Of a DNA stretch of 64,000 nt, positions 1-64,000 are shown piece after piece. The notes under the pieces were generated by a model. It was not told the origin of the DNA. It ran no database searches and worked only from the letters and a program-made list of their open reading frames with translations. The position numbers and the translations under genes are program-made. Source of the DNA: an uncultured Solirubrobacterales bacterium (GTDB taxonomy: Bacteria; Actinomycetota; Thermoleophilia; Solirubrobacterales; Solirubrobacteraceae). The DNA lies in the NCBI GenBank assembly GCA_963818815.1, contig CAWFTL010000004.1, positions 90,717 to 154,716 of the forward strand, read 5' to 3'. Every line of letters begins with the position of its first letter. Positions within the stretch are counted from its first letter, which is position 1.

Positions 1-960
1 GCAGCCCTGGTCGGCGTGGCCGCGTTCGTCGCCCTCTACGGCCTGTTCCAACAGGTCGTGGGGCAGTTCACGCTGGTTTCGTGGGGCTACTCGTTCGACG
101 CTCAGGTTCGCACCATCGGCGGCCTGCTACGCAGCTTCGGGACGCTCGACGACCCGTTCGCGTACGCGATGGTTCTCCTGCTGGCCATCGGAGCACTGTG
201 GTTCTGGGCCCGCAAGGGCCTGTTCAACTCGGTCGCCACCGGTCTCTTGCTGCTGGGGCTGGCCTCATCGTTCGTCCGCACCGGAGTCCTTGTTCTGGCG
301 GCGTTTGCGGGCCTCGTGATGGTTCGCTGGCGCTACACGACTGCGGCGGTCTTCTTCGTGATCGCGATCTTGGTCGTCTCGATCGTGTCGCTCGTCGGCG
401 CGGGCGGATCTCGTACGAGAACGCTCAACGTCCTCTCCAGTCGCGGCCCTGAGCAGGTCACCACGAGCAGCGGCTCGTCGAGCTCGATCAACGTCATCCT
501 CAACGGACGCATCTCAGCCTGGACTGCGGCCATTGGCAACAACCCGTTCCAATGGGTGATCGGGCGAGGCGTCGGGACGGTGGGCACGGCTGCCCAGCGC
601 GCATCGTCGGGTTTTGCGCCCTCTACCGGAGGCTCTCAGAATTCCTCGCCGACAACTTCGCAGTCCGAGGCGGTCGACTCCGGCTATCTGGCCACGATCG
701 CCGACGTCGGGATACTCGGTCTCGGCGTGCTCGTGGCCTTATTGGCCCGTCTGTGGCGGTTGGGAGCGGCGGCGGCCAGACGCGGCATCTCCGACGGCTG
801 GGTCGCCCTGGCACTGCTCGTGACGATCATGCTCGACGCGCTCACCCGCGCTGCCTTCACCGAGTTCCCGACCGCCTTCGTCGGGATGCTGCTCATCGGC
901 ATCGCGCTGACTGCCGCGCAGGACGACCGGCGCAAGTCTGGCTCGTTGCGGCGCGCTTGA
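1..960 (+). CDS. O-antigen ligase/Wzy-like polytopic membrane protein (5' truncated by window edge)
   Basis: The frame is open from base 1. It has many TM segments, an R...GT(L)DDPFAYA motif, a large Ser-rich loop ending GRISAW, and xDSGYL followed by GILGL. It lies in a glycosyltransferase cluster. Confidence 0.7.
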   Translation, partial: AALVGVAAFVALYGLFQQVVGQFTLVSWGYSFDAQVRTIGGLLRSFGTLDDPFAYAMVLLLAIGALWFWARKGLFNSVATGLLLLGLASSFVRTGVLVLAAFAGLVMVRWRYTTAAVFFVIAILVVSIVSLVGAGGSRTRTLNVLSSRGPEQVTTSSGSSSSINVILNGRISAWTAAIGNNPFQWVIGRGVGTVGTAAQRASSGFAPSTGGSQNSSPTTSQSEAVDSGYLATIADVGILGLGVLVALLARLWRLGAAAARRGISDGWVALALLVTIMLDALTRAAFTEFPTAFVGMLLIGIALTAAQDDRRKSGSLRRA

Positions 961-991
961 ACGCCACCAGCCGTCTGCGTCCCCTCAGCCC

Positions 992-2146
992 GTGCGTGTC
1001 CTGATCGTCAGCTCTCACGGCGCGGATCGCACGTTTGGCGGTGCCGAGCGCTACGTCCACGACCTGCTCTCGGGCCTGGAGGCTCGCGGCCACGAGATCT
1101 CGCTCCTCAGCGTCTTTCCCGTCGACGAGACCTCCGCTGCCCCCACCTGGACCCTGCACCGCACCGACTGGCGCGAAGATCGTGTCCGGCGCTACCGCAA
1201 CCACGTCGGCGACTGGGTCGCCGCTCCCTGGCCGCGATTGCACGAGCTGCTGGCGTCCGCGCGCCCCGACATCGTGCACACCAACAATCTGATCGGCCTG
1301 GGCACCGGGATCTGGGAGCGCGCGCGCCGGCTCGGGATCCCGGTCGTCCACACGCTGCACGACTACCACCTGCTCTGCCCCAGGACGACGCTCACACGCC
1401 GCGATGGCCGTCCCTGCGACCCGAGCCCCCTGCTGTGCGGCCTTCGCACGCGGCGGCTGGCACGCTGGGGCGGCGGCGTCGAGGTGGTGATCGGAGTCTC
1501 GGAGCACGTGCTGCGCCGCCACGACACCTTTTTTGGCCCGAGCAGCGCCATGAACGTGATCCGGCCGCCGCTGGCCCCGCTCGCGGGGCTCGTCGGCAGC
1601 ACCCCGGAGAGGCCCGCCGTCATCGGGTTCCTAGGGGGGCTGGTCAAGGCCAAGGGGATCGAGGTCCTGCTGGAGGCCGCTCCGTCGCTGGCCGGTTTAG
1701 GAATGAGGTTGCGCGTCGGCGGCGACGGGCCGCTGCGCCGCGAGGTCGAGTTGGCGCCGGATGTCGCCTACGAAGGCCGGCTCGAGGGTCGCGAGCTCAC
1801 GGCTTTTCTGAGCACGTGCGACCTGGGCGTGGTGCCCTCGCTGTGGGAGGAGCCAGCGCTCACCTTCGTGGTGTGCGAGTGGCTGGCGGCGGGACGACCG
1901 GTGCTCACCACAGGGCGTGGCGGCCTGGCCGAAGCCGCAGCGCTGGGAGGCGCGGCGACCTTCGACGGCTCCTCTGAGGGGCTGCTCGGCGCGCTGGAGC
2001 GCTTGCGTGAGGAGCCGGAGTGGCGACGCCTGCGCGATTCTGTCCCGCCCGTGCACGACGACCGGGACGTCGAGCGCTGGCTCGACGAGCACGAGGCCGC
2101 CTACGAACATGCCCTCTCGGGCCGGATGAGTACGGCAGCCCGGTGA
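992..2146 (+). CDS. Glycosyltransferase family 4 (GT-B)
   Basis: GGAERYV, PDIVHTNNL, HTLHDY, KGIEVLL and VVPSLWEEP...E motifs. Confidence 0.9.
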   Translation: MRVLIVSSHGADRTFGGAERYVHDLLSGLEARGHEISLLSVFPVDETSAAPTWTLHRTDWREDRVRRYRNHVGDWVAAPWPRLHELLASARPDIVHTNNLIGLGTGIWERARRLGIPVVHTLHDYHLLCPRTTLTRRDGRPCDPSPLLCGLRTRRLARWGGGVEVVIGVSEHVLRRHDTFFGPSSAMNVIRPPLAPLAGLVGSTPERPAVIGFLGGLVKAKGIEVLLEAAPSLAGLGMRLRVGGDGPLRREVELAPDVAYEGRLEGRELTAFLSTCDLGVVPSLWEEPALTFVVCEWLAAGRPVLTTGRGGLAEAAALGGAATFDGSSEGLLGALERLREEPEWRRLRDSVPPVHDDRDVERWLDEHEAAYEHALSGRMSTAAR

Positions 2147-2859
2147 TCGACACCCATTGCCACCTGCTCCACGGGCTCGACGACGGCCCCGCGTCGCTCG
2201 CGGGCTCGGTCGCGCTGGCCAAGGACCTGGCCCGGGCCGGCGTGCGGGAAGTCGTGTGCACTCCTCACTATTCCCGGCGCTTTCCCACTGTCCGCGCGGA
2301 GGCTCAGCACCGGCTGCATGAGGTGCGAGCCGGCCTGAAGGCGAGCGGCGTGGCCATGACGCTTCACCTGGCAGCGGAGATCGCGCCGCTCACCGCCATG
2401 GAGGCCCCACCCGACGAGCTAGGGCAGCGAACGTTCGGAGATGGCCGTCTGCTCGTCGAGCTCCAGCGCGACACACCCGCGAGTCTCGTGCCGCTCCTGC
2501 TCGAGCGCCTGACGGGCCTCGGGCACCGGGTCGTGTTGGCGCACCCGGAACGGTGTGGGTCGGTCGCCGTCCATCCTCGCCTGCTCGACGATGCGCGCGA
2601 GGACGGTGCACTCGTCCAGGTAGTGGCCTCGAGCCTGACCGGCCGCCAGGGCCGTGAGGTGGCCACCGCCGCGTGGCGGCTGCTCGAGGCCGGCCGCGTC
2701 GATCTGCTCGCCAGCGACGCCCACCGGGCCAGGCCCGAGGGACCTCACCTGGCCAGGGCGGTGGGCCTGATCGGCAACCGGCTCGGCGAGGAGGCGGTGC
2801 GGGAGCTGACCCAGCGCGCGCCCGCGCGGCTGCTGCGGCAGGCAGATGCCGGCTTCTGA
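2143..2859 (+). CDS. CpsB/CapC/YwqE-type PHP-family tyrosine-protein phosphatase
   Basis: IDTHCHLL..DDG, CTPHY, LAHPER and ASDAH motifs. GTG start at 2143 overlaps the GT4 stop (GTGA). Confidence 0.9.
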   Translation: MIDTHCHLLHGLDDGPASLAGSVALAKDLARAGVREVVCTPHYSRRFPTVRAEAQHRLHEVRAGLKASGVAMTLHLAAEIAPLTAMEAPPDELGQRTFGDGRLLVELQRDTPASLVPLLLERLTGLGHRVVLAHPERCGSVAVHPRLLDDAREDGALVQVVASSLTGRQGREVATAAWRLLEAGRVDLLASDAHRARPEGPHLARAVGLIGNRLGEEAVRELTQRAPARLLRQADAGF

Positions 2860-3796
2860 TCTCACCGCCGTCGTTCTGAACTGGCGTACGCCCGATCTGA
2901 CCGTGCGCGCCGTCCGAGCGCTGATCGGCGACGGCGTCTCGCCCCAGCGCGTTGTCGTGGTCGACAACGCCTCGGGCGACGGCAGCGCCGAGCGGCTGAG
3001 CGCGGAGCTGGCCGGCAGCCCGATCCTCGCCTTGGAGGAGAACATCGGCTTCGCGAGGGCCAACAACGCCGGCGCGAGCTCGCTGCCGGCCACGGGCGGC
3101 TATCTGTTCGTCAACAGCGACGCCTTCGTCCACCTCCCGGGCAGCATCGAGAGCCTCCTCGCCGCGGTGCGCCGGCGCGGGGTCGCCATCGCGGTGCCGC
3201 GCCTGCGCAACGAGGATCTGACCCTGCAGCCCAACGTCGTCCCCATCTCGACCCCGTTGCCCGAGCTCTTTCGGGCCTCCGGCCTCTCGCGCTTTGTGCC
3301 CAATCGCGTGCAGCCGCGCCTCGGGACGCACTGGGACCACTCGCGCTCGCGGTTCATACAGGCCGCGATCGGCCCGGTCCTCATGGTCCGCGCCGACGCT
3401 TGGCACCGGCTCGGAGGCTTCGACGAGCGGCGGTTCATGTATGCCGAGGACCTCGAGCTCTTCCGCCGCGCGGCCCGCCTCGGGTGGCGCTCGCGCTTCG
3501 TCGCCGAGGCCGAGTTCGTCCATTTGGGCGGCGGCTCGGCGGGTCAGGTCTGGAGCGACCCTCAGCGGGCCGAGCGTGTGGCCCGGGCCGAGGCGCAGAT
3601 GATCCGCGAGCATCTCGGGCCGGTGCAGCGCCGGATCACCCTCGGGCTGATGGCGGCGGGAGTCGGAGGCCGCGCGGTCTTTCACCAAGCCCGCGGCAAC
3701 CGTGCCCTCGCCGAGACTCAGCGCGCGTGGCTGCGCGGATACCTCGCCCGCGGTGGGTCCGAGCGGGCCCCTGATCTGCCAAAACCCGGTGCATAA
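2846..3796 (+). CDS. Glycosyltransferase family 2 (rhamnosyltransferase-like)
   Basis: VVLNW, VVDNASGDGS, NIGFARANN, FVNSD, GGFDERRFMYAEDLEL. Confidence 0.9.
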   Translation: MPASDLTAVVLNWRTPDLTVRAVRALIGDGVSPQRVVVVDNASGDGSAERLSAELAGSPILALEENIGFARANNAGASSLPATGGYLFVNSDAFVHLPGSIESLLAAVRRRGVAIAVPRLRNEDLTLQPNVVPISTPLPELFRASGLSRFVPNRVQPRLGTHWDHSRSRFIQAAIGPVLMVRADAWHRLGGFDERRFMYAEDLELFRRAARLGWRSRFVAEAEFVHLGGGSAGQVWSDPQRAERVARAEAQMIREHLGPVQRRITLGLMAAGVGGRAVFHQARGNRALAETQRAWLRGYLARGGSERAPDLPKPGA

Positions 3797-3965
3797 GGCG
3801 TTGCAGACCACTCGGCCGTGACGGAGTCCGCGGATCGCCTGGATATACGCCATTTGTGGTACGCCACCCACGCCCACACTTGAATCTGGTGAAACCCGGA
3901 AACCGGGAAAAATTTGGGCTCTACAGTTACTTTGGTGTAGGATCCGGGTAGGGAACGTGGACAGT

Positions 3966-4002
3966 TTCTCCGCACCTTTTCCGAAAAGGGGGCAGCGGAG
4001 AA
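3966..4002 (+). promoter_or_regulatory. Stem-loop in the lower-GC leader of the LPFTG peptide gene
   Basis: TTCTCCGC (3966-3973) pairs with GCGGAGAA (3995-4002). CCTTTT/AAAAGG close a CCG loop. CCGCACCTT is directly repeated at 3970 and 4020. Confidence 0.4.
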
Positions 4003-4078
4003 GCGTGTAAAACGGAAAGCCGCACCTTGTTGTCAGGGGGTTAGCGGGAAAACCTCGGGACATTTTTGGAAGGGACTC

Positions 4079-4333
4079 ATGAGACGGATCGCGACGCTGG
4101 TGGCGAGCATCGCACTCATCGTGCCAAGCACGGCGCTTGCCCAGAGCAGTAGCTCTACTTGCCAGGCCTATAACCCACAGCTGTGCTCAGTGAGCTCGAG
4201 CAGCTCACCGCACACGAGCTCGGCGGGGACCCTGCCTTTCACAGGGCTCGACGTCGCTTTGCTGGCTGTCGGCGGCGGCACGCTCCTCGGAGCTGGCCTC
4301 GTCGTGCGGCGCATGTCCAAGCGGCTGAACTGA
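4079..4333 (+). CDS. Small secreted protein with LPXTG-like (LPFTG) cell-wall sorting signal
   Basis: Signal peptide ending ALA, short Ser-rich core with two Cys, then LPFTG, a hydrophobic helix and a basic tail RRMSKR. AAGGGA RBS upstream. Confidence 0.8.
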   Translation: MRRIATLVASIALIVPSTALAQSSSSTCQAYNPQLCSVSSSSSPHTSSAGTLPFTGLDVALLAVGGGTLLGAGLVVRRMSKRLN

Positions 4334-4419
4334 GCCTTCGCTCGCCGACGAAAGGCGCCGAGCGGCCTCGCGCCGCAGGCTCCACTGCGCGCTGACGCGG
4401 CGATTGATCGTGCACGCCT

Positions 4420-4458
4420 GTAGGGGCGGTCCTATTCCCGCTTCAGGACCGCCCCGTA
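4420..4458. repeat. GTAG-headed REP-like palindrome / bidirectional terminator between convergent genes
   Basis: GGGGCGGTCCT (4423-4433) and AGGACCGCCCC (4445-4455) form a perfect 11-bp inverted repeat. The element begins with GTAG at 4420. Confidence 0.55.
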
Positions 4459-4517
4459 AGGCGGCTGCTCGCAGATAGGACGCGCCTGCAGCCCCCCGCC
4501 CCGCAGCCCCCCGGCGG

Positions 4518-5957
4518 CTAGGATCGCTCGGCCAGACGCGAGCGGATCAGCTTGGTCACCTCGCCCCCGTCGGCGCGGCCCTTGGTCTCGCGCATCACGA
4601 AGCCGACGAGCGGGCCGATCGCCCTCATGTTGCCGGCCCGGACCTGCTCCGCCGCCGCCTGGTCAGAGGCGATCGCGCGGTCGACGACGTCCGCGAGCCC
4701 GTCGTCTCCGCTCATCGCGCCCAGCCCCTCGCGCTCCACGATCTCGCGCGGGTCTCCCCCGTTCTCCACCATCCGGCTCAGCACCTCGCGCGCCGCGTCA
4801 CGGCTCACCGTGCGGGTGGCCACCATCGCGGCCAGGGAGGCCAGGCTCTCGGGCGCCACCTTGCTCTGCGCCGGGTCGGCCGCCGGCCCTATTCGCTCGA
4901 CCAGCTGGGGGATCCAGTTGGCGATGTCCACCGGCGCGGCTTCTCCGTCCGCTGCGGCGCGCTCGAAGTATCCCGCCAGCGCGGAGCGGAAGGCTAGCTC
5001 TCGCGCCCGCTCCGCGCTCAGGCCGAAGTCGCGCTGAAAGCGCGCCATCCGCTGCGCCGGCAGCTCCGGGATGTCCTCGCGCGCGGCCGAGAGCAGCTGC
5101 TCGTCGACCAGCAGCGGCACCAGGTCGGGCTCGGGGAAGTAGCGGTAGTCGTGGGCCTCCTCCTTGGAGCGAAGCGACGTCAGGCGCCCGCTCACAGGAT
5201 CGAAGTGCAGCGTCTCCTGGACGACCGGCTCGCCCCCGCGCACGAGCCCGGTCTGTCGCTCGAGCTCGGCTCGAACGCCGCGCTCGAGGAAGCGGAACGA
5301 GTTCATGTTCTTGAGCTCGGTCTTCGTCCCCAGGGCGGTGGCGCCCGCCGGCCGGACCGACACGTTGGCGTCACAGCGCAGCGAGCCCTCCTCCATGTTC
5401 ACATCGGAGACGCCCAGCCCGCGGAGCGTCTCGCGCAGCAGGATGAGCCACTCGCGCACCTGCTCAGGGGAGCGGAAGTCCGGCTCGGTGACGATCTCGA
5501 CCAGCGGCGTCCCGCAGCGGTTGAAGTCGACGATGCTCCGGTCCGAGCCGTGGATGCGGCCGCTCTCCCCTACGTGGTCGAGCTTCGCCGCGTCCTCCTC
5601 CAGGTGCACGCGGTGGATGCGCACGCCCGCCAGCTCGCCGCCCTGGCACAGAGGAATGTCGTACTGGGAGATCTGGTAGCCCTTGGGCGAGTCGGGATAG
5701 AAGTAGTTCTTGCGGTGAAAGATCGACCGCGGCGCGATCTCCGACCCCAGCGCCAGCCCGATCATCACCCCAAAGCGCACAGCGCGCTCGTTGAGCACCG
5801 GCAGAGCGCCGGGCAGCCCCAGGCACGTGGGGCAGGTGTGGATATTGCGCGGGTCGCCGAAGGACACCTCGCATCCGCAGAACATCTTGGTCCTCGTCTT
5901 GAGCTGAACGTGGATCTCGAGCCCGATCACGGCCTCGTAGTCGCTCGTCGCGCTCAT
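4518..5957 (-). CDS. gatB: Asp-tRNA(Asn)/Glu-tRNA(Gln) amidotransferase subunit B
   Basis: [61 protein letters not shown]. Confidence 0.98.
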
Positions 5958-7384
5958 TGCCGCGCTGCTCCTCCGTCGAAGCCGATCGCCTGCTCGAACG
6001 CGTAGGCGGCCCCGAGCAGGCGGTTCTCGCTGAACGCCGGGCCCGCTAGCTGGAAGCCGACGGGCAGGCCGTCGCTCAGCCCGGAGGGGATCGAGATGGC
6101 CGGGATCCCGGCCAGCGGCATGGGGACGGTGCAGAAGTCGTTCAGGTACATGGCCAGCGGGTCGTCGCTCTTGGCTCCGAGCTCGAACGCCGTCCACGGG
6201 CTCGTCGGCGTGACGATGAAGTCAAAGCGCTCGAACGCGGCCCGGAAGTCCTCTGAGATCTTCGTGCGGACCTTCTGGGCGGTCCCGTAGTACGCCTCGT
6301 AGTAGCCGCTGGAGAGCGCGTAGGTCCCGAGCATGATCCGGCGCTTGACCTCGTCTCCGAAGCCCGCCGCGCGCGTGCGCGTGTACATCGAGTGCAGATC
6401 CGCCTCTCCGTCGACCCGCAGGCCGTAGCGAACACCGTCGAAGCGAGCGAGGTTGGCCGAAGCCTCGGCTGGGGCGATCAGGTAGTACGCGGACAGTGCG
6501 TGCGGCGCGTGGGGCAGCCGGCACGGCTCTACCGTGGCACCGAGCCCCTCCGCCAGCCTGAGCGTCTGCTCGAAGCTCTCCCGCACGCCCGGCTCGACCC
6601 CTCCGCTCTCGCCCGTCAGCTCCTCGGGCACCCCGAGCCGGAGCCCGCGCAGGTCCTCGGACTGCGGCAGCTCTATCCGGCCCGGGAACTCCACCGACGT
6701 GGAATCGCCGCGGTCGCGCCCGACCATGTGCGCCAGGAGCAGGGCCGCATCGGTCACATCCCGGGTCAGCGGGCCCGCCTGGTCGAGCGAGGAGGCGAAG
6801 GCGATCATGCCGTAGCGCGAGCACGCCCCGTAGGTGGGCTTCATCCCCACGATCCCGCACAGCGCTGCCGGCTGGCGGATCGAACCGCCGGTGTCGGTGC
6901 CGATCGCCCACGGAGCCAGCCCCGCCGCCACCGCGGCGGCGCTGCCACCCGACGATCCGCCGGGCACGCGCGCGCGATCCCACGGATTCAGCACCGGGCC
7001 GAAGCCGGAGTTCTCGTTGGATGAGCCCATCGCGAACTCGTCCTGGTTGGTCTTGCCCAGCAGGGGAGCGCCGGCCTCACGCAGCCTTCGCACCACAGTG
7101 GCGGTGTAGGGGGGCCGGTAGCCCTCGAGGATGCGTGAACCGGCCTGGCTGGGAACGCCCTCGGTGCAGAAGAGGTCCTTGACGGCCAGGGGGACTCCGC
7201 CCAGCGGCGTCCCGGCGCCCCCACTGCCCGCCGGAGGACCGTCGGCCACCCAGGTGAAGGCATTCAGCTCCTCGCCGGCGGCACGCTCCCGGTAGGCCTC
7301 GAACAGCTCGGCCGGATCGATCTCCCGGCGCCGCACCCGGTCGGCCGCGGCGGCCGCCGTGAGCTCGATCAGCTCGGCGCTCAT
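5954..7384 (-). CDS. gatA: Amidotransferase subunit A
   Basis: [52 protein letters not shown]. Confidence 0.98.
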
Positions 7385-7671
7385 CAGCCCGCGCCCGGGC
7401 TGGGGACGCCGAATCCGTCACCCACCGGCTCGGGGGCGGCCTCGAGCACCTTCTCCACCGGCAGGGACGGGCGCGGCTCGTCGGGCCGCATGGCGTCCAG
7501 CACCTCGACCACGTGGGAGGTCGGCGGCACACCGCCGAGATCGAGCTCGCGGATCTTCTCGATGTGGTCGAGGACGTGCGAGAGCTCGGCCGCCATGCGC
7601 TCCACCTCTGTCTCCGTGAGGTCGAGGCGAGCCAGCCGGGCCACGTGGAGGACCTGCGCGCGATCGAGCAT
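7384..7671 (-). CDS. gatC: Amidotransferase subunit C
   Basis: [11 protein letters not shown], 95 aa, directly upstream of gatA. TAGAAT -10 lies 8 nt before the ATG (leaderless-type). Confidence 0.95.
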
Positions 7672-7682
7672 CGACGGCGATT

Positions 7683-8198
7683 CTAGGAGCCGACTGGGGA
7701 GCCGAGCCTCACAGTCTCGATCTCCTGGGGCCCGTCCTGGGGACGAATCCCCTCACGCCGCAGCGACTGGTAGGCGCCGTAGAGCAGGGCCAGCGAACAC
7801 AGCAGCCCCAGGTAGGCCCCCGCCTTCTGCTCGTAGAACCCGTCGGGCCCGGGGACGTTGATGAGCACGCGGTAGAGCAGGGCCAGAACGTTCAGCAGCG
7901 ACAGCACGATCAGGATCACGCTCAAGCTGACGGGCGTCGCGGGCGCGCGGCACGCAGCCTGGAAGTACGCGAGCGCGAGCGCCACGACGATGGTGACCAG
8001 GATCAGCCATCGCAGGTGCGACAGCGAGTTCCATCCGCTGACCGAGGTCGACGTCGGCAGCGTGGCCGCGGTGCGGGCGTATGTGGGAGTCAACCCGTAC
8101 CACGGCAGCACGAACAGGAAGATGAGCAGGAGCGTCGCGGCCGCGGCGACGATCGTCTCGCCGCGGCGAAGCCGCGAGAGATCGAAGCTCGACGTCAT
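7683..8198 (-). CDS. 4-TM membrane protein (LPWY family, paralogue 3)
   Basis: ATG at 8198. FLFVLPWYG, SGWNSL, LYRVLINVPGP, GAYLGLL. Confidence 0.75.
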   Translation of the reverse strand: MTSSFDLSRLRRGETIVAAAATLLLIFLFVLPWYGLTPTYARTAATLPTSTSVSGWNSLSHLRWLILVTIVVALALAYFQAACRAPATPVSLSVILIVLSLLNVLALLYRVLINVPGPDGFYEQKAGAYLGLLCSLALLYGAYQSLRREGIRPQDGPQEIETVRLGSPVGS

Positions 8199-8650
8199 GG
8201 CGCCTCGCCCCCGGGCGCCGGACCGGAGGCCCCGACGGCGCGTGCCGCCAGCACGACGAGCACCGCGGCGAGCGGGATGGCGACCCAGAACCCGGCACCC
8301 AGGTTCCCAGCCTCGTCTACGTGCAGGATGAACTTCACGAACAAGAACAGCGCGGCCAGAGCAGCAAGGATCAGGCGTGTCATCGTACGGCCCCTGGCCG
8401 GCGCGGGGACCCTGGTCTGCGGCGAGAAGCGCTCCAGCGCCAGATCGACCAGGAGCACCACGAGGGCGAGCGCGGCCAGCGTCCCGAGCAGGCCATCCGG
8501 TGGCCCGGTGGCCGGATCGCTGGGTGAGGGCAGGACGATGCCGCTGACCGTTCCCCCACCCGTCGTGTGCCAGGGGAGCTGGCTTACGTCGATCAGCAGG
8601 AGCACGGCGGCCAGGGCCAGGAGGACATCGCGGCGCCTTGCGGTCCTCAC
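8195..8650 (-). CDS. 4-TM membrane protein (LPWH family, paralogue 2)
   Basis: SQLPWH, four hydrophobic segments and GAGFWVA. 4-nt overlaps with both neighbours. Confidence 0.7.
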   Translation of the reverse strand: MRTARRRDVLLALAAVLLLIDVSQLPWHTTGGGTVSGIVLPSPSDPATGPPDGLLGTLAALALVVLLVDLALERFSPQTRVPAPARGRTMTRLILAALAALFLFVKFILHVDEAGNLGAGFWVAIPLAAVLVVLAARAVGASGPAPGGEAP

Positions 8651-9159
8651 TGCGCCGCCGTCCGGCGACCCGGACGTATCCGGCCGCGCCGGCGCCGCCG
8701 GCGCTCACGCGGGAGATCGAGAGCGCGCGCGGCGTCGAATGCCCCCACGGCGATTGCCGTCGCGCTCAGGAGTCCGAGATAGGCGCCCAGCTTCTGGTCG
8801 ACCACCGAGGACGGCGAGGGAAGCGAGACCAGAACGCGGTAGGCCACGAGGATCCAGGTGACGGGGGCCAGGATGGCGAGGATCCGCCGCACGTCGCCGG
8901 CTCGGCTCTGCCCGGCCAGATGCAGCACGGGCGCGCAGACGGTGGCCAGGGCGGTCAGGAGCATCAGCCAGCGCAGGACCGGCAGAGCCTGCCACGCGTT
9001 CTCAGCCCGCGTCAGCGCCGAGCGCCCCGGAATCCCGTCGACGCCGTACCACTTCAGCAGGAACATGAGGCCGGGCAGCATCAGTGCGCCGGCGACGCTC
9101 ACGATCTCGCCCCGGTGGGCGCGACGTACCGGCGGCACGCTCTCCGCGGTCGTGCTCAT
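8647..9159 (-). CDS. 4-TM membrane protein (LKWY family, paralogue 1)
   Basis: FLLKWYG, NAWQAL, YRVLVSLPSP, GAYLGLL. Coupled to the folD stop. Confidence 0.75.
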   Translation of the reverse strand: MSTTAESVPPVRRAHRGEIVSVAGALMLPGLMFLLKWYGVDGIPGRSALTRAENAWQALPVLRWLMLLTALATVCAPVLHLAGQSRAGDVRRILAILAPVTWILVAYRVLVSLPSPSSVVDQKLGAYLGLLSATAIAVGAFDAARALDLPRERRRRRRGRIRPGRRTAAQ

Positions 9160-10010
9160 GCGCCGGCTTGCAGCTCAGCGGCCCGCAGCGTGTTGCGCAG
9201 GAGCATGGCAATGGTCATCGGGCCCACGCCTCCGGGGACCGGCGTGATCAGAGCGGCACGCTCGGCCGCGGCTTCGAAGTCCACGTCGCCGAGCAGGCCC
9301 TCCTCGGTGCGGTTCATGCCCACGTCGATGACCGCGGCGCCCGGCTTGACGTGGCCCGCCCCGATCAGCCGGGGCACCCCGACGGCGGCCACCAGCACGT
9401 CGGCCCGCGAGCACACGCCCTCGAGATCGCGCGTATGCGAGTGGCAGGTCGTCACGGTGGCATTGCGCTCGAGCAGGAGCGCTGCAAGCGGCTTGCCCAC
9501 CAGGTCCGAGCGCCCGACGACGACAGCCTGCGCCCCGTCCAGCTCCGCGCCGTGGGTGTCCAGCAGCTCGATCACGCCGAGTGGCGTGCAGGGCCGAAGT
9601 CCCGGCGTGCCCTGGGCCAGGCGTCCCGCGCTGAGCGTGGTGAGCCCGTCCACGTCCTTGTAGGGAGAGATCAGCGCGGTCAGCTCGGCCCCGTGCAGCC
9701 CGGCGGGAACCGGGAGCTGGAGCAGGATGCCGGTCACATCCGGGTCGTGGTTGCACTGCTCGATCACCGCTGCGACCTCTTCCTGGCTCGCGCTGGCGGG
9801 CAGCTTGCGGTGGAGATCGGCGATGCCGACCTCGTCGCATGCCTTGCGCTTGTTGGCCACGTAGATGGCCGACGCCGGGTCCTCCCCGACCAGGATCGTC
9901 GCCAGGCCGGGTGCTCGGCCCAGGCTCTCGGTCAGCTCGGGCACGCGCTCGGCAACCCCGGCCCGGACTCGGGCCGCCACCGCCCGCCCATCGATGATCG
10001 TCGCGGTCAT
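9156..10010 (-). CDS. folD: Methylenetetrahydrofolate dehydrogenase/cyclohydrolase
   Basis: IIDGRAVA, ILVGEDPASAIYV.NK, KDVDG, VVGRSDLVGKP, TPVPGGVGPMTI. ATG at 10010. Confidence 0.97.
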   Translation of the reverse strand: MTATIIDGRAVAARVRAGVAERVPELTESLGRAPGLATILVGEDPASAIYVANKRKACDEVGIADLHRKLPASASQEEVAAVIEQCNHDPDVTGILLQLPVPAGLHGAELTALISPYKDVDGLTTLSAGRLAQGTPGLRPCTPLGVIELLDTHGAELDGAQAVVVGRSDLVGKPLAALLLERNATVTTCHSHTRDLEGVCSRADVLVAAVGVPRLIGAGHVKPGAAVIDVGMNRTEEGLLGDVDFEAAAERAALITPVPGGVGPMTIAMLLRNTLRAAELQAGA

Positions 10011-10041
10011 GGCCTCCGGCAAGCTAGTGCAGAGCCCCGGC

Positions 10042-12261
10042 TCAGCGCTTGGAGATCGGGGCCAGGTCGGCCACGAGCTTTCGCTCCGAGCGGTCCTTGC
10101 TGAAGCGGATGACGACGATGCCACCCGGCTCGAGCCCCGTGACCACGCCCTCGCCGAACGACGGATGAGCCACGTCGTCCCCCAGGGCATAAGCCGCCGG
10201 CTGCCCGCCCCCCGCCCCACCCCACGAATCTCGATCGCCACTGCGCGCCGACGCCCACTGCGTCGCGCGGGCGCGCAGCCCGCCCGGCCGGCGCAGCTCC
10301 TGGGCCTCGTGATCGGTGAGCTCGGGAGGGATCTCGGCCACGAACCGGCTCGGCGCGCCGAAGTTCCGGGCCCCGAACACCGTCCGCGTCCGTGCGTAGG
10401 TGATGTACAGGTCGCGCTCGGCGCGAGTGATCCCGACGTAGCAGAGCCGCCGCTCCTCCTCCAGGCCGCCCTCGTCCAACGCCCGGGAATGCGGGAACAC
10501 CCCCTCCTCGCACCCGATCATGAACACGATCGGGTACTCGAGCCCCTTGGCGTTGTGCAGCGTCATCAACGTGACGAGCCCCTGATCGTCGGCTCGCGAG
10601 TCGGCGTCGGCGATCAGCGCCACCTGCTGGAGAAATTCACTAAGCGAATGGCCCTCCTCGCCGGCGTCGGACGCGTCGTACTCGGTGGCCACGTTGACCA
10701 GCTCCTCCAGGTTCTCGATCCGCCCCTGGGCCTCGATCGTCCGCTCGGCCTGCAGGGCCTCGAGGTAGCCCGTCTCGCGCAGGATCTCGCTGATCAGCTC
10801 GGCGATCGGAGTGTTTGCCGCCGCGCGTTCCGCGAGCACGTGCATCGTCCCCATGAAGCGCCTGAAGGCCTTGATCGCGGCGCCTCCCAGTCCGGGAACC
10901 TGCTCGGGATCCGAGGCCGCCTCCCAGATCGAGACGCCCATCGTGTTGGCATGTGCCAGCACCCGCGACAGCGAGGTCGAGCCGATCCCCCGCCGAGGCG
11001 AGTTGACGATGCGGGTGAACGCCCCCACGTCCTGCGGGTTGATGAGGGCCGTGAGGTAGGCGATCGCATCTTTGATCTCGGCGCGCTCGTAGAACTTCGT
11101 GCCCCCGATCACCTGGTAGCCGATCTCCGCCCGCACGAGCGTGTCCTCGAGCACGCGCGACTGGGCGTTGGTCCGGTAGAAGACCGCGATCTCCGACCGC
11201 GACGTGCCCTCGTCGAGCAGTCGCTGGAGCTCGCCCGTGACGTAGCGCGCCTCGGCGTGCTCGTCCTCGAGCTCGCGGACCTTGATCGGATCGCCCTGGC
11301 CGAGCTCGGTCCACAGCGACTTGGGCTTCTGCGCTCGGTTGTTGCGGATCACCGCGTTCGCTGCGTCGAGGATGGTCTGCGTCGAGCGGTAGTTCTGCTC
11401 GAGCTTGACGACGTGGGCATCCGGAAAGTCGTCGGTGAAGTTCAGGATGTTGCGGATGTCGGCCGAGCGAAAGCTGTAGATCGACTGCGCGTCGTCACCC
11501 ACGACCATCAGGTTCCGATGCTCCGAGGCGAGAAGCTGCAGCCAGCGGTACTGCGTGTGGTTGGTGTCCTGGTACTCGTCCACGAGCACGTAGCGGAACC
11601 CGTTTGCGTAGCGCTCGCGGACCTCGTCGAACATCTGCAGCACCTCGACCGCGCGGACGAGTAGGTCGTCGAAGTCCATCGCGTTCATGCGGTGCAGCTC
11701 GCGCTCGTAGCTGCGGTACACGTCGGCCACCGTCTGCTCGAAGAACGAGCCCACCATCTGCGCGTAGGCATCCGCGTTGCGCAGCTTGTTCTTCGCATCG
11801 GAGATCTGCGACTGCACAGCCGCCGGCGTGAAGCGCTTGGGATCGATACCCAGGTCGTCCAGACAGCGCTTCACGAGCCGCCGTGAGTCGGCCTGATCGT
11901 AGATCGTGAACTGGCGCGTGTAGCCAAGCCGGTCGGCGTGGGCGCGCAGCATCCGCGCGCACGCGGAGTGAAATGTCATGACCCACATCGCGCGCACGCG
12001 GCGGCCGACGAGCAGCCCGGCGCGATCGCGCATCTCCCCCGCGGCCTTGTTCGTGAACGTGATGGCCAGGATCTCGTCCGGCCGGGCAGCGCCGGTGGCG
12101 AGCAGGTGGGCGATCCTGTGCGTGAGGACTCGCGTCTTGCCCGACCCGGCCCCGGCGAGGATGAGCAGCGGCCCCTCACCGTAGGTGACGGCGTCTCGCT
12201 GGGGCTCGTTCAGCCCCTCGAGCAGGCCTCGGAGGTCCTCGCTGATGCCGGTCTCGGCCAC
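10042..12261 (-). CDS. pcrA: ATP-dependent DNA helicase PcrA/UvrD
   Basis: AGAGSGKT, TFTNKAA, DEYQDTN, VGDDAQSIY.FR, NYRST, TLHNAKGLEY, EERRL.YVGITRA and a C-terminal Tudor-like domain. Confidence 0.96.
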   Translation of the reverse strand: MAETGISEDLRGLLEGLNEPQRDAVTYGEGPLLILAGAGSGKTRVLTHRIAHLLATGAARPDEILAITFTNKAAGEMRDRAGLLVGRRVRAMWVMTFHSACARMLRAHADRLGYTRQFTIYDQADSRRLVKRCLDDLGIDPKRFTPAAVQSQISDAKNKLRNADAYAQMVGSFFEQTVADVYRSYERELHRMNAMDFDDLLVRAVEVLQMFDEVRERYANGFRYVLVDEYQDTNHTQYRWLQLLASEHRNLMVVGDDAQSIYSFRSADIRNILNFTDDFPDAHVVKLEQNYRSTQTILDAANAVIRNNRAQKPKSLWTELGQGDPIKVRELEDEHAEARYVTGELQRLLDEGTSRSEIAVFYRTNAQSRVLEDTLVRAEIGYQVIGGTKFYERAEIKDAIAYLTALINPQDVGAFTRIVNSPRRGIGSTSLSRVLAHANTMGVSIWEAASDPEQVPGLGGAAIKAFRRFMGTMHVLAERAAANTPIAELISEILRETGYLEALQAERTIEAQGRIENLEELVNVATEYDASDAGEEGHSLSEFLQQVALIADADSRADDQGLVTLMTLHNAKGLEYPIVFMIGCEEGVFPHSRALDEGGLEEERRLCYVGITRAERDLYITYARTRTVFGARNFGAPSRFVAEIPPELTDHEAQELRRPGGLRARATQWASARSGDRDSWGGAGGGQPAAYALGDDVAHPSFGEGVVTGLEPGGIVVIRFSKDRSERKLVADLAPISKR

Positions 12262-12286
12262 CTCTCAACGGTAGCGTCCGGGTCCG

Positions 12287-13195
12287 ATGCACCAGCTGCG
12301 CGCCGCCTGCGCCGAAGTCGCCCGAAATGCGCGTCATGTCCACCTCGTGCACGACGCGATCGCAGGCTATGCGGCGGCCCTGCCCGCGCACGTGAACGGC
12401 CCGGACGCGGATTCGCATCTGCACCGGGGTAGCCGCGAGGAGCTGGCCGCGTTCTGGCTCACGCTGGATGCGATCAACTTCGGCTCGGGGTGGTTTCCGA
12501 CGCTGCGCAAGCCGCCCGGGCGTTCGGGCTACGCGACGGTCGCCGCCGGCGTGCGCGAGCGCTTTGCCCGGGGCGGGCCCTGGAGCGCCTCAGAGCTCGC
12601 GCACATCGAGGTGCAGGAGATCGCTGAAGTCCTGGGCCAGCACCCCGGGCACGAGCTGATGGCCCTGTTTGCACGCTCGCTGCGCGACCTCGGCGAGCGC
12701 ACGTGCACGGAAGCGGACGGCCGGTTCGAGGCGCTCGTCGGCGCCGCGGGCGGTTCGGCAGTGGCGCTGGCCTGGCGCCTCGGCGGCTGGCCTTCGTTCG
12801 CCGACACGTCACGTTATGACGGGATCGACGTCCCGTTCCTCAAGCGGGCGCAGATCGCCGCCGCGGACCTGGCCCGCGCCGGGGTGGCGAGCTTCGCCGA
12901 CCTCGACCAGCTGACGATGTTCGCCGACAACCTCGTGCCGCACGTGCTCCGTCTGGACGGGATCCTGCGCTTCGACGCGGGCCTCGTGGCTCGGATCGAC
13001 CGGGGCGAGCTGGTCGCGCACGACTCCCCCGAGGAGATCGAGATCCGCGCCTGCGCGGTCCACGCCGTGGAGCTGATCGTCGCCGCCCGCCCGGGCAGAC
13101 CCGCCGCGGAGGTCGACCAGATCCTGTGGAACCGCGGCCAGCAGCCCCGCTACAAGGCCTCGCCCCGGCACCGCTGCCGGTGTACGGCGTATTGA
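12287..13195 (+). CDS. Queuosine salvage protein (DUF2419 / Qng1-like Q-nucleotide hydrolase)
   Basis: LDAINFGSGW, FLKRAQI, LTMFADNLVPHVLR..GIL, EIEIRA, DQ.LW and C-terminal RHR...Y resemble the family. Confidence 0.85.
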   Translation: MHQLRAACAEVARNARHVHLVHDAIAGYAAALPAHVNGPDADSHLHRGSREELAAFWLTLDAINFGSGWFPTLRKPPGRSGYATVAAGVRERFARGGPWSASELAHIEVQEIAEVLGQHPGHELMALFARSLRDLGERTCTEADGRFEALVGAAGGSAVALAWRLGGWPSFADTSRYDGIDVPFLKRAQIAAADLARAGVASFADLDQLTMFADNLVPHVLRLDGILRFDAGLVARIDRGELVAHDSPEEIEIRACAVHAVELIVAARPGRPAAEVDQILWNRGQQPRYKASPRHRCRCTAY

Positions 13196-13214
13196 GTGCG
13201 CCGTCCCGGCCGAT

Positions 13215-13251
13215 TTCGAGATTTCTGTGTCTATGGGACAGAAATCTCGAA
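13215..13251. repeat. AT-rich perfect palindrome between convergent genes
   Basis: TTCGAGATTTCTGT (13215-13228) / ACAGAAATCTCGAA (13238-13251), 14-bp stem. The loop GTCTATGGG contains CTATGG. Confidence 0.7.
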
Positions 13252-13262
13252 CGCGCGCCCGC

Positions 13263-14525
13263 TCAGCCCCGCCCCTCGACCGCCTCCCGCCGCGCCCGGA
13301 CGATCGCCTCGGCGCCCTCCTCGCCCACCAGGAGCTCGGCCCGGTGCGTGCGGCTCGCCGCCACGTCCACGGCCGGGAAGTGCCCGGCCGCGGCCAAGCG
13401 GCTGCTGAGGACCAGGACCGTGGTCTCGCCGCCCACCGGCGCCAAGGCCGTGGCCACGACGGTCAGCGATCCCCCGTCGACGATGTTCCGTGCGGCGGCG
13501 AGGGCCCGGCGCGCGGCGCCCGAATGCAGGCCGGCGAGCGTGTCGATCAGCACCACGACGTGCGCGCCCCGGGCCGCCATCCGCCGGCCCTGATCGACGA
13601 CCAGGTCGACGGCGTGACCCTGCGCATCGGAGGACGCCTCGAAGCTCACCGCGCTGGTCGGGGCCGTCTCGGCCTCGTTCCACTGCGCGATCTCCTCGGG
13701 CCTCACGCCCGCCAGCGCGATCGAGACCTCCACCCCATCCTCGGCTGCCAGCACCGCGGCGATCCGCCGCAGGAGCTCGGTCTTGCCCGAGCCCGCCGGT
13801 CCCGCGATCGTCACCCGCGATCCGCGGCCGAACGGGGCGACGGCCTCCACCGCCGCGAGCGCCTCATCGCCGAGCGCCAAGCGCTCGGTGGCGAAGGCCG
13901 CCGGCAGGTCCTCGAAGCGGCCGCCCGTCGCCTCCTCCACCGGCCGGCCGTTGACGGTTTCGACGCGGACCAGCGAGGCGAAGCGCTCCGAGCGCCGCGG
14001 CGCCCGCCGCGGACCGGCGATCCGGTCGCCCGAGACGAGCTCGCAGCGCTTGACCTGCGCAGCCGAGACGTAGACGTCGTGGTCCGAGGGCTCGGGCGGG
14101 TCGACGCGGATGAAGCCCGAGCCGTTGGGCAGGAGCTCGACGACGCCCTCAACGGTGTCCTCCTCGCGCGGTGCCGGGGCCGCGGCCTCGGGCGCCTCGG
14201 CGTCCGCCTCGGCCTCCGGAGCGGCCTCCGACTGCGCCTCCGGGCGGGCTTCCGCAGCCGGTTCTTCGGTCCGGGCGCGGCCCCCGCGGCGCGAACGGGT
14301 CCGGCGACGCGGCGCCGGCGCGTCCCCGGCAGCCTCAGCGTCCTCGGCGGCCTCGGAGGACGCGGACGCCTCCGGGGCGTCCCCGCCGTCTCCCTCGCCG
14401 AGGATCCTGTCGATCAGCTCGGCCCGGCGCAGCCGGCGGTAGCCGTCGATCGAGAGCTCCGAAGCGATCGCGTGAAGGTCGGCCAGCGGGCTGGCTTCAA
14501 GGGCGTCGCGGTCGAGCACGGACAT
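13263..14525 (-). CDS. Degenerate transcription termination factor Rho paralogue
   Basis: Rho N-terminal helical domain (LADLHAIASELSI.GYRRLRRAELI), OB-fold (GVVELLPNGSGF, DVYVSAAQVKR), PFGRG.R..I.GPAGSGKT, RPEE, AARNIVDGGSLTVVATAL, FPAVD, ELL. Internal deletions are present. Confidence 0.85.
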   Translation of the reverse strand: MSVLDRDALEASPLADLHAIASELSIDGYRRLRRAELIDRILGEGDGGDAPEASASSEAAEDAEAAGDAPAPRRRTRSRRGGRARTEEPAAEARPEAQSEAAPEAEADAEAPEAAAPAPREEDTVEGVVELLPNGSGFIRVDPPEPSDHDVYVSAAQVKRCELVSGDRIAGPRRAPRRSERFASLVRVETVNGRPVEEATGGRFEDLPAAFATERLALGDEALAAVEAVAPFGRGSRVTIAGPAGSGKTELLRRIAAVLAAEDGVEVSIALAGVRPEEIAQWNEAETAPTSAVSFEASSDAQGHAVDLVVDQGRRMAARGAHVVVLIDTLAGLHSGAARRALAAARNIVDGGSLTVVATALAPVGGETTVLVLSSRLAAAGHFPAVDVAASRTHRAELLVGEEGAEAIVRARREAVEGRG

Positions 14526-14613
14526 TCGTTACCTCCTGGTATGCGGGTTAGCTCCGGCCGCGTCGAGGCAGCGGCCGACGATCCTCAATCTAGCGGCCGG
14601 CGCGGATGCGCGG

Positions 14614-15229
14614 TCAGGCCGGGGGCGGGGGTACCGAGCCCTCGGGGCCCCACGGCGCCACGGCCGGGGACGCCGGGACCGTCGGCATGCCGTACGCATC
14701 GCCGGCGCTCTCGAACCGGACGAAGCCGGTCTGTCCCGCGAACGAGCCCTCGCGCATCCCGAACGACCCCACGAGCACGGCCAGTGCCCCGGCGAGCGCG
14801 ACATAGCCGCCGGTGGCCGGGTGCAGCACGCCGTCCGGTCCGGGCGGCACGAGCACCCGATAGAGCGCCAGCACCGCCGCCAGGGCGCCTGCGGCGCCAA
14901 GCAGCCCCGGCAGGGCAACCGCCCGGCCCGAGTACGCCAGCAGAGCCAACCCGCCCGCCACGATCCCGACGACCAGCAGCACGATGTCGATCGTCTGAAA
15001 GACCTGCCAGGCGTTCACGTGCAGCGGCCCGAGCTGGCGCGCGAGCTCCAGGCCCTGGTGCACCAGCGGCGCGAAGGCGCCCAGCTGCTGCGCCGTCTGA
15101 TCGACCTGATTGATCAGCGCACGGCGGGATCTCGAGCCGATACCAGGGCAGCCACAGGCTGACCACGATCGCGCCCGCCCCGAGCGCGACGGTGAAATGG
15201 CCCCACCCGGTGCGGGCTTCGGGCTCCAT
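14614..15229 (-). pseudogene. LPWY-family membrane protein split by a single-base frameshift near 15121-15126
   Basis: MEPEARTG...SLWLPWYRLEIP is in one frame and ALINQVDQ...NAWQVF...LYRVLVPPGP...GGYVAL in another. Removing one base joins them. Confidence 0.7.
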
Positions 15230-15293
15230 GGCGTCCAGATCGGCCGATCCGGGGCTGGGCTTGAGGCCGGCAGGGCCCGAGCCGGACGGTCGC

Positions 15294-16202
15294 TCAGCCG
15301 GTCCGTCGCTCCCAGCGCAACTCGTCGGCCAGTCGCGCTCCGGGGTCGAGCTCCCGGTCGCCGTCGAGGGCTTCCTGCACGGCCATGAAGTCGGCCACCG
15401 CGGCGACGTCGTGCACACGCAGCATGTGCGCGCCGGATCGCACGCCGTGGCCGGCCGCGGCGAGCGTGCCGGCCAGCCTCGCCCGGGGCGCACGGCCCGT
15501 GAGCACGCCGATGAAGTCCTTGCGCGAGACAGCCAGCAGCACGGGCCGCTCGAGCGCATGCAGCTCGCCGAGCCGGCGCAGCATCTCGATCGTCTGCGCC
15601 GGCGTCTTGGCGAAGTCGGGACCGGGATCGAGCATCAGCTGCTCGAACGCCACGCCGCGTGCCGTGGCGAGCTCGATCCGCTCCCGCAAGAAGGCGAGCA
15701 CGTCCTCCATGACGCGGCCGTCGAGGCCGGCGTCGAAGTACTTCTCCTTCGGCGCAGCGAGCGTGTGCATGAGCACGAGACCGGCCCCCGTCTGCGCGCA
15801 GACGTCGGCCAATCCGGGATCGCGCAGGCCGCTCACGTCGTTGACGATGCACGCCCCCGCCTCGATCGCCGCCTGCGCCACCCGGGGCTTGTACGTGTCC
15901 ACGGACACCGGGACCCCGAGCTCTCTCGTCACGGCCTCGATCAGCGGCACGACGCGAGCGACCTCCTCCTCCGGCTCGACCGCCGGCCGGTTGGTCACGC
16001 CCGACTCCCCGCCGATATCGATCAGCCGCGCGCCCGCCTGCACCAGCGAGCGCGCCAGCGCCACGCGGTCCTCGAGGCCGCGCCCGCCGTCTCCGTCCGA
16101 GAACGAATCCGGGGTCGCGTTGACGATTCCCATGAGCCAAGGCCGCCCGCCCAGCTCCAGCTCGCCCGCCGCCGTCCGAAGCGTTCGCGGCGGCGGCCTC
16201 AC
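15294..16202 (-). CDS. folP: Dihydropteroate synthase
   Basis: MGIVNATPDSFSDG, IDIGGES, SVDTYK, IVNDVSG, DPGPDFAKT, SRKDFIG, RVHDV. Confidence 0.95.
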   Translation of the reverse strand: MRPPPRTLRTAAGELELGGRPWLMGIVNATPDSFSDGDGGRGLEDRVALARSLVQAGARLIDIGGESGVTNRPAVEPEEEVARVVPLIEAVTRELGVPVSVDTYKPRVAQAAIEAGACIVNDVSGLRDPGLADVCAQTGAGLVLMHTLAAPKEKYFDAGLDGRVMEDVLAFLRERIELATARGVAFEQLMLDPGPDFAKTPAQTIEMLRRLGELHALERPVLLAVSRKDFIGVLTGRAPRARLAGTLAAAGHGVRSGAHMLRVHDVAAVADFMAVQEALDGDRELDPGARLADELRWERRTG

Positions 16203-17881
16203 GTCGCCTCCGCCGAGATCCCCTCGGCGCCGGCCTCGGCGCGGAAGCGCTCCACCTCCAGGTCAACGCGGCGCTCGTCCCATCCGAGCTCCTCGCCGAT
16301 CGCGCGCGCCACCCGCAACGGCACCTCGCTACCGGCTGTGCCCACCTCGCGGCCGGCCAGCAACCCCAGCCGCGTACGCCGCAGCAGAACGTCGGCCACC
16401 GTGCCGGCCTGCTCGTTGCGGGCCGCGAAGGGGGCCTCGGCCAGGAGGTCCGGCAGCCCCGCGACGATCGGCTGGGCCAGCTCGCCGCGCTCCGCGGCGA
16501 CGGCGAGGACGTGCTCGGCGGCGTGGCCGTAGCGCCCGGCCAGGGCAGCGTAGGAGTCCTCCGGCACGCCCTCCACGCGCGCCAGCTGCGCAGGATCGGT
16601 CGGTGCACCGAGGGGAATCTCGTGCGTCCGGCACGGCGCGTTGCGCCCGTCGCGCTCGACCAACCGGTCGACGGCCAGCTTGGCCATCCGCCGCCACGTC
16701 GTGAGCTTCCCGCCCGTGATCGTGATCAGGCCGCTCGAGGTCTCGTACAGCTCAGCCTTGCGCGAGATGTCCACCGACTTTCGCGAGTCGCCGGTCGAGA
16801 TCAGCGGCCGCACGCCGGCGTAGGCGCCGACCAGGTCGTCCGGTCCGAGCGTCGTGCCGAAGAAGCCGTTGGTCGCCTCGAGCAGGTAGCGGACGTCATC
16901 GGGGTCGGGCTGGACGTGGTCGACGTCGCCGTCGTAGTTGTTGTCAGTGGTCCCGACGAGGCTCCGGCCCAGCCAGGGCAGGGCGAAGATCGAGCGCCCC
17001 TCGGGCGCGGGGACGATCGCGCCGGCCACCAGCGGCAGCTCGGACGCCGAGAGCATCACGTGGGTGCCGCGGCTGGGCACGATGCGGGGGACCTCAGCCT
17101 CGGAGTGAAGCTCCTCGGGGCGGATGCGGTCGGCCCACACTCCCGTGGCGTTGACCACGTTCTCGGCCCGCACGAGGAGCTCCCGGTCGCTGGCGTGATC
17201 GCGCACCCGCAGCCCTGGGCCGTCGCCGTTTTCTCCCACCAGCTCGACCACCTCGAGCCGGTTGGCGCAGATCGCGCCGAAGCGCTCGGCCTCGCCCAGC
17301 ACGGTCAGCACGAGGCGCACGTCGTCGGTCTGGCAGTCATAGAACAGATAGCCGCCGGTCGGCTCGCGGCCGCGCAGGGCGGGCAGCAGCTCCGCCGCCT
17401 CCTCGCCCGAGATCACGCGGTGGCGCTCCGGGCTCCAGTCGGCCTCGTTGTCCTCTCCCAGAGCCCGCTCGGCCCGGCGCGCGCTGCGCCGCCCGCGCAG
17501 GCGGGGCGTGGCCATGACGTCGTACATGTTCAGCCCGATCCCCATCAGGCGGTCGGGCCTGGCCCCGTTGAAGGCGGGCACGACCAGCGGCAGCGGGTGC
17601 ACGAGATGCGGGGCCAGCTTGACCATCAGCTGGCGCTCGAGCAGGGCCTCGCGCACGAGCCCCAGGTCGAAGTTCTGCAGGTAGCGCAATCCCCCGTGGA
17701 CGAGCTTGGAGGAACGGCTGCTGGTGCCGGCCGCAAAGTCGGCCTTCTCGAGCAGCGCGACGCTGTATCCGCGCGAGGCCGCGTCCAGGGCGACGCCGGC
17801 CCCCGTGATCCCGCCGCCGATCACCGCCACGTCGAACTCCTCGGAGGCGAGGATCTCGATCGCCCGCTCGCGCGTGAGCAT
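16199..17881 (-). CDS. glpD: FAD-dependent glycerol-3-phosphate dehydrogenase/oxidase
   Basis: IGGGITGAGVALDAASRG, GTSSRSSKLVHGGLRYL, NATGVWAD, AGVRPL, GGKLTTWR. Confidence 0.93.
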   Translation of the reverse strand: MLTRERAIEILASEEFDVAVIGGGITGAGVALDAASRGYSVALLEKADFAAGTSSRSSKLVHGGLRYLQNFDLGLVREALLERQLMVKLAPHLVHPLPLVVPAFNGARPDRLMGIGLNMYDVMATPRLRGRRSARRAERALGEDNEADWSPERHRVISGEEAAELLPALRGREPTGGYLFYDCQTDDVRLVLTVLGEAERFGAICANRLEVVELVGENGDGPGLRVRDHASDRELLVRAENVVNATGVWADRIRPEELHSEAEVPRIVPSRGTHVMLSASELPLVAGAIVPAPEGRSIFALPWLGRSLVGTTDNNYDGDVDHVQPDPDDVRYLLEATNGFFGTTLGPDDLVGAYAGVRPLISTGDSRKSVDISRKAELYETSSGLITITGGKLTTWRRMAKLAVDRLVERDGRNAPCRTHEIPLGAPTDPAQLARVEGVPEDSYAALAGRYGHAAEHVLAVAAERGELAQPIVAGLPDLLAEAPFAARNEQAGTVADVLLRRTRLGLLAGREVGTAGSEVPLRVARAIGEELGWDERRVDLEVERFRAEAGAEGISAEAT

Positions 17882-17914
17882 GGCCCTGAGACTACTTGCG
17901 GCTTGGAAGCGGGC

Positions 17915-18775
17915 TCAGCCGACGGCCTTGCGGTACAGCCCCAGCATCAGCTGGTACATCTCGTTCGACGTCTCGCCGCCGGGGCAGCAGGGCGGCCCGC
18001 CCGGGTCGCTGATCCCGATCTCGATGTGAGGACCGCTGGAGATGCCCACGTCCCCGCAGCCGACCTCGGCGATCGGCTGACCGGTGGTGACATGGGTGCC
18101 GACCTTCACCAACGCGGGCATCGCGTGGCCGTAGTAGATGTAGCGGCCGCGGTACGGCCCGCTGTCGACCTTGAGGATCGGGGCCGCGGACCCGAAGCCG
18201 CTGATGCCCTCCTGCACGATCGTCCCTGACGTCACTGCCACCTCGACCACGCTGGAGCCGCACGCCCCGCCCGTGGTGGCGATGTCGACGCCCTGGTCGC
18301 GCGTCCAGTGCGAGGGGCCGAGGGCCCTGCTGGCGGGACGCAGCGGGAACACCCAGCTGGTCGAGCTGTCAGGCGAGGCCCCGCCGCCGCCAATCACGCC
18401 CGAGCTGCTGGCGGCGCGCTTGACCGCGCCGAGCAGGGCCGAGGCGGTCCGCCGTCCGACGGTGCCGCTGGCCGGCGTCAGCTTGTACGCGCGCTGAAAG
18501 CGCCGGACCGACGATTGCGTCACGGTGCCGAAGTAGCCGGTCTCAGGAACCTGGTAGCCGACCTCGGTCAGCCACGTCTGGAGCGTCTTCACGTCCTGGC
18601 CCGACTCGCCGCGGCGCAGGACGCGCCCGAAGGCCGAGTACACGACGGCCGAGCTGTCGAAGCCCTTGGGGTGCTGCGGCGCGATCGAGGCGCCGCCCGA
18701 GCCCGCCCACGCGGTCGCCGGCGCCGCGAGCAGAGTCACGGCGAGCAGGACGGAGAGACGGCGGGCGAAGGCCAT
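17915..18775 (-). CDS. Secreted peptidoglycan-binding + atypical M23/LytM-domain protein
   Basis: Signal peptide (ATG 18775), PG_binding_1 ([15 protein letters not shown]...GYF...T..SVRRFQ), then [34 protein letters not shown]. Confidence 0.85.
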
Positions 18776-18910
18776 TACTGATGCCGCTCGGACCGCCCCG
18801 GCGGCACGCCTTCCTCCCGGCCGGGGTTGCACAGCCTCTTCGGTTGAAACCTGCAGAAAGCCGAACACGCAGGACACTCCGCTGGGCACGGTCTTGCACT
18901 TGTCGCCTGA

Positions 18911-19038
18911 TGCCTGCGGAGTTAGCTGTCGGGCTCGCGCTTGTCTGGCAAGCGCTTCCCACGGATCACCGTGAGACTCGCCCCAATGTGTTGGGTTCCC
19001 CGCTCCCCGGGGCGGCAGTCCGGGGATTCGGCGGGCAG
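18911..19038 (-). ncRNA. c-di-AMP (ydaO/yuaA) riboswitch
   Basis: The minus strand reads GCCGAATCC...GGAGCGGGGAACC...TTGGGGCGAGTC...GAGCCCGACAGCTAACTCCGCAGGC, matching the conserved ydaO segments. It lies upstream of a cell-wall hydrolase-like gene. Confidence 0.92.
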
Positions 19039-19129
19039 GAACGTACCAGAATGATCGGACGCGCGCATGCGCGCGTCCGCCGGGGCGTGCATGCACGCCC
19101 CGGGGACCGGCCGCATGCGGCCGGTCCTA

Positions 19130-19537
19130 TTAGCCCTGGTGCGCGGGGTCGGCGACCCCGGCCTGCTGGCGCTCGTTGATGATCTCCTTGATCCGGTCGA
19201 GCGTCTCCTCGGACATCCGGCGGATCTCCCAGTGCGTCAGCTTGATCACCCGCATCGGCGAGGTGGCGATCACGTCGGCGTTGCGGGGCTCGCGGGAGAG
19301 CAGCCCCATCTCCCCGATGAGGTCGCCGTCCTTCAGCGACGCGACCTTCTCGTCGTCGCGAAGCACGTCGGCGGTCCCCTCCTCGATCGCGATCAGCTCG
19401 GTCGAGTAGTCGCCCTGCTTCATCAGGATCTGGCCCTCGGCAACGCTCTGCTCGGTCGCGAACGCCGCCAGGCGCTTGGCCTCCTCGTCGGAGAGCTTCG
19501 AGAAAAGCGGGATTGCCTTCAGGCGGTTTGGATCCAT
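19130..19537 (-). CDS. Stand-alone cyclic nucleotide-binding domain protein
   Basis: LKAIPLFSKL, GQILMKQGD, LKDGDLIGEMGLL...PRNADVIA. Confidence 0.9.
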   Translation of the reverse strand: MDPNRLKAIPLFSKLSDEEAKRLAAFATEQSVAEGQILMKQGDYSTELIAIEEGTADVLRDDEKVASLKDGDLIGEMGLLSREPRNADVIATSPMRVIKLTHWEIRRMSEETLDRIKEIINERQQAGVADPAHQG

Positions 19538-19574
19538 GTTCGCTCCGAGTTCGGGTTGCTCTGCTGGAGCAAAC

Positions 19575-20999
19575 CTACAGGGACTGGACCTCGGCGGTGA
19601 TCTCGCTCACCGACTGCTTGGCGTCGCCGAACAGCAGGGCGGTCTTCTCGTCGTAGAAGAGCGGGTTGTCGATGCCGGCGAACCCCGAGGCCATGGAGCG
19701 CTTGAGCACGATCACCGAGCCAGAGCGGTCGACCTCCAGGATCGGCATCCCGTAGATCGGGGAGCCGGGCTCGTTCTTGGCCGCCGGGTTGGTGACGTCG
19801 TTGGCTCCGATCACGAGCGTCACGTCGGTGCGGGAGAACTCCGGGTTGATCTCGTCCATCTCCCTGAGCAGGTCGTAGGGCACGTCGGCCTCGGCCAGGA
19901 GCACGTTCATGTGCCCGGGCATCCGGCCCGCAACCGGGTGGATCGCGAACTTGACCTCGACGCCCTTGGCCTCGAGCGCGCGCTCGAGCTCGCGGACGGA
20001 GTGCTGGGCCTGGGCCACGGCCATCCCGTAGCCGGGGGCGATCACGACCTGGCGGGCGTAGGAGAGCTGGATCGCGACGTCCTGGGGGGAGGTCGAGCGC
20101 ACGGTGCCGCCGGCGTCCCCCGTCGCGCTCGGCGCGGCGACCGCGCCCCCAAAGCCGCCGGCCACGATCGCGGGCACCGAGCGGTTCATGGCCTTCGCCA
20201 TCAGGTTGGTGAGGATCGTGCCCGAAGCTCCGACGATCATGCCGGCGACGATCATCGCCGTGTTGTTGAGCGCGATCCCGGTGGCGGCCGCGGACAGGCC
20301 CGTGAACGCGTTCAGCAGCGAGATCACGACCGGCATGTCGGCGCCGCCGATCGGCAGCACGACCATGTTCCCCAGGATCGCCGCCGCGACGAGGATGCCC
20401 AGGATGAACAGCCCCTGCGAATGCGTCCCGGCGGCCAGCACGACCGCGCTCACGACCGAGATCAGCAGCAACGCCAGGTTGATGATCGACTGGCCGGGGA
20501 GCTTGATCGGCCGCCCCGGCAGGATCTCCTGGAGCTTGCCGAACGCGATGTTCGAGCCCCAGAACGAGATCGAGCCCACGATCGCCGCGAACAGCGTGGG
20601 GATCTGGGACTTCTCGACCCACACGCTGCCGCCGCTGGCGAAGTGGTGGCGGTACTCGATCCAGGCGATCACCGCGACGGCGCCGCCGCCCACGCCGTTG
20701 AACAGCGCGACCATCTGGGGCATCGCGGTCATGCGGACGTTGCGGGCCGCCGGGACCCCGACCACGGTGCCGATCACGAGGCCGAGCAGGATCAGCCAGA
20801 CGGTGCTCGACCCGCTGAGGACATGGGGCTGAAGCAGGGTCGAGATGAAGGCGATCACCATGCCGACGGCGGCGATCAGGTTTCCGCGCACCGCCGTGCG
20901 CGGGCCGGTCAGCCCGCTCATGCCGTAGATGAACAGGGCGAAGGCGATGATGTACAGCCCGTCGGTGACGTTCGAGCTGACTGCCGCGAGCGCGATCAC
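19575..20999 (-). CDS. pntB: NAD(P) transhydrogenase subunit beta
   Basis: MTAMPQMVALFNGVGG, IGGADMPVVISLLN, PGYGMAVAQAQ, HPVAGRMPGHMNVLLAEA, GANDVTNPAA. GTG at 20999. Confidence 0.97.
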   Translation of the reverse strand: MIALAAVSSNVTDGLYIIAFALFIYGMSGLTGPRTAVRGNLIAAVGMVIAFISTLLQPHVLSGSSTVWLILLGLVIGTVVGVPAARNVRMTAMPQMVALFNGVGGGAVAVIAWIEYRHHFASGGSVWVEKSQIPTLFAAIVGSISFWGSNIAFGKLQEILPGRPIKLPGQSIINLALLLISVVSAVVLAAGTHSQGLFILGILVAAAILGNMVVLPIGGADMPVVISLLNAFTGLSAAATGIALNNTAMIVAGMIVGASGTILTNLMAKAMNRSVPAIVAGGFGGAVAAPSATGDAGGTVRSTSPQDVAIQLSYARQVVIAPGYGMAVAQAQHSVRELERALEAKGVEVKFAIHPVAGRMPGHMNVLLAEADVPYDLLREMDEINPEFSRTDVTLVIGANDVTNPAAKNEPGSPIYGMPILEVDRSGSVIVLKRSMASGFAGIDNPLFYDEKTALLFGDAKQSVSEITAEVQSL

Positions 21000-21310
21000 G
21001 GTCCCGGCTCCTCGGCTTCCTCGGTCTTCGGCGGGTCCTTGCGTTTGAACATTCCCAGCATGCGGTCGGTGACCAGGAAGCCGCCGATCACGTTGATCGT
21101 CCCGAACGCGATCGCGATCACCAGCAGCGCGTGCTCGAGCACGCCATGGGCCGAGTGCATCAGCAGCAGCCCGCCGAGCAGGACGATGCCGTGGATCGCG
21201 TTGGTGCCCGACATCAGCGGCGTGTGCAGCGTGTTCGGGACCTTCGAGATCACCTCGAAGCCGACGAACGCGGCCAGGACCAGGATCGCGATCTCCGTGA
21301 TAGTGGTCAT
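20996..21310 (-). CDS. pntA: NAD(P) transhydrogenase subunit alpha part 2
   Basis: LHTPLMSGTNAIHG, NVIGGFLVTDRML.MFK. Confidence 0.95.
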   Translation of the reverse strand: MTTITEIAILVLAAFVGFEVISKVPNTLHTPLMSGTNAIHGIVLLGGLLLMHSAHGVLEHALLVIAIAFGTINVIGGFLVTDRMLGMFKRKDPPKTEEAEEPGP

Positions 21311-22437
21311 GCCGGGGCCCCCGCCGCCTGCTTGGCGCCCTCGTGCACGATCTCCCCACCGCGGGTGATGCAGGCGCCGGCGATCACCTCGTCGTCGAAG
21401 TCGAGCGAGAGCTGGCCCTCCTCGGAGATCATCAGCCCCAGCAGCGCCTCGATGTTGCGCGCGTAGAGCTGGGAGGCGTGCTCGGCCATCGTGCTCGGCA
21501 CGTTGAGCGGCGCCAGGATCTTCACGTCGTGGCGGATGACCGACTCGCCGGGCTCGGAGAGCTCGCAGTTGCCGCCCTGCTCACCGGCCAGGTCGACGAT
21601 CACCGAGCCGGGCTTCATCAGCTTGACCGCCTCCTCGGTGACGAGGATCGGCGCGCGCCGGCCCGGCACCAGGGCGGTCGTGATGACCACGTCGACCTTG
21701 CCGATGGCTTCGGCCATCAGCTCCTGCTGGCGCGCCTGCTGCTCGGGCGTGAGCTCCTTGGCGTAGCCGCCCGCGCCCTCGAGGTCCTGACCACCAATTT
21801 CGAACTCCAGGAACTTCGCTCCGAGCGACTCGACCTGCTCCTTGACGGCGGCGCGCACGTCGAAGCCCTGTACCACGGAGCCCAGCCGGCGGGCGGTGGC
21901 AATCGCCTGCAGGCCCGCCACGCCCGCTCCCAGCACGAGCACGGTGGCCGGGCGGATCGTTCCCGCGGCGGTCATCAGCATCGGGTAGAAGCGGCCGAGC
22001 TCCTGGGCGCCGATCAGCGCGGCGCGGTAGCCGGCGATGTTGGCCTGGCTCGAGAGCGCGTCCATCGACTGCGCGCGGCTGATCCGCGGCACGGCCTCGA
22101 GCGCGAAGCTGGTCGCGCCGGTCGCGGCGATGGCGCGGATCCCGTCGCCGTTGGTGAGCGGCTGCAAAAACCCGATGAGGACGGATTCCGAGCCCAGGCG
22201 GCCTACCTCGTCCTGGCCCGGCGGCGCCACCTTGACGATGAGCTCGGCCCCCCATGCGTCGTCGGTCAGCTCGGCCCCGGCCTCCTCGTACTGCTGGTCG
22301 GGGATCAGCGCGCCCGCACCCGCGCCGCGCTGCACCAGGATGCGGTGCTCGCGGCCGGTGAGCTTGCGCACGACTTCGGGGACCAGCGCCACCCGGCGCT
22401 CGCCCTCGACGGTCTCCCTGGGCACTCCGATCTGCAT
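21307..22437 (-). CDS. pntA: NAD(P) transhydrogenase subunit alpha part 1 (dI)
   Basis: IGVPRE...ERRVA, RISRAQSMDALSSQANIAGY, GAGVAGLQAI, TTALVPGRRAP. Confidence 0.96.
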   Translation of the reverse strand: MQIGVPRETVEGERRVALVPEVVRKLTGREHRILVQRGAGAGALIPDQQYEEAGAELTDDAWGAELIVKVAPPGQDEVGRLGSESVLIGFLQPLTNGDGIRAIAATGATSFALEAVPRISRAQSMDALSSQANIAGYRAALIGAQELGRFYPMLMTAAGTIRPATVLVLGAGVAGLQAIATARRLGSVVQGFDVRAAVKEQVESLGAKFLEFEIGGQDLEGAGGYAKELTPEQQARQQELMAEAIGKVDVVITTALVPGRRAPILVTEEAVKLMKPGSVIVDLAGEQGGNCELSEPGESVIRHDVKILAPLNVPSTMAEHASQLYARNIEALLGLMISEEGQLSLDFDDEVIAGACITRGGEIVHEGAKQAAGAPA

Positions 22438-22464
22438 GCGGCGCGGGAGGCTACCGAGTCTCGC

Positions 22465-24204
22465 TCATGTCAGGCCGACCGGCGCGAAGGCCAGCGCCGC
22501 GGCCACGCCGGCCTCGGAAGCCAGGCCGGATAGGGCGCGGGCGCTGCCCAGTGCAGAGGCAGCCCGCTTTCCGGAGCGAGCGGTCCCGCGGTGAGCGCCG
22601 CCACGGCCCGATCCGCCCCCGCTCCGCGCCCTGGATTGGCGTCGCGACGCCCCGCCCCCCGAGCGCCGCCGGGCGACCGGGGCCAGCGGCAGGGCCTTGC
22701 CGTCCAGGGCCATCTCCGCCTGGGCGGTGACCCACACCGGGGTCTGGTCGCTGGTGCGCGAGTAGCGCACGTGGCCGTCGGGGGCGATAAGCGAATTCAG
22801 GAACTGCAGCGGCGACGGCGCGCCGTGGCGATGAAGGCCGGCGGGGTCGACGCCGGCGGCGATCAGCCCCTGCACCGCCCATGCCGTGGACTGAGCATTG
22901 GACTGCCCGCCGCCCTGGGCGGAAAAGCCGCCGTCGGGGCTCTGCACGCGGCGCAGGTAGCGCACGGCGGCGGTGGCGGCCCGTCCCGCCGCGCCGCCGG
23001 CCCCGGCGAGCGCCTGCAGCGCCGCGCCCGTGTCGTCGACGTCGCTGGCCCCGCCCGCGCGCGCGAAGTTGAAGCCGCCGTCGCGGTCCTGCTGGCGGGC
23101 GATCCAGCTGATCGAGGCTCCCGGGGCTCCGCTCCCGGCCGCGCGGAGCGCGAGCACCGCGAAGGCGGTCCAGTTGACCTGCTCGGCCACCGATCCGTCA
23201 GAGCGGATGTGCTGCTCGAGCATGGCGACGAGGTCACGCCCCCCGAAGCTCCGTGCCGGCGCCCCGGCGGCGCCGGCGACGAGGATCGTGCGCTCGATCG
23301 CGCCCGGGTCGCCGAGCCCGCCGGCCCCCGCGCGTACGTAGGCCAGCAGGTTCTGGCCCCCGCGGCGGACGTCGGCCGGGTTGCGCCCGGCGGCGGCGAG
23401 CCCCAGGGCCGCCCAACCGCTGTAGAGCTGCGAGGACGGGGCGGCCGGCGCGGAGCCAAAGCCGCCGTCGCGGTTCTGGGCGGCGAGCAGGTAGCCGCTC
23501 GGCGTGCCCGCGGCACGTGCGAGTGCAGCCCCGCCTCCCACCACCGGCTGCACGGCCGCCGCCGCGACCACGAGCACGATCAGCGGGACCGCGGCTCCCG
23601 GCACCCATACCACCTGTATGCGCCTGGCGAAGCGCTGGATCGAATGCATCAGCGCCGGGCCGAATGCGAGCGCGAAGGCGACACAGCCGGCCGCGTGAAT
23701 GAAGTCAAAGCCGGTTCCCTTGCCCACGTATACGCCGAGCTGGACCAGGCTGTGGTCGCTGTAGGTGACCCAGTCTCCGACGTCCTGGAGGGCGGCGAAG
23801 GCGAAACCGGCGAGTCCGCAGATCGCCGCCAGCGACCAGCGGCCGAGCCGGCGGCCCGTGAGCACGGCCAGACCGGCGCCGAGCACTCCCGTGGCACCCC
23901 AGGCGGCCATCTGCCACGGCGTCCACGGCCCCTGCCCGAAGAAGAAGTTGGACGTCAGCCCCGCCAGCGCCCCCACCACGAAGCCCGGTGCCCCGCCGAG
24001 CGCATAGCCCGAGATGAGGACGATGTCCGTCGTCGGCTTGACGTTGGGGAGCGCGACGAAGGCGATGCGGCCCAGCGCGGCGAGCGCGGCCAGGGTGGCG
24101 ACGAGCGCGACGATGCGCGCGTCGGGACGGCTGCGCTCGTACCAGGCGAAGCCCGCCGCCAGGGCTACGGCGAGGATCGCCAGCGCGCCGAGCTGCCAGG
24201 TCAA
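22465..24204 (-). CDS. CbrT-like cobalamin ECF S-component fused to an extracellular prenyltransferase-repeat (alpha6/alpha6 barrel, transcobalamin alpha-like) domain
   Basis: TTG at 24204 overlaps the ATPase stop. The N-terminal part has GRIAF..LPNVKPTT and SNFFFGQGPWTPWQ. After an extra TM come repeats QNRDGGF, QDRDGGF, QSPDGGF, plus VDDTGAALQAL and NAQSTAWAVQGL. Confidence 0.85.
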   Translation of the reverse strand: MTWQLGALAILAVALAAGFAWYERSRPDARIVALVATLAALAALGRIAFVALPNVKPTTDIVLISGYALGGAPGFVVGALAGLTSNFFFGQGPWTPWQMAAWGATGVLGAGLAVLTGRRLGRWSLAAICGLAGFAFAALQDVGDWVTYSDHSLVQLGVYVGKGTGFDFIHAAGCVAFALAFGPALMHSIQRFARRIQVVWVPGAAVPLIVLVVAAAAVQPVVGGGAALARAAGTPSGYLLAAQNRDGGFGSAPAAPSSQLYSGWAALGLAAAGRNPADVRRGGQNLLAYVRAGAGGLGDPGAIERTILVAGAAGAPARSFGGRDLVAMLEQHIRSDGSVAEQVNWTAFAVLALRAAGSGAPGASISWIARQQDRDGGFNFARAGGASDVDDTGAALQALAGAGGAAGRAATAAVRYLRRVQSPDGGFSAQGGGQSNAQSTAWAVQGLIAAGVDPAGLHRHGAPSPLQFLNSLIAPDGHVRYSRTSDQTPVWVTAQAEMALDGKALPLAPVARRRSGGGASRRQSRARSGGGSGRGGAHRGTARSGKRAASALGSARALSGLASEAGVAAALAFAPVGLT

Positions 24205-25787
24205 GCGATCGCCTCCAGCGGCCGGGGCCGGCTCAGCAGCGCGACGCCGTCGGCCGGCGTCAGCGCCGCTCCGTTCAGGATCCGCGCCGTCTCGGTGGCG
24301 AAGTAGTCCCCCCCGGCCAGGATCTCCGCCGTGGACCCGTCGGCGATCGGGGCGCCGTCGCCGAGCAGGATGACCCGGTCGGCGAAGGCGGCCGCGAACT
24401 CGGCATCGTGGGTGGCGACGACGACCGCCGGCTCGAGCCCGCGCAGGAGCTCGGCCAACGCGTCCTTGCGGGCCCGGTCCATGCCGCGCGTGGGCTCGTC
24501 GAGGCAAACGACGGCCGGCGCTTCCTTGGCGCCCTCCGGATCGAGCACGATCGCCAGGGCCAGGCGCTGGCGCTCCCCGCCTGAGAGATCGCGGGGGTGG
24601 CGGTCTCCGAACACCACCGGGTCGAGCCCGACGGCAGCCAGCGCGGCCGGCGAGGCCTCCTCGGCCACCGACTCGTGCACGAGGTAGTCGCCGGGGTTCT
24701 GGAGCAGCAGGGCCACGCGGCCCGCGGAGGCCACTCGTCCTCGGGTGGGCGCCAGCAGCCCGGCGGCGTGACGGAGCAGGGTCGACTTCCCGGCCCCGTT
24801 TCGCCCCATGAGCGCCACCCGCTCACCGGGTGCGACCGAGAGGCGCACATCGCGCAGGATGGCCGCGCCGCCGCGGAGCTCGTGCCAAACGCCTGAGAAG
24901 CGCAGGGCGGCGGAGCGCTCCGCCGCGCGCGAGATGGCGGGAGCGGGAGCGGAGGGCAGTTCGACACCGGCATCGCGCAGCGCCGTCCTGGCCGCCCTGA
25001 CGCCGGCCACGGGAGCCAGCCCGAGGCCGCTGAGCAGCCGCGCCCCGGGCGTGCACAGCGTGGGCGCCTGGGCCGCGGCCCACTCCAGGAACTGCGACGG
25101 CGGGCCATCGCAGACGATCCGGCCCGCCGCGAGGGCGATCACGCGGTCGGCGAAGCTCAGGCAGCGCTCGAGGCGATGCTCGGCCAGCAGGAGCGCGATC
25201 TCGGCATCGTCGTGCAGGCGCCGCAATGTGGCCAGCAGCTCCTCACCGGCCACCGGATCGAGCTGGGCGGTCGGCTCGTCGAGGACGAGGAGCTGCGGAC
25301 GCGCGGCCAGGGCGGCGGCGAGCGCCACGCGCTGCAGCTCGCCCCCCGAGAGCTCGGAGGTCGGGCGCTCGAGCAGGTGGGCGACGCCGAGCGAGAGCGC
25401 AGCCTCCTCGACCGCGCGCGCGATCGCCGGCGGGCTGGCACCGTGATTCTCGAGTGCGAAAGCGATCTCGGCCCGCACCGTCGCCATCACGACCTGCGTC
25501 TCGGGGTCCTGCAGGAGCGTCCCCACCGCGGCCGAGAGCTCGCCTGGACGGTGCTCGCGCGTGTCGAGCCCGGCGACGATCGCGCGGCCGGCGAACTCGC
25601 CGCCGTGGAAGTGCGGCACGAGTCCGCTGGCCAGGGCGAGCAGGGTCGATTTGCCCGAGCCCGAGGAACCCGTCACGACCACGAGCTCCCCAGGCGAGAT
25701 CGCCAGCGAGACGTCGCGCAGCGATGGCCCGGGGGCGCCGGGGTACGTGTAGGTGACGTCCTGCAACTCGAGGACGGACCCGCTCAT
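24201..25787 (-). CDS. ECF transporter double ATPase (EcfA-A' fusion, CbrU-like)
   Basis: Two ABC cassettes: GSSGSGKST/LSGGELQR/LDEPT and GRNGAGKST/LSGGERQR/LDEPTRG. QDPETQ Q-helix. Confidence 0.93.
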   Translation of the reverse strand: MSGSVLELQDVTYTYPGAPGPSLRDVSLAISPGELVVVTGSSGSGKSTLLALASGLVPHFHGGEFAGRAIVAGLDTREHRPGELSAAVGTLLQDPETQVVMATVRAEIAFALENHGASPPAIARAVEEAALSLGVAHLLERPTSELSGGELQRVALAAALAARPQLLVLDEPTAQLDPVAGEELLATLRRLHDDAEIALLLAEHRLERCLSFADRVIALAAGRIVCDGPPSQFLEWAAAQAPTLCTPGARLLSGLGLAPVAGVRAARTALRDAGVELPSAPAPAISRAAERSAALRFSGVWHELRGGAAILRDVRLSVAPGERVALMGRNGAGKSTLLRHAAGLLAPTRGRVASAGRVALLLQNPGDYLVHESVAEEASPAALAAVGLDPVVFGDRHPRDLSGGERQRLALAIVLDPEGAKEAPAVVCLDEPTRGMDRARKDALAELLRGLEPAVVVATHDAEFAAAFADRVILLGDGAPIADGSTAEILAGGDYFATETARILNGAALTPADGVALLSRPRPLEAIA

Positions 25788-26647
25788 CGGCCGATCCCCC
25801 GGCGGTCGGCGAACGGCATCAAGGCGACGGCGATCACCGCGAGGGCGATCAGCAGCTGGCCGGTGCCGAGCGGCATGTGCAGCGAGGGGTAGGCGCTGAA
25901 CGCGACCAGCCCCGCGACGCGGCCGCCGACCGCCAGGACGAGGATCGCGGCTGCCGCGGCGGCGAAGGCGAGGTCGTGGCGCGAGCGCGGACGGCGCACG
26001 GCGGCCGGCCTGCTGGCTCCGGCATATCCACGTACTTCGAGCGCGGCGGCGACATCGAGGGCGCGGTCGAGCGCGCCGGCGGTGGTCGCGCGCATCAGGG
26101 CAAAGCGAGACGGCGAGCGGCCGGCGCGGCAGCGCTGCGCCTCCGCCAGGCGGCGCGAGTCGCGGATCAGCACGGGGACCAGCCGTGTGGCGAGCGTCGC
26201 CGTCAGCGCCGAGTGAAAGGACACGCGGCGCAGCAGGCGCAACACCTCATCGGGGTCGACGGCGGCCGAGTAGAGGGCGCCGCAGAGCACGAGGATGAGC
26301 GCGCGTAGGCCCAGCACCGCCCCGTAGACACTCGCCTCGAGCGTGATGTCGGTGTGCCCGAGCACGGGCAGATCCCCGAGGCGGAGAATCACCGTGAGCC
26401 CGTCGCGCGTCACGAGGGCGTTGATCAGGGCGATCAGCAGCGCCAGCGGCAAGGCGAGGAGGAGCGCGCGAGCGAGCACGCTCCGCAGCCCTGCGGCGAC
26501 GAAGGCACCGGCGACGGCGAGGCAGACCGCCGCCAGGACGACGGGACTGGAGAGCACCAGGGCGGCGATGGCCAGCGCCAGGCAGTAGCCGATCCCCGCC
26601 GCGGCCCGCGCCGAGTGAAGGGGGCTGGCTCGGCGACGGTAGATCAC
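25784..26647 (-). CDS. ECF transporter T component (EcfT/CbrV-like)
   Basis: TM segments, then LATRLVPVL, AQRCRA and ALEVRGY (Arg-containing coupling helices). Confidence 0.9.
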   Translation of the reverse strand: MIYRRRASPLHSARAAAGIGYCLALAIAALVLSSPVVLAAVCLAVAGAFVAAGLRSVLARALLLALPLALLIALINALVTRDGLTVILRLGDLPVLGHTDITLEASVYGAVLGLRALILVLCGALYSAAVDPDEVLRLLRRVSFHSALTATLATRLVPVLIRDSRRLAEAQRCRAGRSPSRFALMRATTAGALDRALDVAAALEVRGYAGASRPAAVRRPRSRHDLAFAAAAAAILVLAVGGRVAGLVAFSAYPSLHMPLGTGQLLIALAVIAVALMPFADRRGIGR

Positions 26648-27567
26648 GATCCCGCTCTCAGGGGGAGCGGGATGACTCCATGCCCGTCGACCGCGACCGC
26701 GAAGTGGTCACGCAGGTCGGCCTGGTTGAACGCGGCGGCCGCCCTGGCGACGCCGGTGGCGTCGGTCCCGGTGATGAGCCACGTCGGCGTCGGCGTCTGA
26801 TAGGCCGTGGCGGCGATCAGCCCCGCGCCGGGACCGAGCGTGCGCACCACGTGCCCAGCCGGGTCGAGCAGCTGAAGTGCGGCGCCGGCGGACGCGAACT
26901 TGGCATAGACCCCGCTGGCCGACGGCCCGACCGCGATCAAACCGGCGATCAGCTGCGGGCGCAGCTCTTGCCAGGTGCCGACGTCGACGGTCAGCGTGTC
27001 GCTCCCGGAGCCCGTGCCCAGCAACTGGCTGGCCGCCGGCACGCCGACCGCATGGAGGGCCGCCGCGGCGCGCCGGCAGGCGAGGCCGGCATCAGGCCCG
27101 CAGGCGAGCGAGGTGGGAAAGCGCTTGCCGCCGGTGCCGTGGACGAAGGGCTCGGGGAACGCTCCGACGACGGCCGGCACGGAGTTGGTGGCGGTCCAGT
27201 CGTGCAGGTCCCACCAGATGTGGTCTCCGCGGTGCACAGCGGTCGTGGCCGCCCCCTGGGGCGCCTCCACGCCGTTGACGTAGTAGAACCAGTCGAGCCG
27301 GCTGCCCGAGCCCCCGAGGCCGTTGATCGACTGCACGAAACCGCCCCCGTAGCGGGTGTTCACGCGGAAGGACCGCTCGAGCATCCGCATCACAGTCTCG
27401 GAGCCCGGCACCTTCGACCGGCTGACCTGCGCGATCCGCTTCTGCCCAAACGAGCGCGTGACGGTCACGCTCACGTTCGAGGTGCCCTGGCCCGGACCCA
27501 GCCCGCACCCGGCGAGGATCGCGGCCGCGGTGGCCACGGTCCCCGCCAGTAGGGCCCGGCTGCGCAT
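26644..27567 (-). CDS. DUF4430 (transcobalamin beta-domain-like) lipoprotein, CbrS-like
   Basis: ATG 27567, lipobox LAGC, GGFVQSING...DWFYYVNG...GA....HRGDHIWWD, plus an additional C-terminal domain. Confidence 0.85.
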   Translation of the reverse strand: MRSRALLAGTVATAAAILAGCGLGPGQGTSNVSVTVTRSFGQKRIAQVSRSKVPGSETVMRMLERSFRVNTRYGGGFVQSINGLGGSGSRLDWFYYVNGVEAPQGAATTAVHRGDHIWWDLHDWTATNSVPAVVGAFPEPFVHGTGGKRFPTSLACGPDAGLACRRAAAALHAVGVPAASQLLGTGSGSDTLTVDVGTWQELRPQLIAGLIAVGPSASGVYAKFASAGAALQLLDPAGHVVRTLGPGAGLIAATAYQTPTPTWLITGTDATGVARAAAAFNQADLRDHFAVAVDGHGVIPLPLRAGS

Positions 27568-27569
27568 CG

Positions 27570-28259
27570 TCAGGACGAGACGCGCACGCGCACCGTCGCC
27601 GCCCGGATGTAGCCGTTCGCGCGCGCATGCAGGATCAGCGAGCCTTGATGACCGGCGGTGAACGTCGCGACGCCCTTGCCGTTCGTGTGCGAGCCCTGGG
27701 TGCCGCCGGCGACGTTCGCGTACACCGTCGCCCCGGACACGGGCTTGGCTTTGCCCGCGGCGGAGTAGGCCGCGACCTTGACCTGGAACGGCTTGCCCGC
27801 GGTGGCGGCCGAGGGCGCGCTCAGCACAAGTGGGAACTGCTTGCCGTTCGTGACCGCGAACAGAAGCTGCTCGCCCGCGTGCAGCTTCATGTCGCACACG
27901 CCCGCGCTCGCCGAGCGGTTGTTCACGAACACCGTCCAGTAGTCGTTCCCGCTCGCCTTCTCACCCAGGATCGAGGTGATGAAGATGCCGGGCACGCTGG
28001 CGTACCACTTGCCCGTCCAGCGATGGTGGGTCGCCGCGTCGAGCGCGCCGGCGGCGCTCGATCCGGAGCATTTGCCACGAGGCGCACCGCCCTTCGTGAC
28101 CCAGCCCTTGGCGCCGGCCGTCTTGGTCGGGGCCAGCAGCGTGCGACTGAGCCCTTCCACGCGCACGGTGACCTGGCTTCGGTTGCCGGCGCTGGCCGCC
28201 GGTACCGCAACCACACCGGCGAGCACTCCGAGAAGCGCGATGGAGATTCTTCGATTCAA
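27570..28259 (-). CDS. Secreted DUF4430-like protein with C-terminal Ig-like domain
   Basis: Likely TTG start 28259 after AAAGGGG. Signal peptide ending ASA, GIFITSILGEKASGNDYWTVFVNN...GVCDMKLHAGEQLLF, and a beta-rich C-terminus. Confidence 0.8.
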   Translation of the reverse strand: MNRRISIALLGVLAGVVAVPAASAGNRSQVTVRVEGLSRTLLAPTKTAGAKGWVTKGGAPRGKCSGSSAAGALDAATHHRWTGKWYASVPGIFITSILGEKASGNDYWTVFVNNRSASAGVCDMKLHAGEQLLFAVTNGKQFPLVLSAPSAATAGKPFQVKVAAYSAAGKAKPVSGATVYANVAGGTQGSHTNGKGVATFTAGHQGSLILHARANGYIRAATVRVRVSS

Positions 28260-28304
28260 CAGGGCCACCCCTTTCCGCGAGGGCGTATCGGCGTTGCGGT
28301 CGCA

Positions 28305-28447
28305 GCCTGGTCTCCTGGCTGACGGGCCTACCGGCCGCGCCTTCCCGGCGAGGTTTCCTCACCAGTGGCACGTTGCGGCCGGCGTCCCCGATCACAGTGG
28401 CGGGTCCGCTCCGGAATCTCACCGGCTTCCCATCGCCTGCGACCTTG
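28305..28447 (-). ncRNA. Cobalamin riboswitch
   Basis: The minus strand reads AAGGTC...ATGGGAAGCCGGTGAGATTCCGG...GCCACTGT...GCCACTGG...GGGAAGG...AGCCAGGAGACC (B12 box). TACGAT -10 at 28461-28456. Confidence 0.95.
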
Positions 28448-28492
28448 ACGGGCGGATCGTAGCGCTCCCCCGGCTCTTAGACTTGACTCGCG

Positions 28493-29050
28493 ATGACCGT
28501 GAACCTGACCCGCATCTACACCCGGCTGGGTGACGGCGGGGAAACCCACCTGGGGGACATGAGCCGCGTCCCCAAGACCCACCCGCGGATCGAGGCCTAC
28601 GGGACGGTGGACGAGCTGAACGCCCACCTCGGGGTCGCGCTGACCTTGCCGGACCTCTCGGGCGAATTCGCGGCGTGGCTGCGACGGATCCAGAACGACC
28701 TCTTCGACGTCGGGGCCGACATTGCCGCGCCTGAGGACCCCGGGCGCGACCGCCTCCGGGTCGTGCCCGAGCAGACCTCATGGCTCGAGGCGCGCTGCGA
28801 TGAGGTCAACGAGAAGCTCGAGCCGCTGAAGTCGTTCGTGCTGCCCGGTGGGACGCCGGTCGCGGCGCATCTGCACGTGTGCCGCACGGTCTGCCGGCGC
28901 GCCGAGCGGCTGGCCATCGCGTGCGGCGAGGCGTGCAGCCCGGAGGTGGTTCGCTACCTCAACCGCCTCTCCGACCTGCTGTTCATCCTTGCCCGCGGGG
29001 CCAACGGCGGCGAGGAGCCGCTGTGGGAGCCCGGCCGCTACCGGTCCTGA
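28493..29050 (+). CDS. pduO: PduO-type cob(I)alamin adenosyltransferase
   Basis: RIYTRLGDGGETHL, RIEAYGTVDELN, IQNDLFDVGA, FVLPGG, RTVCRRAER, YLNRLSDLLF. Confidence 0.95.
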   Translation: MTVNLTRIYTRLGDGGETHLGDMSRVPKTHPRIEAYGTVDELNAHLGVALTLPDLSGEFAAWLRRIQNDLFDVGADIAAPEDPGRDRLRVVPEQTSWLEARCDEVNEKLEPLKSFVLPGGTPVAAHLHVCRTVCRRAERLAIACGEACSPEVVRYLNRLSDLLFILARGANGGEEPLWEPGRYRS

Positions 29051-29051
29051 G

Positions 29052-29906
29052 CTAGCGCCGCAGGGCGAGCATCACGCCGGTGGCGAGCGCCAGCCCCAGG
29101 GCGCCGATGGCCAACGCGCCGACCACGAACGGCTCGTGCAGCCGCGCGTAGGCCACGACCTCGCGCGGCCGGGCCAGGGCGACGAGCCCGGCGAGCGCGA
29201 GCGCGCCCAGCAGCACCGCCGAGGGCGGCCCGAGCGCCGCGCGCACCGACAGCCGCTGCGGCGGACCGCTGGGTCCGGGAAGGCGGAGCCGGGCGTCGGC
29301 GGTGAGCACGGCGGCGACGGCGAGCAGGGTCCAGATCGCGGCGACCAGGAAGCCGCCGAGAACGTCGCTGGGATAGTGCCACTCGAGGGTCAGGAACGAA
29401 TAGCTAACCGCGACCGCGAACGCGGCTCCCAGCGCGGCGACGAACGGCCGGGCGCGGGCCGGGACCGCGAGCACGAGGCAGAGGGCCAGCGACATCGCCG
29501 CCGTCGCATGCCCGCTCGGCCACGAGGCCGGCGCCGGCGGCAGCGTTCCCGCCAGCAGGTTCGCGGGCCGGGGCTCGGCCAGCAGCGGCTTGAGCAGCTG
29601 CGTCGTCACGTTGGCGCCGAGCAGGATCGTCACCACCGCCAGCGTGACCCACAGCCGGCGCCGGGCCAGCGCGATCAGGACAGGAGCCGCGCAGAAGTAC
29701 ACGTACGGCTTGGGATCGCACAGCTTGGCCACGAACAGGGCCAGCGAGCTCACTCGGGGGCGCCCCTTGAGGCCGGTGAAGCCGCGCAGGACCGACTCGT
29801 CGGCGTGCTTGACGATCCCGATGTGAAACGCGGCGTACCACGTGGCGACGAGCAGCACGGTCAGCGCCACCGCGCCGAGCATGGCTCTCCGGGCGCGTAG
29901 GGGCAT
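29052..29906 (-). CDS. PAP2-family membrane phosphatase
   Basis: LLKPLLAEPRP, SWPSGHA, WHYPSDVLGG. Confidence 0.9.
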   Translation of the reverse strand: MPLRARRAMLGAVALTVLLVATWYAAFHIGIVKHADESVLRGFTGLKGRPRVSSLALFVAKLCDPKPYVYFCAAPVLIALARRRLWVTLAVVTILLGANVTTQLLKPLLAEPRPANLLAGTLPPAPASWPSGHATAAMSLALCLVLAVPARARPFVAALGAAFAVAVSYSFLTLEWHYPSDVLGGFLVAAIWTLLAVAAVLTADARLRLPGPSGPPQRLSVRAALGPPSAVLLGALALAGLVALARPREVVAYARLHEPFVVGALAIGALGLALATGVMLALRR

Positions 29907-29956
29907 ACCGCCAGGTTAGGTGGTGCGCGGCAACCCGCCGCGCACTTGGCGGACGG

Positions 29957-30610
29957 CTAGACCTCGTGCTTGGCCGGCCCCGGCTCTTCGGCCGGCTTCG
30001 GCGCTTCGGCGGTCTCGGCCTGCACCGCCGCCTGCACCGCCGGTCCTGACTCCTCAGCCGCTGGACCGTCTTTGGCCTTGCGCGTGATCCGGATCTCGGG
30101 CGCCGAGCCGGTGCGGCGGAGGTGGTCGTAGTGCGCGAGGTCCTCGGGCGAGGCCACTTCGACGCTCAGATCGGGGGCGAGGTCGAAGCGCGCCGCCTCG
30201 TAGACCAGCTCCTGGTAGCGGGAACCGTCTTCGGGACGGCCTTCGATGTCCAGGTCGTAGACCCCGCAGCGCAGCGTCCAGCGCGAGGCCCGGGCGAGCT
30301 TCTCCTCGTTCATCTTGAACGGGACCGTGCCGCCCTCACCCTCGACCCGCAGCCGAGCGTGGCCCGACCACAGGGCGCGGGAGAGCCGTTCGTAGTTGCG
30401 GCGGAAGGGCGCGACGACGATGGAGACGGGCCCGGAGGCGGCCTTGCCGGCGCGGATCGCCTCCGCGGTCGGTCCCACGAGCACGAAGTTGACGCGATTT
30501 GCGGCCAGCCAGCGAAGCAACGCGACGGCCTTGCGGTCGAGGTGCTCATAGCCCCTGACCGTGGTGATCGGCTGGGAGTCCAGCCCGGGTGGACGACGTC
30601 TGAGCAGCAT
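29957..30610 (-). CDS. Hypothetical protein with degenerate nucleotidyltransferase-like fold
   Basis: LRWLAANRVNFVLVGPTA, NYERLSRAL, LDI, VEVASPEDL follow the layout of small bacterial NTases, but the GG and DxD residues are missing. Confidence 0.5.
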   Translation of the reverse strand: MLLRRRPPGLDSQPITTVRGYEHLDRKAVALLRWLAANRVNFVLVGPTAEAIRAGKAASGPVSIVVAPFRRNYERLSRALWSGHARLRVEGEGGTVPFKMNEEKLARASRWTLRCGVYDLDIEGRPEDGSRYQELVYEAARFDLAPDLSVEVASPEDLAHYDHLRRTGSAPEIRITRKAKDGPAAEESGPAVQAAVQAETAEAPKPAEEPGPAKHEV

Positions 30611-30661
30611 GGTGCAGCGTTTCGCCCTGGGCGGGCGGATCCCTTCCCGCACGCGGCTGGT

Positions 30662-32395
30662 TCAGACCGGCAGCGCGTCCACACTCGCCATGCGGCGCAA
30701 GAGCCCGGGCGCGAACCGTGAGAGGGCTCGCGTCAGCTTGGCCTCGGGCGTTACGACGGCCAGCGGTCGGTCGGCCGCGATCGCCTTCACCACCTCCGCC
30801 GCCACCTGCTCCGGCGTGAAGTTGCGGCGCTGGTAGATCCGGCTGACCTGGTCGCGCATGCGCTCCTGATCGACGCCCCCGGGCCCCACGTACTTCGCCA
30901 CGCGGGTGATGTTGGTGGCCACGATGCCCGGGCAGACTGCGGTCACGCCGATACCGGAGGGCAGCACCTCGGCGCGCAGGCACTCGCTCAGCATCAGAAC
31001 CGCCGCCTTGGAGGCCGCGTAGGCGGGCAGATCCTTGGTGGGGAGAAATGCCGCCGCGGAGGCCGTGTTGACGATGTGGCCGCCCTCGCCGCGCTCGACC
31101 AAGGCGCGCCCGAAGAGCCGGCAGCCGTGCACCACTCCCATCAGGTTGACGTCGAGCACGCGCCGCCAGTCGGAGAAGTCCGTGTCCATGAACGGCCCGG
31201 CGACCGCGATCCCGGCGTTGTTCACGACGATGTCGGGCACGCCGTGCTCGCCGAGCACGGAAGCCGCGAGTCGCTCCATGGCCTCGCCGTCGCTGACGTC
31301 GCAGGTGAAGTGCTGCGCTCCCGGAATCGCGGCGGCGGTCTGCGCGACCGTTTCGTGATCGCGGTCGACGAGCAGCAGGCGGACGCCGTGGTCGGCCAGC
31401 GCCCGGGCAATGGCCCGGCCGATGCCGCTCCCCGCCCCGGTGACGAGCCCCAGGCGGCCCGGTAGCTGTCCCAGGCCGCCGCCTCTCACCCACGGCCGGC
31501 TCGGGCTCGCCGGGCCTCCGCCCTCCACCTCGTCGACGAACTCGGCCACCCACCGCGCGATGAGCTCCGGCCGTGCCCGTGGGGCCCAGTGCGACCCGGC
31601 CACGGTCCGCCGCCGGAGCTTCGGCGCCAGCCGCGTCGCGGACTCGTAGTAGCGCGGCGAGATGAAGTGATCGCCGCTGGGGACGATCAGCTGCACGGGC
31701 ACGTGCGACGGCGCTCCGGCGCCCGGGCGCAGCAGCCTCGGGAGGATGTTGCGGCGATAGAGGTTGGCGCCATGACGCGCGTCGGCGGCGAATGTGCCGG
31801 CGGGATAGCCGGGACCGCTGGGGACCCGCTCGACGTTCTCGAGCACCCACCGCCACCGGCCCCGGGCCAGCAGCAGGGAGCCGGCGAACGTGGGGCCGCC
31901 GGGCGCGGTAAGGACCAGCACGTACCAGGAGCGCCAGAGCGCACCGAGCAGCCGCAGAGCCTCGCCGCGGCGCAGCCCGTTCCGCAGCTCGGCGCCGAGG
32001 GCGTCCAGCGAGGGTCCGGCGATCGTCGTGAACGAGGCCAGCTTGCCCTCGAAGCGCGCGGCAGTGGCGAACTCCCAGCCGGCGACGCCGCCCCAGTCGT
32101 GCCCGACCAGGTGCACGGGCCGCCCGCCGGCGACCTGGGCGATCACCGCCTCGAGGTCGTCGCCGAGCCGCGCGAGCGAATAGGCGCGCGGGCCGTGCGG
32201 AGCGTCGGAGCCGCCCGCGCCGCGGACGTCGTAGGCGGCGAGGTGAAAGCGCGGCTGCAGCTGGTCGAGCACCGGCTCCCACAGCTCCTTGGTGTCGGGA
32301 TAGCCGTGCACGAGGACGATCGTGGGGCGATCCGGGTCGCCCGCTTCGCGCACGGCGAGCCGGACGCCTGAGGCCTCGACGGTGCGCTCGGTCAA
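30662..32395 (-). CDS. Alpha/beta-hydrolase-SDR fusion (EphD-like)
   Basis: VLVHGYPD, GHDWGG, then VTGAGSGIG, NNAGI, YAASKAA. Confidence 0.9.
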   Translation of the reverse strand: MTERTVEASGVRLAVREAGDPDRPTIVLVHGYPDTKELWEPVLDQLQPRFHLAAYDVRGAGGSDAPHGPRAYSLARLGDDLEAVIAQVAGGRPVHLVGHDWGGVAGWEFATAARFEGKLASFTTIAGPSLDALGAELRNGLRRGEALRLLGALWRSWYVLVLTAPGGPTFAGSLLLARGRWRWVLENVERVPSGPGYPAGTFAADARHGANLYRRNILPRLLRPGAGAPSHVPVQLIVPSGDHFISPRYYESATRLAPKLRRRTVAGSHWAPRARPELIARWVAEFVDEVEGGGPASPSRPWVRGGGLGQLPGRLGLVTGAGSGIGRAIARALADHGVRLLLVDRDHETVAQTAAAIPGAQHFTCDVSDGEAMERLAASVLGEHGVPDIVVNNAGIAVAGPFMDTDFSDWRRVLDVNLMGVVHGCRLFGRALVERGEGGHIVNTASAAAFLPTKDLPAYAASKAAVLMLSECLRAEVLPSGIGVTAVCPGIVATNITRVAKYVGPGGVDQERMRDQVSRIYQRRNFTPEQVAAEVVKAIAADRPLAVVTPEAKLTRALSRFAPGLLRRMASVDALPV

Positions 32396-33201
32396 CTGCG
32401 ACCCACGGGGTAGAAGCGCGCGGCGGCGCGCAGGAGCAGCCAGCGCGGTACGTGGCGGCCCAGGACCGCCCCCAGCTCGTTGACCGCTCCCGGGATGACC
32501 ACGCGCTCACCCGACGCGAGCCCCTGCACGCCGGCTTCTGCGACCTTGCCGGGCGAGGCCCAGAGAAAGCCCGGCGTGGCCGAGTCGATCCCCTCCATCC
32601 CGGCCACCGACATGAACTCGGTACGGACCGGCCCCGGGCAGAGCGCGGTGACCGCGACTCCCGCTCCCGCCAGCTCCTGGTGAAGCGCCTCGCTGAAGGA
32701 GAGCACGAGTGACTTCGACGCCGCGTAGGTGGACTGGCCGGGAAGCGGCTGGAAGGCGGCGGTGGAGGCGACGTTGAGAATCGCGCCGCGCCCCCGCTGC
32801 ACCATCTGGGGGGCGTAGCGGCCGCAGAGGTCGACCACCGCCTCGCAGTTCAACCTCAGCATCCGCAGCTCGCGCTCGCGTTCGAGCTCGACGAACGGCG
32901 CCGCGCTGCCGAAGCCGGCGTTGTTGACGAGGACCTCGACCGCCAGGCCGAGATCGGTCAGCTGCGCCGCGAGCTTGTCGCGCTCGGTGGCGTCCCCCAG
33001 GTCACGCCCCAAGACCTCCACCCGCACCCCGTGGCTCGCGCGCAACTCGCCGGCCAGCGTCTCGAGCCGCTCGGTTCGCCTCGCCACGAGCGTGACCCCA
33101 TGCCCCCGGCGCGCGAGCGCTCGGGCGACTTCCGCCCCGATCCCAGACGACGCTCCGGTGATCAGAGCGGTGGCGTCAGGCGACGGTGACGGGAGCGCCA
33201 T
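32392..33201 (-). CDS. Short-chain dehydrogenase/reductase
   Basis: ITGASSGIG, VNNAGFG, YAASKS. ATG 33201 (alternative 33213). Confidence 0.92.
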   Translation of the reverse strand: MALPSPSPDATALITGASSGIGAEVARALARRGHGVTLVARRTERLETLAGELRASHGVRVEVLGRDLGDATERDKLAAQLTDLGLAVEVLVNNAGFGSAAPFVELERERELRMLRLNCEAVVDLCGRYAPQMVQRGRGAILNVASTAAFQPLPGQSTYAASKSLVLSFSEALHQELAGAGVAVTALCPGPVRTEFMSVAGMEGIDSATPGFLWASPGKVAEAGVQGLASGERVVIPGAVNELGAVLGRHVPRWLLLRAAARFYPVGRS

Positions 33202-35119
33202 CGCCGCTGACACTACCCCGTTTGGCGCCCGCGGCGGCGGCGTCTGCGCCCTGCACGGGCGGGGTCTCGATCACCACGCGGCATGGGCGGTGGGCCAGCA
33301 GATAGCTCGCGGTCGGCCCGAGCGCGCGCTCAGAGGGAGGGGCGTGCGCCGTGCCCAGGTAGATGATCTCGGCCTCGGTTCGCTCGGCCTCCTCGACGAT
33401 CGCGGCGCCCGGCGACCGGGTCCGGATCATCCGCGTGTGGACCTTCAGGCCGGCTTTCCGCCCCGTCACCTTCGCGCTTTCCAGCACGCTCAGACCGAGT
33501 TGCTCCTCCCGCTCGAGACCGGCGTCGAGCGATAGCTGGTTGGGGACCCGGAGCACGTAGATCGCCTCGACCAGCGCGTCCGGGCCGACCAGCTTCGCCG
33601 CCGCTCGCAGCGCCGACGCATCGACGTCGGTCCCGAAGATCGGCACGATGGCCGAGCGGTACTCGAGCTCGATGAAGAAGGACGGACGCTCGCGGCGCTC
33701 GAGCCTGTGGCGTGATCGCAGGTCAAGCCCCTGGCGGCGGCGGTAGACGACGTATCCCCCGAGGCCCACGACCATCCAGCCCAAGCCCACCGTCCGCGCC
33801 TCGGCGTGCAGCACCAGCACCGAGATCCAGGCCGCAAAGGTGCCGATCCCACCCAGGACCGCGGTGAGCGGCAGCTGGCGACCGCGCACCCTGACGTTCC
33901 ACGGCATCCGGTAAGGACGCTCCCGGTCGGGATCCTTGAAGCGCAGCGCGATCACCGCGGCGTGGGCGGTGGTGAACGACAGCATGGCGCCGAACGAGTA
34001 GAGGTTGCCCAGGAAGTCGGTCTTGCCCGGGATGAGCAGGATGCCGGCGATGACGGAAAAGGTCACGATCGTGAACCACGGCGTGCGGTACCGCGGGTGA
34101 AGGCGCGAGAACAGCGTGGGCAGCTGCCGGTGCTCGGCCAGGGACCAGGAGAGGCGTGAGATCCCGATCAGGCCCGCGTTGGTCGCGATGAACAGGATCG
34201 TCGCGGCGAGGACGCCGACGTAGTAGCGCAGCACGTGCGCCACGCCCCTGGCCAGCCCCAGGTGGTCGATGATGCCAAGCACCGGGTCGTTCTGGAACCC
34301 GTGCGGTGGCGGCTGGCCGAGCAGCGTGGTGGCCTGGGCGCCGTGGCCGGTCACGGGCAGGGCGGAGAGCGCGACCACCGTCATCCCGGCGTAGACGCCG
34401 AGCACCGCGAACAGGATGAGGTTGACGGCCCGGGGAACGTCCTTGCCGGGATCCCGCGCCTCCTCGGCCATGTTCGAGACGGTTTCGATCCCGGTGTAGG
34501 CCAGCATGGCCAGCGACAGCGCGAAGATCAGGTGGGAATAGCTCGGGACCGTCCCGAGATGGACCTGGTGCACGAGCAGCGACGGGTCGAGGACCAGGAA
34601 CGCGCCCACCACGATGATCACGCACTGCGTGACCAGGTCAGCGACGGCCAGGAAGAAGTTGAGCTTGGCCGACTCCCCGATCCCGCGAATGTTCAGCCAG
34701 GCCAGCAGGGCGATCACCACGAGCCCACCGATGACATCCCCCGGGGGATGTTCCAGTGACGGCCAGAATGCACCGAGGTAGTGCGGCACGAAGAAGGCCG
34801 AGATCGCGATCGTGAGGATGTAGTCGAGGCTGAGGGCCCACCCCGCGAAGAACGAGATCAGCTCATTGAAGGCATGGCGGGCGAAGCTCGATGAACCGCC
34901 CGCCTCCGGGAACATCGCGGCTCCCTCGGCGTATGTCTTGGCGGTAAGCGCGAACAGCCCCCCGGCGAGCATGAACACCACTGGAGTCAGCCCGAGCGCG
35001 TAGGCGGCGACGATGCCTAGCGCGTAATAGATCGAAGAGCCGACGTTGCCGTAGGCGGTGGCGAACAAGCCGCCGACGCCGACACTGCGACGCAATCCGT
35101 GGGTCTCGATCCGGGCCAT
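33176..35119 (-). CDS. APC-family permease fused to C-terminal universal stress (USP) domain, copy 3
   Basis: YGNVGSSIYYALG, PEAGGSSSFARHAF, YTGIETVSNMAEEA, GNLYSFGAMLSF, then IVPIFG...RSPGAAIVEEA...PCRVVI. Confidence 0.88.
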   Translation of the reverse strand: MARIETHGLRRSVGVGGLFATAYGNVGSSIYYALGIVAAYALGLTPVVFMLAGGLFALTAKTYAEGAAMFPEAGGSSSFARHAFNELISFFAGWALSLDYILTIAISAFFVPHYLGAFWPSLEHPPGDVIGGLVVIALLAWLNIRGIGESAKLNFFLAVADLVTQCVIIVVGAFLVLDPSLLVHQVHLGTVPSYSHLIFALSLAMLAYTGIETVSNMAEEARDPGKDVPRAVNLILFAVLGVYAGMTVVALSALPVTGHGAQATTLLGQPPPHGFQNDPVLGIIDHLGLARGVAHVLRYYVGVLAATILFIATNAGLIGISRLSWSLAEHRQLPTLFSRLHPRYRTPWFTIVTFSVIAGILLIPGKTDFLGNLYSFGAMLSFTTAHAAVIALRFKDPDRERPYRMPWNVRVRGRQLPLTAVLGGIGTFAAWISVLVLHAEARTVGLGWMVVGLGGYVVYRRRQGLDLRSRHRLERRERPSFFIELEYRSAIVPIFGTDVDASALRAAAKLVGPDALVEAIYVLRVPNQLSLDAGLEREEQLGLSVLESAKVTGRKAGLKVHTRMIRTRSPGAAIVEEAERTEAEIIYLGTAHAPPSERALGPTASYLLAHRPCRVVIETPPVQGADAAAAGAKRGSVSGDGAPVTVA

Positions 35120-35131
35120 GAGCCCGAATCC

Positions 35132-35164
35132 ACGGTAGATCCGCGGCCGTCAAGATCCCGTAAA
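35132..35164 (-). promoter_or_regulatory. Putative OmpR/PhoB-type (KdpE) tandem box plus -10 element
   Basis: The minus strand has TTTACG-N5-TTGACG (35164-35148), then 10 nt, then TACCGT (35137-35132), 12 nt before the ATG at 35119. Confidence 0.5.
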
Positions 35165-35192
35165 GGATCGCCCCGCCGGCGTAGAGATTTCG

Positions 35193-35882
35193 TTAATCGC
35201 CCGGGGCGCGAAGCCGGTAGCCGACGCCCGGCTCGGTGATCAGGTAGCGAGGTCGCGAAGGGTCGGGTTCGAGCTTGGCGCGGATGTGGGCCACGTGGAC
35301 CCGGAGGTAGTGCGTCTCCTCGCCGTACTGCGGCCCCCACACCTCCTGAAGCAGGCGCCGGTGGGTGACGAGGCGGCCAACGTGCGAGGCCAGGACCCGG
35401 ATGAGCTCGAACTCGATCGGGGTCAGGCGGACCTCCTCGCCGTCGCGCAGGACGCGCCGGTCCTGCAGGTCGACCACCACCTCCCCCAGCTCCACCAGCG
35501 GCGAGCCGGTGGCCTGCGCGGAGCGGCGCAGCACAGCGCGCAGCCGCGCCAGCAGCTCATCGGTGCCAAACGGCTTGGTCACGTAGTCGTCGGCGCCGGC
35601 GTCGAGCGCCTTTACCTTCTCGCGCTCGTCGCCGACGGCGGATAGCACGAGGATCGGCAACCCGCTCCAGCGCCGGACCTCCTGGCAGACATCGACGCCG
35701 CGGCCGTCGGGCAGGACGAGGTCGAGAACCATCGCGTCGGGCGGGCGCAGCGCGAGGGAGCTCAGCGCCTCTTCCTTGCTCGCGGCGGCCTCGACGGCGT
35801 ACCCGGCGCCGCGCAGGATGATCTTCAGGCCCCGGACGATCTGGGGCTCGTCGTCGACGACCAGGACCCGGGGCGAGCTCAA
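35193..35882 (-). CDS. kdpE: KdpE-like response regulator
   Basis: VLVVDDEPQI, LDLVLPDG.G, KVKALDAGADDYVTKPFG, HYLRVHV..IR.KLEPDPSRPRYLITEPGVGYR. TTG overlaps the kinase stop. Confidence 0.9.
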   Translation of the reverse strand: MSSPRVLVVDDEPQIVRGLKIILRGAGYAVEAAASKEEALSSLALRPPDAMVLDLVLPDGRGVDVCQEVRRWSGLPILVLSAVGDEREKVKALDAGADDYVTKPFGTDELLARLRAVLRRSAQATGSPLVELGEVVVDLQDRRVLRDGEEVRLTPIEFELIRVLASHVGRLVTHRRLLQEVWGPQYGEETHYLRVHVAHIRAKLEPDPSRPRYLITEPGVGYRLRAPGD

Positions 35883-37306
35883 CCGACGGCCTCGGGCTGC
35901 GGGACGACCGGGAAGCTGACCGCGAACGCCGTTCCCCGGTTGGCCCCGGACTGCAGGGCGATCTGGCCGCCGTTGGCTTCGACGAAGCCGCGGCAGATGG
36001 CGAGCCCGAGCCCAGAGCCCGAACCGGTGCGGCCGCGGAAGAAGGGCTCGAACACACGCGCGCGCTGCTGGGAGGGAATGCCCCGTCCCTGGTCGATCAC
36101 CCGTACGGTCACGCGTCCCGAGCCCACGCCCGCGGTGATGCGCACGGGCGCGCCCGGAGGCGAGAACTTGACCGCATTCTCGATCAGGTTCGAGAACACC
36201 CGCTCCAGCTGGGACTCGTCGGCGCGGACCAGGGGCAGGTCGCGAGGCAGATCGAACTCGAGCGGGTGCTCGGTCCGGATCCCGGCGCCGGCTGAGGCGA
36301 CGACGTCGCGCAGGTCGCACCAGTCCGACTGCGGAGCCAGCGCTCCGGCCTGGATCTTCGAGAGGTCGAGGAGGTCGTCGACCAGCTTGGCCAGTCGCGC
36401 CCCTTCGTCCTCGATCACCGAAACGAGCTCGGAGCGCTCCTGCTCGCTGATGCCCTCAGTGCGCAGCGCCGAGCCGGCGGTCGTGATCGCCGTGAGCGGA
36501 GAGCGCAGATCGTGCGAGATCGCGTGCAGAATTGCCGTCCTGGCCACCTCGGCCCGGCGTGCCGCCTCGGTCTCGGCCTCGCGCTCGGCCACGCGCTCCC
36601 GTTCGAGCGCGACGTCGAGCAGCCGTCCGAGCGGCTCGCACAGCCGCTCGAGCTCCTGCGCCGACCAGCTGGTGTCACGGGCGACGTACAGCCACGCGTT
36701 GCGGGCGCGGGTGCGTAGGGCGAGCGTGTGCTCCTCCGCGTGCGGCGAGGGCACGGGCTCGAGGATCACGCGGGCGCGGCTGGCTCCGGTGGCCCTGGAG
36801 ACCTGGCTGCCGATGCTCTCGAGCTGGGCGGCCAGGCTCTGTCCGGCCAGGACGGCTGAGGCAGCCTGGGCCAGCAGCGAGGCCTCGCGCTCGCGGGCCG
36901 CAGCCACGTGCGCGCGGACCTCAGCCTCGGCCGCGCGCTGGCGGCCGGTGGCGGCCAGGCGGCCCACTACGACGGCAGCGATGAGCAGCACCCCGAGCTC
37001 GACCACATCTCTCGAGTGGGCGATCGCGAGCTGGTGCCGTGGGGCGATGAACAGGTAGTTGAGGACGAGCATGCTCAGTACGGCGGAGATCAGGGCGGCG
37101 ATCTCGCCCCGGCGGATCGCGATCGCCAGTACCGCGAGCAGGTAGAGCACGCCGAGTCCCTCGGCGGGCGCGGTTGACTGGAGCGCGGCGATCACGGCCG
37201 TGGCCAGACCGATCGCGACGACGATCTCGGCCGCGGCGAGGGCGAGCTTCCGCCTGGCCGGCAGCTTCGGCCGGATCCTCATGGATGACGCCTTGACGGC
37301 GCTCAT
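35879..37306 (-). CDS. KdpD-like sensor histidine kinase lacking the N-terminal KdpD and USP domains
   Basis: Starts directly with the 4-TM DUF4118-like block (NYLFIAPR), then coiled coil, SHDLRSPL H-box, NLIENAVKFS, DQGRGI, GSGLGL. Start 37306 or 37282. Confidence 0.85.
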   Translation of the reverse strand: MSAVKASSMRIRPKLPARRKLALAAAEIVVAIGLATAVIAALQSTAPAEGLGVLYLLAVLAIAIRRGEIAALISAVLSMLVLNYLFIAPRHQLAIAHSRDVVELGVLLIAAVVVGRLAATGRQRAAEAEVRAHVAAAREREASLLAQAASAVLAGQSLAAQLESIGSQVSRATGASRARVILEPVPSPHAEEHTLALRTRARNAWLYVARDTSWSAQELERLCEPLGRLLDVALERERVAEREAETEAARRAEVARTAILHAISHDLRSPLTAITTAGSALRTEGISEQERSELVSVIEDEGARLAKLVDDLLDLSKIQAGALAPQSDWCDLRDVVASAGAGIRTEHPLEFDLPRDLPLVRADESQLERVFSNLIENAVKFSPPGAPVRITAGVGSGRVTVRVIDQGRGIPSQQRARVFEPFFRGRTGSGSGLGLAICRGFVEANGGQIALQSGANRGTAFAVSFPVVPQPEAVG

Positions 37307-37316
37307 GCGGTGAAGG

Positions 37317-39206
37317 CTACGCGGCGATCGGCGTACGCCGGCCGCCCTTGGCCGGCACCGACTCGATGATCACCCGGCAGGGGCGCTCGCGCAGGACGGT
37401 CTCGAGCGTCTTCCCGAACCCGCCGCCGGGCGCCGCCATCGGCATGACGATCGCGCCGGCGCGCATCGCGCGAGCGTTGTCGACGATCACGCGGCCGGTC
37501 TGACCGGGTCTGACCTTCTCCCAGTGGCCGGACACGCGGCGCCCGGCCTGGACCTTGGCCTCCTCGATGATCGAGGCCGCCGCGGCCTCGTGCTCGGGTA
37601 TGGCGGCGCCGATCGGGCTGCTGGCCGGCACGGTGATCGTGACCAGCACGTGGATCCCGCGCCGGCGCCGGGCCGCCATCCGCGTCGCCGTGGCCATCAC
37701 CTCGGGCACGTAGCCGCGCTCGTCGAAGGCGACCAGTACCGACTCGTACTCGGCCTCGGTGTCGACCGCGGGCTGGGGAATCGCGACCTTGGCCGTGGTC
37801 GTGAGATCGAGGCCCTGCTGGCGACGGTAGGCGATGAACACGCAGACCCCGATGGCCAGCCAGCCGACACCGGCGGCGGCCACGGTTGCGTGCAGCGCGG
37901 TCACGGTGACGAAGGCCAGGAACGTCCCCAGACCGCCGAGGACTGCGAACAGCGGCAGCTCGCGGCCGGCCAGGCGCAGATTGCCCGGACCCCGGTACGG
38001 CCGCTTGCGGTCGGGATCGCGCAGCCGCAGCCGGATGACGGACAGGTGCGCGATCGTGAACGACAGCATCGCGCCGAAGGCGTACATGTTGCCCAGGAAG
38101 TCGGCCTGGCCCGGGATCAGCGTGATGCAGGCGATGGCGCCGAAGGCGATGATCCCGATCCAGGGCGTGCGAAAGCGCGGGTGCAACCGGCGCAGAGCAT
38201 CGGGGACCTGGCGGTGCAGCCCCATCGAGTAGACCAGGCGCGAGACGCCGATGATCCCGGCGTTGGTCGCGATGAACAGGATCGTCGCTGCCAGCAGCCC
38301 CACGTAGATCTCGCCGGCGTGCTGGAGAGGGCCAAGGTTCAGGTGCTTGACGATGCCCAGCACCGGATCGCCGGCGAAGCCGCCCTGCTGCTCGCTCAGC
38401 CCGAGCAGCGTCTGGCAGTGCCCATTGACGCAGCGGACGGGAAGCGCCGACAACGCCACCGCCGGGAGCGCGGCGTAGATGGCGAACACCGCGATCACCA
38501 CGCGGTTGATCGCCTTGGGGATGGTTCGCTCCTGGTCCTTGGCCTCCTCGGCCATGTTCGAGATCGTCTCGATCCCGGTGTAGGCGATCATGCCCACGGG
38601 GATCGCGATCAGGAAGTCCCGCCAGTGGGGAACGGTTCCGAGGTGGACGTTGGCGATCAGCGTGTGCCCGTCGAACACGAGGACCAGCCCCAGCGCGACG
38701 AGCAGCACCTGGGTGGAGAAGTCGACAATGGCCAGCGCCACGTTGACCCTCGTCGCCTCGGTGATGCCGACGACGTTGATCGCGCCCAGGAGCGCGATCA
38801 CGCCGATGCCGAAGAAGATGTCGCCCGGCGAGGTCTTCAGGAAGGGGAAGAACAGCCCGCCGAGGTAGTGCGGGACGAAGAACGCCGAGATGGCGATCGT
38901 GATCACGTAGTTGAGCATCTGGCCCCAGGCGGCGAAGAACGACCAGAACTCGTTGAAGGCGTGGCGGGCGAAGCTCGAGGAGCCTCCCGCCTCGGGATAC
39001 ATCGCCGTGGCCTCGGCGTAGGTGGCGGCGGTCAGGTAGAAGATCACGCCACTGACCACAAATACGATCGGGGTCAGGCCGAGAGCCAGCGAGGCGACGA
39101 GACCGAGCGCGTAGTAGATCGAGGAACCGACGTTCCCGTACGCGCTCGAGGCGAGCGCGTTGACACCGAGGACGCGTTGCAGGCCCGGCAGCCGCCGCTC
39201 GGCCAT
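37317..39206 (-). CDS. APC-family permease-USP fusion, copy 2
   Basis: ATG 39206. YGNVGSSIYYALG, YPEAGGSSSFARHAF, YTGIETISNMAEEA, C-terminal USP with RERPCRVII. Confidence 0.88.
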   Translation of the reverse strand: MAERRLPGLQRVLGVNALASSAYGNVGSSIYYALGLVASLALGLTPIVFVVSGVIFYLTAATYAEATAMYPEAGGSSSFARHAFNEFWSFFAAWGQMLNYVITIAISAFFVPHYLGGLFFPFLKTSPGDIFFGIGVIALLGAINVVGITEATRVNVALAIVDFSTQVLLVALGLVLVFDGHTLIANVHLGTVPHWRDFLIAIPVGMIAYTGIETISNMAEEAKDQERTIPKAINRVVIAVFAIYAALPAVALSALPVRCVNGHCQTLLGLSEQQGGFAGDPVLGIVKHLNLGPLQHAGEIYVGLLAATILFIATNAGIIGVSRLVYSMGLHRQVPDALRRLHPRFRTPWIGIIAFGAIACITLIPGQADFLGNMYAFGAMLSFTIAHLSVIRLRLRDPDRKRPYRGPGNLRLAGRELPLFAVLGGLGTFLAFVTVTALHATVAAAGVGWLAIGVCVFIAYRRQQGLDLTTTAKVAIPQPAVDTEAEYESVLVAFDERGYVPEVMATATRMAARRRRGIHVLVTITVPASSPIGAAIPEHEAAAASIIEEAKVQAGRRVSGHWEKVRPGQTGRVIVDNARAMRAGAIVMPMAAPGGGFGKTLETVLRERPCRVIIESVPAKGGRRTPIAA

Positions 39207-41140
39207 CAGGCCTCCGGCTCGCTGCCGTCGCGATCGGCCGGTGCACCGCGGTGCGCGGGCGGCGCGGTCAGGATGACCCGGCACGGGGCCTTGTTGATCA
39301 CGTACTTGGTCATGTCGCCCACGTAATTGTCAAGCGGGCTGACGCCGCCCAGCAAACCGCCTCCGCGCACGCGCGACGGCTCCTCGGCGGCCAGCACGAT
39401 CGCCTCTACCCCACGGCGCTTGGCCTCACCCACGATCGCCTGCCCGGCCCGCCGCGCCCTGACCATCGCGGTGGCCACCTCGACGCCCTCGTACTCCTCC
39501 CCCACCGCCTTGGCCCGCGCCAGGGCCTCACGCGCCCGCTTGATCTGGCCGTCTGGCAGGGGCGCGTCGAGGGGCAGCGACAGCGGCATCTCGAACACCC
39601 AGATCGCCTCGATGACGGCGCCCTCCTCGACCAGGTCGTCGCGGCTCTCACCCGCCAGCCGGCCCGCCGTCTGCACGATGTCGTCGTCGAGCGCGTTACC
39701 TGAGATGGGGACGAGGATCGAGCCGAACTCGGACTCGAGCGGCTCGTGGCGGAGCGCCCGCTCGGGGATCGTGACCCGGCGCAGCAGCGGCTTCTGCTGG
39801 GTCTTCCGGTACGTGACGTACAGGACGAGGCCGCCGGCCAGCCAGCCCACGCCGACGTAGCGCGCACCACTGTGGAAGATCATCACCGAGATCAGTCCCG
39901 CGGCGGCCAGGAGCCCGCCTGCCACGGCCGGGAGCGGCACCGGCACGCCGCGCACGGGAACCGAGCACGGCACGGCGAATGGCCGCTCTCTGCCCGGCTC
40001 GCGGAAGCGCAGCGCGATCACAGAGACGTGGGCGATCGTGAACGCCAGCAGCGCCCCGAAGGCATAGATCCCGATCAGCAGCTCGAGGTCCCGCGGCACC
40101 ACGAGCGCCCCAGCCGCGACCGCGGCGGCGCCGATGATCACGAACGGTGTCCCCCATCGGCCGCTGAGACGCCCGACGGCGCTGGGGATCTGGCGGTTGG
40201 TGGCCAGCGAGTACCCCACGCGCGAGACGCCGAGCATCGACGAGCCTGCGGCGGCCGCCAGACCCGCCGCACCGCCGACCGCGACCGCGTAGCGCAGGAC
40301 GTCGGAGATCCACTTCGGCCGGAAAGCCTCGACTACGCCGAGGACAGGCGCGTGCAGATGGGTCTGGCCGAGCTGCGTGACGCCATTGGTCACGGGCAGG
40401 GCCGAGATCCCCACGAAGGCGATGCCCACGTAGACGAGCACGATCACGGCCGAGCCCGGCACCACGAGCCGTCTCACCTGCGCGGCCGAGGCCGTCACCT
40501 CGCCTGCGATGCTCGCCGCCGCCTCCAGTCCGGTGAAGGCGATGACCGCCACCGGGAAGGCGAAGGCCAGATCCGACCACGTTGGCGCGCTGCCGAGGTG
40601 GATCGACTCGGTCAGGTGGTGTGGGTGCAGAGCCAGGGCGAGGCCGAGGACGATCACCGCCGCCTGAAGGGCGAGGTCGGCCACGGCGATGATGATCCGC
40701 CGCCGCAGCCGCCGGACGTTCACTCCGGTCAGGTTGTCGACGGCCACGAAGGCGATCACCACCAGGGCCAGCACGACCTGCACGCTGCCCCGTCCGAGCG
40801 GGGCGTAGAAGCCGCCGAGGTAGGCCGGCACCGTGAGCGCGGCCACGGCCAGGAGAATCGTGTAGTCGAGCACGATCATCCAGCCCGCGACGAAGCTGAC
40901 CAGCTCGTTGAAGGCATAGCGCGCGAACACGGCGGAGCCGCCGCGCTCGCGGTGCAGCGCGGCGCCCTCGGCGTAGCTCATGGCGGTGAGCTGGAAGAAG
41001 ATGCCGCCGGCGAGGAAGACGAGCGGCGTGAGCCCGTCGGCGCGGCGCGCGACGACCCCCAGCGCGAAGTAGACCGAGCTGATCGAGGTCGTGTACACGA
41101 CCGCGAACAGCGCGCGGTAGGAAAAGGGCCGCTCGTTCAC
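39206..41140 (-). CDS. APC-family permease-USP fusion, copy 1 (divergent TM1)
   Basis: VYTTSISSVYFALG, ERGGSAVFARYAF, FTGLEAAAS, C-terminal USP (ILVPISG...AIVGEAKRR...APCRVIL). Confidence 0.85.
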   Translation of the reverse strand: MNERPFSYRALFAVVYTTSISSVYFALGVVARRADGLTPLVFLAGGIFFQLTAMSYAEGAALHRERGGSAVFARYAFNELVSFVAGWMIVLDYTILLAVAALTVPAYLGGFYAPLGRGSVQVVLALVVIAFVAVDNLTGVNVRRLRRRIIIAVADLALQAAVIVLGLALALHPHHLTESIHLGSAPTWSDLAFAFPVAVIAFTGLEAAASIAGEVTASAAQVRRLVVPGSAVIVLVYVGIAFVGISALPVTNGVTQLGQTHLHAPVLGVVEAFRPKWISDVLRYAVAVGGAAGLAAAAGSSMLGVSRVGYSLATNRQIPSAVGRLSGRWGTPFVIIGAAAVAAGALVVPRDLELLIGIYAFGALLAFTIAHVSVIALRFREPGRERPFAVPCSVPVRGVPVPLPAVAGGLLAAAGLISVMIFHSGARYVGVGWLAGGLVLYVTYRKTQQKPLLRRVTIPERALRHEPLESEFGSILVPISGNALDDDIVQTAGRLAGESRDDLVEEGAVIEAIWVFEMPLSLPLDAPLPDGQIKRAREALARAKAVGEEYEGVEVATAMVRARRAGQAIVGEAKRRGVEAIVLAAEEPSRVRGGGLLGGVSPLDNYVGDMTKYVINKAPCRVILTAPPAHRGAPADRDGSEPEA

Positions 41141-41158
41141 GTGGTCGTGTCGGCCGCC

Positions 41159-41350
41159 TCAGGTACCCCTGGTCAGCAGGTACAGGCGAGCGGCTCCGGC
41201 GGCTATGAAGAGCAGGCCCAGTACCAGTCCCGTTGCGGCGATCCCTCCCCCCGCGGTCAGCGTGCGTACGACCAGAGCGATCCCGATGACGATCATCAAG
41301 GTCGACATGACCCGCGTAGAGCTCCGTCGGAACTGGCGTCGCTGCTGCAT
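41159..41350 (-). CDS. Small two-TM membrane protein
   Basis: 63 aa, basic N-terminus and two hydrophobic helices, co-oriented within the cluster. Confidence 0.65.
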   Translation of the reverse strand: MQQRRQFRRSSTRVMSTLMIVIGIALVVRTLTAGGGIAATGLVLGLLFIAAGAARLYLLTRGT

Positions 41351-41380
41351 CGCGCCCCGTAGCTTAGGACGCGGCGAGGC

Positions 41381-43216
41381 TCATTCGCGCACGCGAAACG
41401 CCAGTGTCGCGATGACGATGTTGGTCCGCGTCTTCAGCACCGACTCGAGCAGACGGCCCCGCTGGTTGTGAAGGATCTCGTGGCGTCGCTTGCTCGGGAC
41501 GATCACCGGGATCAGGACCACGATCGTGGCGTCCTCGCGCTCCACCGACTTCACGTAGCGCAGAACGCTGCGCACGAGCGAGCGGTGGGGATCGAGCACG
41601 ACCTCGATGGGGATCCCCGGGTCCCAGTCGTCCCAGGAGCGCTTTATCTCCTCGGACTCCTCCTCGTCACCGGCCACGGCCAGCGCGATGGCGGTGTCTC
41701 CGAGCGACAGAGCCGCCGCGACGGCCTTTTCGGTGAGCAGGCTGACAGTGGAACTGGGCACGATGACCACGCTCTCGCGCCGGCGAGGGTGCGGCGGCGT
41801 CTTGCCGAGCTTCAGCTCGCGTGCCACCTCGGCGTAGTAGTCCTGGGTCCGCGCGAAGCCGAGGATCAGCAGCGGCACGGCCACGGTGACGACCCAGGCG
41901 CCCTCGAGGAACTTCGAGGTCAGGAAGACGACGACGGCCACGGCCGTCATCACCGCGCCGGCCCCGTTCAGTCCCGCCCGGAGCTGCCATCTGGCCGGGC
42001 GCTCCTGCCTCCAGTGGCGGACCAGCCCCACCTGGCTGATCGTGAAGCTGAGGAATACGCCGATGGCATACAGAGGAATCAGCTTTGTCGTCTGCGCGCC
42101 GACGGCCACCAGCAGCAGGGCCGCCCCCAGGGCCAGAGCGACGATCCCGTGACGGTACACCGGCCTCTCGGCCCGCAGGTAGAACATGTGGGGCAGGCGG
42201 TGATCGCGGGCCAGCAGGCTCATCAGCACGGGCAGACCGCCGAAGCTCGTGTTGGCGGCCAGGCCCAGGACCAGCGTGACGGCGAGGTTGGACACGTAGA
42301 ACGCCCAGCCCGTCCCGAACGCGCCCGCCGTCAGCTGCGCGAGGACGGTCACGCCGCCCCGCGGCACCACGTGGTGGGCCCGGACCTGAACCGCGAGACC
42401 GATCAGCATCACGGCCAGGAGCACGCCGAGCACGGCTTCCGTGGCCTGGGCGCGCTTGACCCGGGGCGCGCGGAAGGCGGGCACGCCGTTGGCGATCGCC
42501 TCCACCCCCGTGACCGCCGAGCAGCCGTTGGCAAAGGCCTTGAGCAGCAGCACGATCCCGACCGCGGTGCTCGGTGCGACCGGCAGCGGTGTGCCGACAT
42601 GGGCCACGGGGTGCGAGCGCAGCGGCCCCACGACGATGACCGCGATGATGCTCACCACGAACACGGCGGCCGGGAGCATCAGCAGCTTGGCCGACTCCGA
42701 GATCCCGAACATGTTCACCGCCGTGAGCAGCACCAGGCCGGCCAGGGAGACGAGCAGCAGGTGGTGCGCGAGGGACGGAAACACGCTGCCCAGGCTGGCT
42801 GCGCCCGCGGCGAGGCTGACGGCGACCGTGAGCACGTAATCCACGACCAGCGCCGCCGCGGCCAGCAGCGCCGGCCACTTGCCGAGGTTGCGCTTGGCCA
42901 CCGCGTACGCGCCTCCACCCTCGGGATGGGCCGAGATCACCTGCGCGTAGGAGACGACGAGCAGCGCCAGCATGCCCGTGATGACCAGGGTCAGCGGCAG
43001 CGTGAAGCGCAGCGCGGCCGTGCCCGCGGTGACGAGGACGACGACCATCGCCTCCGGGCCGTAGGCGACGCTCGAGAGCGCGTCGAGGCTGAGCGCGGCC
43101 AGCCCGCCGGGGACCCCAAGCTGGTGACCGCCCTCGGAATGCTTTCCGGCGCGCGAGCCTCGTCTCTGTCGGCGGCCGGTTGGGGAGCCAGCTTCCGTCT
43201 CCGGGTGCTCGCTCAC
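41381..43216 (-). CDS. KimA/YdaO-like APC potassium importer
   Basis: LSLDALSSVAYGPE, HPEGGGAY, DYVLTVAVS, AVTGVEAIANGVP, ANTSFGGLP.L, LIPLYAIGVF, HEILHNQ. Confidence 0.88.
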   Translation of the reverse strand: MSEHPETEAGSPTGRRQRRGSRAGKHSEGGHQLGVPGGLAALSLDALSSVAYGPEAMVVVLVTAGTAALRFTLPLTLVITGMLALLVVSYAQVISAHPEGGGAYAVAKRNLGKWPALLAAAALVVDYVLTVAVSLAAGAASLGSVFPSLAHHLLLVSLAGLVLLTAVNMFGISESAKLLMLPAAVFVVSIIAVIVVGPLRSHPVAHVGTPLPVAPSTAVGIVLLLKAFANGCSAVTGVEAIANGVPAFRAPRVKRAQATEAVLGVLLAVMLIGLAVQVRAHHVVPRGGVTVLAQLTAGAFGTGWAFYVSNLAVTLVLGLAANTSFGGLPVLMSLLARDHRLPHMFYLRAERPVYRHGIVALALGAALLLVAVGAQTTKLIPLYAIGVFLSFTISQVGLVRHWRQERPARWQLRAGLNGAGAVMTAVAVVVFLTSKFLEGAWVVTVAVPLLILGFARTQDYYAEVARELKLGKTPPHPRRRESVVIVPSSTVSLLTEKAVAAALSLGDTAIALAVAGDEEESEEIKRSWDDWDPGIPIEVVLDPHRSLVRSVLRYVKSVEREDATIVVLIPVIVPSKRRHEILHNQRGRLLESVLKTRTNIVIATLAFRVRE

Positions 43217-43228
43217 GTCAGCAGGAGA

Positions 43229-43260
43229 CGGGCCGCGCGACCCCGGTGTCGCGCGGCCCG
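43229..43260. terminator. GC-rich hairpin after the osmoprotectant ABC operon
   Basis: CGGGCCGCGCGAC / GTCGCGCGGCCCG perfect 13-bp stem with 6-nt loop. Confidence 0.65.
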
Positions 43261-43267
43261 CTGCTCA

Positions 43268-44245
43268 TCAGGCCAGGCCGTTGGCGGCCAGGAACGAGTG
43301 CGCGACGCTCGCCGGTGACTGCTGGTCGAGCTGCACAGCCGCGTTCATCTTGATGATCGCCGGGAGGGTGAGCAGAGAGCTCACCTTGTTGATGGTCTGA
43401 GTGAAGGCGGGCCCCTCCGCCCGCACGAGGCTCTGCTTGACGACCGGAGCGACATTCTGGAAGCCGAACAGCTTCTTCGTGTCGGCCAGTACCGTGTACT
43501 TCCCAGCCTGCAGCTGCGGGTCGGTGGTGAAGATGGTCGCAATCTTCACCTGCCCCGAGTCGAGTGCCTTGTAGTTGAGGCCCTCGGCCAGCGGCACGAA
43601 CTGCAGCTTGTGCAGCCCATAGACCTTCTCCAGACCGACGAGTCCGTCGTAGCGAGTGCGATTCTCCGCCGGCGCGCCGTAGCTGACCTTCCCGAGCTTT
43701 TGCAGGTCGGCGATGGTCTTCAGGCTGTGGGCCTTGGCGTAGGCCTTGACCGCGGCCAGTCCGTCGGCGTCATAGAAGGGTGTCTGGTCCAACAGGATGA
43801 AACCGTGCTGCTTGACGAAGGCCTGGGCCTCGTTATAGGTCTGCTTGGCGCTGCTGGGTGGCTTGGTGTTGCCGGCGATAGCCGTGAGCAGCGTTCCGGT
43901 GTATTCCGGGTACATCTGGATCTGACCACCCTGAAGTGCCTTCCAGATGATCTCCGAGCTGCCGATGTTGCCCTTGAGCGTCACCGAGTAGCCCTTGGCG
44001 GCGAGAGCCTGCTGGTACAGCGCACCGAGCAGGTACTCCTCGTCGAAGTTCTTGTCTCCGAGCACGATCGGCGGCTTGCCCTTGCCGGGGCCGCTCGCGG
44101 CCGGGGCTGCGGACGAGCTGCCCGTTGCGGTACTGCTGGTCGAGCTGGTCTTGGGACTCGACGACGAGCTGCCGCAGGCAGCCAGCGCAAGCGTCATGAC
44201 GACCGCCAGTGCGCCGGAGCTCCATCCTTTCCATCTCATGTGCAT
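43268..44245 (-). CDS. Osmoprotectant (glycine betaine/choline) ABC substrate-binding lipoprotein, OpuCC/OsmF-like
   Basis: GAGGAGG RBS, lipobox LAAC, GDKNFDEEYLLG, MYPEYTGT, FTTDPQL, FGFQNVAPVV. Confidence 0.9.
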   Translation of the reverse strand: MHMRWKGWSSGALAVVMTLALAACGSSSSSPKTSSTSSTATGSSSAAPAASGPGKGKPPIVLGDKNFDEEYLLGALYQQALAAKGYSVTLKGNIGSSEIIWKALQGGQIQMYPEYTGTLLTAIAGNTKPPSSAKQTYNEAQAFVKQHGFILLDQTPFYDADGLAAVKAYAKAHSLKTIADLQKLGKVSYGAPAENRTRYDGLVGLEKVYGLHKLQFVPLAEGLNYKALDSGQVKIATIFTTDPQLQAGKYTVLADTKKLFGFQNVAPVVKQSLVRAEGPAFTQTINKVSSLLTLPAIIKMNAAVQLDQQSPASVAHSFLAANGLA

Positions 44246-44279
44246 CTGTTTCCTCCTCGTTGGTTTTGTTGGGTGAAAG

Positions 44280-45002
44280 TCAACCTTGGCTGACAGCAGG
44301 CACGAGCGCCGAGGTGGGATCCTCGGCACTGGCGAGCTTGAGTCCACGCGGCGTCAGCACCCGCTGCACTCCGGCTAGAGCGAACTCGATCCCCAGGGCC
44401 AGCGCGGCGATGCAGTAGGCCGCGCCGATCACCCCGGGGAGGCGGTAGCTCGCCTCGTTGTTGATGATGTCCCCGAGGGTGCCGCTGTATCCGGTCAGGG
44501 CCGCGATCGTCGTGGTCGAGATGACGAACAGCGAGGCGGTGCGAATCCCGGCGAAGATGAGCGGGATTCCCATCGGCAGCTCGACCTGGCGGAGGATCTG
44601 CCAGCCGGTCAGGCCCATGCCCCGTGCGGCATCGACGATCTCGCGATCGACGCCGTCGATGGCCACGTACGCATTGGTGATCACCGGCGGAATCGCGAGC
44701 ACGATCAGAGCCAGCTCGACGTTCTCCAGTCCGACGCCGAGAAACGCCACCCCGATGGCCAGCACGGCCAGGCTGGGGAGCGCCCGCCAGACGTTGCCGA
44801 TGTTGATGGCCAAAAACGAGAAGCGATGTATGTGGCCGAGCCACACGCCGAGCGGGATCGCCACGATCAGCGCGATGGCCATGCCGATCGCGGCCACCTT
44901 CAGCGTCTCCAGAGCGAGATGGACCAGCGTGGGCTGGCCCGGGATACCGGCGATCTGCCCGTTGTTGCCGATGAAGTGGAAGGCCTGGATGAAGTTGTGC
45001 AT
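44280..45002 (-). CDS. Osmoprotectant ABC permease
   Basis: RALPSLA, DAARGMG (EAA motif), VELPMGIPLIFAGIR. Confidence 0.92.
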   Translation of the reverse strand: MHNFIQAFHFIGNNGQIAGIPGQPTLVHLALETLKVAAIGMAIALIVAIPLGVWLGHIHRFSFLAINIGNVWRALPSLAVLAIGVAFLGVGLENVELALIVLAIPPVITNAYVAIDGVDREIVDAARGMGLTGWQILRQVELPMGIPLIFAGIRTASLFVISTTTIAALTGYSGTLGDIINNEASYRLPGVIGAAYCIAALALGIEFALAGVQRVLTPRGLKLASAEDPTSALVPAVSQG

Positions 45003-45730
45003 TACGCCCGCGTCCAGGGTGTGAGTACTCGCTGAAGGCCCACGAGCAGCGCATCGGCGACGAGCGCAAGCAGCACGGCCAGGGCGCCGGCAGAGATCAG
45101 CTCGGTCTTGAAGACGTTCTTGGAGATCGCGTCGAGGATCGGCGCTCCGAGACCTTCGTTGTCGATCAACGAGGCCACCGTGGCCAGCGAGATCACGGTC
45201 ACGGTCGCGATCCGCAGCCCGGCAATGATCGCCGGCAGCGCGAGCGGCAGCTCCACCCGCAGCAGCGATTCTGTGGCCCCCATGCCCATCCCGGCCGCCG
45301 CGTCACGGACCTCTTCCGGTACCTCACGCAGCCCGGTGAGAGTGTTGCGGAACAAGATCAGCAGCGTGTATGACACGAGCGCCACCTCGGCCGTGGTACG
45401 GCTCAGACCCAGCCCGGGAATGCCTTCGAGGAGCTCGAACAGGGCCAACGACGGGATCGTGTAGAGGATCGAGGTGACGATGATCACCGGCCGCTCGGCC
45501 CAGCGTCGTCGGTAGGCGATCAGCGCCAGTGCGGTCGAGATGGCGAAGCCGATCACCACGGCGATCACGGTCAGCACGACGTGCTGGCGCACCGCGGGCC
45601 AGAGCAGGGTGCTCCAGTTCTGGCTGAACCAATGCGTGCAGAACAACCGGTTGGCGCGCTCGCAGGCAAACGAGGACGGACTGCCCCCGAAGCTCGGGAT
45701 CACCGGGCCGGAGCTGGCGAGCAGGATCAC
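45002..45730 (-). CDS. Osmoprotectant ABC permease
   Basis: LYTIPSLAL, DAAAGMGMG, VELPLALPAIIAGLR. Confidence 0.92.
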   Translation of the reverse strand: MILLASSGPVIPSFGGSPSSFACERANRLFCTHWFSQNWSTLLWPAVRQHVVLTVIAVVIGFAISTALALIAYRRRWAERPVIIVTSILYTIPSLALFELLEGIPGLGLSRTTAEVALVSYTLLILFRNTLTGLREVPEEVRDAAAGMGMGATESLLRVELPLALPAIIAGLRIATVTVISLATVASLIDNEGLGAPILDAISKNVFKTELISAGALAVLLALVADALLVGLQRVLTPWTRA

Positions 45731-46767
45731 GAGCGGGCCGCGTGGCCGGAGTCGGAGTTCTCGGATCCCAGCAGGCCGCCGACCAGCTCCAGCGTGAGGA
45801 CCCCGGCGGGTTGGTCGTCGTCGTCCACGACGCGGAGCGGGGCACCGCCGGCGGCGAGCATCTGCGAGAGGGCGTCGCGCACCGTCGTCGAGAGCGCGAC
45901 CGGCCGGCCGGTTGTCGGCTGCCCGTCGACCTGCTCGAGCTTCACGTCGCGAAGCGTCGCCAGACCGAGGCGCTTCAGGGCGCGATCCGCGCCGACGAAC
46001 TCGGCCACGAAGTCATCGGCGGGGGCGGTCAGGATCGCCGCCGGTGAGTCGTACTGGGCCAGGTGTCCGCCCTGACGCAGGATCGCGATCTTGTCCCCCA
46101 TCTTGATCGCCTCGTCGATGTCATGGGTGACGAACACCACGGTCTTGCGCACCCGCTGCTGCAGGCGCAGGAACTCGTCCTGCAGGTGCGCTCGGTTGAT
46201 CGGGTCGATCGCGCCGAAGGGCTCGTCCATCAGCATCAGCGGCGGGTCGGCGGCAAGGGCCCGGGCCACCCCGATCCGCTGGCGCTGACCTCCTGAGAGC
46301 TGCGCCGGATAGCGCGAGCCGACCTCGTCGGGGTCGAGGCCGATCAGCTCCAGCAGCTCTCTCACGCGCGCCTCGATCCTCGACTTCTCCCAGCCGAGCA
46401 GACGAGGGACGGTGGCGATGTTGTCGGCGACGCTCAGATGCGGGAAAAGCCCGATCTGCTGAATCACGTAGCCGATCTCGCGTCGCAGCTCGTTCGGCTC
46501 GCGCTCGAGCACGCTGCGGCCGCCGAGCAGGATGTCGCCCCCGCTCAGCGGGATCATGCGGTTGATGAGCCTCATCGCGGTCGTCTTGCCCGAGCCGGAC
46601 GGGCCGACCAGGACGCACACCTCGCCTGCCTCGACGCTGAAGCTCAGGCTCGCGATGGCAGGCTCGCGCTGGCCGCGATAGTGCTTGCAGACATCGCGCA
46701 GCTCAAGCGGCGCCGCTTGCGGGAACGACGAAGGCCCCTCTGACTGGGCGGTGTTTGCGCTGTTCAC
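45727..46767 (-). CDS. Osmoprotectant ABC ATPase (OpuCA/OsmV-like) with short CBS-like tail
   Basis: GPSGSGKTT, INRMI, GYVIQQIGLFPH, LSGGQRQR, LMDEPFGAIDP. Confidence 0.93.
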   Translation of the reverse strand: MNSANTAQSEGPSSFPQAAPLELRDVCKHYRGQREPAIASLSFSVEAGEVCVLVGPSGSGKTTAMRLINRMIPLSGGDILLGGRSVLEREPNELRREIGYVIQQIGLFPHLSVADNIATVPRLLGWEKSRIEARVRELLELIGLDPDEVGSRYPAQLSGGQRQRIGVARALAADPPLMLMDEPFGAIDPINRAHLQDEFLRLQQRVRKTVVFVTHDIDEAIKMGDKIAILRQGGHLAQYDSPAAILTAPADDFVAEFVGADRALKRLGLATLRDVKLEQVDGQPTTGRPVALSTTVRDALSQMLAAGGAPLRVVDDDDQPAGVLTLELVGGLLGSENSDSGHAARS

Positions 46768-46802
46768 GAGAAAGCCGGGCCGGGTAGGCGAAGCCTACTG
46801 AT

Positions 46803-48272
46803 ATGGGGCCGCTGAGTCGCAACCGACGGCTGCTCGTGCTCTGTATCTGCAGTATGAGCCTGCTGATCGTCGGGCTCGACACGACGATCGTCAACGTCGC
46901 GCTGCCGGCGATCCATCGCTCGCTTCACGCCTCGCTGTCGGGCCTGCAGTGGACGATCGATGCCTACACGCTGGTCCTGGCCAGCCTGCTGATGCTCGCC
47001 GGCTCGACGGCCGACCGCGTGGGACGGCGGCGAACGTTCCAGACCGGCCTCGCGGTGTTCTCGCTCGGCTCGCTGTTGTGTGCCCTGGCGCCGAGCCTCG
47101 GCTTTTTGATCGCGGCCCGGGTCCTGCAGGCGACCGGGGGCGCGATGCTCAATCCCGTGGCCATGTCGATCGTCCGCAACGTCTTCGAGGACCCGCGCGA
47201 GCGGGCCCAGGCGATCGGCGTGTGGGGTGCCGTGTTCGGGATCAGCATGGCCCTCGGTCCCGTGCTGGGCGGGGTGCTCGTGGATTCGATCAGCTGGCGG
47301 GCTGTGTTCCTGGTCAACCTGCCCGTCGGCCTGCTGGCCATCAGCCTGACGGCGGCCTACGTTCCGGAATCCCGCGCGCCGCGCCCGCGCCGCGTGGACC
47401 CGGTCGGCCAGGTGCTCGTCGTGCTGGCCCTCTCGACGCTGACCTACGCCATCATCGAGGGCCGCCAGCACGGCTGGCTCTCGGCCGAGATCCTCACGCT
47501 GTTCGCCGTCTCGCTGGCGTCCTTCGCGGCGCTCATCCTCTACGAGCTCCGGCGGGAGGAACCGCTGCTCGAGATCCGGTTCTTCCGCAGCGCCCCGTTC
47601 TCAGGCGCGAGCGCGATCGCCGTGTGCGTGTTCGCCGCCATCGGGGGCTTCCTGTTCCTCAACACGCTCTATCTCCAGGAGGTGCGTGCCCTCTCGCCGC
47701 TGCACGCCGGGCTCTACATGCTGCCGATGGCGGGCACGATGTTCGTCGCCTCACCGCTGTCGGGAGCTTTCGTCGGTCGCTACGGCGCCCGCCCGTGCCT
47801 GGTTGCCGGAGGCCTCGCCGTGCTGGGCGGGGCGCTGATGCTCACCGGGCTGAAGGCCTCCACGGCCACGGCTTTCCTGCTCGCCGCGTACGTGGTCTTC
47901 GGTCTGGGGTCCGGGCTCGTGAACCCGCCGATCACCAACACGGCGGTCTCCGGAATGCCGCCCTCGCAGGCCGGCGTGGCCGCCGCCATCGCCTCGACCA
48001 GCCGGCAGGTCGGGATGACGCTCGGCGTGGCGGTGGTGGGCGCGCTGGCGGGCAGCGGATTCGCCGCTGCGGCGGGCGACCACACCTCAGGAGGTTTCGC
48101 CGCGGCCACGCACGCGGGCTGGTGGACGATCGCTGCGCTGGGCTTCGCCGTGGCCGTGCTGGGGCTGTTCACGACCACCCGCTGGGCGCACCGGACCGCA
48201 CGCCGCACCGCGGAGCGCCTCGGCGGGGAGCGTGTCGATCACAGGCTCGCGCCCGAGCGGGCGGCAGCCTGA
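46803..48272 (+). CDS. DHA2 (EmrB/QacA) 14-TM MFS efflux protein
   Basis: LDTTIVNVALPAI, LQWTIDAY, DRVGRR, GPVLGG, WRAVFLVNLPVG. Confidence 0.92.
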   Translation: MGPLSRNRRLLVLCICSMSLLIVGLDTTIVNVALPAIHRSLHASLSGLQWTIDAYTLVLASLLMLAGSTADRVGRRRTFQTGLAVFSLGSLLCALAPSLGFLIAARVLQATGGAMLNPVAMSIVRNVFEDPRERAQAIGVWGAVFGISMALGPVLGGVLVDSISWRAVFLVNLPVGLLAISLTAAYVPESRAPRPRRVDPVGQVLVVLALSTLTYAIIEGRQHGWLSAEILTLFAVSLASFAALILYELRREEPLLEIRFFRSAPFSGASAIAVCVFAAIGGFLFLNTLYLQEVRALSPLHAGLYMLPMAGTMFVASPLSGAFVGRYGARPCLVAGGLAVLGGALMLTGLKASTATAFLLAAYVVFGLGSGLVNPPITNTAVSGMPPSQAGVAAAIASTSRQVGMTLGVAVVGALAGSGFAAAAGDHTSGGFAAATHAGWWTIAALGFAVAVLGLFTTTRWAHRTARRTAERLGGERVDHRLAPERAAA

Positions 48273-48285
48273 GGATCGCCTCTGA

Positions 48286-49542
48286 CTACGTCCGCGCTGA
48301 CCCTCGGTTCGCGCGGCGGCGGTGCTTCCTGTGCCTGCGCCGGTGATGGCGCCGCCTGTGTGCCGGTTTGCGGACTTGCCGCGGCGGGCTCGCGCCCAGC
48401 CGCGCGATCAGGGCGCGGTAGGTGCCGAAGGACTGTTTCGGCGTGTAGTCGTCACGCAGGAGCCCGTCGGAGGCGAACGTCGGGCCCACGAGCCCGGTGG
48501 GCGAGCTCGATGAGGCGTCGCGCAGGTTGAACCAGCGGTAGTCGGTGATGTTGAACGTCCCCGAGTAGTCGTTCGCCGCCTGCACGAGCTCACTCAGCGC
48601 CGCGGCCTGCTGAGCCTCGGACAGCGCACCCGTTGGGACCCCGTTCTCGGTGATCCAGATCGGAACCTGGGCTCCGATCCCGGCCATCGGCGCGAAGCAG
48701 CTGCGCAGGACGCCGGCGGCCTGGGCCAGCTCGTGCCGGTAGGTATCTCCCGGCGTCATCGCCGGCGGGTAGACGCTTCCCGGATAGAAGTCCAGGCCCA
48801 CGAAACCAAGCGCCTGCTGGAAGGAACGGCCGCCGTGCGTGCCGAGGTAGGAAAAGAAAGCGGCGTCGCCCGGCGGTGAGAAGCGGTAGGCGTAGGTGAA
48901 GCCGAAGCGCAGCTGGCGATAGCCTCGCTGCACCGCTTCGCTGTGCGCGGCCTCGATTCCCTGGATCAACGCGTCCTTTGCCCCGCTGTAGTAGCCGTCC
49001 GAGGTGTTGGACGAGAAGGTCACGTTCACCTCGTTGGTGATCGTCATCGCGACCACGTGCGGGTTTGGCCCGAAGGCGTCGACGACCTGGCGCACGTAGC
49101 GCTGCCACGCCGCCAGGTCCCCCACCTCGGCCTTGGTCGGGTGGTAGCGGACCTGAATCTCGACGTCGAATCCCGCCCGGGTGTAGCGCGTGGCCTCCCG
49201 CTGGAAGTTCTCGATCCCGGCCTGGCCGTCGGACCAGAAGAGCCGGTTCAGCCGCAGCACGATGACTCTTTGGGCCGGGCGCAGAGCCTCGACCGCCTGG
49301 AGGTCACGGGCGGGATCATCGGGAACGGTGGGCAGCTGCACGCCGCCGGTGCTCCCCGCCAGGCCGGGATCGACCCCGAAGCGGATCGCGGAGCCGGTGC
49401 GCGGAGCAGCACCGCTGTAGTCGGCGGTGCAATCAGGGTCCTGGCCGGCGGCGGCGGCTCGCGACCGGCCCGGGCCCGCACTGCCGACGAGCAGGGACAT
49501 GATCGCGACGGCGGCGAGTGCAGCCCGGCGCCGGTTTCTCAT
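48286..49542 (-). CDS. Secreted glycoside hydrolase-like (clan GH-A-type TIM barrel) protein
   Basis: Signal peptide from ATG 49542, ITNEVN, GLDFYP, IWITENG, DGLL and an Arg/His-rich C-terminal tail. Confidence 0.65.
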   Translation of the reverse strand: MRNRRRAALAAVAIMSLLVGSAGPGRSRAAAAGQDPDCTADYSGAAPRTGSAIRFGVDPGLAGSTGGVQLPTVPDDPARDLQAVEALRPAQRVIVLRLNRLFWSDGQAGIENFQREATRYTRAGFDVEIQVRYHPTKAEVGDLAAWQRYVRQVVDAFGPNPHVVAMTITNEVNVTFSSNTSDGYYSGAKDALIQGIEAAHSEAVQRGYRQLRFGFTYAYRFSPPGDAAFFSYLGTHGGRSFQQALGFVGLDFYPGSVYPPAMTPGDTYRHELAQAAGVLRSCFAPMAGIGAQVPIWITENGVPTGALSEAQQAAALSELVQAANDYSGTFNITDYRWFNLRDASSSSPTGLVGPTFASDGLLRDDYTPKQSFGTYRALIARLGASPPRQVRKPAHRRRHHRRRHRKHRRRANRGSART

Positions 49543-50150
49543 GCCGAGGCTCCTCGACGGCTCAGGTGAGCTTCGAGCCGCCGCTTCAGGCCGGCCTTCA
49601 CCTCCGGCCACTCATCGTCGATGACCGAGAAGTAAGCCGAGTCGCGGGGTGCTCCACGCTGGACGACCATGTGCTTGCGAAGGATGCCCTCGAACTGCGC
49701 CCCGAGCGCCTCTAGCGCGCCGCGCGAGCGCTCGTTGCGGGCATCGGTCTTGAACTCGACTCGGCGCACGCCCACATGCTCGAAGGCATGGGTCAGGAGC
49801 AGCAGCTTGGCCTCCACGTTCGCGCCCGATCCCCACGCCTGCTGGGCCAGCCATGTCCAGCCGATCTCGACGCGCAGGTGCTCGAGACGGATCTCGAGAA
49901 AGCGCGTCGAGCCGATCGTGCGCCCGGACTCCGCCCACAGGATCGCGAACGGGACCTCTCGCTCGCGCGCGGCGGCTTCGCCGGCGGCCGCGAACCAGGC
50001 TTGGAGGGCGTCTTGGGTGCCGAGGTCGACGGGCAGCCATGTGAAGATCTCTTCGTCCTCGGCGGCCGCGCGCAGATCCTCCTCGTGTGCGCGCGCAAGC
50101 GGCTCGACCACCACGAGCCGGCCTGGCAGCCGCGCGCGCAGGGCGGCCAC
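49539..50150 (-). CDS. RimJ/RimL-family GNAT acetyltransferase
   Basis: IGSTRF, VEIGWTWL...AWGSGANVEAKLLLL, VEFKTDARNERSRGAL. Likely GTG start 50150. Confidence 0.88.
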   Translation of the reverse strand: MAALRARLPGRLVVVEPLARAHEEDLRAAAEDEEIFTWLPVDLGTQDALQAWFAAAGEAAAREREVPFAILWAESGRTIGSTRFLEIRLEHLRVEIGWTWLAQQAWGSGANVEAKLLLLTHAFEHVGVRRVEFKTDARNERSRGALEALGAQFEGILRKHMVVQRGAPRDSAYFSVIDDEWPEVKAGLKRRLEAHLSRRGASA

Positions 50151-50163
50151 CGAGAGCCCTTCG

Positions 50164-51294
50164 CTACGGCCGAGTACCGCCCGGTGCACGCGGTTGACGA
50201 TACGCGACGGCGGGCACCAGCTCGTCGGCATCCCGAAGCGGCGGCTCGGCCCGAGCGGGTGCAGCGCGCCGCTGCAGGCGGTCCATCCACAGCTCCTCGA
50301 CCAGGATCTTGACCGTGGCGATGATCGGGATCGCGATGAACAGGCCGACGATCCCGAACAGAGTGCCCACGGCGACGACGCCGACGGCGACGACCGCGGG
50401 GTGGATCTTGACCGCACGGGCGACGATCACCGGCTGGATCACGTTGCCCTCGAGCTGATGGGCGCCGATGTAGATCGCCGCCACGACCAGTGCCTTGCCG
50501 GGCGAGACCGTGAGCGCGTAGGCGATCGGGGGAATCGAGCTGACGAGCGCGCCGAAGTAGGGAACGATCATCGCCACGGCGGTGAACACGGCGAAGAAGG
50601 CCGCGAAGTCGAGGCCCACGAGGCGCAGCCCCACATACGTGAGGCCGCCGAGGATGATCATCCCGATCACGAGCCCGCGCAGCCATCCCATGTAGGCGGT
50701 GCGCAGTCGCAAGAGGACCTCCTCCACGCGGCCCCTGCGCTCCATCGGGAACATCCGGAGCAGGCCCGAGACCAGCGGCTCGGGGTGCATCGCCGTGTAG
50801 AGCGCTGTCAGCAGGACCACGACCAGCGCCGCCACGGCCGCGACGATGCTGGCTCCGACCGAGGCGACCGGGCCGAGCAGCCGCTCTGGATGGTGGGTGT
50901 AGCCGTTGACGAAGGACTGAATCCGCTGGCCTACGTGACTGGGAGAGGTGCCGGTCAGCCCGGCGGCACGATGGCGCAGCGAGTCGACGATGCTCGGCAG
51001 CGAATTGGTGAAGCGGTTGACCTCCTTGGTGAATACGGGAACGATGGCCGCGATCACGAGCGCCACGGCGCAGAGGCCGATCAGCAGCGCGATCACGGCG
51101 CCCAGCTCGCGGGGGATCCGGAGGCGCTGCAGGGCGGTGGCGACCGCGGCCAGCGGGAGCGCGATGATCACGACGATCATCACGGCCAGGACCAGCTCCA
51201 CGAGGGCCTGGAAGATGAGCCCCGCGACCACGAGGCCGAAGGCCAGGAGCACCGCCTTGTAGAGCGTCCCCGGCGTGATCCGCGACTCGTTCAT
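50164..51294 (-). CDS. AI-2E/PerM family transporter
   Basis: Multi-TM, IVPYFGAL, QLEGNVIQPVIV, HPAVV, GIVGLFIAIP. Confidence 0.9.
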   Translation of the reverse strand: MNESRITPGTLYKAVLLAFGLVVAGLIFQALVELVLAVMIVVIIALPLAAVATALQRLRIPRELGAVIALLIGLCAVALVIAAIVPVFTKEVNRFTNSLPSIVDSLRHRAAGLTGTSPSHVGQRIQSFVNGYTHHPERLLGPVASVGASIVAAVAALVVVLLTALYTAMHPEPLVSGLLRMFPMERRGRVEEVLLRLRTAYMGWLRGLVIGMIILGGLTYVGLRLVGLDFAAFFAVFTAVAMIVPYFGALVSSIPPIAYALTVSPGKALVVAAIYIGAHQLEGNVIQPVIVARAVKIHPAVVAVGVVAVGTLFGIVGLFIAIPIIATVKILVEELWMDRLQRRAAPARAEPPLRDADELVPAVAYRQPRAPGGTRP

Positions 51295-51385
51295 CGAGAC
51301 AAGGGTGCCCGGTCCGGCGGCGTTGCACGCCCCGAGTGGTTGACTTGCCGTCCTCAGCGGCTACCTGAAGGCGGCTGCTGAGGAC

Positions 51386-51574
51386 TCAGGCGTGCCACTC
51401 GGCGTCGCGCGCCGCCTGGGCGAGGCGGTTGGCGTAGGCCCGGAACTCGCGCTCGAACCCAGACCACCAGTCGCCGCGCAGCTGGCGGTTCAGCCGCTGG
51501 CGCCGGATCATCGGCACGCCGATCCGCACCACCACCGCGAGCAGGAACAGCGCCGCAGCGACGATCAGGATCAT
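51386..51574 (-). CDS. Small single-TM hypothetical protein
   Basis: AGGAGG RBS, N-terminal TM, DWWSGFEREFRAYA. Confidence 0.6.
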   Translation of the reverse strand: MILIVAAALFLLAVVVRIGVPMIRRQRLNRQLRGDWWSGFEREFRAYANRLAQAARDAEWHA

Positions 51575-51606
51575 CGCTGGCGCCTCCTAGCTCTCATGCG
51601 TCGGAA

Positions 51607-51690
51607 ATACCCAGGTGTGTGCGCCCTCGAACGAGCACGGTTATCGCCCGAACAGCGATGCGCGGGGTTCGGGAGGGAGCCTGCGGGTAT
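51607..51690. promoter_or_regulatory. Divergent SigB/SigF-type general stress promoters
   Basis: Plus: GGTT (51666-51669)-N15-GGGTAT (51685-51690). Minus: GTTC-N16-GGGTAT (51612-51607). Confidence 0.5.
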
Positions 51691-51700
51691 GCACAGGGCC

Positions 51701-52210
51701 ATGACTGTTGAGACCAAGGAAAACGAACTCCGAAACGGCTACTCGCCGCAGGAAGAGCGGCCGGTCGGCAGCTACGCGGTCCTGATCGGCGCCTTCTCGA
51801 GCCTTGCGGCGGCCTTCGCCGCGTGGTTTCGGTCCACCGGACGTGAGCTTCCGGAGCGCATGGAGGCCCGCGACCTGGCGCTCCTGACCGTGGCCAGCCA
51901 CAAAGCCTCGCGACTGATCTCGAAGGACAAGGTGGCGACGCCGGTACGCGCCCCGTTCACCCGGTTTCAGAGCGACAGCGACGCAGGTCCCGGCGAGGTG
52001 AGCGAGGAGCCACGCGGCAGCGGTCTTCGCCACGCGATCGGCGAGCTGCTCGTCTGTCCCTACTGCCTGGGCATGTGGACGAGCGCCGCTTTCACGGCCG
52101 GGCTGCTCGTGGCCCCGCGGTTCACGCGCTGGGTGGCTTCGGTCCTGGTGACCTTCTTCGGATCCGAGCTTCTGCAGATCGCCTACAAGAAGGCCGAGGA
52201 AACGCTGTGA
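51701..52210 (+). CDS. DUF1360-like membrane protein
   Basis: SRLISKDKV..PVRAPF, GELLVCPYCLGMW. ATG 51701. Confidence 0.8.
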   Translation: MTVETKENELRNGYSPQEERPVGSYAVLIGAFSSLAAAFAAWFRSTGRELPERMEARDLALLTVASHKASRLISKDKVATPVRAPFTRFQSDSDAGPGEVSEEPRGSGLRHAIGELLVCPYCLGMWTSAAFTAGLLVAPRFTRWVASVLVTFFGSELLQIAYKKAEETL

Positions 52211-52228
52211 CCACGACCGAGGCCGGCT

Positions 52229-53104
52229 ATGGCGGGCACTGAAACCGTCGCGGTGCTGGGAGCCGGCGGCACGATGGGGTTCCCCATCGCGCGGAACCTT
52301 GCCCGGGCCGACCGCGAGGTGCGCGCGTGGAACCGCTCGCGTGAGAAGGCCGAGCCGCTGGCCGAGGACGGCGTGCAGGTCTGCGACACCGCGGCCGAGG
52401 CGGCGGAACGGGCGGGAGTGATCGTCACCATGCTCGCGGAGACCGACGCCGTGCTTGCGTCGATGAGCGGCGAGGACGGGGCACTGGCCGGTGCCCCGGA
52501 CTCGGCCGTGTGGGCGCAGATGAGCACGATCGGCGAAGCCGGCACCGAGCGCTGTGCTGAGCTCGCGCGCGAGCACGACATCACGTTCGTCGACACTCCC
52601 GTGCTCGGGACCAAGCAGCCGGCCGAGGAGGGCAAGCTGGTGATCCTGGCCTCGGGACCGCAGGACGCCCGCTCGCGACTGGAGCCGTTGTTCGAGGCGG
52701 TGGGCTCCAAGACGATGTGGGTCGGCGACGCCGGCGCGGGGACGAAGCTCAAGCTCGCGATCAACAGCTGGCTGCTCGCCGTGGTCGAGGGAACGGCAGA
52801 GACGATCGCGCTGACCGAGGGCCTGGGCCTCGACCCGGATTCGCTCTTCGAGGCGCTCGAGGGCGGACCGCTCGACCTCCCCTACATGCGGATGAAGGGC
52901 AAGGCCATGACCGAAGGCAACTTCGAGCCCGCCTTCCGCCTCGCTTTGGCGGCAAAAGACGCCCGCCTGGTCGAGGAAGCGGCGGCGCGGCGCGACCTCG
53001 ACCTTCCCCTGCTTCAGACGATCAGCCGGCGGATGGCCGAGGGCGCCGAGGAGCACGGCGAGCAGGACCTCAGCGCGACCTACCTCACGAGCGCGCCTCG
53101 CTGA
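52229..53104 (+). CDS. NAD(P)-dependent beta-hydroxyacid dehydrogenase family
   Basis: GAGGTMG, WNRS, DTPVLG, KLAINSW, FRLALAAKD. Confidence 0.9.
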   Translation: MAGTETVAVLGAGGTMGFPIARNLARADREVRAWNRSREKAEPLAEDGVQVCDTAAEAAERAGVIVTMLAETDAVLASMSGEDGALAGAPDSAVWAQMSTIGEAGTERCAELAREHDITFVDTPVLGTKQPAEEGKLVILASGPQDARSRLEPLFEAVGSKTMWVGDAGAGTKLKLAINSWLLAVVEGTAETIALTEGLGLDPDSLFEALEGGPLDLPYMRMKGKAMTEGNFEPAFRLALAAKDARLVEEAAARRDLDLPLLQTISRRMAEGAEEHGEQDLSATYLTSAPR

Positions 53105-53369
53105 GCCGGAACGCTGTCGACCAGCTCCCGGGTCTAGCGGGAGCGCCTCGCCGGCAATTGATGCGTCTGCCGGCGAGGCTCATTCCCGCGCTCGCGGTCG
53201 AGCTACTGGCCCTGCTTGACGCCTGGCTCGCCGAGCTCGAACTGGATCGGGTAGGTGTGCTGCCCGCCCGGCACGTTCGCCTCCTTGCGGTACTTCCCCA
53301 GCGGGAAGATCACGCGTCCGAACGCGCTCGCCAGAGGCGGTCGCGAGGCTCGACCTGTGCGTCTCGTCG

Positions 53370-53669
53370 TCAGCGCGAGCGGCGCTTCTGAGACACAGCT
53401 CGAATCAGCTGTGCCTTGCCCATCTTCGAGCGGCCTTCGATACCGAGGCGAGCCGCTTCCCGGCGCAGCTCGGTCACCGTCATCGCGCCGGCCCCGCTGC
53501 CCGTCCCCTGCGAGGCACCGCGCTTGCGCGCAGCCGCCTTCGCGCCCTCCCGTCCCAGAGCGCTCCGCGTCTTGCTCGAGAGTCTGGTGATCGTCCGCTT
53601 CTTGCCCGCGGCCGACTGAGCCTTCTTCACGTTCTTGCGAGCCGCCTGTCGTTGCTTCTGCGTAGCCAT
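53370..53669 (-). CDS. Small basic protein with C-terminal Rho_N-like helix-extension-helix
   Basis: AGGAG RBS, MATQKQRQAARKNVKKAQ...MTVTELRREAARLGIEGRSKMGKAQLIRAV. Confidence 0.8.
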   Translation of the reverse strand: MATQKQRQAARKNVKKAQSAAGKKRTITRLSSKTRSALGREGAKAAARKRGASQGTGSGAGAMTVTELRREAARLGIEGRSKMGKAQLIRAVSQKRRSR

Positions 53670-53731
53670 GTCCAAGCTCCTAGGTCTCGGTGCGCGAGCG
53701 CTCCACGAGAGCGTCCGCGCACCTGAGATTC

Positions 53732-54196
53732 TCAGCCGGTGGTGGTGCCCTTCACGCTCACCTTGACGCGGTTGTTCTTCGTGTCCAGGGTCCCGGTGAA
53801 GGTGTAGGTGCAGTGCTCCTTGCGATGCACGCGGGTTCCGCCGGCGCACTTGCCGCTTCCCGTGATCGCGCTGGTCCCAGCCGCGTTGGGCGTGCCCAGG
53901 GTGAACTTGTCCGTCGTTACCAGGACACCGCTCGGGAAGTACGTCTTCGTCCTGTCGCTTCCGGTGATCGGGAACTTCGTGCCGCTCACCTGGCCGACTT
54001 GCAGCGAAGCACCCGTTCCGTAGATCGAGTCCTTCACCTGATAGGCGTTCTCGAAGCTGTTCCCGTTGGACGCGATCTCGGCGCCGAGATCAGTCTGCGT
54101 GAATGCGTGCCGTTTGCCGGCCGCAAGCGACGCCGGAAGCCCGATCGCCGCGCCGATACCCAACACCACCATCGCGACTGCCAGCCGTCTGGGCAT
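53732..54196 (-). CDS. Secreted all-beta hypothetical protein (allene-oxide-cyclase/dirigent-like barrel possible)
   Basis: GAGGGG RBS, signal peptide, alternating beta pattern, AITGSGKCAGGT. Confidence 0.6.
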   Translation of the reverse strand: MPRRLAVAMVVLGIGAAIGLPASLAAGKRHAFTQTDLGAEIASNGNSFENAYQVKDSIYGTGASLQVGQVSGTKFPITGSDRTKTYFPSGVLVTTDKFTLGTPNAAGTSAITGSGKCAGGTRVHRKEHCTYTFTGTLDTKNNRVKVSVKGTTTG

Positions 54197-54686
54197 GTCC
54201 ACCCCCTCAGTCGTGTTCCGGAGCGGCCGCATAACGCGGCGCTCCGATCGCCCGCGGCGAGCCTACCCCGGCCGCCGAGGCGCTTGCAAGGGCGGCCGGC
54301 TAGTCGACGACGAGCCTGACTACGTTCGCGTTGCTGATCGAGATGAGCATCTTGCCGATCCGAGCCCACACGAACTCCGCCAGCGGTCCGTGCTCGCGCT
54401 CCTCGTCGCCGTTCACGAACCAGAGCGTGACGACAGTGAGCGCCGCCATCCACCAGCTCCGCCGCCTGACATTCGATTCGGTCTTACGACCCATGCTTCG
54501 CCCCCTCGTGTCGTCAGATCCACTCTCTTACTGGGAGCTTGCTCCAACTCCTCGTTGCCCTGGGCAGTATCGGCCTGACTGCGGCGGTTCGCCCCAGGAA
54601 ACCACCCTAGAGTTACGACAATCGACGACCATGGGGGCCGGGCCGCCTGCAGGCTGTCGCTCGCGCTAGCGATCCGCGTCGAGCGT

Positions 54687-54881
54687 CTACGCGGCGTGGT
54701 CGCCTGCGGTGGGCCTGGTGCTGCCGGTCTCGCCTGGCTCAGAGGCGCGCCGGGGTGGCTCGGTCTCGAGCTTCGCGCAGCGCGGGTCGGTGGGATCGAA
54801 GATCGGCTGTGGTTCACCGGGATGGGCGCGCCGTCGAGTCGCGCTCTCGCCTGCCGTCGGGTCGACGTCTCTGACAGTCAT
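54687..54881 (-). CDS. Small hydrophilic hypothetical protein
   Basis: GAGGAG RBS before ATG 54881. 64 aa, no recognisable motif. Confidence 0.4.
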   Translation of the reverse strand: MTVRDVDPTAGESATRRRAHPGEPQPIFDPTDPRCAKLETEPPRRASEPGETGSTRPTAGDHAA

Positions 54882-55068
54882 TTCGCCTGCTCCTCGGTTG
54901 GTTTCTCGCGCTTCAGTTCTACGCCCGGCCACGTTGCCAGCGAACCGGTGCCGTCAGAGATGTGACGAGCGATGCCGGCGCCTGTCATGTGGGCTACCAC
55001 TGCGCCACCTCGACTCGAGCGGACCAGTTCGCGAACCTAGAATCGGTGAAGGTGAGGAGCAGCTTGTG

Positions 55069-55791
55069 ATGGCCCGCAGCCACGTCCTCCTCGACGACCC
55101 GGAGCTGGCACAGCACCTCCCCGACGATCGGAGGACAGGCGCGATGCGCGACTGCGTCGCGTCGGAGATACGACTGCCGGCAGGTCCCTGGACACCTCGA
55201 CGGGACGCCGAGACCATGCGCTTCGGCATCGGGTTGCTGCTGCTGGAGGGCCTGATCGTCCGGCGCGTCGGCGTGGCGGGACGGTTCGGCGCTGAGCTGC
55301 TGGGTGAGGGAGACCTGATCCGGCCGTGGCAGCGCGAAGACGCCGGCACCACGCTACCGCGCACCGGTCGATGGCGGGTGCTGAGCCCTTGCCGGATCGC
55401 TGTGCTGGACAGCGGCTTTGCCTCCAGACTTGCCCATTACCCGGAGCTGTTCGCGGCATTCATGGCGCGGGCTGTCAGGCGGTCACGACACATGGCGGTG
55501 ACGATGGCGATCGTGCACCAGCCACGCGTCGACGTCAGGCTGCACATGCTCCTGTGGGATCTCGCCGACCGCTGGGGCACGGTCCATCCTGACGGCGTCC
55601 ACGTCCCGTTCAACCTCACGCACGCCGTCCTGGCAGACCTGGTGGCAGCTCAGCGGCCGACCGTCAGCAGGGCCCTCGGCGAGCTCACGGATCGCGACCT
55701 GCTGCGATGGGTCGACGACGGCTGCGTGCTCTACGGCGACCCACCCACCGAGCTGCAGGCGGTCGGCTCCGTGTCGGTCAAGCGCGTCTAG
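55069..55791 (+). CDS. Crp/Fnr-family transcriptional regulator
   Basis: GAGGAG RBS, cNMP-like ELLGEGDLI, and HTH LTHAVLADLVAAQRPTVSRALGEL. Confidence 0.85.
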   Translation: MARSHVLLDDPELAQHLPDDRRTGAMRDCVASEIRLPAGPWTPRRDAETMRFGIGLLLLEGLIVRRVGVAGRFGAELLGEGDLIRPWQREDAGTTLPRTGRWRVLSPCRIAVLDSGFASRLAHYPELFAAFMARAVRRSRHMAVTMAIVHQPRVDVRLHMLLWDLADRWGTVHPDGVHVPFNLTHAVLADLVAAQRPTVSRALGELTDRDLLRWVDDGCVLYGDPPTELQAVGSVSVKRV

Positions 55792-56046
55792 AGCAGTTCT
55801 GACATCGGCCGTCAGAGTTGCGACGGCACTGCTTGCCGTCCAGCCGGAATAGGCCTATTCATGAAGGCACGGTGCGCTCGAACACCACAGCCGTCAGGGC
55901 CTCAACCGATTCAGAGATCACCCGACAAGTCGCGTTCGTGCAGCGGGAGCTGCAGCGGATCCGACGGAGACTGAACGCGCGCCCTCGAGCTCGGTCAGAG
56001 AGCACGAAGCCGTCATCGCGTCTTCCTCGTAGAGCCAGGCCGGGCG

Positions 56047-56412
56047 ATGTCCGCACGTAACGTCGTCTCGGTGGAGATCGCCTTCGTCCTCGGCTACTGC
56101 CTTGGGCTCATGGAGGCGATGGAGCGCCTGTCCTACTCGCAAACCCTCGGCCTCGGCGCGGTCGGCCTGGTCATCAGTGTGGCCGTGGGCCTGATCGCGT
56201 CAATCGGAATACGCGCACGCCTGCTCAACCATCTCGGAGTAGCGATCCTTCGCGGCGGTCTGAGCGGCGGCGTATTCGTGCTCACCTTCGAGGGCGTCCG
56301 CCTGCTGGCGAAGCAGGGCAACATCGCTCTCGCAGTTGCGTCCTGGATCCTGGCCGGAGCCATGGGCTGGGTGCTGGCGCACCTCGCGCCGGCTCGGTCG
56401 CGAAGCGCTTGA
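56047..56412 (+). CDS. Hypothetical 4-TM membrane protein
   Basis: 121 aa, four hydrophobic segments. Confidence 0.55.
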   Translation: MSARNVVSVEIAFVLGYCLGLMEAMERLSYSQTLGLGAVGLVISVAVGLIASIGIRARLLNHLGVAILRGGLSGGVFVLTFEGVRLLAKQGNIALAVASWILAGAMGWVLAHLAPARSRSA

Positions 56413-56443
56413 GGTTCTTCGGGGCGTCGCGCTTGCGGGTGAG

Positions 56444-56516
56444 TACCGCTACCGGGATTCGAACCCGGGTTTCCGCCGTGAGAGGGCGGCGTCCTAGTCC
56501 CCTAGACGATAGCGGC
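56444..56516 (-). tRNA. tRNA-Glu (anticodon CTC)
   Basis: GCCGCTA acceptor, CCGCC-CT-CTC-AC-GGCGG anticodon arm, GGTTCGAATCC T-arm. CCA not encoded. Confidence 0.96.
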
Positions 56517-56678
56517 GAGATGGGGTCGATCGGGACCGTGGCGCGTGGGCCGACGACAAGATCGACCACCTCAGCGTAGCGGCGAAAGGTTAGCGAGTGG
56601 GGTCGCAGCGATCCGGCGGCGAGACGCCGCCGGAGCTGGCGAGAGACCGCGGCCAACTGCTACCTTGATTCGCCACCC

Positions 56679-56762
56679 GCGGCTGTGGCGGAATTGGTCT
56701 ACGCGCACGGTTCAGGTCCGTGTGGGCGAAAGCCCTTGGGGGTTCGAGTCCCTCCAGCCGCA
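56679..56762 (+). tRNA. tRNA-Leu (anticodon CAG)
   Basis: GCGGCTG/CAGCCGC acceptor, CACGG-TT-CAG-GT-CCGTG arm, long variable arm GGGCGAAAGCCC, GGTTCGAGTCC. Confidence 0.96.
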
Positions 56763-56818
56763 TGCGGATCGCACGCCAAAAGTGGGGCGCTCTCGGCGGT
56801 CGCGGGCCGGCCGGAGGT

Positions 56819-56935
56819 ACCTGCTCTAAAGCCCAGCGTCGGGATCAAAAGCGAGCATTGGGGACCTGAGCACCCATGGAGTGCTCAACGTCCCAAGGTT
56901 CGACTCGAGCGCCAGCCGCGGGACGTTGAGCAGGT
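56819..56935. repeat. Nested inverted-repeat element downstream of tRNA-Leu
   Basis: TTGGGGACCTGAGCAC (56858-56873) / GTGCTCAACGTCCCAA (56881-56896) flank CCATGGA. A third copy GGGACGTTGAGCA lies at 56920-56932, with an outer pair ACCTGCTC/GAGCAGGT. Confidence 0.55.
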
Positions 56936-57147
56936 CTCCCTTCCCCGCGCGCGACCCGCCGCTCCCACCCACGTGCATCAGGGCGCAGATCCGCGCCCCA
57001 AAACCGAGCCTTGACGGCTCATGCAGGTAGAGCGTGCTTAATCCGCCAAGACTCGCCTCGCGGACGGGTCGTGGCGCGTTATGCACGCCCGCCGCCGCCA
57101 ATCCGGCCACCCGCGACTCGCCACCCCGCAAAACCCAACCCACCCCC

Positions 57148-57705
57148 TCACACATTCCACCGCCGAATGACCTCCGTCTCCCGTTCGAACCCCAGCACGC
57201 ACACAGCCCCCGCGGCCAGGGCGAGGCGGGCGCCCGCCATGACGTCCATGCCGATCCACCGCGCAGCCACCACGCGCAGGATGTGGCCGTGGGCGAACAC
57301 CAGGACATCGCCCTCCGCGGCCCGCACCCGATCCAGCACGCGGTCCGCTCGCGCCGAGACCTCGGGAGGCTGCTCACCGCCGGGGCAGCCGTCCTGCCAC
57401 AGGTTCCAGTCGGGTCGGTCGACGCGGATCTGCGGGGTGGTCAGACCCTCATAGCTGCCGTAGTCCCACTCGTGCAGGTCGTCCGATACGTGCGCCGCCT
57501 CGCCGAAGCCGGCGATCTCGCACGTCTCGCGCGCGCGCAGGAGCGGACTGGTCAACACGAGCGCGAACTCGCTGCCTGAGAGCTCGCGCCCCAGCGCTTC
57601 AGCTCGGCGGCGCCCCTCGTCGATCAGCGGCAGGTCGGTCCGGCTCGTGTGCTGGCCGGACAGGCTCCACTCGGTCTCACCGTGACGGACGAGGACGATC
57701 TGCAG
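57148..57705 (-). CDS. Histidine phosphatase (phosphoglycerate mutase-like) family
   Basis: IVLVRHGETEWS, TSPLLRARET, LHEWDYG.YEG, FAHGHILR. The most plausible start is CTG at 57705. Confidence 0.88.
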   Translation of the reverse strand: MQIVLVRHGETEWSLSGQHTSRTDLPLIDEGRRRAEALGRELSGSEFALVLTSPLLRARETCEIAGFGEAAHVSDDLHEWDYGSYEGLTTPQIRVDRPDWNLWQDGCPGGEQPPEVSARADRVLDRVRAAEGDVLVFAHGHILRVVAARWIGMDVMAGARLALAAGAVCVLGFERETEVIRRWNV

Positions 57706-57721
57706 GGCGGCGCTCCGGGCC

Positions 57722-58201
57722 TCAGCGAACCGCTTCGCCCTCGGATGCGTAGCCGCCCCCGGTGCGCTCGATCTCCAGCACCTTCGCCCGGCGGCGGACG
57801 TGACGCTCCTCATCGCTCACCTGGGCGCTCAGGAACGCGGCGACGATCTCCGCCGCGACCTCGACGCCGATCACCCGCCCTCCCAGGCAGAGCACGTTGA
57901 CGTCATCGTGCTCGACCGCCTGGTGGGCGGTGTAGGTGTCGTGGATCGTTGCCGCTTGAACGCCGCGGATCTTGCACGCCGCCACAGAGACACCGGCGCC
58001 GGATCCGCACACGATGATCCCGCGCTCGGCCTCTCCCGAGACGACCGCGCGGCCCACCGCCAGCGCCTTGTCGGGGTAGTCGATCGGCTCTGCGCTATCC
58101 GTCCCCAGGTCGAGCACCTCATGGCCCAGATCCGCGATCAGCCCCAGGAGCCGCGGCCGCAGCGGCACTCCGGCGTGATCGAACCCGCAGGCGACGATCA
58201 A
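57722..58201 (-). CDS. rpiB: Ribose-5-phosphate isomerase B
   Basis: GFDHAG, DYPD, CGSGAG, ACKIRG, HDDVNVLCLGGR, RHVRR. Confidence 0.93.
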   Translation of the reverse strand: MIVACGFDHAGVPLRPRLLGLIADLGHEVLDLGTDSAEPIDYPDKALAVGRAVVSGEAERGIIVCGSGAGVSVAACKIRGVQAATIHDTYTAHQAVEHDDVNVLCLGGRVIGVEVAAEIVAAFLSAQVSDEERHVRRRAKVLEIERTGGGYASEGEAVR

Positions 58202-59202
58202 CGGCCCATCTCCCGGTCTGGCACCTGCTGAGTCGGGGGTGGGGCATCGACCGCCTCGAGTTCGTGAACCGCCAGGAGGGCCGCCCCCAGCACGCCCGCG
58301 CGCACGCCGTGGCGGGCCAGCCGGATCGTCGTCTTCGTCCCGAGCCCGGGCAGCACATACCCGGCGGCTACCCGCTTGGCGGGCTCGAGCAGGAGCTCGC
58401 GGGCCTGGGCGGCGCCTCCTCCGATCACCACCTCCTCAGGGTCGAAGGTGTTGATCGCATTGGCCACTCCGACGCCCAGCCGCTGGCCCCAGATCTCCAC
58501 CATCCGCGCCGCGGCGCCGTCCCCGTCCTGCGCCGCCTTCACCGCGTCTGCGCCGAGGACCGACTCGCCCTTCTCGTGCAGGCGTCCGAGCGCCGACTCG
58601 GGATGCAGGTTGGCCGCCTGCGCGGCCAGGCGATCGAGGGCGTGGCCGGAGGCGACGAACTCGAGCGACCCGGGCTGGGGAAACGCGCCCATCGGGGACG
58701 GGACGGCGCCCGCCAGGTCGAGTCCGACGATCGTGTGCCCCAGCTCCCCCGCAGCCCCGGTGGCGCCCCGATAGATCCTGCCGCCGAGCACCAGCCCACC
58801 CCCCACGCCGGTTCCGACCGTGATCATCACGAGGTCGTGGGCGACGAGCCGAAGATGCTCGTCGTGGGCCTCGGCCAGCGCCGCGACGGTGGCGTCGTTG
58901 TCGACGAACACCGGAACTCCGAGCCGCTCGGATAGAACCTGCCGAAGCTGCACGTCCTTCAGGGGCACGTTCACCGACGAGACGACCCGGCCGGTATCGA
59001 ATTCCACCACCGACGGGACGCCGATGCCCACGCCATCGAGCTCGTCGTCGGCCACCTTGCCGACCACGGCCACCAGCTGGTCGATCAGTGCGCCGCTGCT
59101 GCTGAGGTCCGTGTGCTCGACCAGCGACTCCGACAGCTCGCGCTCGCGGAGCGTCGCCATGGCCACCTTCGTCCCGCCGAGGTCGACACCGACGACCGTC
59201 AC
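58198..59202 (-). CDS. ROK-family sugar kinase (glucokinase)
   Basis: VDLGGTK, GIGVP, DNDATVAALAE, TVGTGVGGG, GELGH. Confidence 0.9.
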   Translation of the reverse strand: MTVVGVDLGGTKVAMATLRERELSESLVEHTDLSSSGALIDQLVAVVGKVADDELDGVGIGVPSVVEFDTGRVVSSVNVPLKDVQLRQVLSERLGVPVFVDNDATVAALAEAHDEHLRLVAHDLVMITVGTGVGGGLVLGGRIYRGATGAAGELGHTIVGLDLAGAVPSPMGAFPQPGSLEFVASGHALDRLAAQAANLHPESALGRLHEKGESVLGADAVKAAQDGDGAAARMVEIWGQRLGVGVANAINTFDPEEVVIGGGAAQARELLLEPAKRVAAGYVLPGLGTKTTIRLARHGVRAGVLGAALLAVHELEAVDAPPPTQQVPDREMGR

Positions 59203-59903
59203 AGCTGCTTCGCTGCCTCCGGGTCGAGGAGCACGGTCACCTTCTCGGCTTCGGAGGCCACAAGCGAGGCCGGCACATGCGGGTCGGGGCGGGCGTCGGG
59301 GCCGAACGCCTTCGCGACGGCCTCGGCCTTATCGGATCCGGCCACCAGGAAGACGACTGCGCGGCCGGACAGCAGTGCCGGCAGTGTCAGCGTGATGCGC
59401 GGAACGTACGGCTCGAAGCCGGCCTCAGGCACGCCGGTGACCAGCCGCGAGCGTTCCTGGAGGGACGGCTGACCGGGGAACATCGAGGCGATGTGGGCAT
59501 CGGGACCGAGCCCCAGGAGCACGAGGTCGAAGGGCTGCGAGCGGTCCCGTTCTTTCAGCGAGCGCTCGTAGTCCTCGGCGCCCGCCTCGGGACCCAGCTC
59601 ACCCTTCATCCGGAAAACGTGCGGCTGGTTGTCCCGCCCGAGCGGCTCGAACAGGCTCTGCTTGGCCATCAGGTAGTTGGAGCGCTCGTCGTCGGGCTCG
59701 ACGCAGCGCTCATCGCCGAACCAGAAGGTGCTTTCCCGAAGGTCCAGGCCGACCGCCTGCACCGCCCGGACGAGCTCTTCGTAGGCGTTGCGGGGCGTCG
59801 AGCCCCCGGTCAGGACGACTTCGCCTCCGTCGGCCGCCGCCCCCAGCAGCATGGCCGCACAGGCTCGGGCGGGGTCGTCGAGTACCTCGATCTCGACGCT
59901 CAC
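59199..59903 (-). CDS. pgl: 6-phosphogluconolactonase
   Basis: LTGGSTP, FGDERCV..DDERSNY, LLGLGPDAHIASMFP, RITLT. Confidence 0.95.
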   Translation of the reverse strand: MSVEIEVLDDPARACAAMLLGAAADGGEVVLTGGSTPRNAYEELVRAVQAVGLDLRESTFWFGDERCVEPDDERSNYLMAKQSLFEPLGRDNQPHVFRMKGELGPEAGAEDYERSLKERDRSQPFDLVLLGLGPDAHIASMFPGQPSLQERSRLVTGVPEAGFEPYVPRITLTLPALLSGRAVVFLVAGSDKAEAVAKAFGPDARPDPHVPASLVASEAEKVTVLLDPEAAKQL

Positions 59904-60949
59904 GGGCAGAGCTCCCGTGCCGCCTCGAGCGCCGGCGCATAGGTCGGATCACGCAACAGCGCCTGCCTCACGCCCTCCCCCAGGATTCCGCCCTCACCGC
60001 GTGAGGCGCCCAGGACCTGCCAGCTGCGCTCGTCTCCGTCGGCGCTTCGCTGCTTCGCGCACAGCCCGCCCTGAGCGCGATCGAGCGAGAGCTCGAACCC
60101 GTTCTCGCAGCCGACGGTCACGCCGATCAGGCCCGGGACGTCCTGCTCGGCCGCCTCCAGACTGATCTTGACCCCGTCGCCGTTGCGCCTGGCGGCGCCA
60201 TGCAGCTCGCCGCTCCCGGCATCCTCGAGCGCTTGCGGCTCCCAGCCCAGGCGCGACGCCAGCCACCCGGCGAGCAGCAGGGCGCTCGCGGTCGAGTTGC
60301 GTTGATGGCGCACGGTCAGTCCTCCGAGCCGCCACAGGGACTTCTTGCGATCGGCAGGGTCGAAGGTGGCGGCCAGGCGCTCGCGCCAGGGCGTCGTGCG
60401 CAGCCAGGCCAGGTCGACGACGTAGGCTGAGTCCGCGGCCTCGGCTGCGCGAGCGAGGGCGGCTGCAGGCTCGGAGACGTCGTCGGAGTCGAGCAGCATG
60501 ACGTCGACCATGCCGCCAAGCGCGGCCGCGGCCTCGTCGTGCCCGTGTGGCGCCCAAAGCACGGTCGCGAGCTCGGATACGAGCACCGGGTCGACGATCG
60601 TGTCCAGCCGGGCCAGGTGCTCGGGGCCGATGTCGATCTCGACCTGTTCGCGGATCACGCCGAGTCCGCTTTCGGGCTCCGTGTAGTTCATGACGGCGGT
60701 CGCATCGAGCGTGCTGCGGCCCTGCTCGACCGCGCACAGCAGCGTGCGGGAGGCGTGGAACCGGCCGACGCGCTCGAGGCGGTTGGCGATCTCGCCCTTC
60801 CACTCGCGCTCGACGACGACGATCAGGTTCAGGACGCGTGCCGGGGCCAGCGAAGGATTCTCGGCATGCCGCCGGCGCAGCAGCTCGCGCAGCGCGGCGT
60901 CGATCGCATCGGGATTGGTGTCCCGCGCTGCCCAGACGTCGTCGCTCAT
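59900..60949 (-). CDS. opcA: Glucose-6-phosphate dehydrogenase assembly protein OpcA
   Basis: ARVLNLIVV, HASR, DLAWLRTTPWRE.LA..FD, LLAGWLASRLGW. Follows zwf. Confidence 0.88.
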   Translation of the reverse strand: MSDDVWAARDTNPDAIDAALRELLRRRHAENPSLAPARVLNLIVVVEREWKGEIANRLERVGRFHASRTLLCAVEQGRSTLDATAVMNYTEPESGLGVIREQVEIDIGPEHLARLDTIVDPVLVSELATVLWAPHGHDEAAAALGGMVDVMLLDSDDVSEPAAALARAAEAADSAYVVDLAWLRTTPWRERLAATFDPADRKKSLWRLGGLTVRHQRNSTASALLLAGWLASRLGWEPQALEDAGSGELHGAARRNGDGVKISLEAAEQDVPGLIGVTVGCENGFELSLDRAQGGLCAKQRSADGDERSWQVLGASRGEGGILGEGVRQALLRDPTYAPALEAARELCP

Positions 60950-60970
60950 GGGCAGACCTTGCTCACGAGC

Positions 60971-62515
60971 TCAGAGCCGTCGCCACCTGTGGCCTGGATT
61001 GAGCAGCTCGTCCGCCTCGTCCGGACCTGCGGACCCGGCCTTGTACTGCGGGATGGGCGTAGAGGTGTCCTCGTGCCATGCGGTGAGGATCGGGTCGATG
61101 ATCCCCCAAAGCGCCTCGATCTCGTCGTTGCGCGTGAACAGCGTGGCGTCGCCGCGCATGGCGTCGAGGATCAAGCGCTCGTAGGCCTCCGGCGACTCCG
61201 ACATGAACGATGTGCCGTAGCGGAACTCCATGTTGACGGGCCTGATCCGCATCGTCGGGCCGGGAATCTTGGCTCCGAGGGACACCGACACGCCTTCGTC
61301 AGGCTGCACGGTGAGGATCACCTGGTTGGCCTGAATTCCGACCGAGCCAGAGCTCTGGAACGCGAGGTGGGGAACCGGCTTGAGCGTCACGGCGATTTCG
61401 GTGACCTTGCGAGCCAGGCGCTTTCCGGTGCGCAGGTAGAACGGCACGCCGGACCAGCGCCAGTTCGAGATCTGCAGGCGCAGCGCGGCGTAGGTCTCGG
61501 TCCGAGAGTCCTCGGCGACGTCCTCCTCCTGCAGATAGCCCGGCACCTCGTCGCCGCCGACCACGCCAGGCCCGTACTGCGCGCGCAGCGACATGCTGCT
61601 CACGTCCTCGGGCGCGGGCGGCACGATCGCCTCCAGCACCTTGAGCTTCTCGTCTCGCAGCCGGTTGGCCTCGAAGGACGACGGTGGCTCCATGGTCAGC
61701 AGTGCCAGCAGCTGCAGCATGTGGTTCTGCACGAGGTCGCGCAGCGCGCCTGCTCCCTCGTAGTAGCCCGCGCGACCCTCGATCCCGATGTCCTCGGCTG
61801 CGGTGATCTGGACGTTGTCGATGAAGTTGCGGTTCCACACCGGCTCGAACAGCGCGTTGGCGAAGCGCAGCGCCAGCAGGTTCTGGACCGTCTCCTTGCC
61901 CAGGTAGTGGTCGATCCGGTAGACCTGCGACTCCGTGAAGACGTCGAGAACCGCTGCGTTCAAATCCCGCGCCGAGGCCAGGTCGTAGCCGAACGGCTTC
62001 TCGATGACGATCCGCGTATCCGCGTTTTCGCAGCGGTGCAGCCGGGCAGCCCCGAGCTTCTCCGTGATCACCGGAAAGAACTGCGGCGCGGTGGACAAGT
62101 AAAAGACGCGCGCCAGTGGCTGGCCCGCCTGCTCGTCGAACTCCGAGAGGGTGCGCTCGAGCTCGCTGTAGACGTTGTCGTCGTCGAAGGACCCGGGGAC
62201 GTAGCGCATGTTCGCGGTCAGGCCCTCGAGCACGTCCGCATCAGCCTCGCGCCGTGAGAAGCGCTCGATCGACTCGCGCACCATGGCTCGGAAGTCCTCG
62301 TGCGGCTGCTCTGAGCGCGCCACTCCGATCAGCTCGAACTGCTCGGGCAGCGATCCTTCGTGGGCGAGGTTGTAGAGCGCCGGCAGGAGCTTGCGGTGCG
62401 CGAGGTCTCCCGTGGCTCCGAAGATGACGAGCGCGGTGGGATGGACCGGCAGCCGCTCGAGGCCCTCGGTGAGCGGGTTCTCTTCCCGCTGCTGTTCCTC
62501 GACGGTGAGCGCCAT
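60971..62515 (-). CDS. zwf: Glucose-6-phosphate 1-dehydrogenase
   Basis: IFGATGDLA, IEKPFG, RIDHYLGKETVQN, RDLVQNH, YLRTGKRL, AYERL. ATG 62515. Confidence 0.98.
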   Translation of the reverse strand: MALTVEEQQREENPLTEGLERLPVHPTALVIFGATGDLAHRKLLPALYNLAHEGSLPEQFELIGVARSEQPHEDFRAMVRESIERFSRREADADVLEGLTANMRYVPGSFDDDNVYSELERTLSEFDEQAGQPLARVFYLSTAPQFFPVITEKLGAARLHRCENADTRIVIEKPFGYDLASARDLNAAVLDVFTESQVYRIDHYLGKETVQNLLALRFANALFEPVWNRNFIDNVQITAAEDIGIEGRAGYYEGAGALRDLVQNHMLQLLALLTMEPPSSFEANRLRDEKLKVLEAIVPPAPEDVSSMSLRAQYGPGVVGGDEVPGYLQEEDVAEDSRTETYAALRLQISNWRWSGVPFYLRTGKRLARKVTEIAVTLKPVPHLAFQSSGSVGIQANQVILTVQPDEGVSVSLGAKIPGPTMRIRPVNMEFRYGTSFMSESPEAYERLILDAMRGDATLFTRNDEIEALWGIIDPILTAWHEDTSTPIPQYKAGSAGPDEADELLNPGHRWRRL

Positions 62516-62528
62516 GGTGATCCGGTGC

Positions 62529-63431
62529 CTAGGCCTTCTTGACCGCGTGTCCGCCGAACTGATTGCGCAGAGCGGCCAGCATGCGCGCGCTGTAGTCGCC
62601 GTTGCCGCGGGAGTCGAAGCGGGTGAACAGCGAGGCCGCCAGCGCAGGCATGGGCACGTCGTGGTCGATCCCCGAGGCGAGCGTCCAGCGGCCCTCACCC
62701 GAGTCTTCGACGTAGCCCTCCAGCCCCTCCAGATCGTTGCCGTCGGCGGAGAAGGCGCGCGCTGCGAGCTCGAGCAGCCAGGAGCGCACGACCGACCCCT
62801 GTCCCCAGAGGTTGGCGATCTTCTCCATGTCCAGGCCGTACTCCGACTTGTGCAAGAGCTCGAAGCCCTCGGCGTAGCCCTGCATGAGGGCGTACTCGAT
62901 GCCGTTGTGGACCATCTTCACGTAGTGACCTGATCCGGGGCCGCCCATGTGCGCCCAGCCGTCGGGGGGTGCCAGGACGTCGAGGATCGGGGCCAGCCGC
63001 GACACGTGCTCGTCGTCGCCTCCGACCATCATGCAGTAGCCGACCTCGAGCCCCCACACCCCGCCGCTGGTGCCGACGTCGACGAATCCGACGCTGCGGG
63101 CGCTGCACTGAGCGAAGCGGTCGATCGAGTCGGTCCACTTGGAGTTACCACCGTCGATGATCGTGTCGCCGGCCTCGAGCAGGTCGAGCAGCTGTTCGAT
63201 CGTCTGCTGAGTCGGCGCCCCAGCCGGAACCATGATCCACACGGCGCGCGGCGCCGAGAGCTGTGAGACGAGGTTCTCGAGCGAGTCGGCCCCGGACGCT
63301 CCGTGCTCCTCGGCGGCCTGCACGGCTTCCGCGCTGAAGTCGAAGGCGACGACCTCGTGATCGGAGTCGCGCCTGACCCGGTGGACCATGTTGCCCCCCA
63401 TCTTCCCCAGGCCGACGAACCCGATCTGCAT
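62529..63431 (-). CDS. gnd: 6-phosphogluconate dehydrogenase (decarboxylating, short form)
   Basis: GLGKMGGNM, IIDGGN, DVGTSGGVWG, VKMVHNGIEY, RNQFGGH. Confidence 0.96.
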   Translation of the reverse strand: MQIGFVGLGKMGGNMVHRVRRDSDHEVVAFDFSAEAVQAAEEHGASGADSLENLVSQLSAPRAVWIMVPAGAPTQQTIEQLLDLLEAGDTIIDGGNSKWTDSIDRFAQCSARSVGFVDVGTSGGVWGLEVGYCMMVGGDDEHVSRLAPILDVLAPPDGWAHMGGPGSGHYVKMVHNGIEYALMQGYAEGFELLHKSEYGLDMEKIANLWGQGSVVRSWLLELAARAFSADGNDLEGLEGYVEDSGEGRWTLASGIDHDVPMPALAASLFTRFDSRGNGDYSARMLAALRNQFGGHAVKKA

Positions 63432-63439
63432 CTCTGGAC

Positions 63440-64000
63440 CTAGCTCCCGTTCAGTAGCCCGGCGATGAGCTCGGTGAGCGCCTTCACATCCGCCACGGGA
63501 TCCTCTCCGAATTCCACCCGCTCCGCTTTCAGCCCGTGGTCGCGCAGGGTTTGCAGGTCGCCGGCGGCTTGTGCTGCGATCAGCGTGCCGAACGAGTAGC
63601 CGGCCCCAGGGATCTCGGCGTCGCGACGGGGCCGCGAGGTGAGCTGCAGGAAGCGGCCATTCGGCGCCCCTCCCTTGTGGAGCTGCCCCGTCGAGTGCAG
63701 GAACCGGGGGCCGTAGCCGAACGTCGTCGCCGCACCCGTGGCCGCTCTGATCGTCGCCCTCAGCTCACCGACCGCGGCGTCGAATGCCTCCGACGGCGGG
63801 ACGTAGCCCATGATCGCCACGTAGTGCGGTGGCTCTGCGTCGCCGAGCAGCGCCCGCAGCGCGTCGTCGCCGGCGGCCGCCTGCTCAGGCACCGTGCCCG
63901 AGTCCAGCACCCGCTTCGTGTTGTCCTTGGCCTCCTGGACGTTCGGCTGGTCGAACGGGTTGATCTCGAGCGTCCAGCCCGCCACGGCGACCGCGAATTC
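63440..64000 (-). CDS. C-terminal glucose-6-phosphate isomerase domain (tal-pgi-like), truncated by window edge
   Basis: INPFDQPNVQEAK, GYGPRFLHSTGQLHKGG, AQAAGD. Confidence 0.85.
   Translation of the reverse strand, partial: EFAVAVAGWTLEINPFDQPNVQEAKDNTKRVLDSGTVPEQAAAGDDALRALLGDAEPPHYVAIMGYVPPSEAFDAAVGELRATIRAATGAATTFGYGPRFLHSTGQLHKGGAPNGRFLQLTSRPRRDAEIPGAGYSFGTLIAAQAAGDLQTLRDHGLKAERVEFGEDPVADVKALTELIAGLLNGS

Follow-up and report, generated by a model that had tools for sequence, protein, structure and literature searches.

Rho is usually regarded as an indispensable ATP-driven motor, and the way in which it stops RNA polymerase is debated between tethered tracking and an allosteric 'stand-by' mode. 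Canonical Rho, as represented by the Escherichia coli protein (PDB 1PV4/3ICE), is composed of a Rho_N helix bundle, an OB-fold domain with the primary RNA-binding site and a RecA-type C-terminal domain. [quoted passage not shown] The actinobacterial 'type 2' Rho, exemplified by Mycobacterium tuberculosis (PDB 7OQH), additionally carries a disordered Arg-rich insertion that separates its helix bundle from its OB domain, and the M. tuberculosis protein, which has both loops and the full set of catalytic residues, functions as an ATP-dependent motor (PMC4499133, PMC8828861). Baekduia soli and Conexibacter woesei, both of which are members of Solirubrobacterales, were reported to contain only 'Rho-like sequences' and were counted as being without a functional Rho (Moreira et al. 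2024, NAR, PMC11347177). The main text of that paper gives the 'Rho-like' species a single sentence, as exceptions, and the phenomenon is thereby already on record, briefly, for two cultured species.

In this study, a Rho homologue, P0001, was analysed that is encoded in a 64,000-nucleotide stretch of DNA (hereafter the window) from an uncultured Solirubrobacterales bacterium (class Thermoleophilia, Actinomycetota). P0001 has the same three domains as canonical Rho, namely the Rho_N bundle, the OB primary site and the RecA-type C-terminal domain, but unlike M. tuberculosis Rho it lacks catalytic residues and both loops. Judged from its sequence, P0001 is probably a Rho derivative that binds RNA and ATP and does not translocate.

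Domain layout and motifs of P0001

The complete coding sequence of P0001, 420 codons followed by TGA, occupies positions 13263..14525 on the minus strand of the window, as delimited by the open frame, the profile matches and the family-consensus N-terminus (all coordinates given below are window positions on the minus strand). Its start codon is ATG, its N-terminus agrees with the family consensus MSVLDRxALEASPLADLH, and a Shine-Dalgarno sequence, AGGAGG (14532..14537), is located 6 nt 5' of the ATG.

The protein begins with a Rho_N helix bundle (residues 1-44, 14394..14525; family conservation 0.88), which is matched by Pfam PF07498 over residues 9-42 with 33.8 bits. It is followed by a disordered acidic insert (residues 45-122, 14160..14393) with pLDDT below 50, the AlphaFold2 monomer being disordered from residue 45 to about residue 120. 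The insert includes a conserved Arg-rich block, PRRRTRSRRGGRART (14268-14312), in which R74-R85 is nearly invariant, whereas the rest of the insert is conserved at 0.45 only. P0001 thus resembles the 'type 2' Rho of Actinobacteria in having a disordered Arg-rich insertion at this place. The OB-fold primary RNA-binding domain (residues 123-200, 13926..14159) is matched by Pfam PF07497 (Rho_RNA_bind) over residues 125-197 with 76.3 bits.

The C-terminal part (residues 223-420, 13266..13859) was assigned as a degenerate RecA-type domain on the basis of pLDDT, Foldseek and dN/dS. Pfam ATP-synt_ab matches it only partially, over residues 224-331. In the AlphaFold2 monomer residues 223-420 have a pLDDT of about 85-96, and the top 50 PDB matches returned by Foldseek are all Rho chains (E about 1e-23), so that this part is predicted to be a confidently folded domain of the RecA-type Rho fold. 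The best PDB matches by sequence are likewise Rho throughout (Thermus, Thermotoga, E. coli and M. tuberculosis). Scores against the NCBIfam Rho equivalog models fall far below their cut-offs, both for NF006886 (179.7 bits, cut-off 315) and for TIGR00767 (166.9 bits, cut-off 509.45), as does the score against NF041509, paralog_Rho2, the 'short form' paralogue (128.2 bits, cut-off 628). P0001 therefore fits the 'Rho-like' profile, in which Rho_N and Rho_RNA_bind are found and Rho-specific ATPase models fail, as judged here with models other than the Rho-ATPase model of Moreira and co-authors.

To locate the differences, P0001 was aligned to E. coli Rho, to canonical Rho of the same class and to Rho-like proteins of the same order; the E. 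coli reference sequence is that of PDB 1pv4_A (419/419 residues identical). The primary RNA site is kept, with F138, R140, D150, Y152, E180 and R181 corresponding to E. coli F64, R66, D78, Y80, E108 and R109, and F182 stands where E. coli Rho has Y110. Walker A, GPAGSGKT (residues 242-249, 13779..13802), is also kept, K248/T249 being equivalent to E. coli K184/T185. The alignment and Pfam thus agree with the first-pass annotation, made from the sequence alone, that the N-terminal helical and OB domains and Walker A are intact. In the Walker B strand VVVLIDTLAGL (13527..13559), D328 corresponds to E. coli D265.

Elsewhere in the ATPase-like domain, the elements of the motor are missing. The E. 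coli motif LIDERPEE is LAGVRPEE in P0001 (residues 271-278, 13692..13715), where the catalytic Glu is lost (E211 to V, V274), as had been noticed in the first pass, together with D210 (to G); E214/E215 are kept as E277/E278. The change of DSITRL to DTLAGL (residues 328-333), by which T268 becomes A and R269 becomes G, had been read as loss of the Arg valve. The change itself is real and the label is not, as the Arg lost here is R269, another conserved residue, and the Rho 'Arg valve' is R212 (PMC8828861), which P0001 keeps as R275. With the E. coli secondary RNA site taken as the Q-loop (about 278-290) and the R-loop (about 322-326) plus K326, both deletions proposed in the first pass were recovered. 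The whole Q-loop is deleted, 22 residues (E. coli 272-293) being without a counterpart and the gap falling after residue 334 of P0001, and so is the R-loop segment, for which 13 residues (E. coli 326-338, including K326) have no counterpart. The site of the R-loop deletion is occupied by a family-invariant GGETT (13419..13433). SGTRKEELL is altered to SRTHRAELL (residues 391-399, 13329..13355), in which the Arg finger is indeed substituted (R366 to H, H394), and the 27 C-terminal residues of E. coli Rho (393-419) are absent. Overall, the alignment bears out the description of P0001 as a Rho derivative with the primary RNA-binding apparatus and without the catalytic and RNA-translocation elements.

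The departures of P0001 from the consensus of its own family are point substitutions. Hidden frame errors as a source of its unusual residues were considered and rejected, since the alternative frames contain no consensus peptides.

Relocation and descent in the order

In the maximum-likelihood tree, all Rho-like proteins of the order group in a single clade (SH-aLRT 100), which is nested within Actinomycetota Rho and has a stem 1.25 substitutions per site in length. Support for this deep placement is weak, and it is open to long-branch artefacts. Branches within the clade exceed those of canonical Rho several-fold in length. The tree is compatible both with direct descent and with an early duplication after which the canonical copy was lost.

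Canonical rho of the sister families has thrB upstream or rpmE-prfA downstream. In the genome from which the window derives, thrB and rpmE-prfA lie elsewhere, on contig C1, and no rho remnant was found at the ancestral rpmE-prfA locus of this genome. Because the Rho-like gene is off the canonical locus, its orthology to canonical rho rests on single-copy status together with the tree. The gap beside rpmE appears to encode an unrelated protein with a signal-peptide-like start.

The Rho-like gene instead has glpD-folP upstream in three families of the order (f1, the family of the window, f2 and f3), and only glpD was detected beside it at the single locus examined in a fourth family, f4. In the window, glpD (16199-17881) and folP (15294-16202), both identified with Pfam, lie upstream of the P0001 gene in the same orientation (together 15294..17881), with a small membrane-protein gene inserted between folP and the P0001 gene. 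Among 60 loci of the window's family, folP is upstream in 57. Linkage of pcrA and Q_salvage to the Rho-like gene is seen at the family level only. The order-wide linkage to glpD-folP itself offers no functional clue.

The families differ in which motifs they have lost. K184 is kept and E211 lost in f1. In f2, K184 is replaced by A or T with the loops at about their original length, and in f3 K184 is replaced by A; across f2 and f3 together, E211 is replaced by V or A. Family f4 keeps D210-E211-R212, has R or A in place of K184 and is without a Q-loop. The RNA-binding head is conserved in all families of the order. The simplest reading of these sequences would be a single release from the motor requirement near the base of the order, at the same point as the long stem and the relocation, followed by independent catalytic decay in each family. 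In this scenario, rho would have left its usual neighbourhood, at the root of the order or close to it, for a site downstream of glpD-folP, the relocated gene would have begun to evolve 5-10 times faster, and an ATP-driven RNA translocase would no longer have been required, after which the families would have lost different catalytic residues.

A monophyletic, order-wide state, the relocation of the gene, the mosaic of motif losses between families and the persistence of a folded, selected, P-loop-bearing ATPase module are, to our knowledge, new with respect to the literature searched. A literature search for Solirubrobacter and Rho returned nothing beyond Moreira et al. 2024.

Proposed function and competing readings

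A census of motifs covered 196 distinct intact members of the window's family. In all 196, F138, R140, D150, Y152, E180 and R181 of the primary site are invariant, as are the P-loop G247-K248-[T/S] and D328 of Walker B (196/196 each); R275 (the R212 equivalent) is invariant as well, and E277/E278 are invariant or nearly so. GGETT, including E367, is also invariant and constitutes a new motif that replaces the R-loop. The position of E211 is occupied by V, A or I in every sequence (196/196), and the Arg-finger position (R366) by I, L, M or V in the family, His being found in P0001; the adjacent R395 is R or K in 191 of the 196. A Phe aligned with E. coli F355, which we take to be the adenine-stacking residue, is present in 175/196. 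The motif SGT-x-R-x-ELLVG, which in Rho reaches across the subunit interface and bears the trans-acting Arg finger, is highly conserved in the family. Among 120 homologues, conservation of the ATPase-like domain comes close to that of the OB domain (mean top-residue frequencies of 0.81 and 0.88), and the linker has a value of 0.45.

On this basis, the primary site on the N-terminal face of P0001 is predicted to bind pyrimidine-rich single-stranded RNA, probably assisted by the Arg-rich insert as in other actinobacterial Rho. ATP would be bound at the subunit interfaces and hydrolysed poorly or not at all, and threading or translocation of RNA through the ring is predicted not to be possible. 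As it is without translocation elements, the protein would act by binding rather than pulling, that is, as an oligomer that binds nascent or free transcripts and is stabilised or switched by nucleotide. Candidate roles for the protein include RNA-polymerase-bound pausing or termination, protection of R-loops or RNA, and RNA-binding chaperone activity. Since the motor-less form is kept by selection across the order, Rho seems to have a motor-independent job there.

For such a nucleotide pocket, the alpha subunit of F1-ATPase offers an analogy. This subunit is non-catalytic; its P-loop binds nucleotide without a catalytic carboxylate, and the nucleotide is structural or regulatory. P0001 resembles it in having a nucleotide pocket without the catalytic carboxylate and belongs to the same RecA/F1 superfamily, but the likeness is an analogy only. 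The alpha subunit is of another family and assembly and always stands beside a catalytic partner, whereas P0001 has no such partner.

A more specific version, which we regard as possible but rather doubtful, is that P0001 forms a ring or open ring to which ATP and nascent pyrimidine-rich RNA bind but which cannot translocate, and which silences or ends transcription from a seat on RNA polymerase, with ATP binding serving only as a switch of assembly or conformation. It would resemble the 'stand-by' or allosteric route put forward on the basis of cryo-EM structures of pre-termination complexes of E. coli. If true, a whole order would show an effect of Rho on RNA polymerase that is uncoupled from the motor.

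It is unlikely, though conceivable, that P0001 is a working if unusual terminator, in which a re-wired ATPase would use E367 or E277/E278 as the general base, with R395 taking over as a displaced Arg finger, and other channel residues would move or grip the RNA, so that termination would still be driven by a motor. Such a terminator would account for the invariance or near-invariance of the P-loop GK[TS], the Walker B Asp, the R212 equivalent, R395 and E367 of GGETT, for the conserved interface motif and for the near-universal presence of the gene in the order. It is hard to reconcile with a catalytic Glu position that is hydrophobic in all 196 sequences and with the deletion of both translocation loops (22 + 13 residues), and E. 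coli Rho mutants in E211, R366 and the Q- and R-loops are termination-defective, which further counts against it. Moreover, the rate of evolution of the entire protein is several-fold that of canonical Rho, and other families of the clade are without the P-loop Lys, which shows that hydrolysis is dispensable for whatever maintains the protein. A non-translocating protein that binds RNA and ATP is therefore our preferred reading of P0001. An entire, abundant soil order has, under strong selection, kept the RNA-recognition head and a nucleotide pocket of Rho and discarded the translocation machinery, a natural experiment on a Rho that does not move, and the cultured members of the order (Conexibacter and Solirubrobacter) make a motor-less Rho testable.

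Occurrence of Rho and selection on the Rho-like family

To place P0001 in the class, 121 genomes were surveyed and three states of Rho were distinguished. Canonical Rho is present in 53 of them (537-667 bits), in families f8, f10 and f11, mostly at 615-667 bits. Genomes of the window's order have degenerate Rho only (125-307 bits), with canonical Rho in 0/21. Neither Rho nor a Rho OB domain was detected in families f7, f9 and f12. Across the phylum, canonical Rho was found in 57 of 61 sampled genomes. A further comparison, with 41 genomes from within the genus and the order, gave no Rho above the cut-off in any genome and the degenerate form in 39 of the 41. The degenerate gene is nearly universal in the order.

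Whether the gene is kept or decaying was evaluated with dN/dS, which, for the closest same-genus pairs, is 0.06-0.13 in the OB domain, 0.12-0.22 in the ATPase-like domain and 0.38-0.62 in the linker, and in the canonical family f10 is 0.025 in the OB domain and 0.04 in the ATPase domain, absolute values being rough because dS is compressed at 73% G+C. The comparison with canonical f10 indicates that the P0001 family is constrained, though less tightly than working Rho. Alignment of orthologues with dN/dS had been proposed in the first-pass annotation as a check, and the values, well below 1, indicate purifying selection. Its argument for selection rather than decay is thus upheld by the low dN/dS of the OB and ATPase-like domains and by 196 intact members with invariant motifs. 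That the gene is instead a decaying relic of a dispensable rho heading for loss is very improbable. Three further families of the class, and one genome of small size in the window's order, have no Rho, and this absence, the accelerated evolution and the copies that are fragmented in some relatives could be taken in its favour. However, the assemblies concerned carry frameshifts in glpD, folP and pcrA to the same degree, so the fragmented copies are assembly artefacts. Open reading frames are intact in 196 distinct family sequences, family peptides are matched in 407 species genomes, all folded domains have dN/dS values well below 1, and dozens of residues are invariant. A pseudogene in decay was rejected on the dN/dS values and the invariant motifs.

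The genome from which the window derives (3.15 Mb, 5 contigs, 95% complete) encodes NusG. A TIGR00767 search of it for a second Rho gave the P0001 gene and weak ATP-synthase-type matches only, and tblastn of the same genome with E. coli Rho and the Rho of two relatives as queries gave the P0001 locus only. A canonical rho in the unassembled part of about 5% of the genome is unlikely, given that every relative is also without one. The term 'paralogue' used in the first-pass annotation consequently does not hold, as P0001 is the only Rho homologue in this 95%-complete genome. No canonical rho was found elsewhere in the genome, and P0001 is encoded by the only rho there, which is half of what that annotation had named as speaking against its own reading. 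Its suggestion of a pseudo-ATPase paralogue that would join canonical Rho hexamers and poison or modulate them, in the role of a dominant-negative subunit or an anti-terminator, would suit the motif pattern, with the interface motif intact and catalysis dead, but is practically untenable and was rejected, because the partner is absent from the genome and from every genome of the order sampled (0/41 and 0/21), so that a poison role is not possible in this cell.

The degenerate family is annotated at NCBI as 'Rho termination factor N-terminal domain-containing protein' and at JGI as 'transcription termination factor Rho', and thousands of degenerate proteins carry the JGI label. Inferences on Rho-dependent termination in Thermoleophilia that are drawn from annotation alone are therefore unsafe. 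In addition, an independent motor-dead Rho was observed in another actinobacterial family (genome G190), which suggests that motor loss is a recurrent evolutionary route in Rho.

Rho across the class and in another actinobacterial family

Three other families of Thermoleophilia (f7, f9 and f12, among genomes G041-G096) lack both Rho and the Rho OB domain, as does G034, a 1.6-Mb genome within the order Solirubrobacterales. Rho therefore occurs in three states within a single class: canonical, motor-less and absent. Another family of Actinomycetota, f38, carries a motor-dead Rho of its own (locus L160, G190:C1:247500-251500). Walker A is destroyed in it (GVTKGALVT), Ala stands in place of the Arg valve R212 (VDEAPEE), the Walker B Asp has become His (VVLHSLTRL), and the protein is truncated at its C-terminus. 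This protein retains the Q-loop and carries a long insert rich in Arg, Asp and Glu. The loss of the motor in f38 is an event independent of that in Solirubrobacterales.

Gene order, and split genes in related assemblies

In the window (10042-17881), glpD (16199-17881) is followed by folP (15294-16202), a variable small gene and the Rho-like gene (13263-14525, minus strand), beyond which lie a convergent queuosine-salvage gene (12287-13195, plus strand) and pcrA/uvrD (10042-12261, minus strand). This order is kept in most Solirubrobacteraceae, and the glpD-folP-Rho-like linkage is also found in other families of Solirubrobacterales.

In several few-contig assemblies from the same genus, including G045 (locus L161), G004 (L162) and G003 (L163), glpD, folP, pcrA and the Rho-like gene are each split into two to five frames. 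This multi-frame breakage is evidently a systematic indel error, and low HMM scores or "truncated" genes in these genomes should not be taken as pseudogenes.

Features flanking the Rho-like gene

The small gene that separates folP from the Rho-like gene (14614-15229, minus strand) encodes a membrane protein and is spread over two reading frames, MEPEARTGWGHFTVALGAGAIVVSLWLPWYRLEIPP in the first (15229-15122) and a part beginning ALINQVDQTAQQLG in the second (15120-14614). The frame changes through a single additional base near 15121, which is a genuine frameshift or else an indel introduced by long-read assembly. A recognisable homologue occupies the same position in only 3 of 60 related loci. 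At the other end of the Rho-like gene, the stop codon is overlapped by a weak hairpin that resembles a terminator and runs into a T-rich tail (13248-13265, minus strand). No second site of this kind occurs in 2.5 kb. The hairpin may be a chance occurrence, since shuffled sequences contain a mean of 0.4 such sites.

Follow-up and report, generated by a model that had tools for sequence, protein, structure and literature searches.

The window analysed here, a 64,000-nucleotide stretch of DNA from an uncultured Solirubrobacterales bacterium, contains a riboswitch-led operon in which a single polypeptide combines an ECF S-component with an outward-facing alpha/alpha toroid, and in which two further proteins carry DUF4430 domains that are true homologues of the transcobalamin (TC) beta domain. 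The system probably carries out high-affinity uptake of B12 (corrinoid), combining a dedicated group I ECF transporter, an S-component homologous to CbrT, and three extracytoplasmic modules with the two folds of transcobalamin. The full gene set and its riboswitch are conserved over Thermoleophilia and other Actinomycetota, with S-component and toroid either fused or adjacent.

The operon lies on the minus strand and comprises five genes: g1 (secreted DUF4430 plus Ig-like protein), g2 (DUF4430 lipoprotein), g3 (EcfT), g4 (EcfA-A'), and g5 (S-component plus toroid). Its 5' leader holds a cobalamin riboswitch aptamer (28308..28432, minus strand; Rfam RF00174, E=3.3e-19) that scores 83.9 bits (gathering score of the covariance model, 31.5 bits), and the 3' end of the aptamer precedes the start of g1 by ~40 nt. 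No other cobalamin riboswitch occurs in the 3.15 Mb genome, and an abundance of B12 would repress the operon through this one. A 2-nt gap lies between g1 and g2, while the g2/g3, g3/g4, and g4/g5 junctions are 4-nt overlaps; four of the five genes are therefore linked by overlap, g3 overlaps both of its neighbours by 4 nt, and the ECF genes g3, g4, and g5 are translationally coupled in this way. The first-pass annotation, made from the sequence alone, had described a riboswitch-headed five-gene operon with four of its genes joined by 4-nt overlaps, and both points hold (RF00174 at 83.9 bits, the three junctions, and the domain assignments of all five genes); the motif strings that it quoted (VDDTGAALQAL, NAQSTAWAVQGL, FITSILG...YWTVFVN, and FVQSING...WFYYVNG) are all found in the translations. 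Divergent to the operon is a gene for a PduO-type ATP:cob(I)alamin adenosyltransferase (28493..29050, plus strand; Pfam PF01923, E=1.9e-63), which keeps this position in nearly all related loci.

The 3.15 Mb genome shows no CbiC, CobS, or MetE, an absence that is strong, not absolute, given a completeness of 95%, and MetH and two methylmalonyl-CoA-mutase-type enzymes are present. Judging from this gene content, the host, a soil actinobacterium, appears unable to make B12 or to assemble the nucleotide loop, and would need B12 for MetH and the two mutases. Together with the sole riboswitch and the divergent PduO gene, these presences and absences make the operon very likely the cell's B12 uptake route, and import of B12 (corrinoid) by the operon is predicted with high confidence.

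All parts of a dedicated (group I) ECF transporter are encoded together, namely EcfT, two EcfA-type ATPase domains, and an S-component. Gene g3 (25784..26647, minus strand) encodes the CbiQ-family transmembrane coupling subunit EcfT (Pfam PF02361, E=2.7e-15; TIGR02454, 7e-9), and g4 (24201..25787, minus strand) encodes a fused EcfA-EcfA' ATPase with two ABC domains (Pfam ABC_tran twice, E=4.8e-45; ECF ATPase models TIGR04521 and TIGR04520, E ~1e-81). Gene g5 (22465-24204, minus strand) starts at a TTG codon inside the TTGA overlap with g4, and its N-terminal part (23554..24204, minus strand) begins with an extra transmembrane (TM) helix, continues with the six-helix S-component at residues 30-195, and closes with a linking TM helix, the seventh, at residues 202-217 (AF2 helices). 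Residues 30-195 align to residues 10-175 of 6fnp_A (E=2e-12, ~165 residues; phmmer against PDB), so that homology extends across the six-helix core of CbrT, the structurally and functionally characterised B12 S-component from ECF-CbrT of Lactobacillus delbrueckii (6FNP, PMC5997447). The two transporters share this homologous S-component, EcfT with EcfA/A', and the B12 class; the present one, however, has a dedicated ECF module within its own operon and a fused EcfA-A', its S-component is extended by one more TM helix at the N-terminus and by a seventh that leads out to the external toroid, and the operon also encodes two DUF4430 surface proteins. In the available text of Santos et al. 2018 (PMC5997447), transcobalamin occurs in the reference list only, and the words 'operon', 'fusion', and 'lipoprotein' are absent.

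Gene g1 (27570..28268, minus strand) encodes a secreted protein with a Sec signal peptide (AASA|G), a DUF4430 domain (TC-beta-like SLBB) at residues 70-140 (Pfam PF14478, E=4.6e-8, 33.8 bits), and a C-terminal Ig-like domain (residues 147-229; weak Pfam matches to CarboxypepD_reg and Invasin_D3). An alternative start codon for g1, the TTG at 28259, is better spaced from the Shine-Dalgarno sequence GGAAAGGGG and may be the true one. Gene g2 (26644..27567, minus strand) encodes a lipoprotein with the lipobox LAGC, whose cysteine is invariant across 45 orthologues, an N-terminal DUF4430/TC-beta domain (residues ~28-125; PF14478, E=3.7e-14, 53.4 bits), and a conserved alpha/beta C-terminal domain (residues ~130-307) without assigned function. 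Both proteins pass the PF14478 cut-off of 23.8 bits, and from their N-termini g1 is predicted to be exported and g2 to be lipid-anchored. The AF2 model of g2 (pLDDT 88.5, pTM 0.85) has as its best Foldseek matches 2bb6_A (bovine TC, 3.9e-4), 2v3n, 3u7z, and 5no0 (human TC-beta, TMt 0.68), with the beta domains of intrinsic factor (IF) and haptocorrin (HC) also among them, and it superposes on 2bb6_A, 2v3n, 5no0, 3kq4, 2pmv, and 4kki with an rmsd of 2.3-3.7 A over ~104 columns. An HMM built from the DUF4430 domains of the operon family matches the mammalian TC beta domain at residues ~355-430 with E ~1e-6 (shuffled control, 2.4). By PF14478 score and by a superposable beta-grasp fold, these are TC-family beta domains (SLBB/DUF4430), and corrinoid binding by g1 and g2 is predicted with good confidence. 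The earlier reading of g1 and g2 as TC-beta-like is upheld by Pfam, the family HMM, and Foldseek (g2 model); the 6fnp_A homology and RF00174 likewise bear out the proposed corrinoid ECF importer, with its riboswitch control and its S-component of the CbrT type.

The third extracytoplasmic module is the alpha/alpha toroid of g5 (residues ~232-510; 22675..23511, minus strand), recognised by AF2, Foldseek, and a profile search of PDB sequences. It is modelled with pLDDT >90 throughout, is assigned to Prenyltrans / SQHop_cyclase, and is related by Foldseek, with a probability of 1.0, to class II terpene cyclases and to the beta subunits of prenyltransferases; its profile finds drimenyl-PP synthase (4e-40) and SHC (2e-37), as well as prenyltransferase beta and complement TED, and NCBIfam SCO2321_fam matches it at 1.3e-24. 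The family comprises 4281 representative clusters at 50% identity, and its conserved motifs are S-D-V-D-D-T and N-A-Q-S-T. In g5 the former (residues 387-392) aligns on the SDVDDT of drimenyl-PP synthase, and its middle Asp does not vary among 60 diverse members of the family (alignment A2); the toroid carries the DxDD general-acid motif of class II terpene cyclases, so that it may have another ligand or an activity. Its closest relatives in sequence and fold, class II cyclases and prenyltransferase beta (7XQ4 drimenyl diphosphate synthase, 1GSZ SHC, FTase beta), share its QxxDGG repeats and DxDD(T) motif, whereas the toroid of g5 is single and extracytoplasmic, has no second domain with which a cyclase active site could be completed, and belongs, as a fusion with a vitamin transporter, to a B12 regulon. 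Identification of g5 as a two-domain class II cyclase was considered and rejected, as there is one toroid of ~280 residues in a B12-uptake operon with no isoprenoid context. Foldseek alignment to two-domain cyclases gives an rmsd of ~20 A over >560 columns, and the good superpositions are single toroids (TMt 0.55-0.59).

[quoted passage not shown] TC, IF, and HC are absent up to E=10 from the toroid profile search of PDB sequences, and are not among the best 50 Foldseek matches listed for the g5 model. The PF01122 (Cobalamin_bind) model has no match in g5, and matches two of 60 toroid family members at E ~0.1; the toroid HMM against 120 TC sequences gives 0.076 at best, no better than shuffled TC (0.25), and hhalign of the toroid with TC alpha is non-significant (P=0.045, probability 1.2%). 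The toroid has the general alpha/alpha-toroid fold class alone in common with the TC-family alpha domain (PF01122), and its sequence lies nearer to those of terpene cyclases and prenyltransferases. The Asp-Thr motif of TC (SVDT), in which D194 is invariant (alignment A4), is apparently similar to that of the toroid and presumably contacts B12.

Downstream of the toroid, g5 ends in a variable Arg/Gly/Ser-rich linker and a conserved hydrophobic helix that runs ...ALAFAPVGLT to the stop (22465..22674, minus strand). In the tail, AF2 gives residues 521-560 a low pLDDT and places a helix at 549-573; alignment A1 shows conservation of the 'LAPVGL' end, and in many members of the toroid family a linker is followed by a clear TM segment and then by a basic C-terminus. 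The hydrophobic helix is a probable C-terminal membrane anchor. Unfused toroid homologues have signal peptides or N-terminal anchors together with C-terminal TM segments and basic tails, which indicates that the toroid is exported and faces outward.

The same operon and riboswitch are present in ~70 species-level Solirubrobacterales genomes, so the arrangement is no chance juxtaposition. A riboswitch lies upstream of the operon in 69 of the 82 related loci (nhmmer), and toroid and DUF4430 occur together in 70 of the 82. Among the genomes sampled, the fusion of S-component and toroid is nearly confined to Solirubrobacterales; other Actinomycetota have the two as adjacent genes, and the unfused form in other orders is accompanied by the riboswitch at four of five loci checked. 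Natural fusions also join beta domains to toroids: one protein (P0129) consists of a signal peptide, DUF4430, Ig, and toroid, i.e., a g1-type protein joined to a toroid, and another (L081) is a 1343-aa DUF4430, toroid, and choline-binding-repeat protein whose gene closely follows a cobalamin riboswitch and precedes ECF-CbrT genes. Such fusions lend support to a predicted cooperation of alpha and beta.

A B12-scavenging importer built from beta domains and toroids is not a new idea, and the first-pass annotation over-rated the split clamp as an uncharacterised novelty. Burroughs et al. 2007 (PMC1796856), in the sections available, predicted that split or fused SLBB and toroid proteins in CbiO/CbiQ operons are B12 scavengers. 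As here, those systems have secreted or surface TC-like SLBB domains (often two paralogues per operon), alpha/alpha toroids with CbiQ/CbiO-type genes, and hosts without B12 synthesis; they differ in that the SLBB-toroid fusions and neighbourhoods come mainly from Firmicutes and archaea, and the toroid-S-component fusion, the CbrT identity, and riboswitch control do not appear in those sections. For Lactobacillus sakei, a 2019 preprint proposed and homology-modelled an alpha/beta heterodimer formed in trans that hands over to an S-component (bioRxiv 10.1101/864751); it is the sole experimental paper on a similar operon, and it argued for heme, not B12. The Lsa1836-1840 operon likewise has alpha-like (Lsa1840) and beta-like (Lsa1839) domains on separate secreted proteins together with EcfS, EcfT, and EcfAA', but its alpha protein is free and heme was assigned, whereas here the alpha domain is tethered to the transporter, and riboswitch and auxotrophy indicate B12 as the substrate. 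Animal TC, IF, and haptocorrin share with the present system a beta domain homologous in sequence and fold and an alpha/alpha toroid partner. However, TC is one soluble polypeptide with alpha ahead of beta, and it enters cells by receptor-mediated endocytosis, whereas here the alpha domain is on g5 and the beta domains are on g1 and g2, tethered to membrane or lipid, and they would feed an ABC-type importer. Single-chain beta-plus-toroid relatives exist elsewhere (P0129 and L081).

In the proposed mechanism, the beta-domain proteins would pick up free corrinoid on the surface of wall or membrane, and a loaded beta domain would dock on the toroid directly above the CbrT pocket. Docking would close a TC-like alpha/beta sandwich, or at least form a receptor-carrier complex; the S-component would receive the corrinoid and bring it into the cell by ATP-driven toppling against EcfT/EcfAA', and the divergently encoded PduO enzyme would adenosylate it. 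That the toroid is the second half of the clamp, or the docking site for holo-beta, is a reading that falls a little short of an even chance. TC clamps B12 between its alpha and beta domains; when TC-alpha and TC-beta are expressed apart, they require Cbl for assembly, and TC-beta can bind Cbl by itself (PMC5599065). By analogy with this precedent and with the natural beta-toroid fusions, we infer that assembly of alpha and beta around B12 in trans is plausible. More tentatively, Solirubrobacterales may use the transporter-built alpha half as a fixed receptor, with g1 and g2 as mobile beta carriers that relay corrinoid from wall to membrane and a clamp that closes only when loaded, over the CbrT pocket. 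If this is true, the fixed-alpha/mobile-beta system would be a substrate-binding-protein-dependent ECF transporter, in a class not known to use soluble binding proteins, and a present-day model for the bacterial forerunner of animal transcobalamin.

The toroid could instead be a scaffold, spacer, or envelope-binding module (e.g., one that docks the carrier proteins, or one that attaches to the wall or to a lipid and keeps the transporter in place), with the beta proteins as sole corrinoid binders that hand over directly to the CbrT domain. The ability of TC-beta to bind Cbl by itself (PMC5599065) agrees with this explanation, as do the lack of a detectable TC-alpha sequence signal in the toroid, the tethering of both toroid ends near the membrane, and the functions of its closest relatives, which bind isoprenoids or serve as thioester/TED domains. 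It is nevertheless rather unlikely, considering that the toroid accompanies DUF4430 in 70 of 82 loci, that it has been fused repeatedly to DUF4430 or to the S-component, and that the same fold provides half of the B12 pocket in TC (PMC5599065 and the available sections of PMC1796856).

Compared with the clamp or docking role, two further explanations are given much less weight. Import of another tetrapyrrole such as heme would follow the proposal for Lsa1836-1840, where an ECF and split alpha/beta operon was tied to heme uptake (bioRxiv 10.1101/864751); it is scarcely credible here, as a cobalamin riboswitch leads the operon in this genome and in nearly all relatives, the genome is B12-auxotrophic yet B12-dependent, a PduO adenosyltransferase gene adjoins the operon, and the S-component is homologous to CbrT. 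An enzymatic toroid, using its DxDD-type acid motif to remodel the upper or lower ligand of the corrinoid or to act on an envelope isoprenoid lipid, is very improbable. The alignment of SDVDDT on the catalytic DxDD of drimenyl-diphosphate synthase and SHC and the invariance of the middle Asp across the 60 diverse family members are consistent with catalysis, and chemistry during uptake has a precedent in BtuM, which decyanates B12 (PMC6072759). However, class II cyclases need an active site between two toroids, and here there is one, of ~280 residues and extracellular; the operon is without isoprenoid genes, and TC carries the apparently similar Asp-Thr motif (SVDT) without catalysis.

The cobalamin riboswitch proposed in the first-pass annotation is recovered by Rfam on the minus strand at 28308-28432 (83.9 bits, with a gathering threshold of 31.5; E=3.3e-19), and the five co-directional genes downstream of it (g1 to g5) confirm a riboswitch-headed operon. 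The first gene, g1 (27570-28268, minus strand), encodes a 232-aa protein with DUF4430 and an Ig-like domain and with a Sec-type signal peptide ending AASA, followed by G; its real start may instead be the TTG at 28259, whose distance to the GGAAAGGGG Shine-Dalgarno sequence is more favourable. It is followed on the same strand by g2 (26644-27567; a 307-aa DUF4430 lipoprotein with the lipobox LAGC), g3 (25784-26647; CbiQ/EcfT by Pfam), g4 (24201-25787; a fused EcfA-A' with two ABC domains by Pfam and matches to the NCBIfam ECF ATPase models), and g5 (22465-24204; 579 aa, starting at the TTG within a TTGA overlap). The g1-g2 gap is 2 nt, and 4-nt overlaps occur at the g2/g3, g3/g4, and g4/g5 junctions. 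Folding of the leader for a helix sequestering the Shine-Dalgarno sequence gave z=-0.9, and promoter and terminator scans of the operon region found none, which is usual for such high-GC sequence. The NAD(P) transhydrogenase genes pntA and pntB (19575-22437, minus strand) begin after a gap of 27 nt and hold the same position in both relatives whose downstream genes were inspected (L005 and L006); since the g5-pntA interval yielded no terminator-like site, transcriptional read-through is possible. A c-di-AMP (ydaO-type) riboswitch (63.2 bits) lies further along the same strand at 18895-19043.

The genomic context points to vitamin B12 as the substrate. The host genome (3.15 Mb, 95% complete) contains no other cobalamin riboswitch, making the operon its only B12-regulated locus, and the divergent neighbour of the riboswitch is a gene for a PduO-type cobalamin adenosyltransferase. 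CbiC (corrin ring synthesis), CobS (nucleotide-loop assembly), and MetE are absent from this 95% complete genome, which does code for MetH and for two enzymes of the methylmalonyl-CoA-mutase type; complete cobalamin must therefore be obtained externally. The operon is real and well conserved, and import of B12 and other corrinoids is very probably its function. A similar arrangement has been published for Lactobacillus sakei, in which the separate beta protein Lsa1839 and alpha protein Lsa1840 were modelled as a heterodimer that forms in trans and supplies an ECF transporter, with heme as the substrate assigned by the authors (bioRxiv 10.1101/864751), whereas here heme was rejected on account of the cobalamin riboswitch, the B12 auxotrophy, and the neighbouring PduO gene. 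A gene for a PAP2-family phosphatase (29052-29906, minus strand) is convergent with the PduO gene beside the operon, and likewise adjoins it in L006; in one toroid-family protein (P0150, 816 aa), a PAP2 domain is fused to the C-terminus of an S-component-toroid protein. These arrangements hint that the phosphatase is functionally linked to the system, possibly dephosphorylating a corrinoid phosphate or a lipid carrier.

The proposal that the two DUF4430 proteins are kin to the beta domain of transcobalamin (TC) is fully supported. Pfam identifies DUF4430 in both g1 (E=4.6e-8) and g2 (E=3.7e-14), and the best PDB matches of the AlphaFold2 model of g2 (pLDDT 88.5, pTM 0.85), at an rmsd of 2.3-3.7 A over about 104 columns, comprise bovine transcobalamin (2bb6_A, E=3.9e-4; also 2v3n), the human TC beta domain on its own (5no0, target-normalised TM-score 0.68), intrinsic factor (IF; 3kq4 and 2pmv), haptocorrin (HC; 4kki), and 3u7z, a bacterial DUF4430 protein. 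An HMM built from 136 DUF4430 domains of the operon family, run on 120 target sequences, matches mammalian transcobalamins at residues ~355-430 with E=1e-6 to 1e-4, compared with a best value of 2.4 on the shuffled control. The remainder of g2 (residues ~130-307; 26644-27180, minus strand) is an alpha/beta domain with pLDDT >90 that is conserved in all orthologues, contains two invariant cysteines (C156 and C164), and shows weak structural similarity to BcsB and the GH67/GH115 N-terminal domains.

Residues 30-195 of g5 match 6FNP chain A in a search against PDB sequences (E=2e-12) and are thus homologous to the S-component of ECF-CbrT, a characterised ECF-type B12 importer from Lactobacillus delbrueckii (PMC5997447). 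The C-terminal half is assigned by Pfam to the prenyltransferase/squalene-cyclase alpha-alpha toroids and by NCBIfam to the 'SCO2321 family membrane protein' (1.3e-24). An AlphaFold2 model built with 45 homologues as input starts with an additional N-terminal helix and continues through the S-component helices and another transmembrane helix (residues 202-217) to, as had been predicted, an alpha/alpha toroid (residues ~232-510, pLDDT >90), which is followed by a disordered Arg/Gly-rich linker and a terminal helix (549-573). If, by analogy with other S-components, the C-terminus of the S-domain (RFARR) is taken to be cytoplasmic, the extra transmembrane helix would bring the chain outside. From this, from the N-terminal signal peptide or single anchor of unfused toroid homologues, and from the C-terminal linker, clear transmembrane segment, and basic tail of many family members, we infer that the toroid of g5 faces outward. 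Residues 511-579 (22465-22674, minus strand) comprise the variable linker, rich in Arg, Gly, and Ser, and the conserved, weakly hydrophobic C-terminal helix, which ends ALAFAPVGLT. At the corresponding place, other family members have the clear transmembrane segment and basic tail, and an Arg-rich segment would be atypical on the outer side of the membrane.

Whether the toroid is also a specific relative of the TC alpha domain was examined with five methods, none of which yielded a significant signal. A Foldseek search with the model of the whole of g5 recovered terpene cyclases of class II, MstE, small SHC-like cyclases, and beta subunits of prenyltransferases, in keeping with the toroid fold, with no TC, IF, or HC among the 50 matches listed; where two-domain cyclases were matched, their second domain was spuriously paired with the g5 transmembrane domain (rmsd about 20 A). 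A profile built from 60 diverse members of the toroid family and run against all PDB sequences matched drimenyl-diphosphate synthase (4e-40), SHC (2e-37), lanosterol synthase, farnesyltransferase beta (1e-8), and complement TED domains, and no TC, IF, or HC up to E=10. The Pfam model of the TC alpha domain (PF01122, Cobalamin_bind) gave no significant match in g5 or in the family, reaching E about 0.1 in two of the 60 members, and in an unfiltered hmmsearch the toroid HMM performed no better against 120 TC sequences (0.076) than against shuffled ones (0.25). Alignment of the family to 30 transcobalamins with hhalign gave a probability of 1.2% (P=0.045), from shallow alignments in an insensitive set-up that also missed the genuine beta-domain relationship; the negative result is weak from hhalign and consistent across the other methods.

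Every motif string that the first-pass annotation cited for the alpha- and beta-like domains was found. Its second alpha-domain motif is the best local hhalign alignment (QSPDGGF...SNAQSTAWAVQGL opposite TC QTPEGHFGNVYSTPLALQLL), and its first (DVDDTGAAL versus SVDTAAMAGL, in which D194 is invariant in TC) is co-linear with it, at a spacing of 46 versus 48 residues. 'SDVDDT' also coincides precisely with the class II cyclase DxDD acid motif, and across the toroid family only four columns are invariant, the middle Asp of this motif among them. Kinship with the TC/IF alpha domain through these motifs is without statistical support, the nearest relatives being cyclases and prenyltransferases, and the shared pattern does no more than suggest that the repeat units have a very distant ancestor in common.

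Gene co-occurrence and domain fusions link the toroid to DUF4430. The S-component, toroid, and DUF4430 occur together in 70 of 82 related loci, and one family representative (P0129) consists of a signal peptide, DUF4430, an Ig-like domain, and a toroid, i.e., g1 fused to the toroid of g5. In a locus from an uncultured bacterium (L081), a cobalamin riboswitch (112 bits) lies directly 5' of a 1343-aa frame (446-4474, plus strand) encoding DUF4430, an alpha/alpha toroid, and choline-binding wall-anchor repeats, with genes for EcfT, EcfA, and a CbrT-like S-component downstream; judged from its domains, this protein would have a wall-anchored, single-chain transcobalamin-like architecture. When expressed separately, human TC-alpha and TC-beta assemble only with cobalamin, which TC-beta also binds by itself (PMC5599065). 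A clamp formed in trans by the alpha and beta halves may reasonably be envisaged, and it is a tentative possibility that the toroid in particular serves as part of a clamp or as a docking site. No B12-binding biochemistry on a bacterial DUF4430 or toroid protein was found in the literature.

The general idea was already published in 2007, when Burroughs, Balaji, Iyer, and Aravind defined a transcobalamin-like SLBB clade; in the part of that study concerned with this clade, fusions of SLBB to alpha/alpha toroids (in Bacillus and Desulfotomaculum) and paralogue pairs in CbiO/CbiQ operons are described in organisms without B12 synthesis, with the prediction that these proteins scavenge B12 and that animal transcobalamin arose from bacteria (PMC1796856). 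The distinctive feature of the present operon is that the toroid is covalently tethered to a CbrT-type S-component, an arrangement of which no description was found in the literature, including a survey of S-component folds (PMC11109136).

Relatives of g5 occur in >590 species-representative genomes, and at 50% identity the toroid family falls into 4281 representative clusters. The best 80 of these genomes are almost all Solirubrobacterales, and about 70 of them have the full layout (divergent pduO, riboswitch, g1, g2, EcfT, EcfAA', S-toroid). In a sample of the class, matches were found in 88 of 151 genomes, including 24 of 25 from the window's own order, mostly as one full-length S-toroid alignment. 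The tether is nearly universal in the sampled Solirubrobacterales; in other orders of the class the S-component and toroid match separately, often as immediate neighbours. Of five fetched loci, the four in which S and toroid are neighbours (L087-L090) read DUF4430, DUF4430, EcfT, EcfAA', S, toroid, the fifth (L091) has the toroid upstream and divergent, and four of the five have a cobalamin riboswitch. Across the phylum (matches in 46 of 201 genomes), a single alignment spanning both parts was confined to the window's order; one further genome, with both parts within one 805-aa open frame, may also be fused. An S-domain is present in 58 of the best 150 toroid representatives at 50% identity, many of the 58 being fragments. 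The fusion is thus a lineage-level joining of two neighbouring genes inside a much broader system.

To our knowledge, ECF transporters are usually described as lacking extracytoplasmic binding proteins, and few B12 uptake routes are characterised in Gram-positive and actinobacterial lineages. In this widespread operon family, a CbrT-type importer is supplemented with putative capture proteins that resemble transcobalamin. The Solirubrobacterales fusion fixes the S-component and toroid at a 1:1 ratio and therefore provides nature's own construct for binding experiments and cryo-EM, suited to asking whether B12 is clamped between a bacterial toroid and SLBB in the manner of transcobalamin, and whether animal transcobalamin is descended from systems of this kind, as proposed in 2007. 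The operon also identifies these soil Actinomycetota, which are abundant, as organisms that must scavenge B12, a point relevant to vitamin cross-feeding within soil communities. In six metagenome-assembled loci (L063, L066, L069, L073, L078, and L086), operon genes are split into two or three frames, probably reflecting assembly frameshifts rather than real pseudogenes.

Follow-up and report, generated by a model that had tools for sequence, protein, structure and literature searches.

In a 64,000-nucleotide stretch of genomic DNA from an uncultured Solirubrobacterales bacterium (hereafter the window), one gene encodes a CbrT-like ECF S-component and an alpha/alpha toroid as a single polypeptide, the S-toroid protein. 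Comparison of fused and split relatives shows that this fusion is conserved, points to its origin, and places the toroid on the extracytoplasmic side. The protein is probably the subunit that gives a dedicated (group I) importer of the ECF type its substrate specificity, with B12/corrinoid as the predicted substrate. As a whole, the explanation that we consider best, and hold with reasonable though limited confidence, is that of a B12 importer subunit whose toroid is tethered outside for corrinoid capture.

Domain organization of the S-toroid protein

ORF analysis of the window revealed a single open frame at 22465–24204 on the minus strand, encoding 579 aa; as the earlier note had claimed, S-component and toroid are joined without interruption. 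Its TTG start codon and the TGA stop of EcfAA′, the preceding gene, overlap (GCTTGACC). From the N terminus, the protein consists of an extra TM helix, the CbrT-like S-component, a hydrophobic segment, the toroid, a basic linker, and a hydrophobic tail (all coordinates below refer to the minus strand). An AlphaFold2 model of the full protein, with an input alignment of 142 sequences, reached a mean pLDDT of 84.9 and showed the helices as expected; the single-sequence prediction was uninformative (pLDDT 39.6).

The S-component core spans residues 29–200 (23605–24120) and ends in RFARRIQVVW. The model contains six helices within residues 29–195, and residues 30–195 (166 residues) align with the 182-aa membrane chain of ECF-CbrT (PDB entry 6fnp_A, E 2e-12). 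The Pfam match to ECF_trnsprt is weak (E 0.08), and precomputed PF12822 matches are present in four close orthologues. The core is preceded by the extra helix, TM0 (residues 4–22, 24139–24195; residues 3–25 in the AlphaFold2 model), so that the previous description of a CbrT-like S-component with an additional N-terminal TM is supported on both counts. Stand-alone S-components from sister orders and from Clostridiales align from about query residue 3–10; judged by these alignments, TM0 is a trait of the S-component subfamily that is unrelated to the fusion.

Residues 201–231 (23512–23604, VPGAAVPLIVLVVAAAAVQPVVGGGAALARA), delimited by comparison with split relatives, comprise the hydrophobic segment, termed TM7, plus a spacer, and end in ARA before AGTPSGYL. 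The toroid occupies residues 232–511 (22672–23511) and was assigned from its QxxDGGF repeats and its similarity to Prenyltrans, SQHop_cyclase, and SCO2321_fam. It is followed by a basic low-complexity linker (residues 512–560, 22525–22671), defined by its count of K/R versus D/E, and by the C-terminal hydrophobic tail (residues 561–579, 22468–22524, LASEAGVAAALAFAPVGLT) that fused orthologues share.

Conservation and origin of the fusion

A database search with the S-toroid query, limited to 8,000 candidates, matched >7,700 protein clusters; among the 120 matches listed, all are 571–624 aa long, with a query coverage of 87–100%. Relatives are encoded at 593 species-level genome loci, and about 70 of the best 80 of these align from residue 1 to past residue 495. 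Of 20 genomes sampled from the bacterium's order (relatives labelled Solirubrobacterales), 19 have the fusion, which is thus genuine and conserved. By sequence comparison, the architecture lies far beyond chance.

Whether orthologues are fused or split, a check proposed in the earlier note, depends on the order. They are fused in the bacterium's own order, so that homologues are not consistently two genes, and sister orders within the class have this riboswitch operon with S-component and toroid as adjacent genes. In all 17 split relatives examined from these sister orders, the two genes lie in different frames. The TGA stop of the S-component gene and the toroid start form a 4-nt ATGA/GTGA overlap in 13 and a 1-nt overlap in one, and the toroid start lies 10 nt before the end of the S-gene stop in three. 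A short N-terminal Sec signal peptide is found on the split toroid protein in 17 of 17 cases. We propose that the S-component gene merged with the following toroid gene via a frame change at the overlapping ATGA stop/start. Searches of the literature yielded no relevant work on an S-component joined to an outside domain or on a riboswitch combined with a prenyltransferase and ECF, and the covalent S-toroid fusion appears to be new to the literature and undescribed.

A cobalamin riboswitch-controlled operon

A cobalamin riboswitch aptamer (RF00174, 83.9 bits, E 3.3e-19) lies at the operon head, at 28308–28432 on the minus strand. Behind it follow, on the same strand, two DUF4430 genes, the EcfT gene, the EcfAA′ gene, and, as the last gene, the S-toroid gene. 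The first DUF4430 gene (27570–28268; PF14478, E 4.6e-8) encodes a secreted DUF4430/SLBB protein of 232 aa with an Ig-like C-terminal domain and an N terminus (MALLNRRISIALLGVLAGVVAVPAASA) that looks like a Sec signal; its residues 69–135 match the beta domain of bovine transcobalamin (2bb6_A, E 0.0034). The second (26644–27567; PF14478, E 6.2e-14) encodes a 307-aa DUF4430/SLBB lipoprotein with the lipobox LAGC (MRSRALLAGTVATAAAILAGCG) and an additional C-terminal domain beyond DUF4430/SLBB; its ATG, at 27567, lies two bases past the stop of the preceding gene. EcfT, the transmembrane coupling component of the CbiQ family (25784–26647; PF02361, E 2.7e-15), has a GTGA overlap with the preceding gene. 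The fused EcfA-EcfA′ double ATPase of 528 aa (24201–25787) has an ATGA overlap with the gene before it, contains two ABC_tran domains (E 4.8e-45), and matches ECF_ATPase models at E 1e-80 to 5e-82. The S-component is genetically linked to EcfT and EcfA/A′, both directly upstream with 4-nt overlaps. Three of the four gene junctions are 4-nt overlaps and the remaining one is a 2-nt gap; the riboswitch operon is translationally coupled.

The riboswitch also heads the orthologous operon in seven of seven further loci (four divergent fused and three split), and it lies upstream of toroid-T-AA′-S operons in four of eight loci from other Actinomycetota families; the S-toroid gene is a member of the B12 regulon. 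CbiC and CobS were not found in the bacterium's own genome, which is 95% complete, and three proteins in it contain a B12-binding domain. The host appears to use B12 while being unable to make its own.

Burroughs et al. (2007) (PMC1796856) predicted a B12-scavenging role for toroid and SLBB/DUF4430 proteins with CbiO/CbiQ-type genes. The operon has such a combination, as it encodes CbiQ and ABC ATPases together with a toroid and two DUF4430 proteins. The strongest functional clues are the cobalamin riboswitch, the two DUF4430 genes, and the kinship to predicted transcobalamin-like systems.

Topology of the toroid and fate of the hydrophobic segment

The hydrophobic segment had been noted for its resemblance to an internal signal peptide, and our comparison shows that it shares ancestry with the Sec signal peptide at the N terminus of the split toroid. 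Because the split toroid has this short Sec signal peptide, the internal segment of the fusion (TM7) is the former Sec signal peptide of a once-separate toroid gene and, for the same reason, the toroid is extracytoplasmic. Split toroids in other families combine Sec signals with SLH domains, an LAFTG sortase motif, or C-terminal TM anchors. The outside location that the earlier note had assumed agrees with these secretion signals and surface anchors, and the prediction for the domain is secreted rather than cytoplasmic.

TM7 would form an eighth membrane helix that takes the chain from the cytoplasmic C terminus of the S-component to the outside. Because TM7 would carry the chain across, the ∼30-kDa toroid would be displayed on the outer face, held by a flexible spacer next to the transporter. 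The TM7/spacer segment has a low pLDDT in the AlphaFold2 model (44–57). It carries a basic n-region (RFARRIQVVW) and, in fused proteins, a hydrophobic core with a median of 16 residues, compared with 12 in split signal peptides; the spacer to the first toroid helix measures 37 residues in fused and 23.5 in split proteins. A small-x-small motif precedes the toroid in ∼130 of 137 fused orthologues (∼95%), and the distance from core to AxA varies widely among them, from a few to >25 residues. Because the sequences are rich in Ala, Gly, and Ser, this motif discriminates little in a scan by the −3/−1 rule. An AxA at such variable distance would fit a part of the toroid N terminus as well as a signal peptidase site.

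The C-terminal end differs among members. The linker contains 12 K/R and no D/E over residues 513–556, has a median length of 58 aa with 11 K/R and 1 D/E in 123 orthologues, and has a pLDDT of 42–55 in the AlphaFold2 model. The tail, with the consensus LAxDAGxLTALALAPVGLG-COOH, was found in 123 of the 137 fused orthologues, and its helix (residues 549–576) is modeled by AlphaFold2 with a block-mean pLDDT of 61–78 and a value of 58 over the last nine residues. Three of the 137 end in a TM plus a basic end, and seven are missing a C-terminal anchor of any kind. The suggestion that the toroid is anchored at both ends can hold only for part of the clade and fails for these seven. The basic linker and the tail might position the toroid over the binding site of the S-component. 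By the positive-inside rule, so basic a linker would rarely be expected on the outer face, which counts against our explanation. We also considered the ALALAPVGLG tail as a general sorting signal and rejected it, as no other real-looking protein of the genome has an APVG-type ending. Among the 17 open frames of at least 80 aa in the genome that end in AP[VLI]G, the tail motif occurs only in the fusion frame; the other endings comprise three unrelated ...RAPIGG, and the rest are without protein-like composition.

With respect to the fate of TM7, a permanent tether is favored and seems likely, over cleavage, which seems doubtful; we infer that the segment stays uncleaved. In favor of a tether are the longer hydrophobic core and longer spacer of fused proteins and the seven orthologues in which TM7 would be the sole anchor. 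In addition, ABC importers in which binding domain and permease form a chimera, such as OpuA, are not known to be cleaved. The AxA-type motif counts against a tether, and because it precedes nearly all fused toroids, signal peptidase cleavage keeps some probability. The C-terminal tail of most members likewise counts against a tether and would make the best sense if the N-terminal link were cut.

The alternative that survives best, although we regard it as tentative, is that the S-toroid protein is a polyprotein in which the internal segment still acts as a signal peptide and type I signal peptidase cuts after ARA (residue 231). Its products, equally tentative, would be an S-component with one extra helix and a toroid, kept at the membrane by its tail or, in tail-less proteins, set free. 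The fusion itself would be, as an unlikely but conceivable scenario, a near-neutral outcome of a frameshift in the ATGA overlap, guaranteeing 1:1 synthesis. The descent of the segment from a Sec signal peptide and the small-x-small motif that follows it in ∼130 of the 137 orthologues agree with such a cut. So does the split toroid of the sister orders, which is 261–291 aa long; because it is secreted without an anchor, the free toroid would be the ancestral working state. A tail of its own in 123 of the 137, or a TM plus basic end in three, would be redundant if the tether persists, and a cut would remove the conflict with toppling of the S-component. However, signal peptidase sites do not typically lie as far from the core as the AxA can here (up to >25 residues), the core itself exceeds that of split signal peptides in length, fused lineages without the tail persist, and polytopic bacterial proteins are rarely processed internally by signal peptidase.

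The toroid domain and its predicted role

The toroid contains three intact QxxDGGF repeats (positions 243, 372, and 421) and two degenerate ones (336 and 476), and its pLDDT is mostly >95 in the AlphaFold2 model from the 142-sequence alignment. It matches PF00432 (Pfam, E 2e-7), and a profile of the toroid matched squalene-hopene cyclase in the PDB at 3e-35. The best Foldseek matches are class II terpene cyclases and prenyltransferase beta subunits, whose alpha/alpha toroid with QW-type (QxxDGGF) repeats is also what we see here. The transcobalamin alpha domain (PF01122, Cobalamin_bind) gave no Pfam match to the toroid at E ≤ 0.01; no transcobalamin, intrinsic factor, or haptocorrin appeared among the PDB matches of the toroid profile at E ≤ 10; and transcobalamin was absent among the 50 Foldseek matches listed. 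Because Pfam, PDB profile, and Foldseek searches recovered no relationship to the alpha domain, the label “split transcobalamin” is a functional analogy only, and a role as “transcobalamin alpha” rests on fold class and gene context. At the sequence level, it is the beta (DUF4430) half, and not the toroid, that qualifies as transcobalamin-like.

Most likely, the toroid and the two DUF4430 (transcobalamin-beta-like) proteins would capture scarce corrinoid and deliver it to the S-component. If the system is viewed as a split transcobalamin, the toroid would take the place of the alpha domain; it would also be analogous to the permease-fused binding domains of some classical ABC importers. We infer from this context that the toroid binds B12 and cooperates with the DUF4430 proteins.

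It is improbable that the toroid does not bind corrinoid and instead serves another tetrapyrrole (heme), envelope anchoring or remodeling, or a terpene-cyclase/prenyltransferase-like activity. Its nearest relatives in sequence and structure are enzymes, an invariant DVDD across the fused clade (residues 388–391) resembles the DxDD motif of class II cyclases, and a homologous Lactobacillus sakei operon has been linked to heme uptake (bioRxiv 10.1101/864751). In contrast, split orthologues from this operon have DSND, DSNT, SIDS, or EVDM at the DVDD position; a catalytic DxDD is therefore not conserved, and we rejected the motif as a terpene-cyclase active site. Moreover, isoprenoid diphosphate pools are far from a domain outside the cell, control by the cobalamin riboswitch is kept in fused and split loci of several families, and the toroid steadily co-occurs with DUF4430, which is homologous to the B12-contacting beta domain of transcobalamin. 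The enzyme-like relatives of the toroid and the heme report for the L. sakei system count against a B12 role.

That the fusion reflects an error of assembly or sequencing in this genome, or a pseudogene, has a vanishingly small probability and is refuted by the cluster matches, the 593 loci, and the 19 of 20 genomes of the order: hundreds of independent assemblies show the same open frame at 44–77% identity (best aligned segment), with sequence conserved across the S-toroid junction, although in G045, a genome of the same genus, the gene is split across two frames, so frame errors or decay do occur.

Discussion

By definition, ECF transporters do without extracytoplasmic binding proteins, and the current model has their S-component toppling within the membrane. 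In a whole bacterial order, with about an even chance in our judgment, a toppling S-component is covalently tethered to an extracytoplasmic ligand-capture domain. If true, “binding-protein-independent” ECF importers are able to work with a built-in binding domain, and toppling tolerates or exploits two extra flanking TM helices plus a 30-kDa load outside. Matched pairs of one riboswitch-controlled B12 operon, fused in one order and split but coupled in sister orders, offer a clean test system for whether accessory surface proteins feed ECF transporters, and the fusion a direct test of the mechanical load that S-component toppling tolerates. The pairs would also document a route from signal peptide to transmembrane tether via a frame change in an ATGA overlap, and the operon hints at competition for B12 by abundant soil Actinomycetota unable to make it.

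In the type I ABC importers OpuA and GlnPQ, a substrate-binding domain is fused to the permease. As here, the capture domain is held by a signal-anchor-type TM, with higher local concentration and fixed stoichiometry, but these importers are another transporter class than ECF. In transcobalamin, intrinsic factor, and haptocorrin, an alpha6/alpha6 toroid and a beta-grasp (DUF4430) domain sandwich B12; unlike in transcobalamin, the toroid and DUF4430 halves would here be on different polypeptides, one of them attached to a transporter.

ECF-CbrT is an ECF-type vitamin B12 transporter of Lactobacillus delbrueckii (PDB entry 6FNP; Santos et al. 2018, PMC5997447). The S-toroid protein resembles CbrT in its six helices, its EcfT and EcfA/A′ partners, and the inferred cobalamin substrate. 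CbrT (∼20 kDa), however, stands alone: it works without accessory proteins and draws on a shared (group II) ECF module, whereas the S-toroid protein has an extra TM, a dedicated riboswitch module with fused AA′, and a 30-kDa outside domain.

Closer in gene content are the systems of Burroughs et al. and the L. sakei operon Lsa1836–1840, an ECF operon with alpha-like and beta-like proteins for which heme uptake was reported (bioRxiv 10.1101/864751). As here, these systems combine an S-component and its ECF module with a prenyltransferase-like toroid and one or two secreted DUF4430 proteins, and they share the predicted B12 scavenging at the cell surface; their toroid is a separate secreted protein or fused to SLBB, unlike the S-component-fused toroid here. 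A fusion of toroid and S-component is not described in the available portions of PMC1796856 or bioRxiv 10.1101/864751. Because of the cobalamin riboswitch, we favor corrinoid rather than heme here, as opposed to the heme assignment in L. sakei.

Finally, the toroid is missing entirely beside more distant S-only relatives (loci L075, L078, and L079), and for this reason it appears to be an optional add-on to a DUF4430-ECF core. A homologous toroid is found in the SCO2321 family (NF053823, E 1.3e-24) of Streptomyces-like genomes. The S-toroid toroid scores 86.9 bits, below the curated NF053823 cut-off of 300 bits for membership. SCO2321 proteins are similar in that EcfT/AA′/S genes are adjacent and that they have a Sec signal and a C-terminal TM anchor; they differ in being encoded by separate genes placed upstream of the ECF module, and no riboswitch was detected in the one SCO2321-type locus examined. 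True NF053823 members were found only in one genus of large genomes.

A CbrT-like S-component joined to a toroid

The 579-codon open frame at 22465..24204 (-) opens with a TTG that overlaps the TGA stop of the gene upstream (junction GCTTGACC) and encodes an S-toroid protein. An extra N-terminal helix (residues 4-22) precedes an S-component core of six helices (residues 29-200), a hydrophobic segment whose last residues are ARA (TM7, residues 201-231), an alpha/alpha toroid with three QxxDGGF repeats plus two degenerate copies (residues 232-511), a linker (residues 512-560), and a hydrophobic C-terminal tail of 19 residues. Residues 30-195 aligned to the 182-aa membrane chain of 6FNP (E 2e-12), the crystal structure of ECF-CbrT (Santos et al. 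2018, PMC5997447). The toroid matched Pfam Prenyltrans (E 2e-7) and squalene-hopene cyclase domains, as well as NCBIfam SCO2321_fam at E 1.3e-24, with a score below the family cut-off; in a PDB search, its profile found squalene-hopene cyclase (E 3e-35). An AlphaFold2 model built with 142 aligned sequences had a mean pLDDT of 84.9, with the toroid mostly >95, S-component blocks from 68 to 96, residues 201-231 at ~44-57, and the tail as a helix (549-576) at ~60-78. Open frame, domain order, alignment, profile matches, and model all agree with the earlier note's description of the protein, which was accurate. The extra N-terminal helix is a trait of the S-component subfamily, independent of the fusion.

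The fusion is genuine, order-wide, and old

More than 7,700 clusters matched the fusion protein in a database search limited to 8,000 candidates, and among the matches listed all 120 were 571-624 aa long, with 87-100% query coverage and 62-74% identity. A scan of a single genome from each species confirmed relatives at 593 loci. Among the best 80 of these, ~70 aligned from residue 1 past residue 495, and the labels were nearly all Solirubrobacterales, Solirubrobacteraceae, Conexibacteraceae, or Thermoleophilaceae. The earlier note had allowed for an assembly artefact, with homologues always encoded as two genes. Across a sample balanced over the class, however, the fusion protein had matches in 19 of the 20 genomes from the window's order, 16 of them with a single continuous match across both halves; the remaining three comprised one frame-shifted copy and two partial matches. 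These data show that the fusion is genuine, widespread in the order, and old.

The frame-shifted copy (L110, G045:C1:293600-295800), from the window's genus, changes frame within the toroid: query residues 1-276 are read in frame 1 and residues 283-578 in frame 3, through either sequencing error or decay of the gene. A Clostridiales MAG (L078:5072-5788 (+)) encodes an S-component of this subfamily on its own, with the motif SNFFFGQGPWTPWQM; this protein has two additional N-terminal hydrophobic segments, and neither an ECF module nor a toroid lies in its vicinity.

Origin from overlapping genes

Other orders of the class gave two adjacent matches, an S gene (query ~5-205) followed by a toroid gene (query ~205-510). 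Both genes were present in 17 of the 19 split-type loci fetched. In all 17, the S gene stops with TGA and the toroid gene uses another frame, its start overlapping or adjoining that stop: as an ATGA/GTGA overlap (13 loci), with the start 10 nt before the stop's end (three), or with a 1-nt overlap (one). The C-terminal end of the split S proteins, ...RRLRTEVVWT, corresponds to ...RFARRIQVVW at fusion residue 200, and the split toroid proteins begin with a short Sec signal peptide, e.g. MRTLAVLAAAVALGG, MKTIALVITLAALLAAAPAAQA, and MIRALLIAAAIAIAPGAHA. Three split and four divergent fused loci share the order riboswitch, DUF4430, DUF4430 lipoprotein, T, AA', S, toroid. The overlapping stop and start in different frames, together with this shared order, show that the fusion arose by a frame change at the junction. 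TM7, which the earlier note had likened to an internal signal peptide, is literally the former signal peptide of the once-separate downstream toroid gene.

A second split toroid type (L108, L109, L115, L116, and L120) exceeds 420 aa and carries a beta-rich, Ig-like C-terminal extension, whereas the first type stops directly after the toroid.

Location and anchoring of the toroid

Both termini of S-components are cytoplasmic. The fusion has basic loops after its N-terminal helix (ERSRPDAR) and after helix 6 (RFARRIQ), and one further helix follows, which places the toroid outside rather than in the cytoplasm. Split toroid proteins of other Actinomycetota families provide independent support: their Sec signals are accompanied by SLH domains, by an LAFTG sortase signal, or by a C-terminal TM and RRR end. 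A cobalamin riboswitch precedes four of the eight such loci examined.

We consider it probable that TM7 tethers the toroid permanently; cleavage of TM7 as a signal peptide, freeing the toroid from the S-component, is possible but less favoured. Although TM7 descends from a signal peptide, its hydrophobic core has lengthened to a median of 16 residues, against 12 in the signal peptides of split toroids, and 37 residues separate the terminal Trp of the S-component from the first toroid helix, compared with 23.5 for a whole split signal peptide and spacer. A small-x-small motif does precede the toroid in ~95% of fused proteins, but the distance from the hydrophobic core to the AxA ranges from a few to >25 residues, and the AxA moves together with the toroid N-terminus (AxA-A-x-T-P-x-x-Y-L), so that it may belong to the toroid domain. 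The closest split toroids (261-291 aa) are secreted without an anchor, and 123 of 137 fused proteins have a C-terminal hydrophobic tail of their own, yet 7 of the 137 stop directly after the toroid and have no other anchor. A tethered toroid would be analogous to the binding-domain/permease fusions of classical ABC importers, which are not known to be cleaved.

The basic linker and tail (window 22468-22671 (-)) have 12 Arg/Lys and no acidic residues over residues 513-556 and end in ALALAPVGLG-COOH. In fused orthologues, the linker ahead of the tail has a median of 58 residues, 11 K/R, and 1 D/E; the tail (consensus LAxDAGxLTALALAPVGLG-COOH) is better conserved than TM7. Some deep-branching fused proteins (L053, L073) have a standard TM and RR end in its place, and others have nothing after the toroid. 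A strongly basic segment would lie on the outer face, ahead of a helix of barely membrane length. We rejected a general sorting signal, as no frame of the source genome other than that of the fusion protein carries the tail.

Operon context and predicted function

The S-toroid gene is the last of five operon genes downstream of a cobalamin riboswitch (28308..28432 (-), 83.9 bits). It follows genes for a secreted DUF4430 protein whose C-terminal part is Ig-like (27570..28268 (-)), a DUF4430 lipoprotein with lipobox LAGC (26644..27567 (-)), EcfT/CbiQ (25784..26647 (-)), and a fused EcfA-A' ATPase (24201..25787 (-)), with 4-nt overlaps at three junctions and a 2-nt gap at the fourth. DUF4430 is the beta-grasp (SLBB) domain found in transcobalamin, where it makes up the C-terminal half; the first operon protein directly matched the beta domain of bovine transcobalamin (2bb6_A, E 0.0034). 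The C-terminal ~180 residues of the lipoprotein (window 26644-27200 (-)) are conserved in orthologous operons (tblastn, residues 30-317 of the query piece) and matched no Pfam or NCBIfam model. CbiC and CobS are both absent from the source genome (3.15 Mb, 95% complete), and B12-binding domains occur in three of its proteins (open frames of 146, 700, and 1,203 aa), a gene content that fits dependence on cobalamin import.

Bacterial transcobalamin-like SLBB proteins, which are frequently fused to an alpha/alpha toroid or share their locus with one and with CbiO/CbiQ genes, were predicted to scavenge B12 in organisms that lack its synthesis (Burroughs et al. 2007, PMC1796856). The window operon belongs to this predicted class. 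A Lactobacillus sakei ECF operon encoding "alpha-like" and "beta-like" transcobalamin proteins was tied to heme uptake (preprint 10.1101/864751), whereas riboswitch control of the window operon points to corrinoids. The system type was already known, through prediction and a single, partial experimental study. Our finding is a CbrT-like S-component joined to its toroid half, a fusion of which we found no description in the literature searched and which is valuable mainly as a natural experiment on ECF transporter mechanics.

Pfam, PDB profile search, and Foldseek all placed the toroid among terpene cyclases and the beta subunits of prenyltransferases; a transcobalamin alpha domain was not recovered by Pfam, by PDB profile search, or among the Foldseek matches listed. 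Fold class and gene context suggest the link to that domain by analogy. An enzymatic role is unlikely, given that the toroid sits outside the cell and that DVDD, invariant in the fused clade, is DSND, DSNT, SIDS, or EVDM in split orthologues.

A gene at L097:6053-7612 (-) (G023:C54), with a cobalamin riboswitch in front and T-AA'-S downstream, encodes a single polypeptide with a Sec signal, toroid, Cys-rich region, and C-terminal TM with an RRRR end. The Cys-rich region resembles a DUF4430/SLBB domain by eye, which Pfam did not call there. The protein resembles a complete bacterial "transcobalamin" anchored in the membrane.

Only 27 nt past the operon stop, on the same strand, begins a group comprising pntA (AlaDH/PNT domains), a small pntA-like membrane piece, and pntB-like genes (window 19575-22437 (-)). 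A c-di-AMP (ydaO-type) riboswitch (window 18895-19043 (-), 63.2 bits) precedes an ORF with a peptidoglycan-binding-like region and an M23/LytM-like end.
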